Below, in pieces: positions 1 through 64,000 of a stretch of DNA of 64,000 nt (its first letter is position 1; every line of letters starts with the position of its first letter). The stretch lies in the NCBI GenBank assembly GCA_965223265.1, contig OZ244999.1, positions 6,656,001 through 6,720,000 on the forward strand, read 5' to 3'. The DNA comes from Planctomycetota bacterium (GTDB lineage: Bacteria; Planctomycetota; UBA8108; SXIK01). Position numbers and translations under genes: made by a program. Below the pieces are notes generated by a model. That model searched no databases. It had not been told where the DNA came from and was given only the letters and a program-made list of their open reading frames with translations.

Positions 1-453
1 GCTGCTGTGGCGGACTGGCACATGATCTCAGGGTACACGGTGCCGTGGGTTGCATCGGAGAGTTCCTACGCTCGGAGCCTCGCCATGAAATGGATTCGGT
101 CACGCAAAGAGACCCTCAAAGTGAGTGGCTGGAGCACATACGCAGGCATCGTAACCACTCAGGAGGACGACGAACTGGATCTCGACGAAATCAGGTCGCT
201 GCTGCAGCGAGTTGAGACGGACATCTCGAAGGTTCCCAACCGAGTCCGCTACTGCATGAACGCGTTCGTTATTGCTGTAGGAAGTTACGTCAAGCCGCTC
301 TCCAAGACGGCAAAGGCGACCGCCAAAAGGCTCGGCAAAGTCAAGAGCGACAAGGCAGAGACTGCGTGCGAGATACCTGTCGCGCTCGACTACATCGAGA
401 AGATCGAGAAGAGAGGCAGCGCGTTCAAGAAACGCCGGACGATTCGCTGCTGA
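1..453 (+). CDS. DNA alkylation repair protein (AlkD-like family), 5'-truncated by window edge
   Basis: Frame open from base 1; motifs A..WI.S..E.....GWSTY, NRVRY.MN.FVIAVG.Y, G.V..D...TAC.IP.A..YI.K and basic C-terminus KKRRTIRC resemble this family. Confidence 0.7.
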   Translation, partial: AAVADWHMISGYTVPWVASESSYARSLAMKWIRSRKETLKVSGWSTYAGIVTTQEDDELDLDEIRSLLQRVETDISKVPNRVRYCMNAFVIAVGSYVKPLSKTAKATAKRLGKVKSDKAETACEIPVALDYIEKIEKRGSAFKKRRTIRC

Positions 454-457
454 CGCT

Positions 458-645
458 TACCAGCCTGCCTCAAAAAGTGCTTCGAGCCGAAAACTGGTCT
501 CTTCGCGTCCAGATCGGCTGCGGCAAACGCAGACAATCTTCGGGCCCCCTTCTCTTTCGATTCTGATGGCGAGTATTGACGCGGCCCGTCTGGGCGTGAA
601 GAGGCCAGTTTCTTCGGCCGAATGACTTTTTCAGGCGGGCTGGTA
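458..645 (+). repeat. ~185-bp palindromic dispersed repeat (MITE/REPIN-like), copy 1 of 3
   Basis: TAC-CAGCCTGCCTCAAAAAGT ... ACTTTTTCAGGCGGGCTG-GTA; near-identical to 28076-28261 and 36268-36452. Confidence 0.9.
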
Positions 646-694
646 CGCAAACCTGAGATCGAGAGGATGCGCCTACGCCGAACGAGCGCCAGTT

Positions 695-2023
695 TCACTC
701 CGGACGACCTCCCCAGTCCGGCGGCGGAACCGTCTGGAGTTTGCGTCGCTGCGGGAGCGGTTGAAGCGCTCCCGATCCGTAGGGCGGCTGGACGCGCGAC
801 GCGCAGGCAGCAACTTGCCGCAGTCGGTCGACATCACCAAGCCTCTCCGGCGCCAAGGGCGCGCGAACGATGCTCTCGGCGAGCTCCAAACATTCGTCGT
901 CACCGCTCCCCCCCCACTCGAGGAGACTCTGCCCACCGGTTGCGGCGGCGAGGCGCGACCAGCGCGGATCGCTGCGCTCGCAGATCTGCGTGACAACGTC
1001 CGGCACAAGCTGCGGTGTGCATGTCAAGGCGATCTCGTGCAGCCAAAGCATCTGGCCGGGATGCGGCGTCTCAAGCTGATGGAGTACCTCCGAGGACAGA
1101 TCGTCAACCGAGTGTGCCACGAGGAGGCCGGAAACGTCGACCGCGTCCGATCGCCATTCTACGAGTGGCAAGTCAAGCATGCTAGCGGTCGCCCGAGCTA
1201 AGACCTGGCTCGAACGGCCGCCTAACGCGACGATCCGATCGGGGCTCCACTCCCACGCAGAGAGCACCTCGCGCACCCCAACGATGCCAAACTTATACGT
1301 CGCAGCGCTTTCAGCCGCAGTCGCCCGTCTCGCGTTCGCTGCGGTGTCACTTGCCGACTTCTGGAGGAGGATCGAACCGGTGTAACGAAAATGCCAGGCG
1401 CGGGCTTCGCTGAGATCCAACGCGCCACTTTGCAGAGCCGACGAACGAGCCAGCACTCCCCGAAGAAAGTCCACTTCGTCGTGCGGTCGTCCGGTTGACT
1501 CCACGACGGCCAATGCCTGCCGCAAGACGCCGAAATCTCCCGCATGCGCAGCGCTCCGGGCGAGCTGGAGTGCGAGGGAATCGGGTGGCGGGCCCGAGCT
1601 TCGCGCCTTGCTCCAGGCCGCGATGGCGTCACTGTGACGCCCGACCTCCGCGAGGGCGTGGATCAGGTTCTCGAGGACGTCACTCCGCTGCGGGGCGAGC
1701 TGCAGCGCGTGCGTCAGAAGAGTTGCCGCCGGAGCCGTGAGTGTCTGCTCAGTGAGGCGCTGAGCAACGTCCAGAAGCAAGTCCACATCGCCTGCCGTTG
1801 TCGCGACGCGGCGCACGCGTGCTGCGAATTCCTGGCCAGCAATGCCACCGAGCACATGAGCAAACGAATCCCAGATCACACGCCATTCAGACGGTTGCTC
1901 AATCTCGACGCAGGCCTCAAAGAGGTCCCCCATGAGCTGCAATGCTCCGAGAGCGTCTCCCTGGTAATGCGCGGCCAGCGCCGTCCTGCATTGCGAGTAG
2001 ACGTCGACATTGCCCGGGGTCAT
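695..2023 (-). CDS. Hypothetical protein with N-terminal TPR-like helical repeats
   Basis: 442-aa ORF overlapping the stop of the upstream gene (ATGA); TPR-like segment ALQLAPQRSDVLENLIHALAEVGRHSDAIAAW. Confidence 0.6.
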   Translation of the reverse strand: MTPGNVDVYSQCRTALAAHYQGDALGALQLMGDLFEACVEIEQPSEWRVIWDSFAHVLGGIAGQEFAARVRRVATTAGDVDLLLDVAQRLTEQTLTAPAATLLTHALQLAPQRSDVLENLIHALAEVGRHSDAIAAWSKARSSGPPPDSLALQLARSAAHAGDFGVLRQALAVVESTGRPHDEVDFLRGVLARSSALQSGALDLSEARAWHFRYTGSILLQKSASDTAANARRATAAESAATYKFGIVGVREVLSAWEWSPDRIVALGGRSSQVLARATASMLDLPLVEWRSDAVDVSGLLVAHSVDDLSSEVLHQLETPHPGQMLWLHEIALTCTPQLVPDVVTQICERSDPRWSRLAAATGGQSLLEWGGSGDDECLELAESIVRAPLAPERLGDVDRLRQVAACASRVQPPYGSGALQPLPQRRKLQTVPPPDWGGRPE

Positions 2024-3420
2024 AGAGACTCTGCGGCCGCTGCGGGTAGCTGCCTGTTGATCTCGCTGCGCCGATACCCGAAGCCAGGACCAGCTATGGA
2101 AGAAAGGTCAAGTCGACCGCCGCGGCGCTGGTAGAGCCCAGGGTGGATCGCAGCCTCGATCGTGGAAGCGTCTGGATAAAACTGCATGCAGTTCGTCTCG
2201 ACACCCATGATCGTTCCTGCATACGCTGCTAGCAGCACATGCGTCACTTGTGCCAGCATGGGATTGGTTAGATCCTGCACCATGAGCGTCATGCCGTGTG
2301 CTTTCGCCCAAGAAAGCGCCAGGAGCGCACCCGTCTGTGTCTTGCACGTCTTGAGCGCAACCCCGGTCCAGCCCAGCTGTCGCCCGAGGCGCACAAGCTT
2401 CCAGTCGTGCGCGCTCTCGTCCATGAAGAGTGGTTTGCGCGCAGAGCAGCTGTGGACATCGATACGGTTGGCTTCAAGCTCGTAGGGAAACGGCTGCTCC
2501 ACGTACAGAATCATCGCGTAGAGGCGTGGCTCTTCCACCAAAAGTCGATCGAGGATTTGGTTGACGTAGCTAGGATCGGTCACCGTGCAGTTGAAGTCAG
2601 TCGAGAGCCAATCGACGGAGTGCTCGATGGCGATGCGGCCAACTCGCAGCAAGCGGTCGTAGTCCCAGCCAGCATCGGTTCCTGTCAGTTTCACCTTCAG
2701 ACATTTGAGACCGTCCCGCTTGATCCAGTCGGAAAGCACGACCGGATAGTCGTCCTTCGGCTCGGCGCCCGTTCGTTCGTCGTCGCTGAGCAAATCCTTC
2801 CCGCCGACAAGATGCCATGCGGGAAGCTGGCGAGGCGGATGCGGCACCAAAAAGTCCTGTGGATACCGGCCACGAAATGTGACCCCGCTGCGGTCTGCAG
2901 GAGTGAGAAAGTCGCTTAGGTCACAGCTCATGAACTGCCCGTTGTATGTTTCGTACACAGGAGTGTCGTTGAGTTCGCCGAAGGCATCGTGCAGCGCGAG
3001 ATCGAACGCTGAGCAACAGACGAGCGCAGCGAGCCACGGCATCGGACCGTCATCGAGCGTAGCGTTGAAGCGTTCAAGCCGGCTGGGCAGCTCCGTGGCC
3101 ACGAACGATGCGCCAACTTCCAAGGGATGCCCGCGCTCGGAAAACGCCGGCCAGGCGTCGACCAGTTCGCAACAGAACGCCTTGAGCGCCGCGTGACGCG
3201 GCTCGTAGGGTGCGGAACTCGGCCAAACCCACTGCACGCTCAAGGGCGTTTCGCCCCAACCGGCAGCACTCTTCCCGGCAGCATTCTCGACCACCAGCCG
3301 CACGCGAGCGCAGGTGACGAACGTCAAGGTCTCAGGGCCAAACTTGAGCGGTGTGCGCGTCTCGATCGGAAAGAAGTAGAGCGACGCAGCCTTGACGCGC
3401 ACGTCGGTCGATTTCGACAT
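2020..3420 (-). CDS. Enolase-superfamily (mandelate racemase/muconate lactonizing enzyme-like) protein
   Basis: GWGE and SAFDLALHDA capping-domain motifs; K-x-K (LKVKL), metal ligands D(FN), E(QP), D(ES), then ALKTCK. Confidence 0.85.
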   Translation of the reverse strand: MSKSTDVRVKAASLYFFPIETRTPLKFGPETLTFVTCARVRLVVENAAGKSAAGWGETPLSVQWVWPSSAPYEPRHAALKAFCCELVDAWPAFSERGHPLEVGASFVATELPSRLERFNATLDDGPMPWLAALVCCSAFDLALHDAFGELNDTPVYETYNGQFMSCDLSDFLTPADRSGVTFRGRYPQDFLVPHPPRQLPAWHLVGGKDLLSDDERTGAEPKDDYPVVLSDWIKRDGLKCLKVKLTGTDAGWDYDRLLRVGRIAIEHSVDWLSTDFNCTVTDPSYVNQILDRLLVEEPRLYAMILYVEQPFPYELEANRIDVHSCSARKPLFMDESAHDWKLVRLGRQLGWTGVALKTCKTQTGALLALSWAKAHGMTLMVQDLTNPMLAQVTHVLLAAYAGTIMGVETNCMQFYPDASTIEAAIHPGLYQRRGGRLDLSSIAGPGFGYRRSEINRQLPAAAAESL

Positions 3421-3465
3421 GAGTGAATCCTCGAACTATCGCGCTTCTCGTCGGTCGCGTCGCCG

Positions 3466-3963
3466 CTATTCGCCTGGGCTGCGCGTGTGGAGCTTCGCGG
3501 TGCCGACTTGCGCTCCCTTTTTCTGTCGGAGACGGCCCTGCCGTGTTCGAATCTTTCTCTGCAGTGCGCGCAGCCAACTCTGCTGGTTGGCCTCCAGAGC
3601 GTGGCTGACGAGGACTTCCAGTCGAGAGAGTACCTCAATGTCGAGCACGTGCTCGAGTCGGCACACTTCTACCTTGGCGGCTTCCTTCTCCATCGCGAGT
3701 ACGTCGACCAGTAGCCCCATCAAACAATCATCGCGCCGCACAACGGCTTCGGCAGCGCGTGCACCTGCAGGCGTGATCTCCACCTTGCCGTAAGCTTGGT
3801 GGCGCACGAATCCACGCTCAGCGAGCTTACCTACCGCGCGCGTGACGCTCGGCAACTTGACGCCACACGCAGCCGCAATCTCACGCACGCGCACCGGCCC
3901 ATCCTCAGAGAGCCGTAGAATGTGTTCGAGATAGTTTTCCTGACTCGGGGTGAGCTCGGCCAT
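3466..3963 (-). CDS. DtxR/MntR-family metal-dependent transcriptional regulator
   Basis: LTPSQENYLEHI, HTH REIAAACGVKLPSVTRAVGKL, YGKVEITPAG, VCRLEH; ATG at 3963 preferred over GTG at 4020. Confidence 0.9.
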   Translation of the reverse strand: MAELTPSQENYLEHILRLSEDGPVRVREIAAACGVKLPSVTRAVGKLAERGFVRHQAYGKVEITPAGARAAEAVVRRDDCLMGLLVDVLAMEKEAAKVEVCRLEHVLDIEVLSRLEVLVSHALEANQQSWLRALQRKIRTRQGRLRQKKGAQVGTAKLHTRSPGE

Positions 3964-4196
3964 GAGGGCTAGCGTCTGTTGAAGGGAGTCGTTCAGGCCG
4001 AAGAATGCCGGCCATTTCACGCCGGTCCCGGAGATGTCGAGGCCAGAACGACTCGGGCACGACCCACCGCGACCGCGGCAGAGGCAGACGTGAAGCTCGA
4101 CTCCTACCGCTCACCGCAGGGCCAAACAGTCGTTCTTCGCGCGCCCAGGTTGATCCAAATGCAGCAAGAAATCGAAAGGGACCGTAAGTCTTGGGG

Positions 4197-4224
4197 TTGA
4201 CTTGTAACTGATTCCGGTTAGATT
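4197..4224 (+). promoter_or_regulatory. Candidate sigma70 promoter
   Basis: TTGACT-N16-TAGATT in an AT-richer intergenic stretch. Confidence 0.5.
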
Positions 4225-4239
4225 GAAAAGGATCAATTG

Positions 4240-4253
4240 TTAGCCATCGCTAA
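4240..4253. promoter_or_regulatory. DtxR/MntR-type operator 1
   Basis: Palindrome TTAGCCATCGCTAA (TTAG-N6-CTAA), same shape as the SirR/MntR box TTAGGTTAACCTAA. Confidence 0.55.
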
Positions 4254-4263
4254 GATTTTCACC

Positions 4264-4303
4264 AAAGACAGCGGTTGACGGTCTCAAGCCGTCGTCTTTT
4301 TTT
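4264..4303 (+). terminator. Rho-independent terminator
   Basis: AAAGAC-AGCGGTTGA-cggtc-TCAAGCCG-TC-GTCTTTTTTT imperfect hairpin with T7 tract. Confidence 0.6.
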
Positions 4304-4313
4304 CGGCCACTAC

Positions 4314-4327
4314 TTAGCTCAGGCTAA
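4314..4327. promoter_or_regulatory. DtxR/MntR-type operator 2
   Basis: TTAGCTCAGGCTAA with AT-rich right flank. Confidence 0.75.
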
Positions 4328-4411
4328 CTTTTTTCCGACCGGAGGGTGCTATTCGTTCGGCTCGCGCCGACGCAATTCACTCGAGTTCGGTAGTTCCTTC
4401 TTCCTCGAAAG

Positions 4412-4425
4412 TTAGCTGAGGCTAA
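4412..4425. promoter_or_regulatory. DtxR/MntR-type operator 3
   Basis: TTAGCTGAGGCTAA, 13/14 identical to operator 2, 16 bp upstream of the porin ATG. Confidence 0.75.
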
Positions 4426-4441
4426 TAAATTGTTGGCAACC

Positions 4442-5749
4442 ATGCGCGCCACGACAGCCCTACTCTTTGTGATCGTCTTCACCCACACACTCCGCGGCGG
4501 CGACACCCGTCAGTCCGAACAAGATCTAACTCATGCTTCAGGCCTAGCCGAAGATCCAGGTGAAGACACCACCTCCGGTTCGATTTCAGACGGAGCCTCT
4601 TCGCTCTCGCCTGGTTCCATCCGCGGCCTCTACGACAAGCCCTTCCTGAGCGATCTCTGGCGCCGCTCTTCGTTCGGTGGTTACACCGAGCTCGAATACC
4701 ACTCATTCGAAGATGGGATTCTTGGGATTCCGGAAGGGTTTCGCATGCACCGCACGAATCTCTTCTTCTTCACGGACATATCAGATCGCGTCCGTTTCGG
4801 ATCTGAGATCGAGTTCGAGAGTGAGTTTGAGATCGATGGTCCATCGCGCGAAATCGAAACCAATGTCGAGCTCGCTATGGTCGACTGGACCGTCTACGAA
4901 GAGTTCGTCATTCGTGGTGGCGCCCTTCTCGTTCCACTCGGACGCGTCAATGTCAATCACGACGGCCCCGTGCGCTTTCTCACAGAACGCCCTCTGGTGT
5001 CTACATTCGTGATTCCGACGACACTCACCGAGCCCGGAATCGGAGCCCATGGCACCCTTGCCGTCACCGATAATCTCGACGTTGGATACGAAGCCTACGC
5101 AGTCAATGGCTTCAATCTTCTCAAGTCGAGCGGTGAGCTAGCCACTGATGTCACAGAGCGCGAGCAGCTGCTACGTGAGGGACGCACGTCAATCGGCGGC
5201 GACGTCAACGGCGGTATTGCCGGCACCGGTCGAGTCGCGTTGAGCGGGGCTGACCTCTTCGAAATCGGCGGCTCATGGCACGTCGGCTCGTACGACGAAC
5301 GCTCTGACAACCTCTTGGCGATTGTCGCAGCGGACTGTGCCTTGGCCTATGAAATCGATGGCTGGGAATTCGGCTTCGAAGGAGAAGTCGCCTACGACGA
5401 TTTCGAACGCAACGCTTTCGCCAAGGCGGCTGGAGTTCCGGATCGCTTCTGGGGTTACTACGCGCAGCTGTCGGTCGGTTTCATGCCCGAACCGCTGGCA
5501 GAAAGTCTACCAATGCTCTTCGGTGCCCCAGGCTCCAAGTTCGTCCTCGGTCTCCGTTATGACTGGATCGACCTCGATGGCGACCGCGGCGAGTCGATCG
5601 AACCAGGGCTCAACTTCTTGCCGTCGCCCGACACAGTCCTCAAGTTCTCTTATCGGTTCACCCAGAATAGTTTTGGGCTCCGCGACGTCCCTGGACGTGA
5701 GGAGTTCGATGACGAGGGGTTCGTGTTTTCTCTGACCACATACTTTTGA
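4442..5749 (+). CDS. Outer-membrane beta-barrel porin, likely metal-uptake associated
   Basis: Signal peptide; GGY.ELEY, RF.SEIEFE, RGG..LVPLG..N..H, ERP.V...VIPTT..E.G motifs; C-terminal aromatic strand FVFSLTTYF. Confidence 0.8.
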   Translation: MRATTALLFVIVFTHTLRGGDTRQSEQDLTHASGLAEDPGEDTTSGSISDGASSLSPGSIRGLYDKPFLSDLWRRSSFGGYTELEYHSFEDGILGIPEGFRMHRTNLFFFTDISDRVRFGSEIEFESEFEIDGPSREIETNVELAMVDWTVYEEFVIRGGALLVPLGRVNVNHDGPVRFLTERPLVSTFVIPTTLTEPGIGAHGTLAVTDNLDVGYEAYAVNGFNLLKSSGELATDVTEREQLLREGRTSIGGDVNGGIAGTGRVALSGADLFEIGGSWHVGSYDERSDNLLAIVAADCALAYEIDGWEFGFEGEVAYDDFERNAFAKAAGVPDRFWGYYAQLSVGFMPEPLAESLPMLFGAPGSKFVLGLRYDWIDLDGDRGESIEPGLNFLPSPDTVLKFSYRFTQNSFGLRDVPGREEFDDEGFVFSLTTYF

Positions 5750-5759
5750 TGATTTCCAG

Positions 5760-7397
5760 ATGAACAAATTGGCCCGGTCGCAACAGGTATCGTCGCTCAC
5801 GTCGTCTTCGTGGGCATGCTTCGTGATCGCCGTGCTCCTGACCGGGATCCTTCCGGCATGTAAGGAAGGCGGTCGCAGCGGCAATAGCGTGGGCACGTCA
5901 CTGGCGCCGCCCGCTGAACCAGATCCTCCAGGCGACGTGCCCGGATTTCCACTGATCGACCACGTCGACCAGGCGCTCATCACTTCGGGCACCATCGGAT
6001 TCGATGAACTCTTTCTGCTCGGCGACGAACTCTTTGAAGCGGAGTTCAACGCACTCGACGGCGTCGGCATCGCGCTCCTGCCCGATGGCACTCCGCTTCC
6101 AAGTCGCTTTTCGCGCGTACCGCCAGGCCACGGTCGGTTCACCGGGCCCAACGCGCAGTCGTGCGAAGCTTGCCACAACATCCCTTTCGGCACTGCAGCC
6201 GGGGCGACGGCATCGAACGTCGTTCAAGATCCGGCCGGCGCCGGGATTCCACCGTTCAACACAAGGAATCCGCCGAGCCTGTTCGGTTCTGCAGTTCTGC
6301 AGCGCCTGGCTGAAGAGATCACGGAGGACCTTCTCGCCATTCGCGCCGCGACGGTAGCGGCAGCAACTCCCGGTGGCTCGACCGTGACCAGCCGTCTGCT
6401 GTCAAAGGGCGTCGACTACGGAACAATTTCAGCGCGGCGGGCAGCAGATGGCTCGTTGACCCTCGACGTCGCCAACGTTCGCGGCGTCGACGTCGACCTC
6501 GTCGTGCGCCCGTACGGCTGGAAGGGTAACACTACGACACTACGCGATTTCACCCGCGGTGCCGCGATCAACGAGCTCGGACTGGAGCCGGACGAGTTGA
6601 CTTCCAAGTCGTCGGGGCTCGATCCCGATGGCGACGGTGTCGAAGGGGAACTCTCGGTGGGCGACGTAACCGCCTTGTCGATTTACATAGGCGCGCAAGA
6701 AATCCCGACGACCACCTCGGCTCTCGTCGGTCTCGGCTTTGAATCGCCCGTGAGCGCCAAGCAGGCAGCTGCCATCGAACGCGGCGAGCAGCTGTTTGCG
6801 AGCTTCGGATGTGCGTCGTGCCATATCCCCGAGCTGCGCCTCTTTGACACGCTCTTCGAGGAACCCACACGGCGCGGCGGTGGCAACTTCTTTGACCAAG
6901 AGATTGATGCTGACGCGACCCATCTGACGCCGGAGGCTCCGTTTCGATTCGACCTCGTCCGCCAGGGCGACTTTCCGCGCCTCGAGCCACACCCTGGCGG
7001 CGGTGCGCGCGCCCGACTGTTCGGGGATTTGAAACGTCACAACATGGGTGAGCAGCTCGCCGACGCCCAGCCGACCGCCGTTGTAGCGGCGGACGGTCGG
7101 CCGCTGAGGATCAACGGTAGCGCAGTGGTCGTCGCTGCGTCGACCTTTCTGACCGCCGAGCTGTGGGGCGTGGGTGACACAGGTCCCTGGCTCCACGACG
7201 GACGAGCCGCGACCCTCGATGAGGCTGTCATGCTGCACGGCGTTGACACGCCCCCCGCAGTCGGGGACCCACGTCGAAGCGAGGCGCAGGAGGCACGCAG
7301 CGCGTTCGCCGCCGCCAGTGAGGCCGATCGGGCCGCGCTCGTGTCGTTCCTGTTGAGTTTGCGTCACTTCTCTCTCGGCGGTGCAGACGAAGAGTGA
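5760..7397 (+). CDS. Di-heme oxidoreductase-family (DHOR/DUF1111-like) lipoprotein
   Basis: Lipobox ILPAC; two CxxCH motifs (CEACH, CASCH); RNPPSLFG, GWKG, DLKRHNMG, LWGVG.TGPWLHDGRA.TL.EAV..HG. Confidence 0.85.
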   Translation: MNKLARSQQVSSLTSSSWACFVIAVLLTGILPACKEGGRSGNSVGTSLAPPAEPDPPGDVPGFPLIDHVDQALITSGTIGFDELFLLGDELFEAEFNALDGVGIALLPDGTPLPSRFSRVPPGHGRFTGPNAQSCEACHNIPFGTAAGATASNVVQDPAGAGIPPFNTRNPPSLFGSAVLQRLAEEITEDLLAIRAATVAAATPGGSTVTSRLLSKGVDYGTISARRAADGSLTLDVANVRGVDVDLVVRPYGWKGNTTTLRDFTRGAAINELGLEPDELTSKSSGLDPDGDGVEGELSVGDVTALSIYIGAQEIPTTTSALVGLGFESPVSAKQAAAIERGEQLFASFGCASCHIPELRLFDTLFEEPTRRGGGNFFDQEIDADATHLTPEAPFRFDLVRQGDFPRLEPHPGGGARARLFGDLKRHNMGEQLADAQPTAVVAADGRPLRINGSAVVVAASTFLTAELWGVGDTGPWLHDGRAATLDEAVMLHGVDTPPAVGDPRRSEAQEARSAFAAASEADRAALVSFLLSLRHFSLGGADEE

Positions 7398-7638
7398 CAG
7401 TTCCCCAGCGCGACGAGCGCGAAGAAGATCATCGGAGTAGCCAGGAGTTCCTGTTTCAGCCCTAGCGCTACGAGCTGATGAACCCCGCAGGACTGAGACC
7501 GCGCCGCTCGTCGTAGAAAACAAGCGCGAGATGCTATACGGTGATGCCCGCGGCGCAAGAAGTGAACACACGGACGCGCGCGAGCACACCCACTCGTTCG
7601 CCGGCTCAGAATCGCCGCAACGCGACAGGATCTTGCTC

Positions 7639-9282
7639 ATGCACCACGACGACCCTGTTTTTCATAGCCGACTTTCTCCTCTCCTCTTCTTAGAGCGAAA
7701 CCGCGACGTCTATGCAGACAAAGCTGCCGTCGTCCACGGCGACACGATCTACACATTCCACGAGTTCGGCCAGCGTGTCGACCGTCTCGCGGCCGCGCTG
7801 CGCCGCGCCGGCCTGCAGAACGGAGAACGAGTTGCGTTCTTGGCTCCCAACATACCGTCGATGCTGGAGGCACACTTCGCAGTTCCGGCCGCCGGCGGTG
7901 TCCTAGTTGCCATCAACACGCGGCTTGCGCCGCAGGAGATTGGCTACATCCTGAACCACTCCGGAGCACGGTTTCTGTTCGTCGACCGCGAATTGACGAA
8001 CCTCGTGCGTCCCGTGCGACACGATCTGCCCGAGCTCGCTCAAGTGGTCGAAATCATCGATGGAGGCGACGACGTAGCCCAGACGGAATTCGGCGATGTT
8101 GACTACGACTCTTTCATCGCGCGCGAGACGCGTCAGCCCACCGACGGTGGCGTCGCCCCACGGCTGCCGTTACCTGCTGACGAAGAAGACGTTATCACGA
8201 TCAACTACACGAGCGGCACGACCGGCAGACCGAAAGGGGTCATGTACACGCATCGCGGTGCGTACCTCAACAGCCTCGGCGAGATTTACGAAACACAGTT
8301 AGAGGCAAGCTCCGTCTACCTTTGGACGCTGCCGATGTTTCATTGTAACGGCTGGTGTTTTACGTGGGGAACCATCGCTAGCGGCGCGACGAGCATCTGT
8401 TTACGAAAGTTCGATCCGGAGACCGTCTGGCAGCTGATCGAGAAGCATGGCGTCACGCACTTCAATGGAGCACCCGTGGTCATGTCATCTCTGCTGAACG
8501 ACCCTGGTCGCCCTCAGACGTTGTCACGACCGCTGACCGTGACGGTCGCTGGGGCCCCGCCGTCTCCGACCTTGATCGAGAACATGCGTTCTTTGAACGC
8601 ACGCGTGGTTCATGTCTACGGCCTCACCGAGACCTACGGACCACACACCGTCTGTGCGCCGCAGGATCATTGGGACGATCTCAATCCTCCGGAGCAAGCG
8701 CGGCTTCGAGCTCGCCAGGGAGTTTCCTACGTCGCGACAGAGCCAGTGCGTGTCGTTGACGAAGAGCTCCGCGACGTGCCGCCGGACGGCGAAACGATGG
8801 GTGAAGTCATCATGCGCGGCAACAACGTGATGAAGGGATATCATGACGATCCTGAAGCTACCGCCGCCGCCTTTCGCGGTGGCTGGTTTCACAGCGGCGA
8901 CTTAGCCGTGATGCACAAAGACGGCTACATCGAGCTCCGTGATCGCAGCAAGGACATCATCATCACTGGCGGCGAGAACGTCTCGTCCATCGAAGTCGAG
9001 CAGACACTCTATCGGCACCCGGACGTGCTCGAAGTCGCGGTCATTGGAATACCACACACGAAGTGGGGAGAAACCCCGAAAGCGTTCGTGACGCTCAAGT
9101 CAGGGGCGGGTGACCTCACCGAGAACGCGCTCATAGACTTCTGTCGATCGCAACTAGCGCACTATAAATGCCCCACTTGCATCGAGTTCGGGGATCTTCC
9201 CAAGACGAGCACGGGAAAGATCCAGAAATTCGTCCTCCGTGAGAGAGAGTGGGCCGGCCGCGAAAAGCGAATTCAGGGTTGA
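7639..9282 (+). CDS. Acyl-CoA synthetase (AMP-binding enzyme)
   Basis: YTSGTTGRPKG, YGLTET, GWFHSGD, DRSKDIII.GGEN, LPKTSTGKIQK. Confidence 0.95.
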   Translation: MHHDDPVFHSRLSPLLFLERNRDVYADKAAVVHGDTIYTFHEFGQRVDRLAAALRRAGLQNGERVAFLAPNIPSMLEAHFAVPAAGGVLVAINTRLAPQEIGYILNHSGARFLFVDRELTNLVRPVRHDLPELAQVVEIIDGGDDVAQTEFGDVDYDSFIARETRQPTDGGVAPRLPLPADEEDVITINYTSGTTGRPKGVMYTHRGAYLNSLGEIYETQLEASSVYLWTLPMFHCNGWCFTWGTIASGATSICLRKFDPETVWQLIEKHGVTHFNGAPVVMSSLLNDPGRPQTLSRPLTVTVAGAPPSPTLIENMRSLNARVVHVYGLTETYGPHTVCAPQDHWDDLNPPEQARLRARQGVSYVATEPVRVVDEELRDVPPDGETMGEVIMRGNNVMKGYHDDPEATAAAFRGGWFHSGDLAVMHKDGYIELRDRSKDIIITGGENVSSIEVEQTLYRHPDVLEVAVIGIPHTKWGETPKAFVTLKSGAGDLTENALIDFCRSQLAHYKCPTCIEFGDLPKTSTGKIQKFVLREREWAGREKRIQG

Positions 9283-9442
9283 CGTGGGTTCCCGGTTCAC
9301 ACTCGATACGCTAATCGCCTGGGTCGCTTGACCGGCCCGAGCCGAGAGCGCTATCATTTGCCGGCCAAAGCGGCGACACGCCGGGACGCGCATTCGCCGC
9401 GGCGAGATCGAGCTACTCAATTCGGCGCAGCAGACGACGCAC

Positions 9443-11011
9443 ATGACTTGGACACAATACGCTCTCATCGTCGGTGGCGTTCTCCTCGTGTTGCTGCTCG
9501 TTATCGTCATTTACGATCTCACCCAAAAGAAACACGCGATCTTGCGCAACTTTCCGATCATTGGGCATTTTCGCTATCTGCTCGAAATGATCGGACCCGA
9601 GCTGCGTCAATACATCGTCACAAGCAACAACGAGGAGCGCCCGTTCAGCCGAGACGAACGCACATGGGTCTACGCTTCAGCCAAGAAGCAGAACAACTAC
9701 TTCGGCTTCGGCACGGACAACGATCTAGAATCGTCTCCGAACCACCTGGTGATCAAGCACGCGACGCTCGCCAAACGCTCCCCGCGGCCAGGCGACGCAA
9801 ACTACGACCCGGATTACACGGTCCCTTGCGCCAAGGTTGTCGGAGCTTTTCGAAACAGGCGCGGCGCTTTTCGCCCGAACTCGATCGTCAACATATCCGG
9901 GATGAGCTTTGGATCGCTCAGCGGCCCGGCGATCGAAGCGCTCAATCGCGGTTCGAAGGCCGCCCGATGTCTCCACAACAGCGGTGAGGGCGGTATCTCG
10001 CCCTACCACCAGCACGGCGCAGACCTGGTCTGGCAGATCGGCACCGGTTACTTCGGTTGCCGCGACGCAGCCGGCAAGTTCAGTTTGGGGAAACTCAAGG
10101 ACGTTGTCGCGGCAAACCCAATTCGTGCCATAGAACTCAAGCTCAGCCAAGGTGCGAAACCAGGGATGGGAGGTGTACTTCCTGCCGCCAAGGTCACGCC
10201 CGAGATCGCGGCGATTCGAGGAATCCCGCGGGGGAAGGACTGCTTGAGCCCCGCGTGTCACGACGCTTTCGCAGACGTCGATGGACTTCTAGACTTCGTC
10301 GAAAGCATCGCCGAGGAGACGGGACTCCCTGTCGGAATCAAGTCTGCCGTTGGCAACCTCGACTTCTGGAAAGAGCTGGCGCGGTCGATGAAAGCAACAC
10401 AGCGAGGTGTCGACTTCATCGCGATCGATGGAGGCGAGGGTGGGACAGGAGCAGGCCCTCTCGTATTTACCGACCACGTGGCGCTGCCGTTCAAGCTCGC
10501 GTTCACGAGGGTCTACAAGATCTTCGCTCATGAAGGATTGACCGACCAAGTGGTCTTCATTGGATCCGGAAAGTTAGGATTTCCCGAAGAGACGCTCTTC
10601 GCGATCGCACTCGGATGCGACCTCATCAACGTCGGCCGTGAAGCGATGATGGCGATTGGCTGCATCCAAGCACAACGCTGCCACACCGGTCATTGCCCCA
10701 CCGGTGTCGCCACTCAATCGCCGTGGCTGATTCATGGTCTCGATCCCGACTACAAAGCCGCTCGCCTTGCGAACTATGTCGTGACTCTACGCAAGGAAGT
10801 GCTACTGCTCAGCCGTGCTTGCGGCGTGGACCATCCGGCGCTGCTGACGGCCGAGAACTTCGAGTTACTCGACGGCTGTTTTCTCGCCCGCAGCCCACGC
10901 GAGGTCTTCGGCTACGACCCGGGCTGGGGCGTTCCCAGCCGCGAGGATCGCGACGCGATTCGCGCGATCATGCAGCAAGCACCAGCGAGCCAGATTTCCG
11001 ATAACCAGTGA
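9443..11011 (+). CDS. FMN-binding glutamate synthase family protein (stand-alone, N-terminal TM)
   Basis: SGMSFGSLS, NSGEGG, ELKLSQGAKPG.GG.LP, DGGEGGTGA, [3Fe-4S] motif CIQAQRCHTGHCPTG. Confidence 0.92.
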   Translation: MTWTQYALIVGGVLLVLLLVIVIYDLTQKKHAILRNFPIIGHFRYLLEMIGPELRQYIVTSNNEERPFSRDERTWVYASAKKQNNYFGFGTDNDLESSPNHLVIKHATLAKRSPRPGDANYDPDYTVPCAKVVGAFRNRRGAFRPNSIVNISGMSFGSLSGPAIEALNRGSKAARCLHNSGEGGISPYHQHGADLVWQIGTGYFGCRDAAGKFSLGKLKDVVAANPIRAIELKLSQGAKPGMGGVLPAAKVTPEIAAIRGIPRGKDCLSPACHDAFADVDGLLDFVESIAEETGLPVGIKSAVGNLDFWKELARSMKATQRGVDFIAIDGGEGGTGAGPLVFTDHVALPFKLAFTRVYKIFAHEGLTDQVVFIGSGKLGFPEETLFAIALGCDLINVGREAMMAIGCIQAQRCHTGHCPTGVATQSPWLIHGLDPDYKAARLANYVVTLRKEVLLLSRACGVDHPALLTAENFELLDGCFLARSPREVFGYDPGWGVPSREDRDAIRAIMQQAPASQISDNQ

Positions 11012-11021
11012 GCCGACGATC

Positions 11022-11050
11022 TTGCGCGCGCACGGACGTCCCGTTACTAT
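11022..11050 (+). promoter_or_regulatory. Candidate sigma70 promoter for the DUF481 gene
   Basis: TTGCGC-N17-TACTAT; a 13-bp-stem hairpin (GTTTCGGTTCTTC/GAAGAGCCGAAAC) follows in the leader. Confidence 0.4.
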
Positions 11051-11180
11051 GTGCGTCCTTGGACGGCGGGAGAAAGTTGATGTTGGGCGCTCGGATCGCC
11101 GCAACGCTCCGTTCACTCGCAGGTTTCGGTTCTTCAGCCGAAGAGCCGAAACTCGGTTTCGCTCAAAGGAGTAACACCAC

Positions 11181-12305
11181 GTGAAGTCTACCCAGCCCAC
11201 CGTTCGTTTCAGGCACGGGCCGCCGCGCCCGAGGGTCGTTCTGACGATTTGCCTCTGTCTTGGTCTTAGTGTCGTCGGGCGCGCCCAAGACGAAGTCGAT
11301 CTGCAGCCGACGCCGGATCCACTTGGCACGACGCTCAAGCTTAAGGATGGCAGCGCGATCCGTGGCCAGATTCTCCAGATGACCGAGAACGATCTGAAGA
11401 TGCAGACGCAGTTTGGCGGCGAGGTGCCCGTCAATTGGTCCGAAGTCAGCCAGATGTTCTCGAAGCTCAAACTGCGCTTGCATCTGCAAGATGACTCGAT
11501 TCTCCACGGCACCGTCGAGGAGGGTGACGAAGACACGATTCACGTGCGCGTCGCCGACACCGACCAGTTGATCCCGGTGAAGCTCTCAGCGGTGAAAGCC
11601 ATCAACCCACCACCGGAGAAAGTCATCACCTACAAGGGCAACATAAACCTCGGTGCGACCATCACCGATGGCAACACCCAGACCAAGGCGGTTGCCGCCA
11701 ACGGCGAGTTTGTGGCGCGCAGCAAACGTCAGCGACTCACACTGCGTGCGGCAACCAACTACGCTGAAGATAGCGACGGCGTCACCGCGCGAAACTCACG
11801 CGGCAGTATCAAGTACGACTTCTTCTTAACGGAAAAGTGGTACCTGTTCGCAGGAGCGCTCTTCGAAGGGGACAGCTTTCAGGACTTAAATCTGCGAACA
11901 GCGCTGAGCGGTGGTGTTGGCTACCAGTTCCTTGACAAGGGCGAACTCGAGCATGCGGCTTTCAAGGGCCTCGAAGGCTATGCCGAAATCGGTTTAGCGT
12001 ACTTCAGTGAAGATTATGACACGACGCCTGACACCCAGTTCGTCTCCGGCAAGTGGGCACTCAAACTCGACTGGGAACTCAAACCAGACCAGATCACCGC
12101 CTTCCACTACCATGAAGGCTACCCTGGCTTCGAAGACCTCGAAGACCTGTACATTCTGACTGAGCAGGGCGTCCGCTTCACGCTGTACGGCAATTTCATC
12201 GCCACGATCCAGGTCAACTGGCGGTGGGACAACACACCCTCCAGCGGCTTCGAGCGTTCCGACACAATCTACCTCATCACGCTCGGCTACAACTTCGATC
12301 TGTAG
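11181..12305 (+). CDS. DUF481/YdiY-like outer-membrane beta-barrel with small N-terminal domains
   Basis: AAGGAG RBS; signal peptide; GNT, KYDFFLT..WY.F, D.FQDL.LR...GG.GYQF, C-terminal LGYNFDL. Confidence 0.85.
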   Translation: MKSTQPTVRFRHGPPRPRVVLTICLCLGLSVVGRAQDEVDLQPTPDPLGTTLKLKDGSAIRGQILQMTENDLKMQTQFGGEVPVNWSEVSQMFSKLKLRLHLQDDSILHGTVEEGDEDTIHVRVADTDQLIPVKLSAVKAINPPPEKVITYKGNINLGATITDGNTQTKAVAANGEFVARSKRQRLTLRAATNYAEDSDGVTARNSRGSIKYDFFLTEKWYLFAGALFEGDSFQDLNLRTALSGGVGYQFLDKGELEHAAFKGLEGYAEIGLAYFSEDYDTTPDTQFVSGKWALKLDWELKPDQITAFHYHEGYPGFEDLEDLYILTEQGVRFTLYGNFIATIQVNWRWDNTPSSGFERSDTIYLITLGYNFDL

Positions 12306-12329
12306 TCCTGAGTTGGCCGCAGCGCTCCC

Positions 12330-12917
12330 TCAAGTCCCCGACACTGGCTTGAGGGAGCACTCCGGCCCCGCCACGGTTTTCCGTGCTGCGATCCCCGCGA
12401 CCATTCGGTTTTCGTAGTCACCCTCGCGCTCCCGGAGAATCTCGAGCGGCGCGACGAGCCGCGGCAGTTCACCGCGCGCAAGCAAGAACCGCGGGTTCTT
12501 CGGGCGTCCTCGTCGGGCTTGCTCAACGGTAAACGTCTCGTAGAGCAGCACGCCGCGGTGCCGAAGAGCACGCATCAGCGCGGAGAAGAGCGGCCTGTGG
12601 AGGTAGTGGAAGACTGCGATGACGTCGTAGACGTCGGAACCAAGATCGACGCCCTCAGCCTCGAGGTCGAACACCCGCGCGGCAATTGGCAAACGCGCAG
12701 CACTCGCGCGCTCGCCGAGACTCCTTATCTTCTCGTTGTCTATGTCGAGCGCGTCGACATGCAAACCGTGCCGAGCGAGAAAAAGCGCGTTGCGGCCGTC
12801 ACCACACGCAATGTCCAGGGCGCGACCCGTCGACGGAAGCAGATCAGCGTTGGAAGTCAACCAATGCGCGGCTACGCCCAGTGACCGAGCCTCGCCGGCA
12901 GAATCCATCTCGCGCAT
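12330..12917 (-). CDS. Class I SAM-dependent methyltransferase (TehB-like)
   Basis: ALDIACGDGRNALFLA..G..V.ALD, YDVIAVFHYL.R, G.LLYETF. Confidence 0.85.
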   Translation of the reverse strand: MREMDSAGEARSLGVAAHWLTSNADLLPSTGRALDIACGDGRNALFLARHGLHVDALDIDNEKIRSLGERASAARLPIAARVFDLEAEGVDLGSDVYDVIAVFHYLHRPLFSALMRALRHRGVLLYETFTVEQARRGRPKNPRFLLARGELPRLVAPLEILREREGDYENRMVAGIAARKTVAGPECSLKPVSGT

Positions 12918-13001
12918 CGGTGGGTTGTCTGTCGTGTGCTATGTGCTAAACGTCGTCTCTACCCGCCCGGTGGCGACGACGCAACGTCGCCACAAAACAC
13001 A

Positions 13002-13703
13002 TCACTCCTCTGGACTCGCAGCATTTCGGCGGGCTTCGATGAACAGCTTTCCGTCCCGGACCTCCACGCGTTCCAGACGACGGAGTATTTCGGCCTGCTC
13101 GGCGTCTTCGTACAGCTTCGCGGCAAGATTCTTTGTTCTCATCTCGGAGAGAAACTCATCAGGCACGACCTTGCCGCCGGCTTCGAGATCCATCAAGCGA
13201 ACGATCAAGCCACCGTTTTCGAGCGACACATCGAACGAGGCTTCTCCGTTGACATAGCGTCCTTCGAGAAAATCAAATTTGACATAGTCGGACGCCAATA
13301 CGCTGATCTTGGCGGTCACTTGACCATCCTTCAGGTCAACGTAAGCCTGGTCTTTGAGTGGTGAATCGGGGTGGCTCTGAATCAACGCGTTCAGTTCATC
13401 GGCGCTCAGTTCCAGGCTATGGACGTCCGACTCCTCGCCTTGTATGGTCGCGTAGAATCTCTCCCATTCGCTGGTGACCCGCTCTACGTCGGCATCAGGT
13501 AGCTCAACCTGCGGCAGCGGGCGGGGCTCAGTCTCAGTGTAGTCAAGCACCATGGACTGAAACTTACGAAAGAGAAAGTAACCGCCGACGCCGATCCCGA
13601 TGCCGATGATCACGAGCGTCAGACAGCCGTAAAAGAAACAGCCGCGCCCCTGTTTTGCCGGCCGGTGGGCCTCCGAGCTCTCGTACGGATCGACACCGCT
13701 CAT
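13002..13703 (-). CDS. Hypothetical membrane-anchored protein
   Basis: N-terminal GCFFYGCL + TM helix; LELSADELNALI; AAGGA RBS. Confidence 0.75.
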   Translation of the reverse strand: MSGVDPYESSEAHRPAKQGRGCFFYGCLTLVIIGIGIGVGGYFLFRKFQSMVLDYTETEPRPLPQVELPDADVERVTSEWERFYATIQGEESDVHSLELSADELNALIQSHPDSPLKDQAYVDLKDGQVTAKISVLASDYVKFDFLEGRYVNGEASFDVSLENGGLIVRLMDLEAGGKVVPDEFLSEMRTKNLAAKLYEDAEQAEILRRLERVEVRDGKLFIEARRNAASPEE

Positions 13704-13900
13704 AAGTCACGCTCATCCTTGTTCAGGCTTGATCATTCCCTCAACACGCATTTCAAATCAACCACAGCATACCCTCGGGACAGGCGGGTGAAAAGAGACG
13801 GTCTCCTGCCTTCATGCCCTCAACGCAGACGTGGCCCCGAGCGTCGCAACAGGTGGCACCACAACGTCAGTGCGGCTACAATCTGCGTTTCGGCTATTGA

Positions 13901-13998
13901 GGGAGTGAACGGGTACCTGGTGGTCCCCCGGGACTTCAAATCCTTGGTGCCGCGCGAACAACGCGGTAGGTGGGTTCGATTCCCATGCACTCCCGCCA
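13901..13998 (+). tRNA. selC: tRNA-Sec (anticodon UCA)
   Basis: GGGAGTG/CACTCCC acceptor + GCCA, extended D stem, CTTCAAA anticodon loop, long variable arm TGCCGCG/CGCGGTA, GTGGG-TTCGATT-CCCAT T arm; 98 nt. Confidence 0.95.
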
Positions 13999-14261
13999 GT
14001 TTTTTCTCCTTGGCATTCCGGCTGCGGACACCTCCTCGGCGCAGCCGCTCCTCACGGCTCCTATTCGTCACGGCTTGACGTAGTCGGCAGCAGGGATATG
14101 CCTTGTCGCCCCGGTCGCGATCGATCGCGATTTTATCAAACGACGCCGATTCACGGGCAGACAGCGACCGAGGTAGCGTTCCCTTTGTTGTGAGCGTTCA
14201 CGGGCTAACCGAACGCTCGGAGCGTCCTTCGGCACTTGTCGTTCACAAGGGGGAAACCGTC

Positions 14262-15146
14262 ATGAAAACAAACTCAGTCGCCAGCAACGATCGCTCGCAG
14301 ACATCTCGGATCCATGAAAGGACCCAACGTGTAACCGCGCTCAGCCTCGCCTTGGTCGCCCTCACCATCGGCGGTGTCATCGGTCGGCCGCTCGACGCAC
14401 AGTTCGATGACATTGCCTACCTGCTGCCGCCATTGCCTAACATCGAGGCGAAATTCGAGCGAGGCGACGCCAACTCCGACGGCGAAACCGACATCGCCGA
14501 TGCTCTTTTCACACTCAACTACCTTTTCACCACCGACAGTCCAGCGCCCAAGTGCTTCGATGCGGCAGATGCGAATGACGATGGTGCGGTCGATATCTCG
14601 GACCCTCTCGCCACGCTTGGATCCCTGTTCGTCGGAGACTTGACGCTACCGCCTCCGGTCGGCGGTTGCGGACTCGACCCGACCCCGGACTCGCTCTTCT
14701 GCGCGCCGCCGAGCCCGTGCTCGTCCGGTGGCTGTGCCGACCTCGAGGTCAGCGGAGTCATCGTCCGAATTCGGGAGTGTCGCGAAGACTCCGCCACGAT
14801 CCGCATCACGGCTGACGTGTTCAACAACGGCAGCGCTGCCTATCGTTCGAGCCCTGGACAGCAGGTCCTCTTCCTTTACGAACTCGTGGCGGGCACGACA
14901 CCACGCGTCGTCGCAGAAGCGGCATTCACCAACCTCAGCGTTGGGGCGAGTGTCGAGGTCGTCTATGAGCGTCTCTGGCCGCTACCCGGCCCCCCACCAA
15001 GCCACTCATACAAGGCCGTGCTTGTTCTTGACCCTGACATCCTGTTCGACGAGAACCCGGAGAACGATCAGTGTCCCGACGCAGGCCCGCCGAGCGCCAG
15101 CATCGGACCCAACGAAATCCACGAAGCCGTCCTGGAGTCCTGTTAG
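14262..15146 (+). CDS. Secreted protein with planctomycete-type dockerin (paired EF-hand) domain and C-terminal Ig/CARDB-like domain
   Basis: FERGDANSDGETDIAD...L.YLF...C.DAADANDDG.VDISD...L..LF...CG.DPT.D.L.C; then ADLEV...ITADVFNNGS. Confidence 0.8.
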   Translation: MKTNSVASNDRSQTSRIHERTQRVTALSLALVALTIGGVIGRPLDAQFDDIAYLLPPLPNIEAKFERGDANSDGETDIADALFTLNYLFTTDSPAPKCFDAADANDDGAVDISDPLATLGSLFVGDLTLPPPVGGCGLDPTPDSLFCAPPSPCSSGGCADLEVSGVIVRIRECREDSATIRITADVFNNGSAAYRSSPGQQVLFLYELVAGTTPRVVAEAAFTNLSVGASVEVVYERLWPLPGPPPSHSYKAVLVLDPDILFDENPENDQCPDAGPPSASIGPNEIHEAVLESC

Positions 15147-15210
15147 ACGACGTCAAGCGAGGTCGACATAAAGAGCAGAGTGCGCCTCGGCGCGCCCTGC
15201 TCTTTCGTGT

Positions 15211-16598
15211 CTACCGACACGTCTCCGTCTCTGACTCCGCCTCTGACCGCATCGCTTGAGTCCATTCGGCAGAATGAACGATCAGTGCGCGAGCCGTCTC
15301 CGGCCAGAGATTCGGGTACTCCGCTTGGACGATTGCCGCGAGCCGAGCCGCCTGCGCTGTCGCCGCGCTGGTCGCCCACATCTCGGTCCAGAGCCGTGAA
15401 GCGATTTGATGACTCGTCGAGATCAAACAGAGACTTCCGGGGTGCGCGGTCTCCTTCTTCGGCGGAAGTCTTTCGCATCCCATGAGGGATCGTAGACGTG
15501 GGTGTCAGCCGGGGACAAGAACTGGTGGAGTAAGGGGTGCTCCGCGTTGACTCCAGTATCCAACAGACAGACCGCCGGGGCGTCATCGGGCGGCGCAGGT
15601 CCAGTCCGATCGGCGATTGCCCTTGTCAACTCGGACTGCTCTCGCGCACTCATGTCGAGAAACGACTGGGGACTGGGCCGGGCAGATCGCAACTCCGCGA
15701 TGTCACCAACCGAGTCGAGCGCCGATGCGAGCCGGGCTGGAGAACTGTAGGTCAGCAGGACGGTTCGTTCAGGGAACAACAGCGGCGTGTCGAGGCGAAC
15801 TTGAATCCCGACTTGAGCGGCGAACTCACGGAACCTGTCGAGTTCGTTCCCCGACTCCGAGTCGCGGCAGAGCCACACTTCCCACCAGATCTCCTGCTCC
15901 GTCGCTGGGAAGCTGCTCGGGTCGTCCGTCCAGAGCGATCGAAGATCCGCCTCGCCGACGGTCTCGATCGGCCTGGCCAAATCTTCGTTGGACGGTCGCC
16001 CGGACTTCGTGTCGGTCGTCTGGTAGCGATCGAACTTGTTCAGGAACTGCGTGACTGCCTTCTCCGGCATGAAGACTGCCGCCTTCTCGACGTTGCCTTC
16101 TCGTTTGATCGACAAGACCGTCGCTCCATGGGTACGCAAGCGCTCAACCGGCAACAGTGTGTCGCCAGCCAGAGCAGCGGCCGACATCGTCTTGCCCGTT
16201 CCTGGAGGCCCGACCAACAGCAACTTCCGGCACGGAGCGAGCCCGAACTCTTCCAGCTTGTGACGCTGGCCCAGCTCGGAGAGGACATGGTTGAGCCGGT
16301 CGCGAACGGTCCCTTCCAAAACCATTTCGCCAAGACGAGTCGCGGGGTATGCCACGCTCATCAACCCAGCGAGTTCTCCGCGAGGCTGCGAGATCGGAAC
16401 GGTCTTCTGCGGGGTCGTGGGCGGCCGACCGAGCCGCTCCCTGGCTTGGTCGATCAGTTCCCGAAGCTCTTTGGCGAAACGGCCATGCCCAGATCGGGCC
16501 TCTTGGGCGGCGAGCTGCATCGCGACCGAGAAAAATCGCGCGTCGTCGCCGTCCGCGTGACTCTCCACGAGAGCTTTGATCTGCTTCGCTGTGGCCAT
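15211..16598 (-). pseudogene. Internally deleted AAA-ATPase + S8 serine peptidase pair (IetAS-like)
   Basis: GAGGAGG RBS + MATAKQIKAL...GPPGTGKT, no Walker B; fused in frame to S8 N-part (LWTDD, WWEVWL, VCLLDTGVN..HPLL); catalytic His region missing; ATSAATAQAARLAA...YP.LWPET.RALIVHSAEW in another frame. Confidence 0.85.
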
Positions 16599-16876
16599 CC
16601 GTACCTCCTCCCAAGCGACTTCTGTCATGCTACCTTGTCGGGGATGGTGCCGACAGCGGTTTTGGCCAGTCAGCCAGCGGTGACATGGGTAGCCACGGTT
16701 GCCTCGACGCTGACAAATCACCCGTGCAGTGCTGCCGGTAATCATCGTCGGGCGCAACATGCTCGTTGCGCGCTACGTCGTAACGCATCGTGGTTGAATA
16801 ACCTCCTGCTGGTCGCGTCGAACCCAGTGTGTCCCGTCGGTTCCTTGAGTGCCGTTGAAGAGGTTCGGATCCGGAC

Positions 16877-18640
16877 GTGCGAAACAGAAGGGGAAAGCTC
16901 GCAGCTCTGTCTGGCGCTTCGTGCGTCGCGGTGATCCTCGCGCTCGGCCTGCTCGTCTGGGAAGACCTCGCCTGCCGGTACTATCTGTTTCGCGTCAGGC
17001 AGGACGTGACCTACTTGGAGACGTTGTACAACCATCGGGGGCGATCGTCGGTTCAGAAAGCGATCCAGGAGTTCACCAGGGAACCGACCGCCGAGGAAGC
17101 CTGGCTGGGCGTGCTCGTCGAGCGAGAGCAGGGCGAGAAGCGGCTCGATACCATTCAGCGTCTGGGCGCGCTCGACTCTGCTGGAGCCGTCAAGACGCTC
17201 TCGACGTTGCTGCCGGACGATCAGGATCAGGAGACAATCTTCGCTGCTACGGCGGCTCTCGTGGAATGCGGTCCAACCGCGATTCCGGCTTTGTGGCAGT
17301 CTCTTCGACAAAGCGGCGAGGACGCGGTCTTCCTGAGATTGCAGGCGATCTCAAGCAAGGGTCTCAAGGCGGTGATCGTACTTCGCGACCTGCTTGGTCA
17401 TCCCAGAACAGATGTTCGTTCATCGGCGGCTGAGAGCTTGGGTGAACTCGGGCGAGTCGCTTCCTCGGCAGCACCGGACCTGCTGATCGCGCTGAAGGAC
17501 CCGCACAACTACGTTCGGGAGGAAGCCGCGACAGCGCTCGGAGAATTAGGAGTCGTGTCCGATCAGATTGTCTCTGCGTTGTGCACCAGTGCCGTGGACG
17601 ACGACCTGAACGTCTCGATGGATTCCTGCGAAGCCTTGTCCAAGCTCGGTCCCGAGGCAGTGCACAATGCCGTGCCGTTTCTCCGCACACTCCTGACTGA
17701 AGGCGACCATGAGGTTCAGGCGAAAGCAGCCTACGCCTGCGCCGATCTCGGTCCGTGGGTTTCCTCCCAGGTTGTCGATGAACTCGTTCCGCTCCTACGA
17801 GTCAGGGACGATGAGGTACGCTGGAATACCCTCTACGCAATCACCCAAGCAGGGACGAGCGCAGCCTCAGCCGTACCTGAATTGGTTCCTCTTCTGGATG
17901 ACGACGACGAGGCGGTCGCGGACGTTGTCGAAGCGCTCGCTGCGATCGGCACGGCGTCCGTGCCGGCACTGCGAGAGGCTACGGGAAGTGACCGTGTACG
18001 CCTGCGGTCGAACGCCGTCGATGCCTTGGGAAAGATCGGGCGGGAAGCGAACGCAGCAATCCCGAATCTCCTCAACCTAATCAAACAAGACCCGTCCCCG
18101 CAGGTTCGAGCTGGGGCAGCACTCAGCCTCGGGTCCATCGGAGTCGATCCCAGTTCATGCATCCCTCGTCTGCTCGAAGCCCTGAAGGACGGCGATCCGC
18201 AGGTACGTCTTGGAGCGACGACAAGCCTGAGCCTGTTCGGAGATAGTGGGCTCCCCTTCGTCTGCGACGCACTCCTTCACGAAGACGAGAGCGTGCGGCT
18301 GATTGCGGTCACGTCGCTGGGCGAGTTCGGACCGAAAGCAGAAACCGCCGTCCCGAGACTGACTGACCTCATCGAGAGCGAGCCGAATTCCCTAACCCGC
18401 AGCCTCGCCGTCGTGACCCTGGGTAAGATCGGACCGGGAGCCGCAACGGCGGTTCCTGCCCTACTGAGGATGTCCGAGGGCAGTGACTACCACGCCAGAA
18501 GCTGGGTATTGGAGGCTCTGGGAAGAATCGGACCAAAGGCACACTCGGCGATTCCGACGTTGACTGCTGCGCTCGGTGACAAAAGTAACCTGGTGCGAAA
18601 AGCAGCCAAGAAAGCGCTCGAAAGAGTTCAAGCGCCCTAA
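16877..18640 (+). CDS. Membrane-anchored HEAT-repeat (PBS lyase-like) protein
   Basis: N-terminal TM; about a dozen repeats of A.P.L...L.D....VR..AA.ALG.IG. Confidence 0.9.
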   Translation: MRNRRGKLAALSGASCVAVILALGLLVWEDLACRYYLFRVRQDVTYLETLYNHRGRSSVQKAIQEFTREPTAEEAWLGVLVEREQGEKRLDTIQRLGALDSAGAVKTLSTLLPDDQDQETIFAATAALVECGPTAIPALWQSLRQSGEDAVFLRLQAISSKGLKAVIVLRDLLGHPRTDVRSSAAESLGELGRVASSAAPDLLIALKDPHNYVREEAATALGELGVVSDQIVSALCTSAVDDDLNVSMDSCEALSKLGPEAVHNAVPFLRTLLTEGDHEVQAKAAYACADLGPWVSSQVVDELVPLLRVRDDEVRWNTLYAITQAGTSAASAVPELVPLLDDDDEAVADVVEALAAIGTASVPALREATGSDRVRLRSNAVDALGKIGREANAAIPNLLNLIKQDPSPQVRAGAALSLGSIGVDPSSCIPRLLEALKDGDPQVRLGATTSLSLFGDSGLPFVCDALLHEDESVRLIAVTSLGEFGPKAETAVPRLTDLIESEPNSLTRSLAVVTLGKIGPGAATAVPALLRMSEGSDYHARSWVLEALGRIGPKAHSAIPTLTAALGDKSNLVRKAAKKALERVQAP

Positions 18641-18675
18641 GTGAACGGTTCGGAGAGGACACGACGGCACTTCCG

Positions 18676-19320
18676 TCACCTGAGCGGTCCGTCCATAGCG
18701 TCAGCGGGGAGCCGGTGAACAAGTGACTTCCGAGCGCGGCGAACTCGCACAACACCGAGGACAACGCCGACGAAGAGTCCAGTGTAGAGCCCCGTGTGAA
18801 TGCCCCAGGCAACGACGAAGGCGTTGGCTTGATCCCGTCCCACGGGCACCTCGATCAGCGGAGCAACCGAACCCGCAGCGCCCAGAGACAGCGAGGTGCC
18901 TGCTACCAACCCGCCAATCGCCGCCGACGCCAGTGGAATGAACGCAAGACGCGAGAGCATTTGATAGGGAATCGCGGGAAGTCCTTTGCACGGGTTGTTG
19001 GCGACGAGACAACACATCGCGGCAACAGCACCTGCGAGGAAGCCGGCGTGTGCTCCGAGCAGTAGAACCCGTGACGCAAAGCCGTCACCATCTTGCACGC
19101 CTTTGCCGATCGTAAAGTACTCCGGCGAAATCCGTGGAGTCACCGCATCCGTTGACATGCCGATGATCGCGCCGAGTGTTGCACAGACGACGAGGAACAC
19201 GTACTCCCGCCATCGAGTCGCCTTTTTCCCGTTTCGCAGAAAGTCGAAAGCACCCAGGACGAAGAGGACTACGAGCAGGATGAGAAGGCGGTAGACGAAG
19301 GGGATGCCATAGAACTCCAT
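18676..19320 (-). CDS. Hypothetical integral membrane protein
   Basis: 214 aa, about 5 hydrophobic helices, conserved-looking T..ISPEYF..GKG and WGIH.G.Y.G. Confidence 0.75.
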   Translation of the reverse strand: MEFYGIPFVYRLLILLVVLFVLGAFDFLRNGKKATRWREYVFLVVCATLGAIIGMSTDAVTPRISPEYFTIGKGVQDGDGFASRVLLLGAHAGFLAGAVAAMCCLVANNPCKGLPAIPYQMLSRLAFIPLASAAIGGLVAGTSLSLGAAGSVAPLIEVPVGRDQANAFVVAWGIHTGLYTGLFVGVVLGVVRVRRARKSLVHRLPADAMDGPLR

Positions 19321-19472
19321 GTGGGTATCGTAGTTCGCTGGAGCACGGAGTGCACAGGAGAGCGAAACTGAAGTGCACCAGATGTGGTCCCTCGCTTCGC
19401 CTTCGCCGTTGTACTCCTCGCCCTAAACCCTTACCATTCCCGCCGGAAGCCAGATGAAGGCTGTGAACCGAG

Positions 19473-19541
19473 CGGGACTTCAAATCCTTGGTGCCGCGCG
19501 AGGTGGGTTCGATTCCCATGCACTCCCGCCAGTTTTTTCTC
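19473..19541 (+). repeat. att-type direct repeat: 3' fragment of tRNA-Sec with 11-nt deletion
   Basis: CGGGACTTCAAATCCTTGGTGCCGCGCG[del AACAACGCGGT]AGGTGGGTTCGATTCCCATGCACTCCCGCCAGTTTTTTCTC. Confidence 0.92.
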
Positions 19542-19861
19542 TCGGGTGATCGGACTGTAAGCATCACAGGTCGCGGGATTTGTTCCCCGTCGGCCCACCA
19601 GGTGGCGGTTCACGGTTGAGACACAGCTGGACTCGGTTTCTCCGTTGTCGAGGTTTTCACACCTCGATGTGGTCCCTCCGCAGGAAGAGTCGTGGCGAAG
19701 CCGCACAGTATCGTGGCGATCGACGCGATCGATCGAAACTACCCGATCGACCCGCCACAACCGAGCTCAACGATCTACTCCATCGCGTGAGATTGAAGAT
19801 GACACAGCCATACATGCCACCACGAGTCGAGACGCGGCTGAAGTAGGGAGGCGTATGCTCC

Positions 19862-20539
19862 ATGTCCGAGTCGAAAACGAATCTCAGCTACGACGAGTGG
19901 TTGGACTACTGTTTCGACCGCCCGGTGACCAACCCGCAGTGGTACTACAGCACGGACCCTGAACTCGACTGGTACGAACCCGACCCCACGGAAATCACGA
20001 AGTTCATGTCTCGACTCTTCGCCAATGCGGGCGACCTCGTCGAGCGCTACACATTGGAACAGGTGAACGAGGGCCTGTATTTCATTTGCAGTCATGGGTC
20101 AGAGTACTTCCTTACGGCGCGAGAGTGCCAAGACAAGGAGCTGCAAGCGGAGTGGGTGCTGTCGATCCTGCTCCTCTATCGGGATCTCTTCTCTAGAGTT
20201 TGCACCGACCACTTCGGGCACCTTGACGCGGGTCCCGAGAAGCCGAGTCCGCTCAACGCTACGTGCTACATGTTCTGGGATCTTGACTGCCTCGAAGGGG
20301 CGGCGATGTTCCCCGGAGAGGAACACCTCGTCGATCCGATCTTCGAGGTGTTGGAAGGCGCCTTGCGCCTGCGTTCCGTTGCATGCCGAGAGAGCGCCTT
20401 GCACGGACTGGGACACCTCCAGACGTTTCACAAGAAACGCGTGCGACGGATCATCGGTGATTTCCTGAACGGAAACCGCAACCTTCCGCCGGAGTTAACG
20501 GACTACGCTCTAAGCGCCCGGAGTGGATGCGTACAGTGA
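19862..20539 (+). CDS. Hypothetical protein
   Basis: GGAGG RBS; 225 aa; motifs LN..CYMFWD and C.ESALHGLGH look conserved, function not recognised. Confidence 0.75.
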   Translation: MSESKTNLSYDEWLDYCFDRPVTNPQWYYSTDPELDWYEPDPTEITKFMSRLFANAGDLVERYTLEQVNEGLYFICSHGSEYFLTARECQDKELQAEWVLSILLLYRDLFSRVCTDHFGHLDAGPEKPSPLNATCYMFWDLDCLEGAAMFPGEEHLVDPIFEVLEGALRLRSVACRESALHGLGHLQTFHKKRVRRIIGDFLNGNRNLPPELTDYALSARSGCVQ

Positions 20540-20630
20540 CGAGCCGTTCAGCTCTCTGGTTCGGCTGCGAATCCATGGCCGAAATCGGCGACCAAGCTCA
20601 GCGCACGCGACCTCTTTCGGCAACGCAAAC

Positions 20631-22589
20631 ATGATCACAAGAGCAACCGAAGCCCAGATCTCGGAGTTCGCACAGACGCAGCGCCGCCTGATTCAACTCG
20701 AGCGCGAAGCAGAGATTCACGAGACGAGCGAACTGCAGGGCTCACTTTCGGCCCAGGAGCTCCAGCGCCGCGGGCTTTGCTTGTTACAACTCAACGTGAC
20801 GGGCGATCGCGTTGGACTCGGTGGTCATTCGTTGATCGATCTCGCACCGACGACGGGAATGCTGGTCCACCATCGCATTGGCGTGGGCGACATCGTCACG
20901 ATTCGCCCCCAACGCGCCAGACCCAATGAAACACCGAAACGCTCCTCGTCGATTCGTCGCCCAAAAGCATCCCCGTCGTCGGGGGCACTCACTGGGGTCG
21001 TGTCTCGGGTCACTGAATCTGGTCTCACTGTTGCCATCGATGAGTGGCCAGATCACCTGCCAGAAGCGCCACTGCGCCTCGACCGGGTGGCGAACGAAGT
21101 CACGTTTCGCCGGCTCGAGGAAGTCCTTGATCGTCTCGAACGTTACCGAGGTGGTCCGGCAGACCGACTCCTTGAAATCGCTTTCGGCGCCCAGCCCCCT
21201 GACCAGAACGACGCCGTGCAGACAGACGAGCTTGAAGGGTGTCTCGACACGGCGCAGCGCGACGCCGTACGATTCGCGATGTCGTCCGGGGACATCGCCT
21301 TGATCCACGGCCCTCCAGGAACAGGCAAAACCACGACACTGGTTGAGCTCATTCACCAGATGGTGGCCAGCGGACAAAGTGTGCTCGCCACGGCACCGTC
21401 GAATATCGCCGTTGACAACCTCGTAGAGCGTCTCAGCGATCGCGGTCTGGCCGTCGTTCGTATAGGACACCCCGCGCGCCTACTGCCAAGTGTCACCAGC
21501 CGCTCGCTTGCCGAGCTCGTTGAAAAATCGGACGGCATGAAGATTGCGGCTGACGTGCGTCGAGAGATCGATCAAGCATACCGGGATCTCCGGCGCGTGC
21601 GATATGGTCGCGAACGCGGTCGGATAAGACAGGAGATCCGACGACTGCGCGAGGAAGTACGCGAACTCGAGAAATTCGCTGTGCGCCAGGTCGTGACATC
21701 CGCCGACGTCGTCCTAAGTACGACGATCGGGGCCGCGGACCGTTCCGTCGCTGGCATCGACTTCGATCTCGTCGTGATCGACGAAGCCGCGCAATCTCTC
21801 GAAGTCGCGGCGTGGATTCCGCTCCTGAAGGGCCGACGAGCTGTTCTGTGTGGCGATCATCAACAACTGCCGCCGACGATTCGCTCGCAAGAGGCAGCGA
21901 CACGGGGGTTTTCGACGACGCTCTTCGAGCGCCTTCACGAACAACATGGTAGCGCGATCACACGAATGCTGACGAGGCAGTACCGCATGCATCAACGCAT
22001 CATGAACTGGTCGTCGGTCGAGCTCTATGGAGGTCGCGTTGAAGCCGACGAAACCGTACGAGAGCATCTCCTGATGCATCTTCCGGACTGCGCTCAGACG
22101 TTTGAGCTGCAGACCCCCGTTCTGCTGATCGATACGGCAGGGTGCGACCTCGAGGAAGAAACGGTCGAGCACACAAGCTCGAGGTCAAACCGAGGCGAAA
22201 CCGATATCGTTACGGCACACGTGCAACGACTGATCGAAGCTGGCGTTCCGGCGCACAACATCGCTGTGATCACCCCCTATAACGCGCAGGTGGCCCAGCT
22301 ACGAAATGCTCTACGTCCAAAGTGGCCGGAGCTCGAAATCGGCAGCGTCGATGGATTCCAAGGTCGAGAGAAGGAAGCTATCGTCCTTTCACTGGTGCGC
22401 TCGAATCGCACCGGTGACGTTGGATTTCTATCAGATGAGCGCCGCATGAATGTTGCTGTCACGCGCGCCCGGCGACACGTTGCGATCATCGGCGACAGCG
22501 CCACCGTCTCCAGTCACCCGTTTCTCTGTCGGCTGGTGGAGTATTGCCAAGCCCACGGAGAGTACCGAAGCGCGTGGGAATACCGATAG
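20631..22589 (+). CDS. Superfamily 1 helicase, IGHMBP2/UPF1-like
   Basis: GPPGTGKT, APSNIAVDN, DEAAQ, GDHQQLPP, QYRMH, ITPYNAQ, SVDGFQGREKE, RRMNVAVTRAR. Confidence 0.95.
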   Translation: MITRATEAQISEFAQTQRRLIQLEREAEIHETSELQGSLSAQELQRRGLCLLQLNVTGDRVGLGGHSLIDLAPTTGMLVHHRIGVGDIVTIRPQRARPNETPKRSSSIRRPKASPSSGALTGVVSRVTESGLTVAIDEWPDHLPEAPLRLDRVANEVTFRRLEEVLDRLERYRGGPADRLLEIAFGAQPPDQNDAVQTDELEGCLDTAQRDAVRFAMSSGDIALIHGPPGTGKTTTLVELIHQMVASGQSVLATAPSNIAVDNLVERLSDRGLAVVRIGHPARLLPSVTSRSLAELVEKSDGMKIAADVRREIDQAYRDLRRVRYGRERGRIRQEIRRLREEVRELEKFAVRQVVTSADVVLSTTIGAADRSVAGIDFDLVVIDEAAQSLEVAAWIPLLKGRRAVLCGDHQQLPPTIRSQEAATRGFSTTLFERLHEQHGSAITRMLTRQYRMHQRIMNWSSVELYGGRVEADETVREHLLMHLPDCAQTFELQTPVLLIDTAGCDLEEETVEHTSSRSNRGETDIVTAHVQRLIEAGVPAHNIAVITPYNAQVAQLRNALRPKWPELEIGSVDGFQGREKEAIVLSLVRSNRTGDVGFLSDERRMNVAVTRARRHVAIIGDSATVSSHPFLCRLVEYCQAHGEYRSAWEYR

Positions 22590-22678
22590 CGGGACGCTCT
22601 CGCCTCGGTCGTGTCGCGGACGGCAACGCTGCCGCAGCACCGTCAACTGCGCCGGAAAGTATTGCGGCATGACCCTTA

Positions 22679-22701
22679 AAGTGGTACATATCGTACCTCT
22701 T
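22679..22701. promoter_or_regulatory. Candidate Rrf2 operator 1
   Basis: AAGTGGTAC-ATATC-GTACCTCTT, 23-bp imperfect palindrome upstream of the DUF3365 gene. Confidence 0.65.
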
Positions 22702-22738
22702 TTGTCCTTTGCCCTCAACAGACAGCCAGGAAACAAGT

Positions 22739-23287
22739 ATGGAAAGTTTCACGATCAAAAATCGGAACCGCCTCGCGTGGTGTGGCGTCCTCGTCGCCAG
22801 CGTAGCGGTCAGCTTCCTTTGCATCGTCGTGGCCGAAAGTAACGCGGGAGGTGACGGGGCCGCGGTCGAGCGCACTCGAAAACAGGTGCGGATGCTCGAC
22901 GATCTCTACAAGAACGTCGTCGTTCTCATCACAGACAAATACGTCGAAGATAAGACAGACTTCGCTGCCGGTAGCGCCGCGGTGCAACTGTTCAAGGCTA
23001 TGAAGAAGAAGGGATGGCACGAGGTCAGGCTTCTCGACGCTACAGGACGCCCACGACGCTCAAAGAACGCCCCGCAGGACGACTTCGAACGCAAGGCGGT
23101 CGCCGCCATGAATCGAGGTGAGTCCTACATCGACTCAGTCGTCGACATCGACGGCGTGAAACACCTGCGGGCCGCGACACCCGTCCCCGTCGTTAGCGAA
23201 AAGTGCATCATGTGCCACTCCCACTACGCCGACGCCAAGGAAGGTGCGGCAATCGGGGCGCTCAGCTACACGCTGAAGGTGGAGTGA
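22739..23287 (+). CDS. DUF3365-type exported c-type heme protein
   Basis: Signal/TM segment; N.P.DDFE..A; C-terminal CIMCH...G..IGALSY. Confidence 0.8.
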   Translation: MESFTIKNRNRLAWCGVLVASVAVSFLCIVVAESNAGGDGAAVERTRKQVRMLDDLYKNVVVLITDKYVEDKTDFAAGSAAVQLFKAMKKKGWHEVRLLDATGRPRRSKNAPQDDFERKAVAAMNRGESYIDSVVDIDGVKHLRAATPVPVVSEKCIMCHSHYADAKEGAAIGALSYTLKVE

Positions 23288-23418
23288 TGATGCTCTGATT
23301 CGCGATGTTGAACCATGCCTTGAGAAGCGCTGCCGGGCAAGACTCGTCATCGCGCTCGAGCGTCGTCCTCAAGTCGGCGGTCAATACTGGTCGGTTGGAG
23401 ATGGTCGAACCGGAGACG

Positions 23419-23441
23419 CAGTGATACATTTGGCACCACGT
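23419..23441. promoter_or_regulatory. Candidate Rrf2 operator 2 (autoregulatory)
   Basis: CAGTGATAC-ATTTG-GCACCACGT, same geometry as 22679-22701, 20 bp upstream of the rrf2 ATG. Confidence 0.5.
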
Positions 23442-23461
23442 CAATCGACTGGAGCGCCGCC

Positions 23462-23920
23462 ATGAAACTTCGCCTGCACACCGACTTCGCCCTCCGCGTC
23501 CTTCTTTATCTCGCGTACGCTCACCGCAAAGCGACCGTCGACGAAATCGCATCGGCGTACGGGATCTCGCGTGACCATCTCGTCAAAGTCGTGCAGCGGT
23601 TAGCAACGCATGGCTTCGTGAAGACACATCCCGGCCGCGGCGGCGGCGTCACGCTGGTGGGTGACGCGGAATCCATCAGCGTGCAGGAAGTCGTCGAACA
23701 GCTCGAGGGACGACACGGTGTGCTCGAGTGCGTCGAGACTCCCGAGGTTTGTCCGATGGAGCCTGGATGTCGTCTCCGCAAGCTCCTCATGCAAGCTGAG
23801 AAGGCGTTCTACGACACACTCGGCACTCAATCGCTGGCGGATCTAACAGGCCGCCGCTCACAAACCGGAGGTCTTCGGAACCTGGAAATTTCGCCAACGG
23901 CGCGTCAAGCAGAGCGTTGA
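23462..23920 (+). CDS. Rrf2-family transcriptional regulator, NsrR-like
   Basis: TDFALRVL.YLA, IS..HLVKVV..L, GRGGG, three Fe-S Cys (EC...VCP...GC.L). Confidence 0.9.
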   Translation: MKLRLHTDFALRVLLYLAYAHRKATVDEIASAYGISRDHLVKVVQRLATHGFVKTHPGRGGGVTLVGDAESISVQEVVEQLEGRHGVLECVETPEVCPMEPGCRLRKLLMQAEKAFYDTLGTQSLADLTGRRSQTGGLRNLEISPTARQAER

Positions 23921-24196
23921 AACGCGGCGCGTCTCCGGGCATTTGAGGAGCTAACTGCTGAGTCCCACAAACTCTGGCTCGTGAGCAGCGACGAGTCTCA
24001 GATTCACTGACCCGGAAACGCCCCGGCATACCCCGCCGAACCGACCGTCCGATCATACCCCGCCTACCCCGCGCCCCCCGTTCGACGCTGCGCCCTGGAC
24101 CTTCGCTCGACTCCTCGCCTCACCTCGAGTAAAGAGGGGAGCGGAGAGACCGGTGTTGGTGCACTTCTCTCCGCAAGTCCCCGTACGGAGAGAGCG

Positions 24197-24865
24197 ATGC
24201 TACCCCATTTGGTCAACGCGATACAGAGCTATGGCGAAGCTGTTCGCCGCCGTGAGATCCAGCCGACCTGTAACCGCTGCCCGAATTGCAGCGGGGAGCC
24301 AGATCGGTTCCGCTACCGCGGTCACCGAGAGCGCGTGTTCCTCGTTATCGTCAGGCGTCTGGTCGAACCTGTCCTGTCGCTTCTGAGTCGCTGGAAGTGT
24401 CCTCTGTGTAAGCGCTCCTTCACGCTCTACCCGCCCTTCGCGCTGCCGGGGAAACGCTACGTTCGCGACTGCGTTTTCGATCACGCTCGGCGCTACCTCC
24501 AGATCGACGAGCTTTCGTATCGCGAAGCCGTCAAGGTCGAACACATGCCCGTCTTCCACGAGGGTGACGACAGGGGAGCGATCGACGAGCGCAGCCTCGC
24601 GCACTCAACACTTCATCGTTGGCTTTCGTTCTTTCGCTCTCTCAACGCCACGCTCCTGGAGGCTCTCCGCCTCATCCGAGAGCGCTCGGCGAGGTCCGAC
24701 ATCTTCCGCAAGGTCTTCGCCGTCCGTCCAGCCAAGTACCGAAGCGAATCACGGCGGGACACTCTCGTCGCGGCACTTCGAGCTCTCTCGATCGACCAGG
24801 TGTTCCGTTCCCTCTTCGGCCGATCGATCTTCCCCGACTTGGCAACCTCCGCAGCCTGGGCGTGA
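24197..24865 (+). CDS. Transposon ORF1: zinc-ribbon + HTH protein (DUF6431-like)
   Basis: CPNC...R.KCPLCKRSFTLYP.FALP.KRY, then HTH-like LAHSTLHRWL. Confidence 0.7.
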   Translation: MLPHLVNAIQSYGEAVRRREIQPTCNRCPNCSGEPDRFRYRGHRERVFLVIVRRLVEPVLSLLSRWKCPLCKRSFTLYPPFALPGKRYVRDCVFDHARRYLQIDELSYREAVKVEHMPVFHEGDDRGAIDERSLAHSTLHRWLSFFRSLNATLLEALRLIRERSARSDIFRKVFAVRPAKYRSESRRDTLVAALRALSIDQVFRSLFGRSIFPDLATSAAWA

Positions 24866-24905
24866 GCGAGAATCACGCCTCGCTCGCCCCATGCGAGGTG
24901 TGATC

Positions 24906-26468
24906 ATGAAAGCGAAAGATCTCGATTGGGCTATCTTCTGGGCGGCTCTTCTCCAGCCCGTCGTCATCGGCGAGGTGCCGGAGGAGGAAGCCGCGCGATT
25001 TCTCCGCGAGCTCGCCAAAGAAGAGCGCATCTTTCCCGACGGATCGCGACGCAAGCCGGCTCTTTCGACCCTGAGGCGGAAGCTTCGCATCTATCGCGAG
25101 GAGGGCTTCGAGGGTCTTGCCCGCAGGCCGCGAAGCGATCGCGGGAAACCGCGTGCCCACGGCAAAGAGCTCGTCGAGAAAGCCGTCGAGCTGAAGCGTG
25201 ATCAGCCACTGCGCTCCCACTTCGCCATCAACAAGTTCCTCCAGGCTCAGCACGGAAAGACCATTCCGCGTTCGACCCTCTTCCGCTACCTCAAGATCGC
25301 CGGCGCGACGCGGCTGAAGCTCGGTGTCGAGAGGAGGAAAGTCCGGAAACGCTGGACTCGTGACTCCACCCATGCCCTCTGGGTCGGCGACTTCGCCGAT
25401 GGACCCTACGTGCTGCACGACGGCGAAGTCGTCCCCACCTTCCTCTGTGTTCTCATCGACTGCTACAGCCGCTCGCTCGTCGAGGGGCGCTACTACCTTC
25501 GGCAAAATCTCGAGGTCTTGATCGACTGCTTGCTGCGGGCGTGGGCCAAGCACGGTGCTTCGGACGAGCTCTATGTCGATCAGGCGAAGGTCTATATCTC
25601 CAAAGCGCTCAAGGCGGCATGCCTTGCCGTTGTCACCCGGCTCATCCATCGCGGCAAGGGCGATCCGCCACCGGGTGGTCTCGTCGAACGACTCATCGAG
25701 ACGATACAGGGCCAGTTCGAGGCCGAGGTCAGAGCCGGCGAGATCCTCACTCTCGACTCGCTCAACGGAAGCTTCGATTCCTGGAAGACCGTGGCCTACC
25801 ACCGCCAGGTCAACACCGAGACCGGCGAAACACCCGAGGCACGAGCCGAGGCCGGCCTCAAACGGCCTATCCGACACGTCGACATTCAGCGCGTCACCGA
25901 GTTCTTCATGTGCCGCGAGACGCGGCGCGTTCACCCGGACTTCTCCGACGTCCAGCTCGATCGCCGCTTCTATCGCGTCGACAAGAGTCTGCGCGGTGAC
26001 AAGGTCGAAGTCCGCTACGATCCCTTCTCCGCGCCCGACACGGTTCTCATCTACTCCAGCAACGAAGAGTACCTCGGAAAGGGCGTCCTTCACGAGCGCG
26101 AAGAGGGCGAGGACGCCGGTGCTCCCGCCCCTCCCGCCAAAGCGAAGCACAACTATCTGGAGCTTCTTCGCCGTGAGCACGACGAGGAGCTCAAGAAGCG
26201 CGCCCAGGGGATCGACTACCGTCGTGTCATCGCCTCTCGCCAGTGGCCCTTCACCGACTTCGCATGCCTTCTCGGCCGGCTCATGGGGCGCAAGGGCGCC
26301 CTCTCGAGCTTCACCGCCGAGGAGCTCGAGGAACTCAAGAAGTTCTACAACCGTACTCCCAGCCTCACCGAAGTCCTCTTGCTGAGGGCCTTCGAGAAGG
26401 CTCCGGAGAAATCCATTCCCTACATCGCCTACGAGCTTCAACGACTCGCAGGCAGAAAGGAGGACTGA
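24906..26468 (+). CDS. Transposon ORF2: DDE transposase (integrase core + Mu-type C-terminal domain)
   Basis: GAGGTG RBS; N-terminal HTH and RSDRG; LWVGD, LYVDQ, G.VER triad; VEVRYDP in C-terminal domain. Confidence 0.9.
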   Translation: MKAKDLDWAIFWAALLQPVVIGEVPEEEAARFLRELAKEERIFPDGSRRKPALSTLRRKLRIYREEGFEGLARRPRSDRGKPRAHGKELVEKAVELKRDQPLRSHFAINKFLQAQHGKTIPRSTLFRYLKIAGATRLKLGVERRKVRKRWTRDSTHALWVGDFADGPYVLHDGEVVPTFLCVLIDCYSRSLVEGRYYLRQNLEVLIDCLLRAWAKHGASDELYVDQAKVYISKALKAACLAVVTRLIHRGKGDPPPGGLVERLIETIQGQFEAEVRAGEILTLDSLNGSFDSWKTVAYHRQVNTETGETPEARAEAGLKRPIRHVDIQRVTEFFMCRETRRVHPDFSDVQLDRRFYRVDKSLRGDKVEVRYDPFSAPDTVLIYSSNEEYLGKGVLHEREEGEDAGAPAPPAKAKHNYLELLRREHDEELKKRAQGIDYRRVIASRQWPFTDFACLLGRLMGRKGALSSFTAEELEELKKFYNRTPSLTEVLLLRAFEKAPEKSIPYIAYELQRLAGRKED

Positions 26469-27259
26469 TGTTCACCACCCATTTCAAGATGACGACGCAG
26501 CCCTTTCTCGAGCGCGCGCCCGTCGAGCAGATTCTTTCCGACGAGCGCATCACCCAGGGACTCGCTCGACTGGAGTACCTCGCCAAGTCGGGCTCGATCG
26601 GCCTGGTGACCGGACTCACCGGGGTGGGGAAGTCGTCTCTGGTGAAGCTCTTCGTGCGCTCGCTGAGCCGCAACCTCTACGACCCGATCTATCTCTCGCT
26701 GACCTACGTCGGGGCAAACGGCATTCTGAAGCTCCTGGTTTCCAGCCTCGGCGAGCAGCCCCGCCGTGGCAAGGAGCGGCTCTTCCTCCAGATCCTGGAT
26801 CGCGTCGGGGCGAACGAGCACACGACAATCCTCGTCATCGATGAAGCGCACCTGCTTCCTTCGGAGTCGCTCACCGATCTGAGACTTCTGGTCAGCTCCG
26901 GACTCGAGGACGGCCCGCCATTGAAGATCCTCCTCAGCGGACAAGAGACCCTGAGAAAGGAGCTTACCCGAGCGCGCCACGCCGATCTCACGCATCGGCT
27001 CAGCGTGCGCTACCACGTGCCGCCGCTCAGCAAGGAGCAGACGGTCGAGTACATCGACTTTCAGATGCGCGCAGCCGGCGCCTCGCAGAAAGTCTTCGAG
27101 CCTGAAGCGAAGTCGCTCATCCACGACTACTCAAGCGGCGTGCCGCGGCGCATCAACAACATCGCCACCGCCTGCCTCATTCAGGCCGCGAGCAAGAACG
27201 TCCAGAAGATCTCCGAGGCGCTCGTCAACGACACCGCCCCCGAGTTCCATCTGCCCTGA
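26468..27259 (+). CDS. Transposon ORF3: ExeA/GspA-type AAA ATPase
   Basis: TGATG coupling to ORF2; HF.M...PF, Walker A GLTGVGKS, Walker B ILVIDEAH, LSGQ..L, S.GVPRRIN. Confidence 0.9.
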   Translation: MFTTHFKMTTQPFLERAPVEQILSDERITQGLARLEYLAKSGSIGLVTGLTGVGKSSLVKLFVRSLSRNLYDPIYLSLTYVGANGILKLLVSSLGEQPRRGKERLFLQILDRVGANEHTTILVIDEAHLLPSESLTDLRLLVSSGLEDGPPLKILLSGQETLRKELTRARHADLTHRLSVRYHVPPLSKEQTVEYIDFQMRAAGASQKVFEPEAKSLIHDYSSGVPRRINNIATACLIQAASKNVQKISEALVNDTAPEFHLP

Positions 27260-27278
27260 GAACGGAGACTGACGCGCC

Positions 27279-27572
27279 ATGTTCCACAAGACCCTGATGC
27301 CTCGAGTCAACGACTTCGCCGAGTATCCTGAGCTCGCCGTTTTGATGACCCTCGCGACGAACCTCGAGATCGCCCTGTTCGCTCTGAACGCCGCGTACCC
27401 CGATCTCGACTTCGACTACACGCAACGCTCCTCCTACACCGAGCAAGACGCCTATCTCGCCGCCTTGGGCGCTCAGCTGCGAGCGCTCCAGATCGTCCTC
27501 GAAGAGTATCTCGAGAGCCTGCAACGAATCCGATATTTGAAGGCGCCGAGCGGTGGAGGTGGCGTCGCATGA
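27279..27572 (+). CDS. Transposon ORF4: small helical hypothetical protein
   Basis: GGAG RBS; 97 aa; coupled to ORF5 by ATGA. Confidence 0.7.
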   Translation: MFHKTLMPRVNDFAEYPELAVLMTLATNLEIALFALNAAYPDLDFDYTQRSSYTEQDAYLAALGAQLRALQIVLEEYLESLQRIRYLKAPSGGGGVA

Positions 27573-27886
27573 CAGGACGATTCTCCGGCAAGCTCCTGCG
27601 GTCGTTGAGAAACGATATACCGATCGCGTGGCTCCTCGATCTGCTCGGCGTCCCCGCGAAAATCTCCGAGGGCTACGTGCGCTTCCTCTGTCCGCGGTGT
27701 CGCGAATTCAACACCGCGACGAAGGCGTCCACCAACCTCGCGCGTTGCTTTCGCTGCGAGACGAACTTCAACCCGATCGACCTGGTCATGATCGTCAAGC
27801 GGCTGAATTTCGTCGACGCCGTCGAGTTCCTCGCCGAGCTCCGCGATCGTCGCGGTGACGCTCGCGCCACGCCTCGCCCTTCGTGA
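27569..27886 (+). CDS. Transposon ORF5: stand-alone primase-type (CHC2-like) zinc-finger protein
   Basis: GGAGG RBS; CPRC...RCFRC...N.IDLV....LNFVDAVEFL parallels the DnaG zinc-binding domain; no TOPRIM domain. Confidence 0.8.
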   Translation: MTGRFSGKLLRSLRNDIPIAWLLDLLGVPAKISEGYVRFLCPRCREFNTATKASTNLARCFRCETNFNPIDLVMIVKRLNFVDAVEFLAELRDRRGDARATPRPS

Positions 27887-28075
27887 TTCCCCGGGTCGTC
27901 GTGCCGTCCGGGACACGACGACCCGCGCCTTCTCGCCTCGCAAATCGCATCTCGCACCCGCGAATCAGCACCATGCCATTTAATCTGGGATTTCCGCGCC
28001 AGATACTGTGGGACTTAGCAGCTAACTAAGCCAGCCATTTCGTCTTGCCGCGAGGCGTTCTCGCCGTCATTTTTT

Positions 28076-28261
28076 TAACAGCCTGCCTGAGAAAGTGCTC
28101 CGAGCCGAAAGCTGGTCTCGTCGCGTCCAGATCGGCCGCGGCAAACGCAGGCAATCTTCGGGCCCTCTTCTTTCGGCTCTGATGGCGAGTAATGACGCGG
28201 CCCGTCTGGGCGTGAAGACGCCAGTTTCTTCGGCCGAATGATTTCTTCAGGCGGGCTGTTG
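28076..28261 (+). repeat. ~185-bp palindromic dispersed repeat, copy 2 of 3
   Basis: TAA-CAGCCTGCCTGAGAAAGT ... ATTTCTTCAGGCGGGCTG-TTG; most diverged copy. Confidence 0.9.
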
Positions 28262-29067
28262 AGCACGCTTCTTCTCAACCTCCGCCCGAAGAGCTTCACA
28301 ACGATCACGGAAGAACGACTCCCAATCAAAAACCGCGCTCGAGTACCACCCGAACGCGGCGAGATTGAACTGAGTCCGAATCGGATCTATTCGCGGAGAC
28401 AGCCGGTCACATTCAATTCTTGGGAGTTTCGACGAGATCGACGTCCAGCACGATGTGCTCGACAAGCTCGCCAACTCCATTACTGTCGACACTCACAATC
28501 CAGACGTTGTTGAAGCCACTCACCCTACCTCTGGGGCTCCGCGGGAAGGTGTCAGGATCGCTCGTGTCGATGCCGAAGCTCTCCATAATCGGATAGATCG
28601 TCGGGCTGTGAGCGGCGACGAGCGCGACACTTCCGGTGGGAAGTAGCCCAAGGAACTTGATCATTGGGTCCCTGGACGACGACGACCCTTCAAATCCGCT
28701 GGCGCACTCGTCCACAAACGGCGGAACTTGCTGCACCCCGTCCTTGGGGTTTTGATCGACATCCCCGGCCAAGCCAGCGTCGGACGCGATCATCTGTATA
28801 GTTTGACGCGTGCGGATCTTGTGACTCGCGATGACGTTGGTGAGGGTGTCGGTGATTCCCTGGTCCTGGAACCACTTCGCAAGCAGCTCCGCTCGCCGCT
28901 CGCCGAGTGGATTGAGAACCTCGCTGCAGCACTCGTCGACCTCGCGCCCATCGACAAACGGCTTGCAGGATCGACGAAAAACCGGAGACAGTTCATTCGA
29001 CTGAACGAGTTCAATTTGATCCTCGGCGTGTCGAACGAAATAGAGAATCGTTTCGGCTTCTTGGGCA

Positions 29068-30684
29068 GGGTGACCGTCTCGTATTTCGAATTTGCGGCAC
29101 ATCTCACGCTGCTTGCGGTCGGTGTTGACGCTGGCCATCGACTCGGATCTCGGCTTTGTAGGAACGAGCGAGAACGTCCCAGGCATTGTCCCACCGAGTG
29201 CTTTGGAGAAGACTTCGAAGCGTCAGAATCGCCTGTCCGCCGCGTAGCGTCCAACGCATGCCGGACTGCTTGAGCCGCTCGCTCACGAGGGTCTTGCACG
29301 CGGCCTCTACCACGCCGCTTCCGATCGGCAAGCACGCTTCCTTGTAGGCGTGGTATTCCATTCCATTTCGCATCGAACGGAAATATTTCAGTGCGGCTGT
29401 CAACGTCTTACGAGCTTTGCCGTCAGCCTTGTCCCGTCGATACCGCACAGCACGGATGATTTTGTCGGCCCCCTGGGGATCCTCCTTCAGTGTGGTTCTC
29501 CACGACTGGAAGAATGCCCGGGCTTCCGGAGTTTCAGTCCCGTAGACCGCATCGGCGGCTTCCTTCAGATGCGCTGCAGCGTGATAGAAGTCGAGGATTT
29601 CGACTCCGCAACCGTCTCCAAGTTCCTGCAAGAACTCCCAATTGTCCGGAGCACCGTCGGCGATCTTCACCACGGTAAGGTCGGGACGTTGCTCCATCGC
29701 CCAGGTGAACTCCGCCTCCAACTGCGCCTTCAGAGTTCGCTTCTTGCTCTCTGGCATCCTCGCGAAGCGAACCGTCGAGATTCGCTTGCCGTCCTTGTCC
29801 AGGTACGTCACCGTCCCGCAGCTTGCCTCGCGATAACCGTTCTTGTTGTTCGGATCATGCTGCACCTCCTCCTTCTTCAGTGGCACGTGTACGCCGTCGA
29901 GGGAAACGGCGATGACGGAAGCTTCGGTCGGCACGCGGTCCTGGCTGCGAAGGGTTTCCTCCCAATCCAATCGGTGCGCCTCCCAATCCTCCGAGAGAAG
30001 TTTTGGTAGTCGATCCAAACTGCTGCTCGACGGAGCCATGCCACCAAATTCAGCAATGATGCTCGCGGCGTCACTCGGAGGAATTTCGGCCACCATGGTC
30101 GCCATGATCCGTGCCGCTCGCGGGGTCCACGCCCCCTCGACAATGCCGCTTCGCAATTCCAGGGGGCAGACCGAAGGGCCTCCGCCGATGGGTTGGTAGA
30201 CGTTCCTTTCGACCTTCATCGATCCAGACTGCCCAACGTACGTCTGCTCGGCGCGAAACGCTTTGCGGTGGCGGACGCCGTCCACCCGGATGTACTTGGC
30301 CTCCACGTCGTGTCGAACGAGATCCTCGGCGAGCAACTCCGTCTCACACACGGACATCAGACGGTGAACTTCCCGCTCGTGCTCCTCGAAGTCCCCACAC
30401 TCGCCGATCGGTTGCGACCGGTGCTCGCGAAGATAGTTCCGCAATGCTTCGAAGGCAGGGGTATCGAGCGCGTCGTCATCGATGTAATCTCTCTTCATCT
30501 TGGGCATCCTTTCGTAGTCGAACACTTTTTTGCGAGCGTCCTTCTACCAAAGGCTCTGCCCATTTCATCGAAAATTCATCGACACGCCCTGCTTCCGCGT
30601 TTCGCACTGCGACCAATTTGTCACGAAGCAGGGCGTTCGTCATCGTAAGTCCTTATGCGATCATCAAATGCGAGATGGCCACCC
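29068..30684 (-). mobile_element. ISKra4-family insertion sequence (1617 bp)
   Basis: Inverted ends GGGTGACCGTCTCGTATTT / GGGTGGCCATCTCGCATTT; 8-bp duplication CTTGGGCA at 29060-29067 and 30685-30692. Confidence 0.9.
29104..30525 (-). CDS. ISKra4-family transposase
   Basis: SLDG, ADGA, LDFYHA..HL, LPIGSG.VEAACK.LV..R.K.SGMRW. Confidence 0.9.
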   Translation of the reverse strand: MFDYERMPKMKRDYIDDDALDTPAFEALRNYLREHRSQPIGECGDFEEHEREVHRLMSVCETELLAEDLVRHDVEAKYIRVDGVRHRKAFRAEQTYVGQSGSMKVERNVYQPIGGGPSVCPLELRSGIVEGAWTPRAARIMATMVAEIPPSDAASIIAEFGGMAPSSSSLDRLPKLLSEDWEAHRLDWEETLRSQDRVPTEASVIAVSLDGVHVPLKKEEVQHDPNNKNGYREASCGTVTYLDKDGKRISTVRFARMPESKKRTLKAQLEAEFTWAMEQRPDLTVVKIADGAPDNWEFLQELGDGCGVEILDFYHAAAHLKEAADAVYGTETPEARAFFQSWRTTLKEDPQGADKIIRAVRYRRDKADGKARKTLTAALKYFRSMRNGMEYHAYKEACLPIGSGVVEAACKTLVSERLKQSGMRWTLRGGQAILTLRSLLQSTRWDNAWDVLARSYKAEIRVDGQRQHRPQAA

Positions 30685-31106
30685 CTTGGGCATATGCCAC
30701 CGCCCCTCGTTCGCTTCCGCTGCTACTGATCCCGAAGCCGGCCGTGTAGATCACTGCGCCGAGGATCGTCGCGATTCCCATGAGAAATACTTTCCCTCGC
30801 ATGATGTCCTCCAATGTGTGTTCAAGAGCCCTAAAAAAGAATGAAAACGCTCTGTGGCTGTCCCCCGCGTGATCGATCGCCCCTCCGCTTTTGGGTCCGT
30901 TAATGACGAAGCCCAATTCGTCTCGAGCCTTCTCGCGGCCTCATACGGTATAGGGTGCGAAAACTCCCGCACTCCCACATCGAATCTACGTGAGTCTTGC
31001 GCCTGGGTGCTCGTTCTGAGCGAAGGGCAGGTAGACAGTATTTTCTCGGGAAAAATTTCGTAGTATTCTGTGTGGCCCCGCACCTGATATTGATAAAGAG
31101 GGGGCT

Positions 31107-31742
31107 ATGCAACAATCAGAGGGCTTCGCAGGGCTGATTGAGAAGGCACGAAGGGGAGACCACAGAGCTTTCGAACGGATTGTTCTGCGATTCAACAAGC
31201 ACGTAACGGCAACTGTTTCGTCCGAATTTGGCCGCACTCTTCGGCGAAGAGTAGAAGTCGACGACCTCGTCCAGGAGACCTTCCTTCAGGCTTTTCGTTC
31301 GATCGAACAGTTTAGAGGCGAATGTGAGGGCACGCTCCAACGCTGGCTCTCTACGATCGCACGACATGTCGTGCAAGGGCAGGGTCGTAAAATGACAGCT
31401 AAGAAAGCAGGCTTTCAGCGGGAGATCGATGTACCGGTTTCGAGCATCGAGGACGTAGACACCACTCCGACGAAGGGACCGCAGCGCGAAGAACGCTTCG
31501 AGCGCCTCAAGGCCGCCATCGGCAGCCTCAGACCATCCCATCGCCAAGTGATCACCCTCGCGCGCCTTAAGGGCCTTCCCATCAAAGAGACGGCCCGGCG
31601 AATGGGACGCTCGGAGAAGGCGACGTCCGTTCTCCTTGTGCGGGCGATGCTGAAGCTAAGGAAAGCCTTCGGCGACACCGAAAGTTTGCACTTGCCACGA
31701 CGTGGACTTACGGAGGATTTCGAAAGTGACCGAGGGCAGTAA
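31107..31742 (+). CDS. ECF RNA polymerase sigma-70 factor
   Basis: A..GD..AF, DDLVQETFLQAF, WL..IAR; region 4 R.VI.L....GL..KE.A..MGRS.....LL.RA..KLR. Confidence 0.92.
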   Translation: MQQSEGFAGLIEKARRGDHRAFERIVLRFNKHVTATVSSEFGRTLRRRVEVDDLVQETFLQAFRSIEQFRGECEGTLQRWLSTIARHVVQGQGRKMTAKKAGFQREIDVPVSSIEDVDTTPTKGPQREERFERLKAAIGSLRPSHRQVITLARLKGLPIKETARRMGRSEKATSVLLVRAMLKLRKAFGDTESLHLPRRGLTEDFESDRGQ

Positions 31743-32741
31743 GAACAGCGACGATCTCGATTCAGCTGATGGCCACCGGGATGATCGCCGGTTCGAGCGA
31801 GTGGGAGAGATCGTTTCCGATTGCTCAGACCGCGTAAACGCCGGCGAAGAGGTCGACTTCGACAGAATCATCGCGGCGCATCCGGATTTGTCGCCAAACC
31901 TGGGCAAGGCCCTGCAAACTCTGCGTGCGCTCGACCAAGAGCGCCACCCGATCAGCAGCGACGGCTTTGCTCCGGGGAGGGTTCTGGGCGACTACAAGAT
32001 CGTACGCCTGCTGGGTCGAGGTGGCATGGGGATCGTCTACGAGGCCACACAGATCTCGGTAGGTCGACGCGTCGCACTCAAGGTTCTCCCGGTGGGTCTG
32101 TTGGCAAACCGTCAGGCTGTGACCCGGCTCATGCGAGAGGCCCGCACCGCGTCGAAGATCGACCATCCTTACATATGCACTGTCTTCGACGCAGGCGTGG
32201 TCGACGACGTTCCCTACATAGCCATGCGCTTCGTCGAGGGTGACACCCTGTCCAAAAGGGTCTCGGAGGCGAAGGGCAACAGAAAACCTATTTCTGTGTC
32301 GACAGAGTGGGTTTTGGACCTCGAACTCTCAGACGACGAGGAGCATGAAAACGCCGATCTCGACGAGTCCGCACCCTCGACTCAATCGGAGATCTATTCG
32401 GTGCTGCATTTCATCGAGCGCGTCGCCAGAGCACTCCACGTCACCCACGAGGCAGGACTCATTCACCGTGACATCAAGCCGAGCAACATCATGGTGACCA
32501 AAGAAGACGCGCCCGTCATCCTCGACTTTGGACTGGCACGCGAGGACAGTCCCGATTCCTCGACTGTGACTCAAAGCGGGATTCTACTCGGCACGCCGGC
32601 CTACATGTCACCCGAGCAAATTGTAGCGGCAGGGATGACTGAGGACGGGGACGGGGGGGATTCCAATCCCAAAGAAGAGAGACCAGCGATCGATCGGCGC
32701 TGCGACGTGTTCTCCCTCGGTGTCACCCTCTACGAATGCCT

Positions 32742-34149
32742 CATAGATTGGGAGGTTAGCCGTAACCGATTATGGGATCGATGTCTACGGTCTCGAAGGC
32801 GTTCTTCGTTTGCGGATTCGTTCGTCCGGCTGTCGATCGCAAGAGGAGAAGAACGCGTTTGAGCATCGCGACAAGGGAGCGCGGCTTCGAGATGCAAGCT
32901 CGCCCGACGTCCCTGAAGAATGTCCAGCTCAGGTCGGCGGCGATGAACGGTGCGGCATGCTTCCCTGTGTTTCGAAACGCTGAATAGAGTAGGAACCTTC
33001 GGACAAGCACGGCGAGCATGCTCGCCCAGACGAGTCCTTCGACGATGTGAGGATCCTTTGTCTGGAACTTCCGCAAGTTGGTGAACGACTTGCATTCTTT
33101 GAAAAAGAGCTCGATCTGCCAACGCAGTCTGTAGAGAGCCGCGACGATGCTCGGTGGAAACGCTCTAGGGCACAGCGTAGTCAACAGGTACACGTGGACG
33201 TCCTTGTGTCTCACATAGAAGATGACGAGCCGAAGGCAGTGGCCTTTCCCTTCGATAAGCAGATCGACGTTGCTCTTGGGAAGTTTCAGATCGCGAAGTT
33301 TCATCCCTTCCGTTGTGCGGTGCTTGAAGGGACCACGGTAGCACTTGCGGATCTTGGGATTGAACGCCTTGTGGCTCATGCGGCCGAGGAAATCCCCGCC
33401 CGCGGCTCTCACCCGAGCGGGATACTCGTAACTGGTGTACCCCTTGTCCCCCAGGATGAGTTTGCCGGCAACCTCTTCCGGCTCAGGAAGGAAGTCTCGC
33501 TCTGTTTCACTATCGGGCGCGACAGCCACCGCTACCGGTTGGCCGTCGTAGAGACTGTACGTGCAGTGCACTTCGATCGCTGCAGGGGAGATCTTCGTAA
33601 ATCGTCCTGGGAAGTAATCGACGAGTGAATCATTTACCTCGAACGAGCTCCCGTCCTGCGCAACGATGTCTTCGAATCGCCGAAGATACCGTGATCTGCC
33701 GTGTCGAATGGGATCGGACAACTCGCTCATGAACAAGGCCAGCGTCTTACGCATGAACTCCGGAAAGCCGGGAACTGAAAGGCGATCGTGGAACGGCTTG
33801 TAGGACATCGACTCGCCCGTCAGATCGGTAAACAGTCTCAAGACTGCCGCGAGACTGTTTGTCGTTCCCGATCCCATCGCGGTCACGAACGTCCAGACCG
33901 CACGAATAGGCGTGAACTTTCGCAGCCGCTCGAAGAAAACTGCTTCGGACGCGATCGTGTTGATGCTTTTTTCCGAGAGGACCCGTTTCAACGCAGACGC
34001 ACACCGGATAAAATCGTGGCTCATTGTTTGCCCTCCACTTCTTGTTTGGCGATGAGCTGTGGAGGGTTTTTTTACGCGAAAACCAGCGCCCCGTCGATGA
34101 ATCGTCGTAAGTCATCGCCACGATGAGACTTACTAACATCCAATCTATG
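32742..34149 (-). mobile_element. IS4-family insertion sequence (1408 bp)
   Basis: Inverted ends CATAGATTGG..GTTAG; 10-bp duplication ACGAATGCCT at 32732-32741 and 34150-34159. Confidence 0.92.
32756..34024 (-). CDS. IS4-family transposase
   Basis: QDGS, GDKGY, YRLRWQIELFFK (Y-R-E-K signature). Confidence 0.92.
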   Translation of the reverse strand: MSHDFIRCASALKRVLSEKSINTIASEAVFFERLRKFTPIRAVWTFVTAMGSGTTNSLAAVLRLFTDLTGESMSYKPFHDRLSVPGFPEFMRKTLALFMSELSDPIRHGRSRYLRRFEDIVAQDGSSFEVNDSLVDYFPGRFTKISPAAIEVHCTYSLYDGQPVAVAVAPDSETERDFLPEPEEVAGKLILGDKGYTSYEYPARVRAAGGDFLGRMSHKAFNPKIRKCYRGPFKHRTTEGMKLRDLKLPKSNVDLLIEGKGHCLRLVIFYVRHKDVHVYLLTTLCPRAFPPSIVAALYRLRWQIELFFKECKSFTNLRKFQTKDPHIVEGLVWASMLAVLVRRFLLYSAFRNTGKHAAPFIAADLSWTFFRDVGRACISKPRSLVAMLKRVLLLLRSTAGRTNPQTKNAFETVDIDPIIGYG

Positions 34150-35622
34150 ACGAATGCCTAACCTTGACGCATCCCTTTAGCGTCAAAAGTCGAGACGTGA
34201 CGTATCAGAGAATCCTTCACGCTGATCCCGTCAACCCGAGGCGCATCAACCGCAGCATTTCGCGCGACCTCCAGGGTGTCATTGAGAAGGCGCTCGAGAA
34301 AGATGTAAAGCTCCGCTATCAGACAGCGCTCGAGTTTGCCGAAGACCTGCGACGGATCCGAGAGCACGAGCCGACAATTGCGCGCCGGGTTGGGATGGCG
34401 GTTCGAACAGGTCGCTGGATACAAAGGAACCCGCTCGCAGCGACGTTAATCTTAGTTCTGACGCTCGGCTTTGGCGCGTTCGCGGCCTTCGTCCACCAAT
34501 GGGTTGAGGCGGCAAGGCGAGGCGAGATTCTCAAAATCTTAAGTGAGCATCAGACGTCGATCCCTTCCGAATACAGAGCCGAGAGGGCGGCGAGACCTGC
34601 CATGGACCCGGCGTCCAAGCAGATCACCTTCGGCATGTACGAGTACATCAGCGCAAACAAGATAATGGAGAAGTTCGATCCTCTCCTGGCACACTGCGAG
34701 AGGGAGTTAGGGGTTCGTATCAACGTTGCAGTGTATGACTCCTATTCCATCGGCCGAGAGGCGCTTCGACGAGGCATCGTTGATTTCGCTCGTTTTGGCC
34801 CGGTGTCCTACGTTCTGGCCAAAGAGGAGGACCCTGGCATCACAATCCTAGCTATAGAAGAGCGAGACGGAGGAGCGTTGTTCAGCGGGTACATCGCAGT
34901 TCATGAGGACAGCGACATTCAAAGCCTCGCCGATTTGAAGGGGAAGGCTTTTGCCTTCGGCAACACCGACTCTACCTCCGGACGCTATTTGTCACAGGCG
35001 TTGCTGGCGACTCATGACATCTTCGCTGACGACTTGAAATCATACGACTACCATGCCAACCATGAGGAAGTAGCGAAGGCGGTCCTCTCTCGCGATTTCG
35101 ACGCTGGCGCAATGACCGAAAGCACATTCAAGACGTACGAAAGTAAGGGGCTCAGGTCCATCGCCAGCTTTCCGATCCGCACCAAGCCCGTGGTGGCGAG
35201 GAGTCAGCTTGACCCAGAGATCATCTCAGCGCTCAAGAAAGCGCTTCTGACCCTCAAATTCTCAGACGATGAGAACATCCTCAAAGCGCTGTCAAGCAAA
35301 TCCACCGGATTCCGCCCGGGAGAAGACGCGGCGTACGAGAAGACGCGAGAGGGAATGCGCGATGCGAAGAGATTCCTAAACCGCTGACGACAGGGTCGTG
35401 GCGCACGCCCGTGGCAGAGTAGCAGACACACCCCCGCGTGCCAGCGCAGCGAAGCGTGGAACACATCGCGCTGTGCGTCCTTGAGAGGTTAGCCAGTCAG
35501 GTTCTCAGGTTCCGACGGAATTCGACGTGCTGTCGACACACGGAGGCGGTACGATCGTCTTTTTCGTACCGGCCGTTCGTCGAGCCTGGTGACCCGCTAC
35601 TGTTTGTGCTTCGACCCGCGCA

Positions 35623-36270
35623 ATGCCCGACTACGCTCTGATGAACCAATTGCTCTACCTCGGCAAGGCTGCGGAGGTCAAAGCGATGACCGAGACAGCT
35701 CTTACGGACGGGCGCCCAGTTGAGGAAATTCTCGAGGACGGGTTGATCTGTGGGATGAACGTCGTCGGCGAAGACTTCAAACACAACCGCCTCTATGTGC
35801 CTGAGGTGTTAATCGCGGCGCGGGCAATGAAGGCAGGCGTCGAGGTGTTGCGGCCGCTCTTGACCAAATCCGACAATGTCAAACCGGCGGGTACGCTCGT
35901 CATGGGCACCGTCAAGGGAGACTTGCACGACATTGGAAAAAACCTCGTCTGCATGATGGCCGAAGGCGCCGGATTTAAGGTGATCAACCTTGGGGTCGAC
36001 CAGGCAGCCGAGAACTTTGTCAACGCCGTGAAGGAACACAACGCAGACATCGTCGGCATGAGCGCGCTGCTCACGACAACGATGGTCTACATGAAAACTG
36101 TTGTAGATGCTTTCAAAGAATCTGGGCTCGACCAAGTGAAGACGTGCGTTGGTGGCGCGCCGGTCAGTCAGATGTTCGCCGACGAGATCGGCGCCGATGG
36201 GTATGCGGCGGATGCTTCGAGCGCGGTGGAGCTGTTCAAGTCGCTACGCCCAGCAGCGGTTGACGGTTAG
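35623..36270 (+). CDS. Corrinoid (cobalamin-binding) methyltransferase protein
   Basis: Cap domain GM..VG..F....YVPEVL.AARAM; GTVKGDLHDIGKNLV, SALLTTT, VGGAP. Confidence 0.95.
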   Translation: MPDYALMNQLLYLGKAAEVKAMTETALTDGRPVEEILEDGLICGMNVVGEDFKHNRLYVPEVLIAARAMKAGVEVLRPLLTKSDNVKPAGTLVMGTVKGDLHDIGKNLVCMMAEGAGFKVINLGVDQAAENFVNAVKEHNADIVGMSALLTTTMVYMKTVVDAFKESGLDQVKTCVGGAPVSQMFADEIGADGYAADASSAVELFKSLRPAAVDG

Positions 36271-36452
36271 CAGCCTGCCTGAAAAAGTGCTTCGAGCCGA
36301 AAACTGGTCTCTTCGCGTCCAGATCGGCCGCGGCAAACGCAGGCAATCTTCGGGCCCTCTTCTTTCGATTCTGATGGCGAGTTTGACGCGGCCCGTCTGG
36401 GCGTGAAGAGACCAGTTTCTTCGGCCGAATGACTTTTTCAGGCGGGCTGTTA
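36268..36452 (+). repeat. ~185-bp palindromic dispersed repeat, copy 3 of 3
   Basis: TAG-CAGCCTGCCTGAAAAAGT ... ACTTTTTCAGGCGGGCTG-TTA; the TAG is the stop of the corrinoid gene; TTAG flanks both sides. Confidence 0.9.
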
Positions 36453-36497
36453 GCTCGAGTCATCAGCCGTTGAGTGTGCGCCATGAAAATGGGAGCT

Positions 36498-38126
36498 ATG
36501 CCCCTGAAGCTTGAAATCAATGCTCGATCGATCCCGGCTGAGAAAGGCCGCTCGCTCTTCGATCACGCAGAGTCAGTCGGAATCCACGTGCCGACCTCGT
36601 GTCGAAAGCAAGGCAAATGCCGCGAGTGTCTTGTCGAAGTGACCGCCGGCATGGATCTCCTCAACCCTCGCTGCCGTGAGGAAGAGCATCTAAGCGGCGC
36701 GTTCCGTCTTTCGTGCCGAGCACACCCGGTCGAGACAAACGGAACGGTGCGTTGCCACACGTTGCGTCGAGCCGCTATGCGCATCGACGAAGGAATGACA
36801 CAGCCGCGCCGCCGTTTTCCGCTCGAGCCCGCAGTGGTTCGCCGGGCTGACACGGTCCTGCTCGATGGTCGAGAAATCGGGACGTCGAACAAACCACTCT
36901 ACGGTCTCGCCGTCGACCTCGGAACCACTACCGTCGTGATGCGTTTAGTGAACCTCGAGACCGGAGAGATCACCGCGGCGCAGTCGTTCGAAAACCCGCA
37001 GCGATTTGCTGGCTCCGACGTCATGGCTCGCATTTGCTTCGACACCGAGCATCCCGGACGGCTGCAACAGCGAACACTTCTCGGCTATATGTCGCGAGCC
37101 ATCGAGTCGTTTCCGTGTTCTTCAGACACGATCTACGAGATGGTCGTCGCCGGTAACGCTACCATGCGCGACCTGTTCTTCGGTCTTGACGTTCGCTCCA
37201 TTGGTCAGCGCCCCTACCGTTCGTTGACCGAACACGAGCTTCTGGCCGGGAAACGGCAGACCACGAGCCTCGTGGCCGCAGCACGTCGCCTGCGGTTGCC
37301 GCTGCACGCCGAAGCGCGTATCTACGGCCTTCCGCTCGTTGGCTGCCACGTCGGAGCTGACGCCGCTGCGTGCTTACTCGCGATCGACCTCATGAACGAA
37401 CGACGAACAGTCGCCCTCATGGACATCGGCACCAACAGTGAGCTCATCGTCGGCCATCGCGACCGGGCACTCGCTGCTTCTTGTCCCGCCGGACCCGCTT
37501 TCGAAGGCGGCAGTATCGCATGTGGCATGCCTGGTCTCGACGGCGCCATCGAAGGCGTCAAGCTCGCATTGGGAGACGCACCACACCTCAAGATCATCGG
37601 TGACGGTCGCGCCGCCGGCATTTGCGGTTCAGGTCTCGTAGAACTGTTGAGTGAACTGCTGCGGACCGAACAGATGACGGAGCTCGGCCGCCTTGGGCAC
37701 GGCGTGCCACGATTCGATCTCGACAACTCAGGCAAAATCTTCCTCGAAGAACGCGACATCAGCGAACTCGCGCAGGCGAAGGGCGCCAACGTGGCCGGGC
37801 TTCGCATCGTAACGAAGAACTACGGCATCGACTTTGATGAAATCGACACCTTCTATCTCGCCGGCGGATTCGGGCGGCATCTCTCCGTCGACGCGGCTCG
37901 ACGCATCGGTCTGATCCCTGATCTACCTGACGATAGAATCGTACAGCTAGGAAATGCTTCGATCGAAGGCGCCACGTACGCACTTCTTTCGGTACCGCAG
38001 CGCATGCAATTAGAGGATTTCGTGTGTAGAATCGGTCACGTTGAACTCGAGACGGACTCCGACTTTTTCGACCATTTTGTCGAAGGCTGCCAATTTCAGC
38101 GCTTGCAGAGTGTGGCGAAGGAATAG
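36498..38126 (+). CDS. ATP-dependent reductive activator of corrinoid proteins (RACo-like; 2Fe-2S + ASKHA)
   Basis: CRKQGKCREC...RLSC; DLGTTT, NPQ...G.DVMARI, DIGTNSE, AGPAFEG, GICGSG, LAGGFG. Confidence 0.92.
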   Translation: MPLKLEINARSIPAEKGRSLFDHAESVGIHVPTSCRKQGKCRECLVEVTAGMDLLNPRCREEEHLSGAFRLSCRAHPVETNGTVRCHTLRRAAMRIDEGMTQPRRRFPLEPAVVRRADTVLLDGREIGTSNKPLYGLAVDLGTTTVVMRLVNLETGEITAAQSFENPQRFAGSDVMARICFDTEHPGRLQQRTLLGYMSRAIESFPCSSDTIYEMVVAGNATMRDLFFGLDVRSIGQRPYRSLTEHELLAGKRQTTSLVAAARRLRLPLHAEARIYGLPLVGCHVGADAAACLLAIDLMNERRTVALMDIGTNSELIVGHRDRALAASCPAGPAFEGGSIACGMPGLDGAIEGVKLALGDAPHLKIIGDGRAAGICGSGLVELLSELLRTEQMTELGRLGHGVPRFDLDNSGKIFLEERDISELAQAKGANVAGLRIVTKNYGIDFDEIDTFYLAGGFGRHLSVDAARRIGLIPDLPDDRIVQLGNASIEGATYALLSVPQRMQLEDFVCRIGHVELETDSDFFDHFVEGCQFQRLQSVAKE

Positions 38127-38179
38127 CGGACTCGTTGACCGCCGGGGGCACGATAATCAGAGGCACTAACTCGCAAGCG

Positions 38180-39502
38180 ATGATCAGACGACATTTGCGT
38201 AACGTGATGGCCTCTGCGATGGCAGTTGAGAAACCGGATATTGTTCGACTCCTCGGCTATCCGCAAGGCCACGCATGCAGTGAGGAGGTCGAAGAACTCA
38301 TCCACTCAGCGCGACAGTGGTACGCTGAGAACGGTCGTCCGTGGGTCTGCATGAGCGCTCACCGCATCAACTCGATCGCGAGCGGCGAGGTGCGTCTCGA
38401 CTGTGGCTCTATCCTCAAGAGCGAGACCCTATCAAGAAGATTCGACGAGGCCGGGGTCGACGTGGCTGTCGCTGCCGGCATCAGCGCAGGCGACGAACTT
38501 AGCCGCGAGGTCCATGGGCTTTGGCAAGCCGGTCGACCCGATGCAGCATTCGTCCTCGACTCCGTTGGTTCCGCGATCGCGGAACAGCTTGTGCAGGCTG
38601 TCCGAGTTCAACTGTGCGAAGACGTCGAAGAAGACGGCTATGGGGTTCTGTCTCACTATAGTCCCGGGTACGCCGGCTGGAGCCTCGACGATCAACGCAC
38701 TCTTTTCGCCCTACTGCGGGAACGTGAATCGACTGCTGTCAAGGACGCCGCGCCCGACGCAATCGAAGTTCTCGAGTCGGGAGCGCTGCGACCTCCGAAG
38801 TCCCTCCTGGCTCTGTTCGGATGCACTCCACGCCACTTGGCTCGCGGCGCAACACGGGTGCCGTGCAGAGATTGCACCCATTCGCCGTGCACCTATCGCC
38901 GAGCACCGTTCGAGTCCCGCTCGGTGTCAGAGATCGCAAGCGCAGTGCCGGCCGAGACTGCAGCGCGCAAATCCCGACGGTTGGAGCAGAAACACCGGCG
39001 CGACGTTCTGTCTGAATTCGCGTTCCCCGAGAAAGCACTCTCACGCTGGTCGCGTGACCATCTGACGTTGAGCAAAACTGCTGACGGAAGCGTTCACGCT
39101 CGATTCCTCTATCATGGTACCACTTGCACCAATCTCGGCGTTCCTGTGACGATTCCGTTCGACGTTGACCTTGTTCGCACCGCTGATAAAGACTACATTG
39201 TCGCGCGCGCCTCATACAGTTTCGACGAAGAGCTTCAAGGCTTTCGAGCGATGTGCGCTTACCTGACAGACCCAAATTCGATCTCGGGATCGTCTGCCTG
39301 CCCACCGCTCGAAGGTCAAAGATTGAGCGCTGCCCTCGACTGGCACCCCGAAGTCACTCCGTCGGGCTGTGTTTGCTCACAAACGGACCGTGATCATAAG
39401 TGGCGCATCGTCCTACAAACGATTCTTTACGCCCTCTCTGCTCCGGTCGAGTCCACCGCCTCGCAGGGAAGCGACGAGATTCGAGGCTACGTTGCAACAT
39501 GA
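38180..39502 (+). CDS. MetH reactivation-domain-like protein with extra C-terminal Cys-containing domain
   Basis: LD..GS..AE, YSPGY.GW.L.DQ, L.P.KS, C..C....C.YRR; unrecognised C-terminal ~150 aa with TTCTN, MCAY, SGCVC. Confidence 0.75.
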   Translation: MIRRHLRNVMASAMAVEKPDIVRLLGYPQGHACSEEVEELIHSARQWYAENGRPWVCMSAHRINSIASGEVRLDCGSILKSETLSRRFDEAGVDVAVAAGISAGDELSREVHGLWQAGRPDAAFVLDSVGSAIAEQLVQAVRVQLCEDVEEDGYGVLSHYSPGYAGWSLDDQRTLFALLRERESTAVKDAAPDAIEVLESGALRPPKSLLALFGCTPRHLARGATRVPCRDCTHSPCTYRRAPFESRSVSEIASAVPAETAARKSRRLEQKHRRDVLSEFAFPEKALSRWSRDHLTLSKTADGSVHARFLYHGTTCTNLGVPVTIPFDVDLVRTADKDYIVARASYSFDEELQGFRAMCAYLTDPNSISGSSACPPLEGQRLSAALDWHPEVTPSGCVCSQTDRDHKWRIVLQTILYALSAPVESTASQGSDEIRGYVAT

Positions 39503-40407
39503 CCTACGCCTTCATCGAGGCTCTCAGCGAGAAAGTACTTTTGGGCGACGGCGCCATGGGGACTCAGCTTCAACAGAGTGGACTCGAACCCGGTGGCTGT
39601 GGTGAAGCATGGAACGCCGACGCGCCGGCGCGTGTACTGGCGATTCACCAAGCGTACGTTGAGGCGGGCTCTGACTGTCTGATCACCAACACCTTTGGTG
39701 GCTCTCGCATCATGCTTGAGCGTCACGGTTTTGGCGACCGTGTGAGCGAAATCAACCGCGCTGCCGCGCAGCTTGCGCGCCAAGCTTTCGGTGAACGCCC
39801 GGGTTTCGTACTCGGCGATATAGGCCCGTTCGGCGGCCTCATGGAGCCGTACGGCGAGATCAAACCGGAGGCTGTCCAGTCGGCTTTCCTGGAGCAGGCA
39901 GAAGCGCTTGTCGCCGGCGGAGTTGACGCCATTATCATAGAGACTCAAACGTCGCTCGAAGAGCTCGAGATCGCGATCGAAGCTGCTCGCGCCGCCGGTG
40001 CGCGCTGTGTCATCGGCTCGGTGGCGTTCGACGTCACACTTGACGGCTCCGAAGCCCGGACGATGATGGGAGTCGACCCCGAAGCGGCAGCGAAGTTCAT
40101 GGCGGCGCTGGGAGTGGATGTCATCGCCCTCAACTGCGGCACCGGCATCGACATGGAATGGGCCGCAAAGATTGCTGCGCGGTACCGAAATGTGTGTGAT
40201 TCACCGCTGATGGCTCAACCCAACGCGGGCACCCCCTCTCTCGAAGACATGCGAGTCGTGTATAAGCAGCGTCCCGAAGAAATGGCGTCGACGTGCGGCG
40301 CCGTGCTGACGGCAGGTGTGGGAGTCATTGGGGCATGTTGCGGGAGCACACCAGAGCACATTCGAGCGCTGCGCGCCAAACTCGACGAATACAACAGAGA
40401 GGCGTGA
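39499..40407 (+). CDS. Homocysteine S-methyltransferase domain protein (stand-alone MetH N-terminal module)
   Basis: DGAMGT, H..Y..AG.D...TNTFG, Zn ligands LNCG and GACCG.TPEHI, PNAG.P; ATGA-coupled to upstream gene. Confidence 0.92.
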   Translation: MTYAFIEALSEKVLLGDGAMGTQLQQSGLEPGGCGEAWNADAPARVLAIHQAYVEAGSDCLITNTFGGSRIMLERHGFGDRVSEINRAAAQLARQAFGERPGFVLGDIGPFGGLMEPYGEIKPEAVQSAFLEQAEALVAGGVDAIIIETQTSLEELEIAIEAARAAGARCVIGSVAFDVTLDGSEARTMMGVDPEAAAKFMAALGVDVIALNCGTGIDMEWAAKIAARYRNVCDSPLMAQPNAGTPSLEDMRVVYKQRPEEMASTCGAVLTAGVGVIGACCGSTPEHIRALRAKLDEYNREA

Positions 40408-40413
40408 ACCGAC

Positions 40414-40749
40414 GTGAGAGTACGCATCGGACCTGTGAACGCGGAGGCCGAGAAACTCATTCCGCCCGCACAACCAGACGGCTCGAAGATCGGCGTCAAC
40501 CACGCCGACGCGTATATCAAGGCGATCAATACGACTCTCGAAGACGGCAGACAAGTATCGTGCAAACGGCGTGGCCTAAGCATTATCCTGACGATCGGCG
40601 ATCGCCAAGGTGAAGGTCTTATGAGGCGAATCGAACATGGCCCGGACGTACGACAGATCCTTCGTCATGCTCTTGAGACGGCGGCACTCGACGCCGGAGC
40701 GCGGCTGACGGTTGAAGGGGGAGAGATCTTCCTGTCGCTTGACGAGTAG
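40414..40749 (+). CDS. Small hypothetical protein in corrinoid operon
   Basis: 111 aa, co-oriented, 6 bp after the upstream stop. Confidence 0.65.
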   Translation: MRVRIGPVNAEAEKLIPPAQPDGSKIGVNHADAYIKAINTTLEDGRQVSCKRRGLSIILTIGDRQGEGLMRRIEHGPDVRQILRHALETAALDAGARLTVEGGEIFLSLDE

Positions 40750-40811
40750 TTCGCCCGATTCCATTTCGCCGGGAGCGCGAAGAGTCCGAGAACAAGAGAT
40801 CGAGGAAACCC

Positions 40812-41924
40812 GTGTCCGAACGAACCTACAACCAACTCGTCAGCTACATTGCGCCTGCGGCGCCGGCAACGAGGCGACCATACCGCGGCGACGAGGCATT
40901 AGTGCGGCCGGAGATCGGCTTCACGCCCAAATGGTATCGCCAGCACGTGGATGTCGAGTTTGGAGAGCGTTGGCACACGGACCCGGCATACCGCCATGAA
41001 ACGGTTCGTCGGATGAGCAAGGTACTCGCGGAACGATTCCCGGGTACAAACATTGGGAACGTCAAAGACGTAGATGATCCTGCGGACATTCTCACTGGTA
41101 CGTTCGGGGCTTCTTTCGTCGCAGCGATTTACGGCGTTCCGATCGACTACCAGGAAGAAAACTGGCCTTGGAGCCAACACAAGTTCCTCAGCGACGAGGA
41201 GGCGGGCCGCTTGCAGCCGGCTGATCTCGACTCGAACCCCTTCTTCGCTGAGTTCATGGAGCAAGTCGAGTGGATCGCGCGCCAAAAGGGTCACGTCGAA
41301 GGCTACGTCAATTGGCAAGGAATCATCAACAATGCGTATCGACTCCGCGGTGAAGAGCTCTTCATCGACATGGTTGCTGAGCCAGAGCGGGCTCGAAACG
41401 TCTTCGAATGCATTACGCAAACCATGATCGATGGAGCTCGACGCCTCTACGCGCGACAACGCGACAGCGGCGTCGACAACCAGCATTTCACCGTGAGCAA
41501 TTGTTTAGCCAACATGGTGTCGCCGGAACACTACGCGGAGTTCTTGCTGCCATGTGACCGGAGGTTGTCGGAAGAGTTCGGAATCCTCGGAGTTCACAAC
41601 TGCGCGTGGAACGCTGACGGACTCATTGATCACTACGCCTCAATTCCGAATGTCGCTTACGTCGATATGGGCCAGGACTCAGATCTAGATCGAGCCACCG
41701 CCGCGTTCCCTAACACCCGCCGCGCCATCATGTACACCCCGATGGATGTGAAGGATAAGTCGAGCGAGGAAATTCGGAGAGACTTCGAGGCGATCGCACG
41801 CAAATTCGGGAGCTGCGACATCGTCTGCGCTGATATCGAGGCAGGAACTCCGGACAACCGAGTCCTCGAGCTTGTACGCATCTGCGCGGATCTGTCAGAG
41901 CGACTCGCCGACGATCGGCTTTGA
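40812..41924 (+). CDS. Uroporphyrinogen decarboxylase/MtaA-CmuA-fold protein, probable substrate:corrinoid methyltransferase
   Basis: GAGG RBS; A..LRG.ELF.DM...PE, MVSP..Y.EF.LP.D, H-x-C (HNC), C-terminal C...I..GTP. Confidence 0.75.
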   Translation: MSERTYNQLVSYIAPAAPATRRPYRGDEALVRPEIGFTPKWYRQHVDVEFGERWHTDPAYRHETVRRMSKVLAERFPGTNIGNVKDVDDPADILTGTFGASFVAAIYGVPIDYQEENWPWSQHKFLSDEEAGRLQPADLDSNPFFAEFMEQVEWIARQKGHVEGYVNWQGIINNAYRLRGEELFIDMVAEPERARNVFECITQTMIDGARRLYARQRDSGVDNQHFTVSNCLANMVSPEHYAEFLLPCDRRLSEEFGILGVHNCAWNADGLIDHYASIPNVAYVDMGQDSDLDRATAAFPNTRRAIMYTPMDVKDKSSEEIRRDFEAIARKFGSCDIVCADIEAGTPDNRVLELVRICADLSERLADDRL

Positions 41925-41938
41925 CATGTCGAGGCGCG

Positions 41939-43450
41939 TCAGGAAACAACCGCCTCAATTCTCACCGACAGTTGCGACCACCTGACAACGCGATTTCGTC
42001 CCCCGTTCTTCGCGGCGTAGAGTGCTCGATCGGCGCGATCGATGAGGACTGCGAGATCCCTGAGTTCGTGTTGTCTCTGAGCGACCCCAAAACTCGAAGT
42101 CACGGTGAATCCGAACTCGTTGCAAGACGCCACTCGCCGACGAATCTCCTCAGCCACCTCAGCTGCACCTGACTCGTTGACATCGCGCAGCGCGACGCAA
42201 AACTCCTCTCCTCCATAGCGGCACACCGCGTCACTGTCATTGACAACTTCTTGCACGATGTCAGAGACACGTTGGATCACCTTGTCTCCCATCGCGTGAC
42301 CGTGCGTGTCGTTGATACTCTTGAATCGATCGATGTCTAGCATAATGCATGAAAGAGGAGCACCCGAATTCTGAGCGATCAACAGCTCTGTTTCAAAGAT
42401 CTCAAAGAAAGAACGTCGATTCAGGCACCCAGTTAATGGATCTCGCGTCGCGAGATAGCGAAGCTCCTTGTTCTTGCGGTCCACATCGTCACGCGATCGC
42501 TTGAGCATCAGTACCATCTGCTGCAGTTGATCGTTCTTCTCCTCTATATTTGTCACGTCATCGAAAGTTACCAACGCGCCGCGAACTCTACCGTCCGGTG
42601 ATTGAATCACCGAGCTGTTGATCACCAGCGTTCGTGTTCCGGCGGCTGGCGTCGACAAGAACAGCGGCACACCGACGATGCCGCGCCCTTCTTTGATCGT
42701 GTCTAACCACGGAAAATTGGCTTCTTCACGTGCATCCCGTGCGTTGACCCAAGGGAGCTTCGACAGCCGCTCCCCCATCAACGACGAAGAAGGTCGTCCA
42801 ACTTTTTGCGCAAACGCCAGATTAGCAAGAACGATCTGTCCTTTAGCGTCGATCAGGACGACACCTTCGGCAAGCGCATCCAACGTACGTTTGACGCGCT
42901 TCGGCACGACGCTTGATGGATCCAACTGACGGAGAGTGCGTTTGATGAAGGTGAGGAAGAGAAAAAAACCCATCACACCGACGAAAAGTGCCGTCGCGAT
43001 AAAGTGACTCACGCCGGTCCCGAAAACGCCTCGGCGGAACTTCTCGAAACGAAGTTCCAGTGTTCCCCACCGACTGCCCGCATTAAAAATTGGAACTTTT
43101 GCGTGCGTCGGGGTCGAATACTCCCCCGCCTGTCGCCCCCAGTACTCTGCGTGGTTCTCGGTGTTGATGAGGAGCTCTCCATCGAGGCTTCTCAGGCCCA
43201 CCGATCGGATGTCCGAGTTTCGGCTCGTTACTGCGACGATCGTTTGGCGCACGGCCTCATAGTCGCTACGGCCTGCCGCCATCGAGACTTGAACGGCCAA
43301 CGACTCACAAAACCGCTTGCGTGCGTCCATGGCCGACCGATTCGGATCCGGCATCAACCCGATCCATTCGGCGATCACGAGGACGCTGACAGTCAGCAGC
43401 GCCAAACCTAAACTGATTCCGACCGAGGGTGACAGGCGACTCAGTCTCAT
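41939..43450 (-). CDS. Membrane-bound PAS-GGDEF diguanylate cyclase
   Basis: Two TM helices around a periplasmic domain; PAS EGVVLID..G.I...N.AF; DPLTG..NRR, DID.FK.INDT.GH..GD, RYGGEEF. Confidence 0.95.
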   Translation of the reverse strand: MRLSRLSPSVGISLGLALLTVSVLVIAEWIGLMPDPNRSAMDARKRFCESLAVQVSMAAGRSDYEAVRQTIVAVTSRNSDIRSVGLRSLDGELLINTENHAEYWGRQAGEYSTPTHAKVPIFNAGSRWGTLELRFEKFRRGVFGTGVSHFIATALFVGVMGFFLFLTFIKRTLRQLDPSSVVPKRVKRTLDALAEGVVLIDAKGQIVLANLAFAQKVGRPSSSLMGERLSKLPWVNARDAREEANFPWLDTIKEGRGIVGVPLFLSTPAAGTRTLVINSSVIQSPDGRVRGALVTFDDVTNIEEKNDQLQQMVLMLKRSRDDVDRKNKELRYLATRDPLTGCLNRRSFFEIFETELLIAQNSGAPLSCIMLDIDRFKSINDTHGHAMGDKVIQRVSDIVQEVVNDSDAVCRYGGEEFCVALRDVNESGAAEVAEEIRRRVASCNEFGFTVTSSFGVAQRQHELRDLAVLIDRADRALYAAKNGGRNRVVRWSQLSVRIEAVVS

Positions 43451-43544
43451 CCGCACTCCCGACCCGAGGGTCTGACGCGGGAGGACGAGACGGTGGCGAT
43501 CTTCCCGTCAGGCGGTAAGTCGCGATCTCTGGCGGTTTTGCCTC

Positions 43545-46500
43545 TCATCCAAGCAAGTCTCCCAACTGTTCACCTTCCTCTTCTTCTTCTCGGCGTACCT
43601 CCCGTTCGCGCTTCGTCTTTTCATGCGCCGATAACGCGAGGATCGGCATGGGATCGAACCACACCCAGATCGGCACCGTCGACAGGAAGCTCGTCAGCAA
43701 GGACCCGGCCCGAAGCAGCCAAGTGACGAACCCAACGCTCAAGACCAGCGACGTTACTTGGAGCGAGGTTGAAAAGAAGCTTTGACCATCGTCATCGTCC
43801 GACTCGCTCGCGTCGATCTCATTTCCCATAACATCCAAAGCTTCCCAAAACGCGGCGCTCATAGGAGAGAGTCTCTCGACGATACGCACCTCGGTGGCTA
43901 GCTCGTCTTCGAGTTCCACATCTGGCACGTGGACGTCGATGTCGCTCGTGGTGTAGACCACTTCGACGGGATCAATCGGTGCTATCGGGTCGATCGCAGG
44001 GACGATGCGCGGACGAGGATCCGTTGGGCGAGGCTGCCCGGGAGTGGGACTTTGGTTGGGCGCTACAGGCCCTGGGCTGTCCTCACTCGGCGGCTGAGGA
44101 AGATCCGGCGATTCGTTGGGCGAGGGGGCGTCGACGTCGACGTCGCCGCCGGAGCCGTCGCTATCATCGGTTCCGTCGCTGTCGGACCCCGTATCGTCGG
44201 GAGTCTCTGGCGCGGTCGATTCGGGTTCTTCGCCGGGTGGCGGCGGCTCGGGATCGTCAAACGGATCACTATCCGGAGGACCGGCGTCTGGCACGAACGT
44301 CGAGCCACTCAATTGCACCGTGACGACGGCCGCTGTCGAAAGCGTAGGCACGCCCGAGTCTTCTACAAGCACCACCAGGTTGTAGGTCGGTAGGGCGACT
44401 GGGTCGAGAGCGGTGCTGTCGTTGACACTTACCACGCCGCTGTTCGGATCGATCGCGAATGCGTTACCGGTATTGCCGGACACGAAAGAGAACGTTAGGA
44501 CGTCGCCCATGTCAGGGTCACTGGCCGGCACGATTCCGACCACGGTGCCATTGACACTGCTCGCCACATCGAGAGTGACGGTGAAAGATGAAGCAACGGG
44601 CACGTCGTTGACGCTGGTCACGTCGATCGTCATCATGCGTGCGGCGGTGTCCGTATCGGTGCCGCTGTTGAGCGTGCCGCCATCGTCTTGAACTTGGAAC
44701 GTGAACGAGTCGTAGCCTGTGCCGTGGGCATCAGCCACGGGCTTAAACTTCAGGCGTCCCGCGGCGATGTCAGCGGCGCTGATCGCATCGAGCGCCGAGG
44801 CCGCCTCGCCGGCGTCCACCACGCCGTCGAGGTCTGTGTCTACATAGAGCGTGCCTGTTGACGTCGTTGTCGTCGCGATCACATTGAGGAGCGCGTTGGC
44901 CGGGCTGTCGCTGGGGTCGGTGAAGCCGAAGTCGCCTGTAGTGAACACATAGTCTGTGTCCTCTAGCGTCGTCACCGTGTTCGCTGTGCCCACCGGTGCA
45001 TCGTTGACGCTGGTAACGTCGATCGTCATCGTCCGAGGCGTCGGATCGGTGTCGACGCCGCTGTTCAGCGTGCCGCCGTCGTCTTGCACTTGGAACGTGA
45101 ACGACTCGTAGCCCGCGCCGTGGGCATCCGCCACCGGCCGGAACTTCAGGCGTCCCGCGGCGATGTCGCCGGCGCTGATGGCGTCGAGCGCCACCACAGC
45201 CTCTCCAGCGTCTACGACACCATCGAGGTCGGCATCGACGTAGAGCGAGCCAGTCGACGTTGTCGTCGTGGCGATCACATTGAGGAGCGCGTTCGCCGGG
45301 CTGTCGCTGGGGTCGGTGAAGCCGAAATCACCAGCCGTGAACACGTAGTCTGTGTCCTCTAGCGTCGTCACCGTGTTCGCTGTGCCCACCGGTGCGTCGT
45401 TGACGCTGGTGGCGTCGATCGTCATCACGCGCGCCGTGGTGTCCGTATCCACGCCGCTGTTCAGCGTGCCGCCATCGTCCTGAACCTGGAATGTGAACGA
45501 GTCGTAGCCCGTACCGTGAGCGTTCGGCGCTGGCTGGAACTTCAGCTGGCCAGCGGCGATGTCGGCGGCGCTGATCGCGTCGAGTGCCGAGACTGCTTCC
45601 CCAGCGTCGACCACGCCGTCGAGGTCAGCGTCGACGTAAAGCGTGCCGACCGATGGCGTCGTCGTGGCGACTATATTGAGGAGCGCGTTGGCTGGACTGT
45701 CGTTCGGATCGGTGAAGCCGAAATCGCCCGCGGTGAACACGTAGTCCGTGTCTTCAAGTGTCGTCACCGTGTTCGCCGTGCCTACGGGCGCGTCGTTAAC
45801 ACTCGTCACATCGATCGTCATGCTCCGCGGCGTCGGATCGGTGTCGACGCCGCTGTTCAGCGTGCCGCCGTCATCCTGAACCTGGAACGTGAACGAGTCG
45901 TAGCCCGCGCCATGGGCATCCGCCACAGGCCGGAACTTCAGACGACCCGCGGCGATGTCGGCGGCGCTGATCGCGTCGAGCGCAGCGACTGCCTCGCCGG
46001 CATCGACGACGCCGTCGAGGTCCGCGTCAACATACAGCGTGCCCGTTGACGTCGTCGTCGTGGCGATCACGTTCAGAAGTGCGTTCGCCGGGCTGTCGTT
46101 CGGGTCCGTGAAGCCGAAATCGCCCGCGGTGAACACGTAGTCCGTGTCTTCAAGTATCGTCACCGTGTTCGCCGTGCCGACGGGCGCGTCGTTGACACTC
46201 GTCACATCGATGGTCATCACCCGCGCGGTGGTGTCTGTATCAGCGCCGCTGTTGAGCGTGCCGCCATCGTCTTGAACTTGGAACGTGAACGAGTCGTAGC
46301 CTGTGCCGTGGGCATCCGCCACAGGCTGGAACTTCAGGCGGCCAGCCGCGATGTCGGCGGCGCTGATCGCGTCGAGTGCGGCGACGGCTTCCCCAGCGTC
46401 GACGACGCCATCGAGGTCGGCGTCCACATAGAGCGTACCTGTTGACGACGTCGTCGTGGCGATTACATTGAGGAGCGCGTTGGCTGGACTGTCGTTCGGA

Positions 46501-49500
46501 TCGGTGAAACCGAAATCGCCCGCGGTGAACACGTAGTCCGTGTCTTCAAGTGTCGTCACCGTGTTCGCCGTGCCTACGGGCGCGTCGTTAACACTCGTCA
46601 CATCGATCGTCATGCTCCGCGGCGTCGGATCGGTGTCGACGCCGCTGTTCAGCGTGCCGCCGTCATCCTGAACCTGGAACGTGAACGAGTCGTAGCCCGC
46701 GCCATGGGCATCCGCCACAGGCCGGAACTTCAGACGACCCGCGGCGATGTCGGCGGCGCTGATCGCGTCGAGCGCAGCGACTGCCTCGCCGGCATCGACG
46801 ACGCCGTCGAGGTCCGCGTCAACATACAGCGTGCCCGTTGACGTCGTCGTCGTGGCGATCACGTTCAGAAGTGCGTTCGCCGGGCTGTCGTTCGGGTCCG
46901 TGAAGCCGAAATCGCCCGCGGTGAACACGTAGTCCGTGTCTTCAAGTATCGTCACCGTGTTCGCCGTGCCGACGGGCGCGTCGTTGACACTCGTCACATC
47001 GATGGTCATCACCCGCGCGGTGGTGTCTGTATCAGCGCCGCTGTTGAGCGTGCCGCCATCGTCTTGAACTAGGAACGTGAACGAGTCGTAGCCTGTGCCG
47101 TGGGCATCCGCCACAGGCTGGAACTTCAGGCGGCCAGCCGCGATGTCGGCGGCGCTGATCGCGTCGAGTGCGGCGACGGCTTCCCCAGCGTCGACGACGC
47201 CATCGAGGTCGGCGTCCACATAGAGCGTACCTGTTGACGACGTCGTCGTGGCGATTACATTGAGGAGCGCGTTGGCTGGACTGTCGTTCGGATCGGTGAA
47301 ACCGAAATCGCCCGCGGTGAACACGTAGTCCGTGTCTTCAAGTGTCGTCACCGTGTTCGCCGTGCCGACGGGCGCGTCGTTGACGCTCGTCACATCGATG
47401 GTCATGGTCCGAGGCGTCGGATCGGTGTCGACGCCGCTGTTCAAAGTGCCGCCGTCGTCCTGAACCTGGAACGTGAACGAGTCGTAGCCCGTGCCCGTAG
47501 CGCCTGGCACCGGCTGGAACTTCAGGCGGCCAGCTGCGATGTCGGCGGCGCTGATCGCGTCGAGCGCCGCGACGGCTTCCCCAACGTCGACGACGCCATC
47601 GAGGTCCGTGTCGACATAGAGCGTGCCCGTTGACGTCGTTGTCGTCGCGATCACATTGAGGAGCGCGTTGGCGGGGCTGTCGCTGGGGTCGGTGAAGCCG
47701 AAGTCGCCTGTAGTGAACACATAGTCTGTGTCCTCTAGCGTCGTCACCGTGTTCGCCGTGCCGACGGGCGCGTCGTTGACACTCGTCACGTCGATGGTCA
47801 TCACCCGCGCGGTGGTGTCAGTATCAGCACCGCTGTTGAGCGTGCCGCCATCGTCTTGCACTTGGAACGTAAAGGAGTCGTAACCCGCGCCATGGGCATC
47901 CGCCACCGGCTGGAACTTCAGGCGACCTGCGGCGATGTCGGCCGCGCTGATCGCGTCGAGTGCCGCGACGGCTTCCCCAGCGTCGACCACACCGTCGAGG
48001 TCGGCATCGACATACAGCATGCCGACCGACGTCGTTGTCGTCGCGATCACATTGAGGAGCGCGTTGGCGGGGCTGTCGCTGGGGTCGGTGAAGCCGAAAT
48101 CACCAGCCGTGAACACGTAGTCTGTGTCCTCTAGCGTCGTCACCGTGTTCGCCGTGCCCACCGGTGCGTCGTTGACGCTGGTGACGTCGAGCGTCATCGT
48201 CCGAGGCGTCGGATCGGTGTCGACGCCGCTGTTCAGCGTGCCGCCGTCGTCCTGAACCTGGAACGTGAACGAGTCGTAGCCCGTGCCCGTCGCACCTGGT
48301 ACCGGCTGGAACTTCAGGCGACCGGCGGCGATGTCCGCCGCACTGATCGCATCGAGCGACGCGACTGCTTCGCCGACGTCGACTACGCCATCGAGATCCA
48401 CGTCGACATATAGCGTGCCGACCGATGTCGTCGTCGTGGCGATCACGTTCAAGAGTGCGTTGGCTGGACTATCGTTCGGATCGGTGAAACCGAAATCGCC
48501 CGCGGTGAACACGTAGTCCGTGTCCTCAAGTGTCGTCACGGTGTTCGCTGTGCCCACCGGTGCATCGTTGACGCTGGTGACATCGATCGTCATGGTCCGC
48601 GGCGTCGGATCGGTATCAACGCCGCCATTCAAAGTGCCGCCGTCGTCCTGAACCTGGAACGTGAACGAGTCGTAGCCCGTGCCCGTCGCACCTGGCACCG
48701 GCTGGAACTTTAGGCGGCGAGCGGCGATGTCGGCGGCGCTGATCGCGTCGAGCGCCGAGACTGCTTCGCCGGCGTCGACCACGCCGTCGAGGTCAGCGTC
48801 AACATACAGTGTGCCCGTTGACGTCGTCGTCGTGGCGATCACATTGAGGAGCGAGTTGGCCGGGCTGTCGTTCGGGTCCGTGAACCCGAAATCGCCCGCG
48901 GTGAACACGTAGTCCGTGTCTTCAAGTGTCGTCACCGTGTTCGCCGTGCCGACGGGCGCGTCGTTGACACTCGTCACATCGATGGTCATCACCCGCGCGG
49001 TGGTGTCTGTATCAGCGCCGCTGTTGAGCGTGCCGCCATCGTCTTGAACTTGGAACGTGAACGAGTCGTAGCCTGTGCCGTGGGCATCCGCCACAGGCTG
49101 GAACTTCAGGCGGCCAGCCGCGATGTCGGCGGCGCTGATCGCATCGAGCGACGCGACTACTTCGCCGACGTCGACTACGCCATCGAGATCCACGTCGACA
49201 TATAGCGTGCCTGTTGACGTCGTTGTCGTCGCGATCACATTGAGGAGCGCGTTGGCCGGGCTGTCGTTCGGGTCGGTGAAGCCGAAGTCGCCTGTAGTGA
49301 ACACATAGTCTGTGTCCTCTAGCGTCGTCACCGTGTTCGCTGTGCCCACCGGTGCATCGTTGACGCTGGTGACGTCGATCGTCATCGTCCGAGGCGTCGG
49401 ATCGGTGTCGACGCCGCTGTTCAAAGTGCCGCCGTCGTCCTGAACCTGGAATGTGAACGAGTCGTAGGTCGTGCTGTGAGCGTTCGCTGCCGGCTGGAAC

Positions 49501-52500
49501 TTCAGGCGTCCCGCGGCGATGTCGCCGGCGCTGATGGCGTCGAGCGCCACCACAGCCTCTCCAGCGTCTACGACACCGTCGAGGTCGGCATCGACATACA
49601 GCGTGCCGACCGACGTCGTCGTCGTGGCGATCACGTTCAAGAGTGCGTTCGCCGGGCTGTCGTTCGGGTCCGTGAACCCGAAATCGCCCGCGATGAACAC
49701 GTAGTCCGTGTCTTCTAGCGTCGTCACCGTGTTCGCCGTGCCGACCGGTGCGTCATTGACGCTCGTCACGTCGATGGTCATCACCCGCGCGGTGGTGTCT
49801 GTATCAGCGCCGCTGTTGAGCGTACCGCCATCGTCCTGGACCTGAAACGTGAACGAGTCGTAACCCACGCCCGTAGCGCCTGGCACCGGCCGGAACTTCA
49901 GACGACCCGCGGCGATGTCGGCCACACTGATCGAGTCCAAGGCCGTCACTGCTTCACCGCCGTCCACGACACCGTCGAGGTCGGCATCGACATACAGCGT
50001 GCCGACCGACGTCGTCGTCGTGGCGATCACGTTCAAGAGTGCGTTCGCCGGGCTGTCGTTCGGGTCCGTGAACCCGAAATCGCCCGCGATGAACACGTAG
50101 TCCGTGTCTTCAAGTGTCGTCACCGTGTTCGCCGTGCCTACGGGCGCGTCATTGACGCTCGTCACATCGATGGTCATCGTCCGCGGCGTCGGATCGGTGT
50201 CGACGCCGCCATTCAAAGTGCCGCCGTCGTCCTGGACCTGGAACGTGAACGAGTCGTAGCCCGCTCCATGGGCATCCACCGCGGGCTGGAACTTCAGACG
50301 ACCGGCAGCGATGTCGGCGACGCTGATCGCGTCAAGCGCAGCGACAGCTTCACCTGCGTCGACCACGCCGTCGAGGTCAGCGTCGACGTAGAGCGTTCCC
50401 GTCGAGGTAGTCGTGCTTGCGATCACGTTCAGTAGCGCGTTCGCCGGACTGTCGTTCGGATCACTGAAGCCAAAGTCACCCGCCCCAAAAACGTAGTCCG
50501 CGCCCTCGAGAGTTGTGACCGTATTCGCTGTGCCCGCGGGCGCATCGTTCACCGCGGTGATGTCCACGTTGACGCTGCCGAGGATCACTGTTCCGCCACC
50601 GCCGCTTCCGGTGTGCCCGCCGTCACTGATTTCTATTTGGATAGCGTCGGCGTTGTCGCCGGCGGTGTGGATCGTCCCATGCTGGTATAGAATCCGTACG
50701 GGCGAATCGATGAACGAATTGAGGTCGGCGACCGACCCGATCAGCGACAAAATCCCGGTACCACTTCCGAACACGGTGACGTCGACATCGGAAGACGACA
50801 CAAGATTCCCACCAGTACTCGTACGCAACGTCAAAGTGACCAACTGATTGCCAGAGTCGACGTCACTGAGATCGATGGCAGACAGGTCGATGAAGCTAGC
50901 AACGTCCTCGATCACGGTCAAATCGGTTGGTAGTGATCCAACGTTGGTGGGGTCGTCGTTAACGGCTGTCACGTCAATCGTCATCGTCCGTGGCGTCGGA
51001 TCAGTGTCGACGCCGCTGTTCAGCGTGCCGCCATCATCCTGAACCTGGAAAGTAAACGTCGTGTACGGCGTCCCACTTGCATCCGCCACGGGCTGGAACT
51101 TCAGGTTCCCTGCCGCGATGTCAGCACTGCCAATCGAATCGAGCGCTGCGACAGCCTCGCCAGCGTCGACGGTGCCATCAGCGTCGGCGTCGACATAGAG
51201 CGTGCCAGCTGACGGTGCTGTTGCCACCACCACGTTCAGAAGCGTGTTCGAAGGGCTGTCGTTCGGGTCCGTGAAGCCAAAATCTCCGGCGACGAAGACG
51301 TAGTCGGTGTCTTCGTTTGTGGTCACGGTATTGTTCGAACCAACAGGTGCATCATTGACGCTCGTCACATCGATTGCCATCGTCCGCGCGGTGGTGTCCG
51401 TGTCGACGCCACCGTTGAGCGCACCACCATCATCCTGCACTTGGAACGTGAACGAGTCGTAGCCCGTGCCGTGGGCATCCGCCACCGGCTGGAACTTCAG
51501 GCGGCCAGCGGCGATGTCGGTCGCACTGATCGCATCGAGCGCAACGACTGCTTCGCCGACGTCGACTACGCCATCGAGATCTGCGTCTACATAGAGCGTG
51601 CCAGCCGTCGTCGTCGTCGCGGCAATCACGTTGAGCAGCGCGTTCGCTGGGCTGTCGTTCGGATCAGTGAAACCGAAGTCGCCCGCAGCGAACACATAGT
51701 CCGTGTCCTCCAGCGTCGTCACCGTGTTCGCTGTGCCGACGGGTGCGTCGTTGACGCTGGTGACGTCGATGGTCATCGTCCGCGGCGTCGGATCGGTGTC
51801 CATGCCGCTGTTGAGCGTGCCGCCGTCATCCTGCACTTGGAACGTAAACGAGTCGTAGCCCGTGCCATGGGCATCAGCCACCGGCTGGAACTTCAGGCGG
51901 CCAGCTGCGATGTCGGCCGCACTGATCGAGTTCAGGGCAACCACCGCTTCACCCGCGTCCACCACGCCGTCAAGATCCGCGTCAACATAGAGCGTGCCCG
52001 TTGACGTCGTCGTCGTGGCGATCACATTGAGAAGTGCGTTCGACGGGCTGTCGTTCGGGTCAGTGAAACCGAAATCGCCCGCCGTGAACACGTAGTCTGT
52101 GTCTTCCAGTGTCGTCACGGTGTTCGCGGTGCCCACCGGCGCGTCGTTAACGCTCGTCACGTCGATCGTCATGGTCCGCGGCGTCGGATCGGTGTCCACG
52201 CCGCCGTTGAGCGTACCACCATCATCCTGCACCTGGAACGTGAAGGAGTCGTAGCCCGTGCCGTGGGCATCAGCCACCGGCTGAAATTTGAGACGACCAG
52301 CAGCAATGTCCACGGCACTGATGGAGTCCGAAGCCGCCACCGTTTCACCCGCATCCACAACACCGTCGAGATCCGCGTCGACGTAAAGCGTTCCCACCGA
52401 CATCGTTGTCGTTGCGATCACGTTGAGGAGCGCGTCCGCCGGGCTGTCGTTCGGGTCACTGAAGCCAAAGTCGCCGGTCGTGAACACGTAGTCCGTGTCC

Positions 52501-55500
52501 TCCAGTGTCGCCACCGTGTTCGCCGTGCCTACCGGAGCATCGTTGACTGAAGCTACCGTTAGATTCACCGTGGTACGAGTCTGATTCGACGTTAGGTCAG
52601 CGACCTGCGTGCTGCCAAGCTCCGTGCTGAAGATCTGGAGTGAATCGAGAAAGCCGCCGAAACGTCGGTCCGGGTCGAAATCCTGGCGCACACCGACATA
52701 AGCGTTGCCCGCCGGGTCCACACCGTCTGAGCCTCGAGAGTCGCTGGAAGCGAACGTGCCGTCAACGTACACACGCGCTCCGGTCGCACCAACGGTCAGT
52801 GTGTAAGTGTGCCACTGGCCGTCGCCAACGAGCGCGTTGATATCGACCTCGAGAGCAAAATTGTCCAGAGTATCGTTACCATCCCGGACCACCGTCCGCA
52901 GCATTCCCGGAGATGTCGCGTGTGCGTCCTCGACGATGAAGACGTTAAGACTATTGAAATCGTTGATATCGCCATGGCTGTAGAGGTACTGAAATAGGCC
53001 ACCGTTGATTTCGTCGACTTTGAACTCGAGCGAGAGCGTGAACTCACTGTTGTACGAGATGTCCGGAAGTTCTACGTATTCGCCGCTGACTTCATCGAAG
53101 CCGAGCGCACTCCCGAAGTCACCCGCGACGGTGCTCGTGCCATTGAGCGTGCCGTCCGCACCGCCGATCGCATCCACCGCGTTGCCGTCGAATCCCCAGT
53201 AGTTCTGCACCCCAGCACCCGCGTCCGCGACGACGTAATCGAAGCTATCTGCACCCAAGAAACCCGGGTCTGGAGTGTAGGTCAACGTTCCATCGCCGTT
53301 ATCGATCACCGAACCGTTCGCCGGCTGTGTGAAGTCAACGACCGAGATCGCATCTCCATCTGCGTCCGTGTCATTGGTCGTTGGATCGAAGACGAGCGGA
53401 GTGTCCTCGTCAGTGTTGAGAGAGTCTGCCACCGCGACGGCGAGGCTGTTGGACACTGGAAGTGCGGCGATCACGTTTAACGAGAATTCAGATGTCGATC
53501 CGTACGCCAATCCGTCGTCGACACCAACCTGACCTGCATCCGTGATCTCCGTCGCGGTGGCTGAGATTCGGTCGGCAGCAGGGACTCCGACTCCGAATAG
53601 CGTCGTGTCAATCGTCGCATCGCCGGATCCATCCGTCGTGACACTCACAGTGCCAAGGTAGACACTCCCCTCTCCGTGGCCGCTGGCGTCCTCGGTGCCC
53701 AAGGGGCTGTTGAAAAAGTCGATGCGGTACTCTGCAGCGACCTTGGTGCTGAGCGTCCCAACGACGTGAAGATCACTCCCCAGCACTTCGGCAAGCGTCA
53801 ACACCGGAAAGTTCTGCAGGTCGTTGCCACCCAAGTCTGCGTCGCCCCCGTCGTTCGCGGTGACGAAATCACCAGTCATCGTTGCATTTGCGCTCAGATC
53901 GATTCCCAGGTCGCCGTTGCCAAAAATCTGGTTTCGCAGGAACGTGTGTCCAGACGCTCCTGTGAGGACGACGATTCCATCACCCGAGTTCCCAGAAACC
54001 TCATTGTCACGAACTACCGAATCGATTCCGGCGCGGATTCCGATCCCGGCGGTCTGATCTGCATCACCAAAGCCGTTGCCCTTGATGACGTTGTTTTCGA
54101 CGATGATGTTCGAGAGCGCACCAGACGCGAAATCGATACCGAAGCCGCTGTTACCGATGACTTCGTTTCCAGAGATCAAGAGGCCAATAGCGCCGTTGAG
54201 GAGCGTGACACCGTCACCTATCGTCGCGACAGCTCCATTGTCTCTCAAAACGCTGTTGCTGACTTGTCCACCACTGGTGCTGTCGAAGACGATTCCCACT
54301 TCCCCGCTTCGGGTGACCGTCACTCCGTCGATGAGCGCGTTGTCACCCGTGACGACAATTCCGTGGCCCGTCGGTGCCGCCGTGGCAACGCCATTGATGC
54401 CGATGGAGTAGATCGACACGTCATCTGCTACGACGTCGAAGCCAGGCCCTGCAACAGTCTCCGTATAGTCGACCACAACTTCGGGGCCCGTCGTGACTTC
54501 CACGACCGCTGGATTGTTATCGCCTGAGAACGACTCCTGGGTTCGGCCGTCAATGACAACTGCGTCGGTGATCGCCGGCAGAGCGGAACTGACCGTGATC
54601 GTGTGCAGCGCGGCTCCAGGGATGTTGAAGTGGATCTCGTCAGGTGTAGCTCCGTTAGCCGTGTTGTTCGCCGCTATGATCGCCTCACGCAGTGAGATCA
54701 AACCATCCCCCTTCGTCGCCGCAAGATTCGCAATGCTGGAGGTATCACCGTTGACCAGATCGTCTGTGGTGTCTACGATCACGATGGATCCTGTCATCGC
54801 CACGAGACTGACAGCAAACTCCGACGTCGATGACGTCGTGAGATCCGTCGCTGTCGCACTGACGAATTCTCCTGCGGCTACCGTCGCGCTGAGCGAGAGG
54901 CCAAAACTTCCGCTGCCGGCGCCATCCGTCGTGACGGTGAGAGACCCGAGGTAGCGCTCTCCTTCGCCGCTGCCACTGCCGTCAACTGATGCGTTGGCGA
55001 ACAATTCAATCCGAAAGGCCCTGGAAGCGGTACTTTCAAGCGTTCCCGAGATTGACAACGTTCCTACGCCATCGGTGAAAGCGGTCGCGATCACCGGAAC
55101 ATTCTGCAGTCCATTCGCTCCGACGTCCCCGTCGCCGGCGTCGTTCGCAGTCACTCCGAACCCGTCTTCGCTACCGCCGACCAGATCGACTCCAAGGCCA
55201 ACGTTCGAGTGGATGGCATTCCCAAGGATGCTCACTCCAGAGGCCGCGCCGCGAACCTCGATCCCGTTCTCGCCGTTGAAGGCGATCACGTTCCCTTCAC
55301 CGGCAGCGGTGCTGCCGATGGCTACCCCGGTCCCCTCAACGCGAATACCGTCGCTGCCATTCGCCACTGGCGACGTCCCGGTGGCGTCGGTGCCGATCAA
55401 GTTGCCGAAGATGTCGCTGCTCGTGCTCCCGACCACGACATCGATTCCCCATCGGGTGTTGCCGGAGATGACGTTCCCCAAAGCCCCAGCTCCGCCGATC

Positions 55501-58500
55501 GTGTTCGACGACGAACTGCCCGTCAGCCGGATCCCCAGGTCGTTGGCCACGGCTCCTGTTCCGCTAGCATTCGTTCCGATGTAGTTGCCGTACACGACGT
55601 TGTTGGCCGTGGCCATGGCCAGTCCTGTTTGCACGTTGCCGGAGATCACATTGCCTTCGCCCGGTGCGCTGCCACCAATGGTGTTGCCGTCAGCGCCCGT
55701 GGAGAGAAACACACCCTCGCCCTGGTTCGAAACAGCAGACGATCCGGTGACGTCGGTACCGATGAGATTGCCGAGAAGCGTGTTCCCCGTCGTGCCTGCG
55801 TCCGAGAGATTGACGCCCTGGTTCAGGTTGCCTGAGATCAAATTACTCTCGCCGACCCCGGAGCCTCCAATCGCGTTGTTCGCAGACCCGCTGCGCAGAT
55901 TGATTCCGTCTTGACCGTTGCCTAAAGCACTTGTGCCAGCTGCGTCCGTACCAATGCGATTGCCGAGAATGGAGTTGTTCGAGGCCCCGCTCAGACTAAT
56001 GCCATTCTGTGTGTTCCCTGAAATCACGTTGTCGCGGAGCGTGTTGCCGTCGGTGAACAGGGCAACACCGTTCGCGCCATTGCCCACGGACGCCGAGCCT
56101 GCTGCGCTGACGCCGATGTAGTTCCCCAAAACGGTGTTGCTCGTCGCGGACGCGCCTGTGATCTGCACACCATCATCGTCGTTTCCTGAGATGACATTGC
56201 GGTCCGTCGCTAGAACACCGCCAATGATATTGTTTGCCCCATCGCTCACTCTGACGCCGTCCGTCGCGTTGCCAAGATCGACAGCTCCGGTGACGTCGGT
56301 GCCGATGTAGTTGCCCACGATCGAGTTGCCATCGGAACTTGTGATCTCAATCCCGTCGTCGCCGAATCGATTGATCACGAGCCCACGGACCGTGCTGCCG
56401 TCGCTCCCTGCCGTGAGTCGCAGGCCGTCGACCGCGCCGGCCGAAGCTCCATCCAGCTCAATGACAGGTGAACCGGAGAAGTCTGGTTCAGTCGTCCCGT
56501 CGATCACAACCGCGTCTGTTATGTCTGGGAGCGCCGAGGCAAGCGTGATGGTGTGAGGTCCGACACCAGAGATATCGAAGTGAATTTCATCCGGCCCACC
56601 TGTATTGGCTGTGTTGTTCGCAGCGATGATCGCCTCACGCAGCGAGATGAGCCCGTCGGCTCCACGGTTTGCCGCAAGTGCCGCGATCGAAGACAGGTCG
56701 GGCGCGTTGACGACGTCGCTGGCGGTATCCACGACAACGATGCTCACTGCTTGGACGCTCATCGAAAACTCAGATGTGTCGCTCGTACCTGAGTCCGTCG
56801 CTGTCGCGGAAACGAATTCTCCTGCTGCGACCGCGGCACTCACGGTCGCCTCAAAGCTGGCGTTGCCACTTACATCCGTTACAACGTTCGCAAAGCCGAG
56901 GTAGACCTCGCCCTCGCCATGGCCTGAAGCGTCTACAGCGGCGGTCGAGAAGAATTCGACGCGAACCGCCGTCGACGCGGTCGTGTTGAGCGTACCGCGG
57001 ACAAGTACCGTGGTGCCGGTTGTACCAACACCCGTAAGCACTGGAAAATTCTGTAGATTGTTGGCACCGCTATCCCCATCACCCGTGTCATTCGGCGTCA
57101 CGATCCCGTCGCCCGACAAGTCTATGCCGAGCTGACCGTTCGCGTAGATCGAGTTCCCCGAGATCTCGTTCCCCGCGCCAGCCGTTGGGGCCAATCTAAC
57201 GCCTACGCCGTTGTTGTTCGCAATGATGTTGCCCGCGCCAGGGGCAGTACCGCCAAGCGTATTGCTGGCCGCATTGTCGCCGACGAACACTCCGTCCTGG
57301 AGGTTGCCAAACGCGACCGTCCCAGTGCTGTCCGTGCCGATGAAGTTACCCTGCACAACGTTTCCGGTGGTACCGGAATTCGTCAGAATCAACCCTTCGA
57401 ACGTGTTCCCCGAAAGAACGTTACTCGCCCCGGGAGTCGTACCACCGATCGTGTTTCCTGTCGCGCCGCCGTTGATCGTGATGGCGCGGGTATTCGGCAG
57501 CACACCCGACTCTCCCGCGTTGAGACCAACGATGTTGCCTTCGACAACGTTGCCGCTGGAGGTGTTAAAAATCCAGAGCGCGGCGCCGGAGTTCCCGGAG
57601 ATCACGTTGCCCTCTCCCGGCGCGGCGCCGCCGATCTGGTTGTTGTCACTCAGCGACATTTGAATTCCACCGATGTTGGCGATCGCCACACTACCAGTGG
57701 CGTCGGTGCCGATGTAGTTCCCCTGAATCGTGTTGCCGTCGGAGGACGTCAGACTCACGCCCGCCGATCCGTTTCCAGAGATCACATTGCGCGCCTCTGG
57801 CGAGTCACCGCCGATCAAGTTCCCGGCGGAGGAATTCGTGATCTCGATCCCTTGCGATCCGTTACCGAGAATGACGGCGCCGCTGAGGTCAAGGCCGATC
57901 GTGTTGCCCTGGACGACGTTGTTGCTCGTCTGGCTCATGTGAACGCCTCGGGACGTGTTCCCCGAAATGACGTTTCCGGCGCCGGGCGCAGTGCCGCCGA
58001 TCGTGTTGCTAGCAGCATTGCCGTTGATGGAAACACCGTTGCCGCTGTTTCCGATGGCGCTTGAACCTCCGACGTCCGTACCAATCAAATTGCCGAGGAC
58101 GCTGTTACCGTCGGAGCCGGCGCCGGTGATCTGCACCCCACCCCCATCGTTTCCGGAGATGACGTTGCCCGCGCCCACTCCTGTGCCACCGATCGTGTTT
58201 CCTGTCGACCCCGACGCGACGTTGATGCCGTTGAGGTTGTTTCCGAGGTCCTGGGTCCCCGTCACATCAACCCCGATGAAGTTTCCGATGATGTTGTTAC
58301 CCGTGACACCAATCAGTCGGACGCCGTATTGGTCGTTTCCCGAAATGACGTTTCGGTCAACGGACGAAACACCGCCGATGACGTTGTTGTTGGAGCTGAG
58401 GGAGATCAGAATTCCATCTAAGGTATTCCCCAGATCGATCGTCCCTGTCACATCCGTGCCGACGTAGCTTCCGGCGATCGTGTTGCCGTCTCCCGTGCCA

Positions 58501-61500
58501 AGTTGAACACCGTCAGACGAGAATTGGTTGATGACGAGCCCACGCACGGTGCTGCCGCCGCCCAGTACTCGGAGGCCCTCCATGCCGCCACCGACGAGGA
58601 GGCTGCCGTCAATTTCGATGACCGGCTTGCCGTTGAATCCCGTTTGAGTGGCTGCGTCGAGAACGACGGGGTCGTTGAGAGATGGTAGCTCTGTGGTGGT
58701 CACTTGGATGCGCCACCAACTGTAGCCGACCCCACCTGGATAGTCAGGGTCGAAGTCGACGATACTAGCATCGTCGAGCGTCGTCGCTGCCACTGTCGTC
58801 AGCGAATTCGCGATCCCGTCGTCTTGATAGTAGAGATGGTTAGGATCTGACAGGGGAATGTCGAACTGAATCTCGTCGGGCGAGATGCCGTTCGCGGAAG
58901 CATTCGCAGCGATGATGGCCTCCCGTAGCGACACCAATCCATCAGGCCCCTTGTTGCCCATGAGCGCGGCGATCGACGAGAGGTCGGGAGCGTCGGCAAC
59001 ATCGCTGGTGGTGTCGACGACCACCGCAGTTACCGCCTGAACGTTGGCGGCGAACTCCGAAGTATCGCTCGTCGTCAAGTTGGTCGCAGTGGCCGAGATG
59101 AAGTCTCCGGCCGCCACGCTAGCGGTCAACGACACACTGAAGCTCGCGTTTCCGGTCGCGTCCGTCGTCACGTTCGCGAATCCAAGGTAGGTTTCGCCTT
59201 CGCCGTGGCCACTGCCGTCGGTCACAGCGTTCGAAAAGAACTCCACTCGTAGCGTCGTGGACGCGCTTGTGTCGAGGCTGCCATGGATCCGAATCGTCGT
59301 GCCGGTCGTGCCTGCGTTCGTCAGCACTGGGTGATTCTGAAGATTGTTTGCCCCCGCGTCACCGTCGCCAACGTCGTTGGCGTCGACGGTGCCATTCGCG
59401 TCGAGATCAATCCCGAGACTACTATTGGCGAAGAATGAATTGCCGAGAATCTGATTCCCCGTCCCCGACAAGATCTGCACGGCGTTCAGGTTGTTCGCAA
59501 TGACGTTGCCATCGTTTGCTCCGGTGCCGCCGATCGTATTGTTGGAGGCGCTCATCCGGATGCCGTGGCCGTTACCGAAATCTCCGCTACCGTTGATGTC
59601 GACTCCGATGTAGTTGCCACGAATGACATTTCCTGAAGACGCCGTGATCTCCATGCCAGCGAAGCTGTTAGAGGAAATCACGTTCCGCTCACCCACTGTC
59701 GCACCGCCGACGATCGAATTGCTCGAAGTGATCAGGACGATGCCGGAAAAGCCGTTGCCGAGCGCTGACAAGCCATCCGCCGACAGCCCAACGAGATTGC
59801 CCTGAATGACGGTGCCATCTGCAGAGCCAGAGACCATGAGTCCATTGCTCGAGTTCCCCGAGATCAAGTTCTCGATGACTTGCGTACCGGCCGCGCCGGA
59901 GATTGTGACCCCGGTTGAGTTCGAGATCGCTGCGGATCCTAAGGAGTCCGTACCGACGTAGTTGCCTCGGATGATGTTGTCGTCAGATCCAACGGTGGTG
60001 ACGGCGATCCCCGTTGAGCCATTGCCGGACACGACGTTCCGTTGGTCGGAAGTCGTACCACCGATCGTATTGTTGTTCGCACCGTTGGAGATAGCGACTC
60101 CGTCCGCATTGCCAAGAGCCGCGGTTCCTGTCACGTCGAGGCCGACCAGGTTTCCACGCACAGTGTTGAAATCAGCGTTGGTGATCTCGATTCCTGTTGA
60201 GTCATTGCCAGAGATCAAGTTGCCCGCTCCAGCGACTCCGGTACCGACGCTGTTCCCCGAGGCGCTGTTGGCAATCCGCACGCCGACAAAGAGGTTGCCT
60301 CGATCGAGAAGACCAGTCACATCCGTGCCGATGAGATTGTTGACGATTGAATTGCCGCTCGTCCCCACACCTTCGAACTGGACGCCGTGGACGTCGTTAC
60401 CCGAAATGACGTTCCCCGCAGCGCCCAAACTTCCGATGACATTGCTTGAAGCACCTAGGGAGAGGTGGACTCCGTCGCCGCCGTTGCCGCGCACGATGTC
60501 GCCGTCCGCAGCCAACCCAATGAAGTTGGCCTGGATGACGTTCGAGCTTGTGCCGATGCCTGATATCTCTATGCCGTCGCCATCATTGGCGGAGATCACA
60601 TTGCGTTCGCTGACGCTGCCGCCGATCTGGTTGCTCTGTGCGCCGGCTTCGATCCTCACTCCGTCCAGCGAATTGCCGCGCTCGCCCGCGCCGTCGGCTG
60701 CCAGGCCGATGTAGTTCCCCTGGAGCAGATTGCTGTCAGCACCCGCGCCGGTGATCAGAATGCCGTTGCCGCCGTTCGCCGAGATGATGTTGCGCTCGGC
60801 GATGTCTGCCCCACCGACGCGCCCGCCGCTACTGCCAGCGGATATTTGGATCCCGTCACCGCCGTTGGGAAGCGCAGAAGAACCGTTGAGGTCAAGGCCG
60901 ATGACGTTGTCCGTGACCACGGTATTCGTGCCGAAGATGGCAATCCCATCGTCAGTGTTGGCTGAGATGACATTCCCGTCGACGAGTGTGCCGTCTGCCG
61001 TGGCCGAAATCGTGACACCAACGTCGTTGCCGAAAGTCCCAGTGCCAGCGCCGTCAACACCGATGTGGTTAGCCTCGATGCGAACGTTGTCGGCGTTGAC
61101 GACGATGCCACTCTCTCCAATGTCGGCGAAACCGCCAATCGCGAACCCCTTGACGCGGACACCGTCTGCGTCGATGACGAGACCATCATCGCTGACACCG
61201 CCAGCCGTGCCGTCGAGGACGATGACCGGTAGGCCAGCGTAATCCGGCTCGGTCGTGGCATCGATGAAAAGGGTATCTGAGATGGCCGGCAACGCAGAGC
61301 CGACCTGAATCGTGTGCGCACCCCCCACAAGTGGATCGCTGATGTTGAACTGAATGACGTCTGGTCCAGCCGTGCCGTTCGTGGCAGTGATCGCCTCACG
61401 CAGCGAGATCCTGCCGTCACCGCCAACATCTCCCAGCAGATTCGCCACAGTTGACGGATCCGGCGCGTCGATCGTGTCGCTCGTCGTGTCGACGACCAAC

Positions 61501-64000
61501 ACCGCACCGGAGGCAGCCGCCAAACTGAGTGAAAACTCTGAAGTGTCGTTTGTCGTCAGGTCAGTCGCGGTCGCAGAGATCACCGCCCCTGGAGCGACTA
61601 CGGCAGAAAAAGTGGAACCAAAGGTCGCGTCACCCAGGACGTCCGTAGTGACGTTGACGGATCCGACAAAGACCTCTCCTTCTCCGTAGCCGGAGCCGTC
61701 ACCTACGGTACTAGCGTAGAACTCGACGCGGAAGGTGCGTGAAGCCGTGCTGTCAAGCGACCCACTGAGATAGATCGTGTCCAGCCCGTTTGTGATTGCA
61801 GCGTCTACAACCGGAAAATTCTGCAGCGCGTTCGGACCGGTGTCAACGTCGCCGGCATCGTTGACCGTCGGACCGGTCGCCCCAAGATCTATCCCAAGCG
61901 CTCCGTTGGAGTGAATGGAGTTGCCAAGAACGGCGTTCCCCGCCCCCGCGGAGTCAACGAAGACTCCTCGTGCAGAATTATTGGCGATCGTATTGGCCGT
62001 GCCAACTGCCGTTCCGCCAACAGTATTGTTCGCGGCTCCGTTGACGATGCGGACTCCGTTGTTGGCATTGCCAATCGCAATGGCGCCCGTGATATCGGTG
62101 CCGATGAAGTTCCCCTCGGCAACGTTGCCGTCGGTTCCCGCGTCGCCGAATTGCAAGCCATCGTCGAGATTGCCAGAAAGGACGTTCGCCGCTCCTGCCG
62201 ACGCGCCGCCGACCGTGTTGTTGGCGGCTCCCAGCTTGATCTGGACTCCGTCGTCTCCATTCCCTAGAGCCACTGCGCCCGCCGCGTCGGTGCCAACGAA
62301 ATTGCCTTGGATGACGTTGTTGTCCGTACCGACTCCAGTGACAACGATGCCATCGCTAAGGTTCCCAGAGACGAGGTTGCCCGCTCCAGAGACTGTTCCA
62401 CCGATCGTGTTCGATGCGGCAGCGTTGGAGATCACGATACCGGCGAGCGAGTTTCCAATCGCCAGGCTACCAGTGACGTCGGTACCGATGTAGTTGCCCA
62501 AAAGGACGTTGCCCGATGTGCCAGCGTCTTGAAACTCGACTCCGTCGTTGTCGTTTCCAGAGATGATGTTCCGCGCCCCGGCAGTCGTGCCGCCGACGGT
62601 GTTGCCGGTGGCGCCGCCGCGGATCTCGACCCCCTTGCCGGTGTTGCCGAGATCGACGCTTCCGGTGACGTCGACACCGATGAAGTTTCCAAGCACGGTG
62701 TTGCCTGTCGCAGCGACGCCGATGATCTGGACGCCACGTCCGGTGTTTGCCGAAACAACGTTGCGATCGGCTGGGTTCATGCCGCCGATCGTGTTGAGAG
62801 ACGATTCCACCAGGATGCCATGGCCGCCGTTTCCGATGGCGATGGTGCCAGACACATCCGTACCGATGTACGAACCGACCACGGAATTCGCACTTCCCGA
62901 GCTGATCGCAATGCCTTCGTCCCCAAATCCGTTGATCACCAGTCCGCGCAGAGAGGAGGCGGACGTGGAGAACTTCACACCGTCAGCGGTCGGCCCTGCC
63001 AGCGCGCCATTCAGTTCGATCTTGAGAATGGCGTCGGAGACCCCAGGCGCCGCAATTGTGTTTTCCTGCGCCCCGGACTGCGTGTAGCCGTCAATGACTA
63101 CTGGATCCGTCAGCGTCGGCAAATCCGTCGTCGGCTGGATCGTGAACCAACTGAAAGGAGTGCCGACGTAGTCAGGGTCAAAATCGACAATCGACCCGTC
63201 GTCGAGAGTCGTTGTCGAGATCAACGTCAGCGAGTTGGCGATGCCATCGTCCTGATAGTAGAAGTGATTGGCGTCTCCCAGAGGAATGGCGAAGTGGATT
63301 TCGTCAGGTCGACCCGAGTTCGCCGTATTGTTGACCGCGGTGATCGCCTCACGCAGCGATATGTGGCCGTCGGCACCACTGTCTGAGAGAAGAGCAGTGA
63401 TCGACGAAAGATCCGGCGCATCCGCAACGTCGCTCGTGGTCGTCACGACGACGGCGGCGCCTGCCTGGACGTTCGCCGCGAACTCCGACGTCGCACCGTA
63501 GTCTCCGCCGCCCAAGTCGACCGTCGCGGTGGCGCTAATGTAGTCGCCGGCGGCCACCGCAGCGCTCAAAGCTGTAGAGAAAGTAGCGTCGCCATTGGCA
63601 TCAGTCGTTACGCTGGTGAAACCAAGATACGTCTCACCCTCGCCGCTGCTCGATCCGTCCGAGGTCGTGTTCGAGAAAAACTCGATGCGCAGTGTCGTGC
63701 TCGCCGCGCCGTTGAAACTGCCGCGGACGACGATTTCGCTTCCCGTGGTGCCTGCGCTCGTGATGACAGGCGAGTTTTGCAGGCCGTTCGCACCGACGTC
63801 GGCGTCGCCGACATCATTCGCGGTGACGTCGAACGCGTCTTCCGTTCCACCGATGATGTCGATCCCTAAATCGCCGTTGGAGTAGATCGAGTTACCGAGA
63901 AACGTGTTGTCGACACTGCCAGCAACCGAGACGACAATCCCGTCGTTGGCGTTAAATGCTATGGTATTGCCTGCACCCGCCGCGGTGCCGCCGATCGTCT
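43545..64000 (-). CDS. Giant repetitive surface adhesin (>6800 aa, 5' end beyond window)
   Basis: Frame open to window end; xSLREAI modules, GN.IG.D..G/N.ISGN beta-helix repeats, Ig-like domains, LamG-like domain, 19 x 132-aa repeats, cadherin domain, Pro/acidic linker, hydrophobic C-terminus. Confidence 0.93.
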   Translation of the reverse strand, partial: TIGGTAAGAGNTIAFNANDGIVVSVAGSVDNTFLGNSIYSNGDLGIDIIGGTEDAFDVTANDVGDADVGANGLQNSPVITSAGTTGSEIVVRGSFNGAASTTLRIEFFSNTTSDGSSSGEGETYLGFTSVTTDANGDATFSTALSAAVAAGDYISATATVDLGGGDYGATSEFAANVQAGAAVVVTTTSDVADAPDLSSITALLSDSGADGHISLREAITAVNNTANSGRPDEIHFAIPLGDANHFYYQDDGIANSLTLISTTTLDDGSIVDFDPDYVGTPFSWFTIQPTTDLPTLTDPVVIDGYTQSGAQENTIAAPGVSDAILKIELNGALAGPTADGVKFSTSASSLRGLVINGFGDEGIAISSGSANSVVGSYIGTDVSGTIAIGNGGHGILVESSLNTIGGMNPADRNVVSANTGRGVQIIGVAATGNTVLGNFIGVDVTGSVDLGNTGKGVEIRGGATGNTVGGTTAGARNIISGNDNDGVEFQDAGTSGNVLLGNYIGTDVTGSLAIGNSLAGIVISNAAASNTIGGTVSGAGNLVSGNLSDGIVVTGVGTDNNVIQGNFVGTDAAGAVALGNGDDGVQIKLGAANNTVGGASAGAANVLSGNLDDGLQFGDAGTDGNVAEGNFIGTDITGAIAIGNANNGVRIVNGAANNTVGGTAVGTANTIANNSARGVFVDSAGAGNAVLGNSIHSNGALGIDLGATGPTVNDAGDVDTGPNALQNFPVVDAAITNGLDTIYLSGSLDSTASRTFRVEFYASTVGDGSGYGEGEVFVGSVNVTTDVLGDATFGSTFSAVVAPGAVISATATDLTTNDTSEFSLSLAAASGAVLVVDTTSDTIDAPDPSTVANLLGDVGGDGRISLREAITATNGTAGPDVIQFNISDPLVGGAHTIQVGSALPAISDTLFIDATTEPDYAGLPVIVLDGTAGGVSDDGLVIDADGVRVKGFAIGGFADIGESGIVVNADNVRIEANHIGVDGAGTGTFGNDVGVTISATADGTLVDGNVISANTDDGIAIFGTNTVVTDNVIGLDLNGSSALPNGGDGIQISAGSSGGRVGGADIAERNIISANGGNGILITGAGADSNLLQGNYIGLAADGAGERGNSLDGVRIEAGAQSNQIGGSVSERNVISANDGDGIEISGIGTSSNVIQANFIGLAADGDIVRGNGGDGVHLSLGASSNVIGSLGAAGNVISGNDVHGVQFEGVGTSGNSIVNNLIGTDVTGLLDRGNLFVGVRIANSASGNSVGTGVAGAGNLISGNDSTGIEITNADFNTVRGNLVGLDVTGTAALGNADGVAISNGANNNTIGGTTSDQRNVVSGNGSTGIAVTTVGSDDNIIRGNYVGTDSLGSAAISNSTGVTISGAAGTQVIENLISGNSSNGLMVSGSADGTVIQGNLVGLSADGLSALGNGFSGIVLITSSNSIVGGATVGERNVISSNSFAGMEITASSGNVIRGNYIGVDINGSGDFGNGHGIRMSASNNTIGGTGANDGNVIANNLNAVQILSGTGNQILGNSFFANSSLGIDLDANGTVDANDVGDGDAGANNLQNHPVLTNAGTTGTTIRIHGSLDTSASTTLRVEFFSNAVTDGSGHGEGETYLGFANVTTDATGNASFSVSLTASVAAGDFISATATNLTTSDTSEFAANVQAVTAVVVDTTSDVADAPDLSSIAALMGNKGPDGLVSLREAIIAANASANGISPDEIQFDIPLSDPNHLYYQDDGIANSLTTVAATTLDDASIVDFDPDYPGGVGYSWWRIQVTTTELPSLNDPVVLDAATQTGFNGKPVIEIDGSLLVGGGMEGLRVLGGGSTVRGLVINQFSSDGVQLGTGDGNTIAGSYVGTDVTGTIDLGNTLDGILISLSSNNNVIGGVSSVDRNVISGNDQYGVRLIGVTGNNIIGNFIGVDVTGTQDLGNNLNGINVASGSTGNTIGGTGVGAGNVISGNDGGGVQITGAGSDGNSVLGNLIGTDVGGSSAIGNSGNGVSINGNAASNTIGGTAPGAGNVISGNTSRGVHMSQTSNNVVQGNTIGLDLSGAVILGNGSQGIEITNSSAGNLIGGDSPEARNVISGNGSAGVSLTSSDGNTIQGNYIGTDATGSVAIANIGGIQMSLSDNNQIGGAAPGEGNVISGNSGAALWIFNTSSGNVVEGNIVGLNAGESGVLPNTRAITINGGATGNTIGGTTPGASNVLSGNTFEGLILTNSGTTGNVVQGNFIGTDSTGTVAFGNLQDGVFVGDNAASNTLGGTAPGAGNIIANNNGVGVRLAPTAGAGNEISGNSIYANGQLGIDLSGDGIVTPNDTGDGDSGANNLQNFPVLTGVGTTGTTVLVRGTLNTTASTAVRVEFFSTAAVDASGHGEGEVYLGFANVVTDVSGNASFEATVSAAVAAGEFVSATATDSGTSDTSEFSMSVQAVSIVVVDTASDVVNAPDLSSIAALAANRGADGLISLREAIIAANNTANTGGPDEIHFDISGVGPHTITLASALPDITDAVVIDGTTEPDFSGSPVIELDGASAGAVDGLRLTAGSDGSTVRGLVINRFGDDGIEITSSDGNSIVGNYIGTDVTGAVDLGNATDGVRVSDGANNIIGGVLATDRNVISGNDDDGVQITGASATSNTVLGNYIGVSAAGSASVGNGANGVALFTDGNTLRDNVISGNTQNGISLSGASNNSILGNRIGTDAAGTSALGNGQDGINLRSGSANNAIGGSGVGESNLISGNLNQGVNLSDAGTTGNTLLGNLIGTDVTGSSAVSNQGEGVFLSTGADGNTIGGSAPGEGNVISGNVQTGLAMATANNVVYGNYIGTNASGTGAVANDLGIRLTGSSSSNTIGGAGALGNVISGNTRWGIDVVVGSTSSDIFGNLIGTDATGTSPVANGSDGIRVEGTGVAIGSTAAGEGNVIAFNGENGIEVRGAASGVSILGNAIHSNVGLGVDLVGGSEDGFGVTANDAGDGDVGANGLQNVPVIATAFTDGVGTLSISGTLESTASRAFRIELFANASVDGSGSGEGERYLGSLTVTTDGAGSGSFGLSLSATVAAGEFVSATATDLTTSSTSEFAVSLVAMTGSIVIVDTTDDLVNGDTSSIANLAATKGDGLISLREAIIAANNTANGATPDEIHFNIPGAALHTITVSSALPAITDAVVIDGRTQESFSGDNNPAVVEVTTGPEVVVDYTETVAGPGFDVVADDVSIYSIGINGVATAAPTGHGIVVTGDNALIDGVTVTRSGEVGIVFDSTSGGQVSNSVLRDNGAVATIGDGVTLLNGAIGLLISGNEVIGNSGFGIDFASGALSNIIVENNVIKGNGFGDADQTAGIGIRAGIDSVVRDNEVSGNSGDGIVVLTGASGHTFLRNQIFGNGDLGIDLSANATMTGDFVTANDGGDADLGGNDLQNFPVLTLAEVLGSDLHVVGTLSTKVAAEYRIDFFNSPLGTEDASGHGEGSVYLGTVSVTTDGSGDATIDTTLFGVGVPAADRISATATEITDAGQVGVDDGLAYGSTSEFSLNVIAALPVSNSLAVAVADSLNTDEDTPLVFDPTTNDTDADGDAISVVDFTQPANGSVIDNGDGTLTYTPDPGFLGADSFDYVVADAGAGVQNYWGFDGNAVDAIGGADGTLNGTSTVAGDFGSALGFDEVSGEYVELPDISYNSEFTLSLEFKVDEINGGLFQYLYSHGDINDFNSLNVFIVEDAHATSPGMLRTVVRDGNDTLDNFALEVDINALVGDGQWHTYTLTVGATGARVYVDGTFASSDSRGSDGVDPAGNAYVGVRQDFDPDRRFGGFLDSLQIFSTELGSTQVADLTSNQTRTTVNLTVASVNDAPVGTANTVATLEDTDYVFTTGDFGFSDPNDSPADALLNVIATTTMSVGTLYVDADLDGVVDAGETVAASDSISAVDIAAGRLKFQPVADAHGTGYDSFTFQVQDDGGTLNGGVDTDPTPRTMTIDVTSVNDAPVGTANTVTTLEDTDYVFTAGDFGFTDPNDSPSNALLNVIATTTTSTGTLYVDADLDGVVDAGEAVVALNSISAADIAAGRLKFQPVADAHGTGYDSFTFQVQDDGGTLNSGMDTDPTPRTMTIDVTSVNDAPVGTANTVTTLEDTDYVFAAGDFGFTDPNDSPANALLNVIAATTTTAGTLYVDADLDGVVDVGEAVVALDAISATDIAAGRLKFQPVADAHGTGYDSFTFQVQDDGGALNGGVDTDTTARTMAIDVTSVNDAPVGSNNTVTTNEDTDYVFVAGDFGFTDPNDSPSNTLLNVVVATAPSAGTLYVDADADGTVDAGEAVAALDSIGSADIAAGNLKFQPVADASGTPYTTFTFQVQDDGGTLNSGVDTDPTPRTMTIDVTAVNDDPTNVGSLPTDLTVIEDVASFIDLSAIDLSDVDSGNQLVTLTLRTSTGGNLVSSSDVDVTVFGSGTGILSLIGSVADLNSFIDSPVRILYQHGTIHTAGDNADAIQIEISDGGHTGSGGGGTVILGSVNVDITAVNDAPAGTANTVTTLEGADYVFGAGDFGFSDPNDSPANALLNVIASTTTSTGTLYVDADLDGVVDAGEAVAALDAISVADIAAGRLKFQPAVDAHGAGYDSFTFQVQDDGGTLNGGVDTDPTPRTMTIDVTSVNDAPVGTANTVTTLEDTDYVFIAGDFGFTDPNDSPANALLNVIATTTTSVGTLYVDADLDGVVDGGEAVTALDSISVADIAAGRLKFRPVPGATGVGYDSFTFQVQDDGGTLNSGADTDTTARVMTIDVTSVNDAPVGTANTVTTLEDTDYVFIAGDFGFTDPNDSPANALLNVIATTTTSVGTLYVDADLDGVVDAGEAVVALDAISAGDIAAGRLKFQPAANAHSTTYDSFTFQVQDDGGTLNSGVDTDPTPRTMTIDVTSVNDAPVGTANTVTTLEDTDYVFTTGDFGFTDPNDSPANALLNVIATTTTSTGTLYVDVDLDGVVDVGEVVASLDAISAADIAAGRLKFQPVADAHGTGYDSFTFQVQDDGGTLNSGADTDTTARVMTIDVTSVNDAPVGTANTVTTLEDTDYVFTAGDFGFTDPNDSPANSLLNVIATTTTSTGTLYVDADLDGVVDAGEAVSALDAISAADIAARRLKFQPVPGATGTGYDSFTFQVQDDGGTLNGGVDTDPTPRTMTIDVTSVNDAPVGTANTVTTLEDTDYVFTAGDFGFTDPNDSPANALLNVIATTTTSVGTLYVDVDLDGVVDVGEAVASLDAISAADIAAGRLKFQPVPGATGTGYDSFTFQVQDDGGTLNSGVDTDPTPRTMTLDVTSVNDAPVGTANTVTTLEDTDYVFTAGDFGFTDPSDSPANALLNVIATTTTSVGMLYVDADLDGVVDAGEAVAALDAISAADIAAGRLKFQPVADAHGAGYDSFTFQVQDDGGTLNSGADTDTTARVMTIDVTSVNDAPVGTANTVTTLEDTDYVFTTGDFGFTDPSDSPANALLNVIATTTTSTGTLYVDTDLDGVVDVGEAVAALDAISAADIAAGRLKFQPVPGATGTGYDSFTFQVQDDGGTLNSGVDTDPTPRTMTIDVTSVNDAPVGTANTVTTLEDTDYVFTAGDFGFTDPNDSPANALLNVIATTTSSTGTLYVDADLDGVVDAGEAVAALDAISAADIAAGRLKFQPVADAHGTGYDSFTFLVQDDGGTLNSGADTDTTARVMTIDVTSVNDAPVGTANTVTILEDTDYVFTAGDFGFTDPNDSPANALLNVIATTTTSTGTLYVDADLDGVVDAGEAVAALDAISAADIAAGRLKFRPVADAHGAGYDSFTFQVQDDGGTLNSGVDTDPTPRSMTIDVTSVNDAPVGTANTVTTLEDTDYVFTAGDFGFTDPNDSPANALLNVIATTTSSTGTLYVDADLDGVVDAGEAVAALDAISAADIAAGRLKFQPVADAHGTGYDSFTFQVQDDGGTLNSGADTDTTARVMTIDVTSVNDAPVGTANTVTILEDTDYVFTAGDFGFTDPNDSPANALLNVIATTTTSTGTLYVDADLDGVVDAGEAVAALDAISAADIAAGRLKFRPVADAHGAGYDSFTFQVQDDGGTLNSGVDTDPTPRSMTIDVTSVNDAPVGTANTVTTLEDTDYVFTAGDFGFTDPNDSPANALLNIVATTTPSVGTLYVDADLDGVVDAGEAVSALDAISAADIAAGQLKFQPAPNAHGTGYDSFTFQVQDDGGTLNSGVDTDTTARVMTIDATSVNDAPVGTANTVTTLEDTDYVFTAGDFGFTDPSDSPANALLNVIATTTTSTGSLYVDADLDGVVDAGEAVVALDAISAGDIAAGRLKFRPVADAHGAGYESFTFQVQDDGGTLNSGVDTDPTPRTMTIDVTSVNDAPVGTANTVTTLEDTDYVFTTGDFGFTDPSDSPANALLNVIATTTTSTGTLYVDTDLDGVVDAGEAASALDAISAADIAAGRLKFKPVADAHGTGYDSFTFQVQDDGGTLNSGTDTDTAARMMTIDVTSVNDVPVASSFTVTLDVASSVNGTVVGIVPASDPDMGDVLTFSFVSGNTGNAFAIDPNSGVVSVNDSTALDPVALPTYNLVVLVEDSGVPTLSTAAVVTVQLSGSTFVPDAGPPDSDPFDDPEPPPPGEEPESTAPETPDDTGSDSDGTDDSDGSGGDVDVDAPSPNESPDLPQPPSEDSPGPVAPNQSPTPGQPRPTDPRPRIVPAIDPIAPIDPVEVVYTTSDIDVHVPDVELEDELATEVRIVERLSPMSAAFWEALDVMGNEIDASESDDDDGQSFFSTSLQVTSLVLSVGFVTWLLRAGSLLTSFLSTVPIWVWFDPMPILALSAHEKTKREREVRREEEEEGEQLGDLLG
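44610..52550 (-). repeat. Intragenic tandem array of 396-bp (132-aa) units: 15 + 4 copies split by one unrelated module
   Basis: Unit VNDAPVGTANTVTTLEDTDYVF...SFTFQVQDDGGTLN.G.DTD.T.R.MTIDVTS counted 19 times in the translation. Confidence 0.95.

What the first reader, a model, noticed from the sequence alone, without database searches (positions are those of the whole stretch)
23956..28020. Intact five-gene TG..CA transposon carrying a stand-alone primase-type zinc finger: possible unrecognised targeting system
Seen: sharp ends, a perfect 6-bp target duplication (GCTAAC) and five co-oriented, partly coupled ORFs: Zn-ribbon/HTH, DDE transposase with Mu-type C-terminus, ExeA-type AAA ATPase, 97-aa helical protein, 105-aa C4 zinc finger resembling the DnaG zinc-binding domain. 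Known: transposase + AAA ATPase pairs with TG..CA ends define Mu, IS21, Tn552 and Tn7, where extra genes (TnsD/TniQ, TnsE) select targets; the DnaG zinc domain reads lagging-strand ssDNA. Inference: with no resolvase, TniQ or cargo present, ORF1/4/5 may be core machinery, and ORF5 could steer insertion to replication forks or priming sites. I do not know a described IS/Tn family with this gene set.
Basis: partly seen in the sequence, partly recalled or inferred. Interest (0 to 1): 0.8.

Follow-up and report, generated by a model that had tools for sequence, protein, structure and literature searches.

The report
Multi-copy transposon with primase-type zinc protein
This is one of ten near-identical copies of an active 4-kb jumping gene from a widespread, apparently unnamed family whose conserved kit contains, beside a Mu/Tn7-type transposase and helper ATPase, a small protein shaped like the zinc-binding domain of DNA primase, a module that also turns up in several other kinds of transposons.

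Summary
Window 23956-28020 is a 4065-bp insertion element with TG..CA ends, imperfect terminal inverted repeats and a perfect 6-bp duplication. The 9.18-Mb genome holds ten full-length copies, each with its own 6-bp duplication.

In 80 related loci from several phyla the conserved core is four genes:
- ORF1, a DUF6431-type zinc-ribbon protein.
- ORF2, a DDE transposase with IS481-like and TnsB-like parts and a Mu-type barrel.
- ORF3, a MuB/TnsC-like AAA_22 ATPase.
- ORF5, a roughly 100-aa DnaG zinc-binding-domain look-alike.

ORF5 follows ORF3 in 67 of 70 loci with room for it. ORF4 occurs in 1 of 70 and is lineage-specific.

No site-specific or fork-oriented targeting was found. Insertions hit genes, favour a weak palindrome (CYTAGS, as recalled for IS481), and show no replichore orientation bias (7:3; 7:9 in a second genome).

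ORF5-family modules also occur elsewhere:
- After IstB in IS21-like elements.
- In two other AAA_22-bearing elements.
- After an AAA_25 ATPase.
- Fused to IS3-type transposases.

This suggests a portable transposition accessory whose role is unknown. I found no description of the family in print; ISfinder could not be checked.

The parts
23950..23955 (.). Left copy of the 6-bp target-site duplication (GCTAAC)
   Evidence: All 10 genomic copies carry their own perfect 6-bp duplication.
23956..23977 (+). Left terminal inverted repeat, TGCTGAGTCCCACAAACTCTGG; presumed terminal transposase site
   Evidence: The same T(G/C)CTAAGTCCCACAAT-type terminus is seen in four other family members. Its role as a binding site is inferred.
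23993..24006 (+). Second, degenerate direct copy of the terminal motif (GAGTCTCAGATTCA); candidate inner transposase site
   Evidence: In the window and three of the four other members compared, the scan found a second direct copy 26-39 nt from each end. In the fourth (D. suflitae) the scan found none, and I read one by eye at about 28-29. The role is inferred.
24027..24075 (+). Three direct repeats of CATACCCCGCC / TACCCCGCGCC, present at the left end only; candidate sites for ORF1 or an operator
   Evidence: A (A/T)NCCC(G/A)C motif occurs 1 to 4 times in the left 200 nt of all 5 members compared, and 0 times in their right ends. The role is inferred.
24197..24865 (+). ORF1, 222 aa: zinc-ribbon protein (two CxxC pairs) with a helical C-terminal part, DUF6431-like
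   Evidence: Pfam DUF6431 at 21 bits, below the cut-off. Found in 73 of 73 related loci with room. C28, C31, C68 and C71 are conserved. The model has pLDDT 81 and no solved fold match. A Streptomyces relative has DUF6431 plus HTH_23.
24906..26468 (+). ORF2, 520 aa: DDE transposase with HTH_32, an rve core (inferred triad D162, D225, E261), a Mu-type beta-barrel and a conserved C-terminal tail of about 120 aa. A GTG at 24897 is a possible alternative start.
   Evidence: The closest solved relative is ShCAST TnsB at E 8.7e-11. NCBIfam IS481 scores 104 bits against a cut-off of 224.
26468..27259 (+). ORF3, 263 aa: AAA_22 ATPase with Walker A GxxGxGKS (residues 49-56) and Walker B DE (125-126); MuB/TnsC-like
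   Evidence: The family profile matches MuB 8xvb at E 2.5e-6, ShTnsC at 1.4e-4 and VchTnsC at 2e-4. Its start overlaps the ORF2 stop (ATGA).
27279..27572 (+). ORF4, 97 aa: lineage-specific small protein of no known family
   Evidence: Present in 1 of 70 related loci, and there it lies after ORF5.
27569..27886 (+). ORF5, 105 aa: stand-alone C4 zinc ribbon with the fold of the DnaG zinc-binding domain
   Evidence: Pfam PF01807 at 22.0 bits, below the cut-off of 24.9. The model has pLDDT 90. Foldseek top hit is 1d0q_A, E 2.8e-4, TM 0.64. C41, C44, C60 and C63 are invariant in 30 sequences. Present in 67 of 70 loci.
27893..27924 (+). GC-rich hairpin just after ORF5 (11-bp stem), with no T run
   Evidence: Read. 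The terminator scan did not call it. Its role is unknown.
27980..27993 (-). Second, degenerate direct copy of the terminal motif at the right end (AAATCCCAGATTAA on the minus strand)
27999..28020 (-). Right terminal inverted repeat (TGCTAAGTCCCACAGTATCTGG on the minus strand)
28021..28026 (.). Right copy of the target-site duplication (GCTAAC)

Best explanation
SHOWN. The feature is one copy of an active, cargo-free 4065-bp insertion element. It belongs to a widespread family with members in Planctomycetota, Thermodesulfobacteriota, Chloroflexota, Gammaproteobacteria and others. The family often reaches 10-16 copies per genome. Its conserved core is four genes, in this order:
- ORF1, a DUF6431-type zinc-ribbon protein.
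- ORF2, a DDE transposase with an IS481-like N-terminal half, a TnsB-like catalytic core and a Mu-type barrel.
- ORF3, a MuB/TnsC-like AAA_22 ATPase.
- ORF5, a roughly 100-aa protein with the fold of the primase (DnaG) zinc-binding domain.
ORF4 is a recent, lineage-specific addition. The element makes 6-bp (rarely 5- or 7-bp) duplications. It lands in genes as well as between them. Its only target preference is a weak palindrome, C-Y-T-A-G-S.

INFERRED. It works like a small Mu or 'TnsBC' transposon.
- The transposase binds two direct sites at each end.
- The ATPase coats target DNA and activates strand transfer, probably also giving immunity.
- With no TnsA-like nuclease and no resolvase detected, movement is most likely replicative: nick, join, replicate, with host recombination resolving the products (about 55%). 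The alternatives are IS481/IS3-style copy-out-paste-in (about 30%) and cut-and-paste (about 15%).
- ORF1 is most likely a sequence-specific DNA-binding protein acting on the left-end repeats, as an end-specific accessory or as the operon's repressor.
- ORF5 is a core accessory of the transposition complex, not a site-specific selector of the TniQ/TnsD type. It most likely tethers the complex to DNA or to a host replication protein. The same module sits behind four kinds of helper ATPase genes and is fused to IS3-type transposases.
For: Copies and duplications. There are ten copies with 10 of 10 perfect 6-bp duplications, and unitig depth supports this.

Family size. The protein search gave 1283 hits at E<=1e-3 among 8000 scored candidates. 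The best 120 are full length at 54-75% identity, mostly on contigs of about 4 kb. In the species genomes, 160 of 227 candidate stretches were confirmed and 80 loci were kept.

Synteny:
- ORF1 in 73 of 73 loci with room.
- ORF5 in 67 of 70 loci with room, or 50 of 53 after collapsing three multi-copy genomes.
- ORF4 in 1 of 70.

Similarities. Transposase to ShCAST TnsB, E 8.7e-11. ATPase profile to MuB at 2.5e-6 and to TnsC at 1.4e-4 and 2e-4. ORF5 model at pLDDT 90 to the DnaG zinc-binding domain 1d0q_A, E 2.8e-4, TM 0.64.

Duplications across 43 copies in five genomes: 25 have 6 bp, 3 have 7 bp, 1 has 5 bp and 14 have none. In the logo of the 25, T is at position 3 in 17 of 25 (p 1e-4) and A at position 4 in 18 of 25 (p 2e-5).

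Target choice. Own copies interrupt stop-to-stop frames of 1260, 905, 636, 547 and 411 aa.

End structure. Two direct terminal-motif copies per end, and left-end-only CCCGC repeats, were seen in the 5 members compared.

ORF5 family elsewhere:
- After IstB, in window-genome remnants and on Desulforapulum autotrophicum plasmid NC_012109.1, where it is annotated 'CHC2 zinc finger domain-containing protein'.
- After AAA_22 in a DDE family only about 27% identical to ORF2.
- In a different 4411-bp element that also carries an AAA_22 gene, with 16 and 3 matches in two genomes.
- After an AAA_25 ATPase behind three tyrosine recombinases.
- Fused to the C-terminus of IS3-type rve transposases in 6 protein clusters and one locus.
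Against: - Nothing here is experimental.
- The DDE triad, the binding sites, the replicative mode and every role given to ORF1 and ORF5 are inferences.
- ORF1 has no solved structural relative (best Z 4.4), so a nuclease role analogous to TnsA is not excluded.
- Three related loci (L016, L023, L044) carry an unrelated 95-120-aa gene in place of ORF5. The zinc protein is therefore dispensable or replaceable in one subfamily.
- The ORF5-to-transposase fusion is rare: 1 of 80 loci of that IS3-like family.
- Copies without duplications, 14 of 43 with 12 of them in one genome, fit either recombination between copies or intramolecular replicative events. They do not tell the mode.
- The orientation test has low power (10 and 16 copies), and the second genome's skew is noisy and the genome is rearranged.
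- ISfinder and TnCentral could not be consulted.
Confidence: 0.7

Rival explanations
1. ORF5 is a target selector that steers insertion to replication forks or priming sites by reading lagging-strand single-stranded DNA, as TnsE does for Tn7.
For: - ORF5 has the fold of the domain that reads template ssDNA in primase.
- It sits where TniQ sits in Tn7-like operons, directly after the ATPase gene.
- Fusion of the same module to the C-terminus of IS3-type transposases resembles the targeting domains fused to other integrases. That comparison is recalled, not tested.
Against: - There is no orientation bias relative to replication: 7 co: 3 anti in the own genome (p 0.34) and 7:9 in a second genome (skew noisy). 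Pooled, 14 of 26.
- Copies are spread over the chromosome rather than clustered near the terminus.
- By recall, the target palindrome is of the kind that transposase symmetry alone gives in IS481.
- One subfamily lacks ORF5.
Confidence: 0.15
2. ORF5 acts after strand transfer. It recruits or modulates the host primase-helicase at the fork-like transposition intermediate, so that the element is replicated. All replicative or copy-out elements share this need, and that would explain why the module is found with TnsBC-like, IS21-like and IS3-like transposases.
For: - The module occurs with several unrelated transposase and ATPase types and next to a DnaB/RecA-like AAA_25 ATPase.
- The element has no resolvase and no TnsA-like hit, and it multiplies to 10-16 copies.
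- By recall, the zinc-binding domain of DnaG acts in trans on the polymerase domain of a neighbouring primase.
Against: - There is no direct evidence.
- The module has no polymerase or helicase-binding domain.
- Many members carry only a C-terminal coiled-coil-like helix.
- One subfamily does without it.
Confidence: 0.2
3. ORF5 and ORF1 are regulators or selfish passengers, such as repressors, immunity factors or anti-defence genes. They would have no part in the chemistry or in target choice.
For: - The slot after the ATPase gene is variable. It holds ORF5 in most loci, an unrelated small gene in L016, L023 and L044, and ORF4 plus ORF5 in the window's lineage.
- Left-end repeats upstream of ORF1 could be an operator.
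Against: - ORF5 is kept across phyla at 43-63% identity with invariant cysteines.
- It recurs in several transposon families and is fused in frame to transposases. That fits a working part better than a passenger.
Confidence: 0.12
4. The element is simply an IS481-family insertion sequence that has picked up passenger genes, and it moves by copy-out-paste-in through a circular intermediate.
For: - The best curated IS model is IS481 (E 8e-30, residues 57-313).
- The 6-bp duplications and the CTAG-like target match what I recall for IS481.
- TG..CA ends are said to be shared with the IS481 family in PMC11406308 (passage read).
Against: - The IS481 score is 104 bits against a cut-off of 224.
- The transposase has a Mu-type barrel and matches TnsB.
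- The ATPase is conserved in all loci that reach that far and is translationally coupled to the transposase.
- No circle junction was seen, but the contigs laid cannot show rare forms.
Confidence: 0.2

Closest known systems
'TnsBC elements' and minimal IS-like Tn7 relatives (Hsieh et al., bioRxiv 10.1101/2024.11.13.623437; Tn5469 as described in PMC11406308)
   Same: A TnsB/MuA-type DDE transposase followed by an AAA+ regulator, with no TnsA and no cargo. Some are multi-copy like insertion sequences, and they are presumed replicative (passages read).
   Different: [quoted passage not shown] Tn5469 has a TniQ.
- This family gives 6-bp duplications and has no resolvase or TniQ hit.
- It has an IS481-like N-terminal half and two conserved zinc proteins that those texts do not mention.
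- No sequence comparison with those elements was made.
Phage Mu transposition module (MuA, MuB)
   Same: Mu-transpos_C barrel in the transposase. The ATPase profile's best solved match is MuB. Target choice is near-random and includes genes.
   Different: The element is not a phage. It makes 6-bp rather than 5-bp duplications (the Mu figure is recalled). It has extra zinc proteins. Its similarity to MuA and MuB is distant.
IS481 family
   Same: Best curated IS model. 6-bp duplication and a CTAG-like palindromic target (the IS481 preference is recalled). TG..CA ends.
   Different: It scores below the family cut-off, has four to five genes instead of one, depends (by inference) on a coupled ATPase, and carries a Mu-type barrel.
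IS21 (IstA, IstB)
   Same: A DDE transposase plus a dedicated AAA+ helper. ORF5-family genes also follow istB in some IS21-like elements.
   Different: ORF2 and ORF3 do not reach the IS21 or IstB models: 21.8 against 160 bits, and 13.3 against 200 bits.
Tn7 target selectors (TniQ/TnsD, TnsE)
   Same: The gene position directly after the ATPase gene, and a zinc-binding small protein.
   Different: - No TniQ Pfam hit.
- The fold search returned primase zinc-binding domains, and no TniQ chain among the 50 rows listed.
- There is no attachment site and no orientation control.
- The main text of Faure et al. 2023 (PMC10293859) has no occurrence of primase, DnaG or CHC2. Its supplements were not seen.
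DnaG primase zinc-binding domain (PF01807)
   Same: The fold, the zinc-ribbon spacing and weak sequence similarity (22-27.6 bits in ORF5 and its paralogues).
   Different: - It stands alone, with no polymerase or helicase-binding domain.
- It has four cysteines instead of Cys-His-Cys-Cys (the DnaG pattern comes from the family name).
- It forms its own tight family, scoring 53-141 bits where the genomes' own primases score 27-45 bits.

Membership tests
Tn7-like transposons | TnsB-type DDE transposase | tested here: met
   Family profile to ShCAST TnsB at E 8.7e-11 over the catalytic core and barrel. The similarity is distant.
Tn7-like transposons | TnsC-type AAA+ regulator | tested here: met
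   Family profile to ShTnsC at 1.4e-4 and VchTnsC at 2e-4. MuB scores better, at 2.5e-6.
Tn7-like transposons | TniQ/TnsD target selector | tested here: not met
   No TniQ or TnsD Pfam hit in any of the five ORFs at E<=0.1. The ORF5 fold matches primase domains.
Tn7-like transposons | TnsA endonuclease (in cut-and-paste members) | tested here: inconclusive
   No Pfam hit. The ORF1 model has no significant solved match, so a nuclease fold is neither shown nor excluded.
Tn7-like transposons | 5-bp target duplication (recalled) | tested here: not met
   Of 29 copies with a duplication, 25 have 6 bp, 3 have 7 bp and 1 has 5 bp.
TnsBC elements (Hsieh et al. 2024 preprint) | TnsB plus TnsC, lacking TnsA and TniQ | tested here: met
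   The definition was read.
TnsBC elements (Hsieh et al. 2024 preprint) | Sequence kinship with the described Streptomyces or cyanobacterial clades | not tested
   None of their sequences was compared. Distant Streptomyces plasmid relatives of ORF2 (about 31-33% identity) carry DUF6431, DDE and AAA genes.
IS481 family | Transposase reaches the curated family model | tested here: not met
   NF033577 scores 104.3 bits against a cut-off of 224.
IS481 family | 6-bp duplication at an NCTAGN-like target (recalled) | tested here: met
   CYTAGS logo from 25 sites.
IS21 family | IstA and IstB reach the curated models | tested here: not met
   NF033546 scores 21.8 against 160 bits. NF038214 scores 13.3 against 200 bits.
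Mu-like transposable phages | MuA-type barrel and MuB-type ATPase | tested here: met
   PF09299 scores 32.7 bits, above its cut-off of 21.7. MuB 8xvb matches at E 2.5e-6.
Mu-like transposable phages | Phage structural and lysis genes within the element | tested here: not met
   The element is 4065 bp and holds only five ORFs.
Tn552 | Kinship with p480 and p271, and a resolvase | not tested
   No Tn552 sequence was compared. No resolvase hit was found in the element. Its 6-7-bp duplications are recalled only.
DnaG zinc-binding domain (PF01807) | Reaches the Pfam gathering score | tested here: not met
   ORF5 scores 22.0 against 24.9. One paralogue reaches 27.6. In Atlas clusters of look-alikes, 45-86% of members carry PF01807.
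DnaG zinc-binding domain (PF01807) | Zinc-ribbon fold of the domain | tested here: met
   1d0q_A at E 2.8e-4, TM 0.64/0.66, 91 columns. 2au3 ranks second.

The most novel reading that the evidence does not exclude
The roughly 100-aa primase-zinc-domain look-alike is a portable adaptor that links DDE transposition to the host replication machinery. It could do this by capturing targets at single-stranded or fork DNA, or by bringing primase and helicase to the strand-transfer intermediate. It has been taken up independently by TnsBC-like, IS21-like, IS3-like and at least one still unclassified transposon family. That would make it a new class of transposon accessory protein alongside TniQ, TnsE and IstB.
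Probability: 0.3. Interest if true: 0.8.

Novelty: new variant of a known kind. Interest (0 to 1): 0.62.

Why it matters
Transposons that pair a DDE transposase with an AAA+ ATPase (Mu, Tn7 and its CRISPR-guided relatives, IS21) are the best-understood models of regulated target choice, and they are the basis of programmable insertion tools. The known third components are TniQ/TnsD, TnsE and CRISPR effectors.

This family is abundant in anaerobic sediment bacteria and planctomycetes, reaches 10-16 copies per genome, and reaches no curated IS model. It keeps two different zinc proteins instead. One of them is a primase-domain look-alike that recurs in at least five transposon architectures.

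If that module binds DNA or replication proteins, it would be a new way of coupling transposition to the cell's replication. It would also be a compact, testable part. Even if it does not, the family deserves a name and an entry in the IS catalogues, because it plainly reshapes genomes: the flanks of copies in one genome pair up across copies.

Tried and rejected
- Complex prediction of ORF3 with ORF5 gave no verdict (score 0.06, mark 0.32). It is not used for or against binding.
- Fold searches for ORF1 gave no significant match. The best rows were the herpesvirus helicase-primase at Z 4.4, an unnamed S. pneumoniae protein at Z 3.8, the NrdR zinc ribbon at Z 3.7-3.8, and the ISCth4 transposase at probability 0.41.
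- ORF4: no Pfam or NCBIfam hit, no Atlas lead (best 0.79), and only 3 clusters in the protein collection. I considered that ORF4 might be the detached C-terminal coiled-coil seen in longer ORF5-family proteins. I dropped the idea as untested and too weak to claim.
- A sigma-70 promoter and terminator scan of the element was uninformative.
- The ORFs upstream of the distant DDE+AAA_22+zinc family (L131, L127) are not ORF1-like by profile comparison.
- The 591-aa protein of the 4411-bp element has no family. It has no detectable likeness to ORF2 or to the 500-aa protein of the Desulforapulum plasmid.
- Sequencing runs: no RNA holder was listed. The contigs laid showed no joints, empty sites or circle junctions, but contigs cannot show rare forms.
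- The orientation test in the second genome rests on 20 sampled 20-kb windows with a noisy skew, in a genome whose copies have exchanged flanks. I treat it as weak.
- Literature searches that found no description of this family: 'DUF6431' (2 unrelated papers); CHC2, transposase, TniB; ExeA, transposase, insertion sequence, ATPase (3 papers, and the one read was unrelated); IS481, TniB, TnsC, MuB; 'zf-CHC2' with transposon (0 papers); 'TnsBC'.
The supplements of Faure et al. 2023 and Hsieh et al. 2024 may list accessory genes that I could not see.
- ISfinder and TnCentral are not among the tools.

Full report
**What is there.**

Window 23956-28020 is a 4065-bp element. Its termini are TGCTGAGTCCCACAAACTCTGG on the left and, in reverse complement, TGCTAAGTCCCACAGTATCTGG on the right. 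GCTAAC flanks it on both sides (inverted repeat I1).

It holds five co-oriented ORFs:
- ORF1, 24197-24865.
- ORF2, 24906-26468, with a GTG at 24897 as a possible alternative start.
- ORF3, 26468-27259.
- ORF4, 27279-27572.
- ORF5, 27569-27886.

ORF2/ORF3 and ORF4/ORF5 overlap by ATGA.

Pfam gave:
- ORF1: a weak DUF6431 hit.
- ORF2: rve, Mu-transpos_C and HTH_32.
- ORF3: AAA_22.
- ORF4: nothing.
- ORF5: a just sub-threshold Zn_ribbon_DnaG hit (22.0 against 24.9 bits).

NCBIfam gave IS481 as the best transposase model, at 104 bits against a cut-off of 224. For ORF3 it gave the ExeA-like TIGR03015 model, at 121 bits against 324.5. No resolvase or TniQ family was hit.

**It is real and recently active.**

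The window's own 9.18-Mb single-contig genome holds 10 full-length copies. Eight are identical and two differ by one base. Each of the 10 has a different perfect 6-bp duplication.

In four public runs the element forms a separate unitig with exactly these boundaries, at about 10-38 times the depth of the left flank contig. No joints, empty sites or circle junctions were listed, but contigs cannot show rare forms.

**The family.**

The transposase has many full-length relatives. The search gave 1283 hits at E<=1e-3 among 8000 scored candidates. The best 120 are 54-75% identical, mostly on contigs of about 4 kb, which is what a repeated element gives in assemblies.

A scan of one genome per species confirmed 160 of 227 candidate stretches and returned 80 loci. 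By the records' own titles they come from Planctomycetota, Thermodesulfobacteriota, Chloroflexota, Gammaproteobacteria, Cloacimonadota and others, including a few archaeal bins. At least three genomes hold several copies.

tblastn of the five proteins against these loci shows a conserved order ORF1-ORF2-ORF3-ORF5:
- ORF1 is present in 73 of 73 loci with at least 750 nt upstream.
- ORF5 is present in 67 of 70 loci with a full ORF3 and at least 330 nt downstream, or 50 of 53 after collapsing three multi-copy genomes.
- ORF4 is present in 1 of 70 (L013, the closest relative), and there it lies after ORF5.

ORF4 has only three clusters in the 5.8-billion-protein collection, the window's own included. 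The core is therefore four genes, and ORF4 is a lineage-specific addition.

The three loci without ORF5 (L016, L023, L044) form a subfamily. They carry an unrelated 95-120-aa gene in the same slot. The two of these that were scanned have no Pfam family.

**What the proteins are.**

*ORF2.* Its family profile matches the TnsB of a type V-K CRISPR-associated transposon over the catalytic core and barrel (E 8.7e-11). Invariant D162, D225 and E261 fit a DD(35)E triad. That assignment is inferred.

*ORF3.* It has intact Walker A and B motifs. Its profile matches MuB best (E 2.5e-6), then TnsC (1.4e-4 and 2e-4). The single sequence found nothing.

*ORF5.*
- The model is confident (pLDDT 90).
- Its top Foldseek hits are the zinc-binding domain of Bacillus primase (1d0q_A: E 2.8e-4, TM 0.64, 91 columns) and Aquifex primase. 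No TniQ chain is among the 50 rows listed.
- Thirty family members share invariant C41, C44, C60 and C63, and the motifs LRxLRN and NFNPID.

*ORF1.*
- It has two conserved CxxC pairs.
- The model is of fair confidence (pLDDT 81).
- No significant solved match was found.
- A DUF6431 protein in the same position upstream of a distant Streptomyces relative also carries an HTH_23 domain.

**Ends.**

I compared five family members whose DNA ranges from about 40% to 61% G+C. In the window and three of the four others, the scan found the terminal motif and a second, degenerate direct copy 26-39 nt from each end. In the D. suflitae element the scan found none, and I read one by eye.

The left end alone carries one to four direct copies of a CCCGC-containing motif, often in pairs 9 bp apart. 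Multiple transposase sites are typical of Mu and Tn7-like ends (recalled). The left-end-only repeats are candidate sites for ORF1. Both points are inferences.

**Target choice.**

I examined 43 copies in five genomes:

| Duplication | Copies |
|---|---|
| 6 bp | 25 |
| 7 bp | 3 |
| 5 bp | 1 |
| none | 14 |

Twelve of the 14 without a duplication are in one genome. There, flanks pair up between different copies. That fits recombination between copies or intramolecular replicative events.

The 25 six-base duplications give a palindromic logo C12-Y18-T17-A18-G12-S19, each count out of 25. T at position 3 has p 1e-4 and A at position 4 has p 2e-5. This is the CTAG-type preference I recall for IS481.

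In the own genome, five of the ten copies interrupt stop-to-stop frames of 411 to 1260 aa. There is therefore no safe attachment site.

The cumulative GC skew places the origin near 7.95 Mb and the terminus near 3.52 Mb. By that, 7 copies point with the fork and 3 against it (p 0.34). A second genome with 16 copies gives 7:9, but its skew is noisy. Pooled, 14 of 26.

Nothing here points to fork- or priming-site steering, though the power is low.

**The zinc module travels.**

A profile of ORF5 relatives found 1680 representative proteins at E<=1e-3, 478 at E<=1e-10 and 93 at E<=1e-30. The best 150 are 96-245 aa with the domain mostly at the N-terminus. Many have a low-complexity linker and a short C-terminal coiled-coil-like helix. 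The Atlas lists clusters of about 100 aa, one with 1810 members.

In whole-genome searches the family scores 53-141 bits, while the genomes' own primases score 27-45 bits. Strong matches were found in 8 of 301 sampled genomes of the window's phylum. In the phylum of Desulfoferrobacter they were found in 3 of 301, that genome included. Where the family is present, it is usually in many copies.

Contexts other than this family:
- Directly after IstB in two decayed IS21-like elements of the window's own genome.
- Directly after IstB in an IS21-like operon on Desulforapulum autotrophicum plasmid NC_012109.1, where RefSeq calls it a CHC2 zinc finger protein.
- After the AAA_22 gene of a DDE family only about 27% identical to ORF2.
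- In a different 4411-bp element, with 16 and 3 matches in two genomes, together with a Cys-rich protein, a 185-aa protein, a 591-aa protein of no family and an AAA_22 ATPase.
- After an AAA_25 ATPase that follows three tyrosine recombinase genes.
- Fused in frame to the C-terminus of IS3-type rve transposases in six protein clusters. One metagenome locus has an orfA-like gene upstream. This is rare in that family: 1 of 80 loci.

The fusion shows that the module can work with a DDE transposase that has no helper ATPase.

**How it most likely works.**

Shown:
- The anatomy.
- The copy number.
- The duplications.
- The target logo.
- The similarities.

Inferred:
- It is a Mu-like or 'TnsBC'-like transposon. 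ORF2 pairs the ends. ORF3 coats and marks target DNA and activates strand transfer.
- With no TnsA-like nuclease or resolvase detected, the element is most likely copied by replication of the strand-transfer product, and host recombination sorts out the products.
- ORF1 probably binds the left-end repeats.
- ORF5 is a core accessory. Its fold, its spread across transposon types and its fusion to transposases argue for a tethering role, either to DNA or to a replication protein.

The prediction of an ORF3-ORF5 complex gave no verdict (see Tried and rejected).

**Comparison with what is known.**

The kind is known:
- Mu.
- Tn7-like elements.
- The 'TnsBC elements' of Hsieh et al. (preprint; passages and section 12 read).
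- The cargo-free Tn5469, mentioned in PMC11406308 (passage read).

The family differs from them as follows:
- 6-bp duplications.
- An IS481-like N-terminal half and target preference.
- No resolvase or TniQ.
- Two conserved zinc proteins.

The main text of the survey of Tn7 target selectors (PMC10293859) contains no occurrence of primase, DnaG or CHC2. Six literature searches found no description of this gene set. Supplements, ISfinder and TnCentral could not be consulted, so 'undescribed' remains provisional.

**Verdict.**

This is a real, active member of a widespread and apparently unnamed transposon family. It is a new variant of the Mu/Tn7 kind. Its core intuition holds for ORF5 and ORF1: the extra zinc proteins are machinery rather than cargo. 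It does not hold for ORF4.

The most interesting lead is that the primase-zinc-domain module is a recurrent, portable accessory of DDE transposons.

Noticed in passing
L011 (G000:C1:2462001-2482000), locus 11773-16808: Three consecutive tyrosine recombinase genes (429, 361 and 339 aa) are followed by an AAA_25 ATPase with a MarR-like tail. A coupled ORF5-family zinc-ribbon gene of 94 aa comes next. This may be a recombinase-in-trio type element with its own ATPase and zinc module.
   Followed up: partly
L011 9671-11479 and L012 7070-7761 (minus strand): Two decayed IS21-like elements lie in the window's genome. One has an IstA C-terminal fragment (Mu-transpos_C_2) and an IstB. The other has an IstB fragment. 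In each, an ORF5-family gene 50-65% identical to ORF5 follows within a few bases.
   Followed up: partly
L200 621-5031 (G509:C1); also G567: This is a different 4411-bp element, with 16 and 3 matches in two genomes. Its left end is TGCTAACATTC. It encodes a Cys-rich 141-aa protein, an ORF5-family protein, a 185-aa protein with weak likeness to a partition protein, a 591-aa protein of no known family (possibly a new transposase), and an AAA_22 ATPase.
   Followed up: partly
P0284, P0286-P0290; L204 683-2083: IS3-type rve transposases are fused at their C-terminus, through a low-complexity linker, to an ORF5-family zinc domain. There are six protein clusters. Among 80 loci of that IS3-like family, 1 has the fusion.
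   Followed up: partly
L203 (NC_012109.1, Desulforapulum autotrophicum plasmid pHRM2a), locus 2865-6525: The operon has a KorB/ParB-like protein, a 500-aa HTH protein, IstB (163 bits) and a 178-aa CHC2 zinc finger protein. This is an annotated example, in a cultured organism, of the zinc module behind IstB.
   Followed up: partly
L016 3583-3933, L023 3675-3962, L044 3293-3655: In this subfamily of the element, ORF5 is replaced by an unrelated conserved protein of 95-120 aa. The two that were scanned have no Pfam family.
   Followed up: partly
G132 copies (L154-L169): Twelve of 16 copies lack a duplication. Their flanks pair up between different copies in a chain, and three copies share the same right flank. 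This suggests that the element has driven genome rearrangements there.
   Followed up: partly
window 28012-28235: Just right of the element, short unitigs reach depths of up to about 1460 in the laid runs, far above the element's own depth. Some other short, highly repeated sequence lies here.
   Followed up: no
L011 3265-4763: There are fragments of a more distant relative of the element: an ORF2-like N-terminal piece with HTH_32 at 34% identity, and an ORF3-like N-terminal piece at 25% identity. This looks like an older, decayed family member in the same genome.
   Followed up: partly
L082 against G302:C1:7474863: The locus table marks L082 as reversed. The whole-genome search, however, places its ORF5 on the plus strand at the coordinate expected for a forward locus. 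This is a bookkeeping discrepancy and no conclusion rests on it.
   Followed up: no
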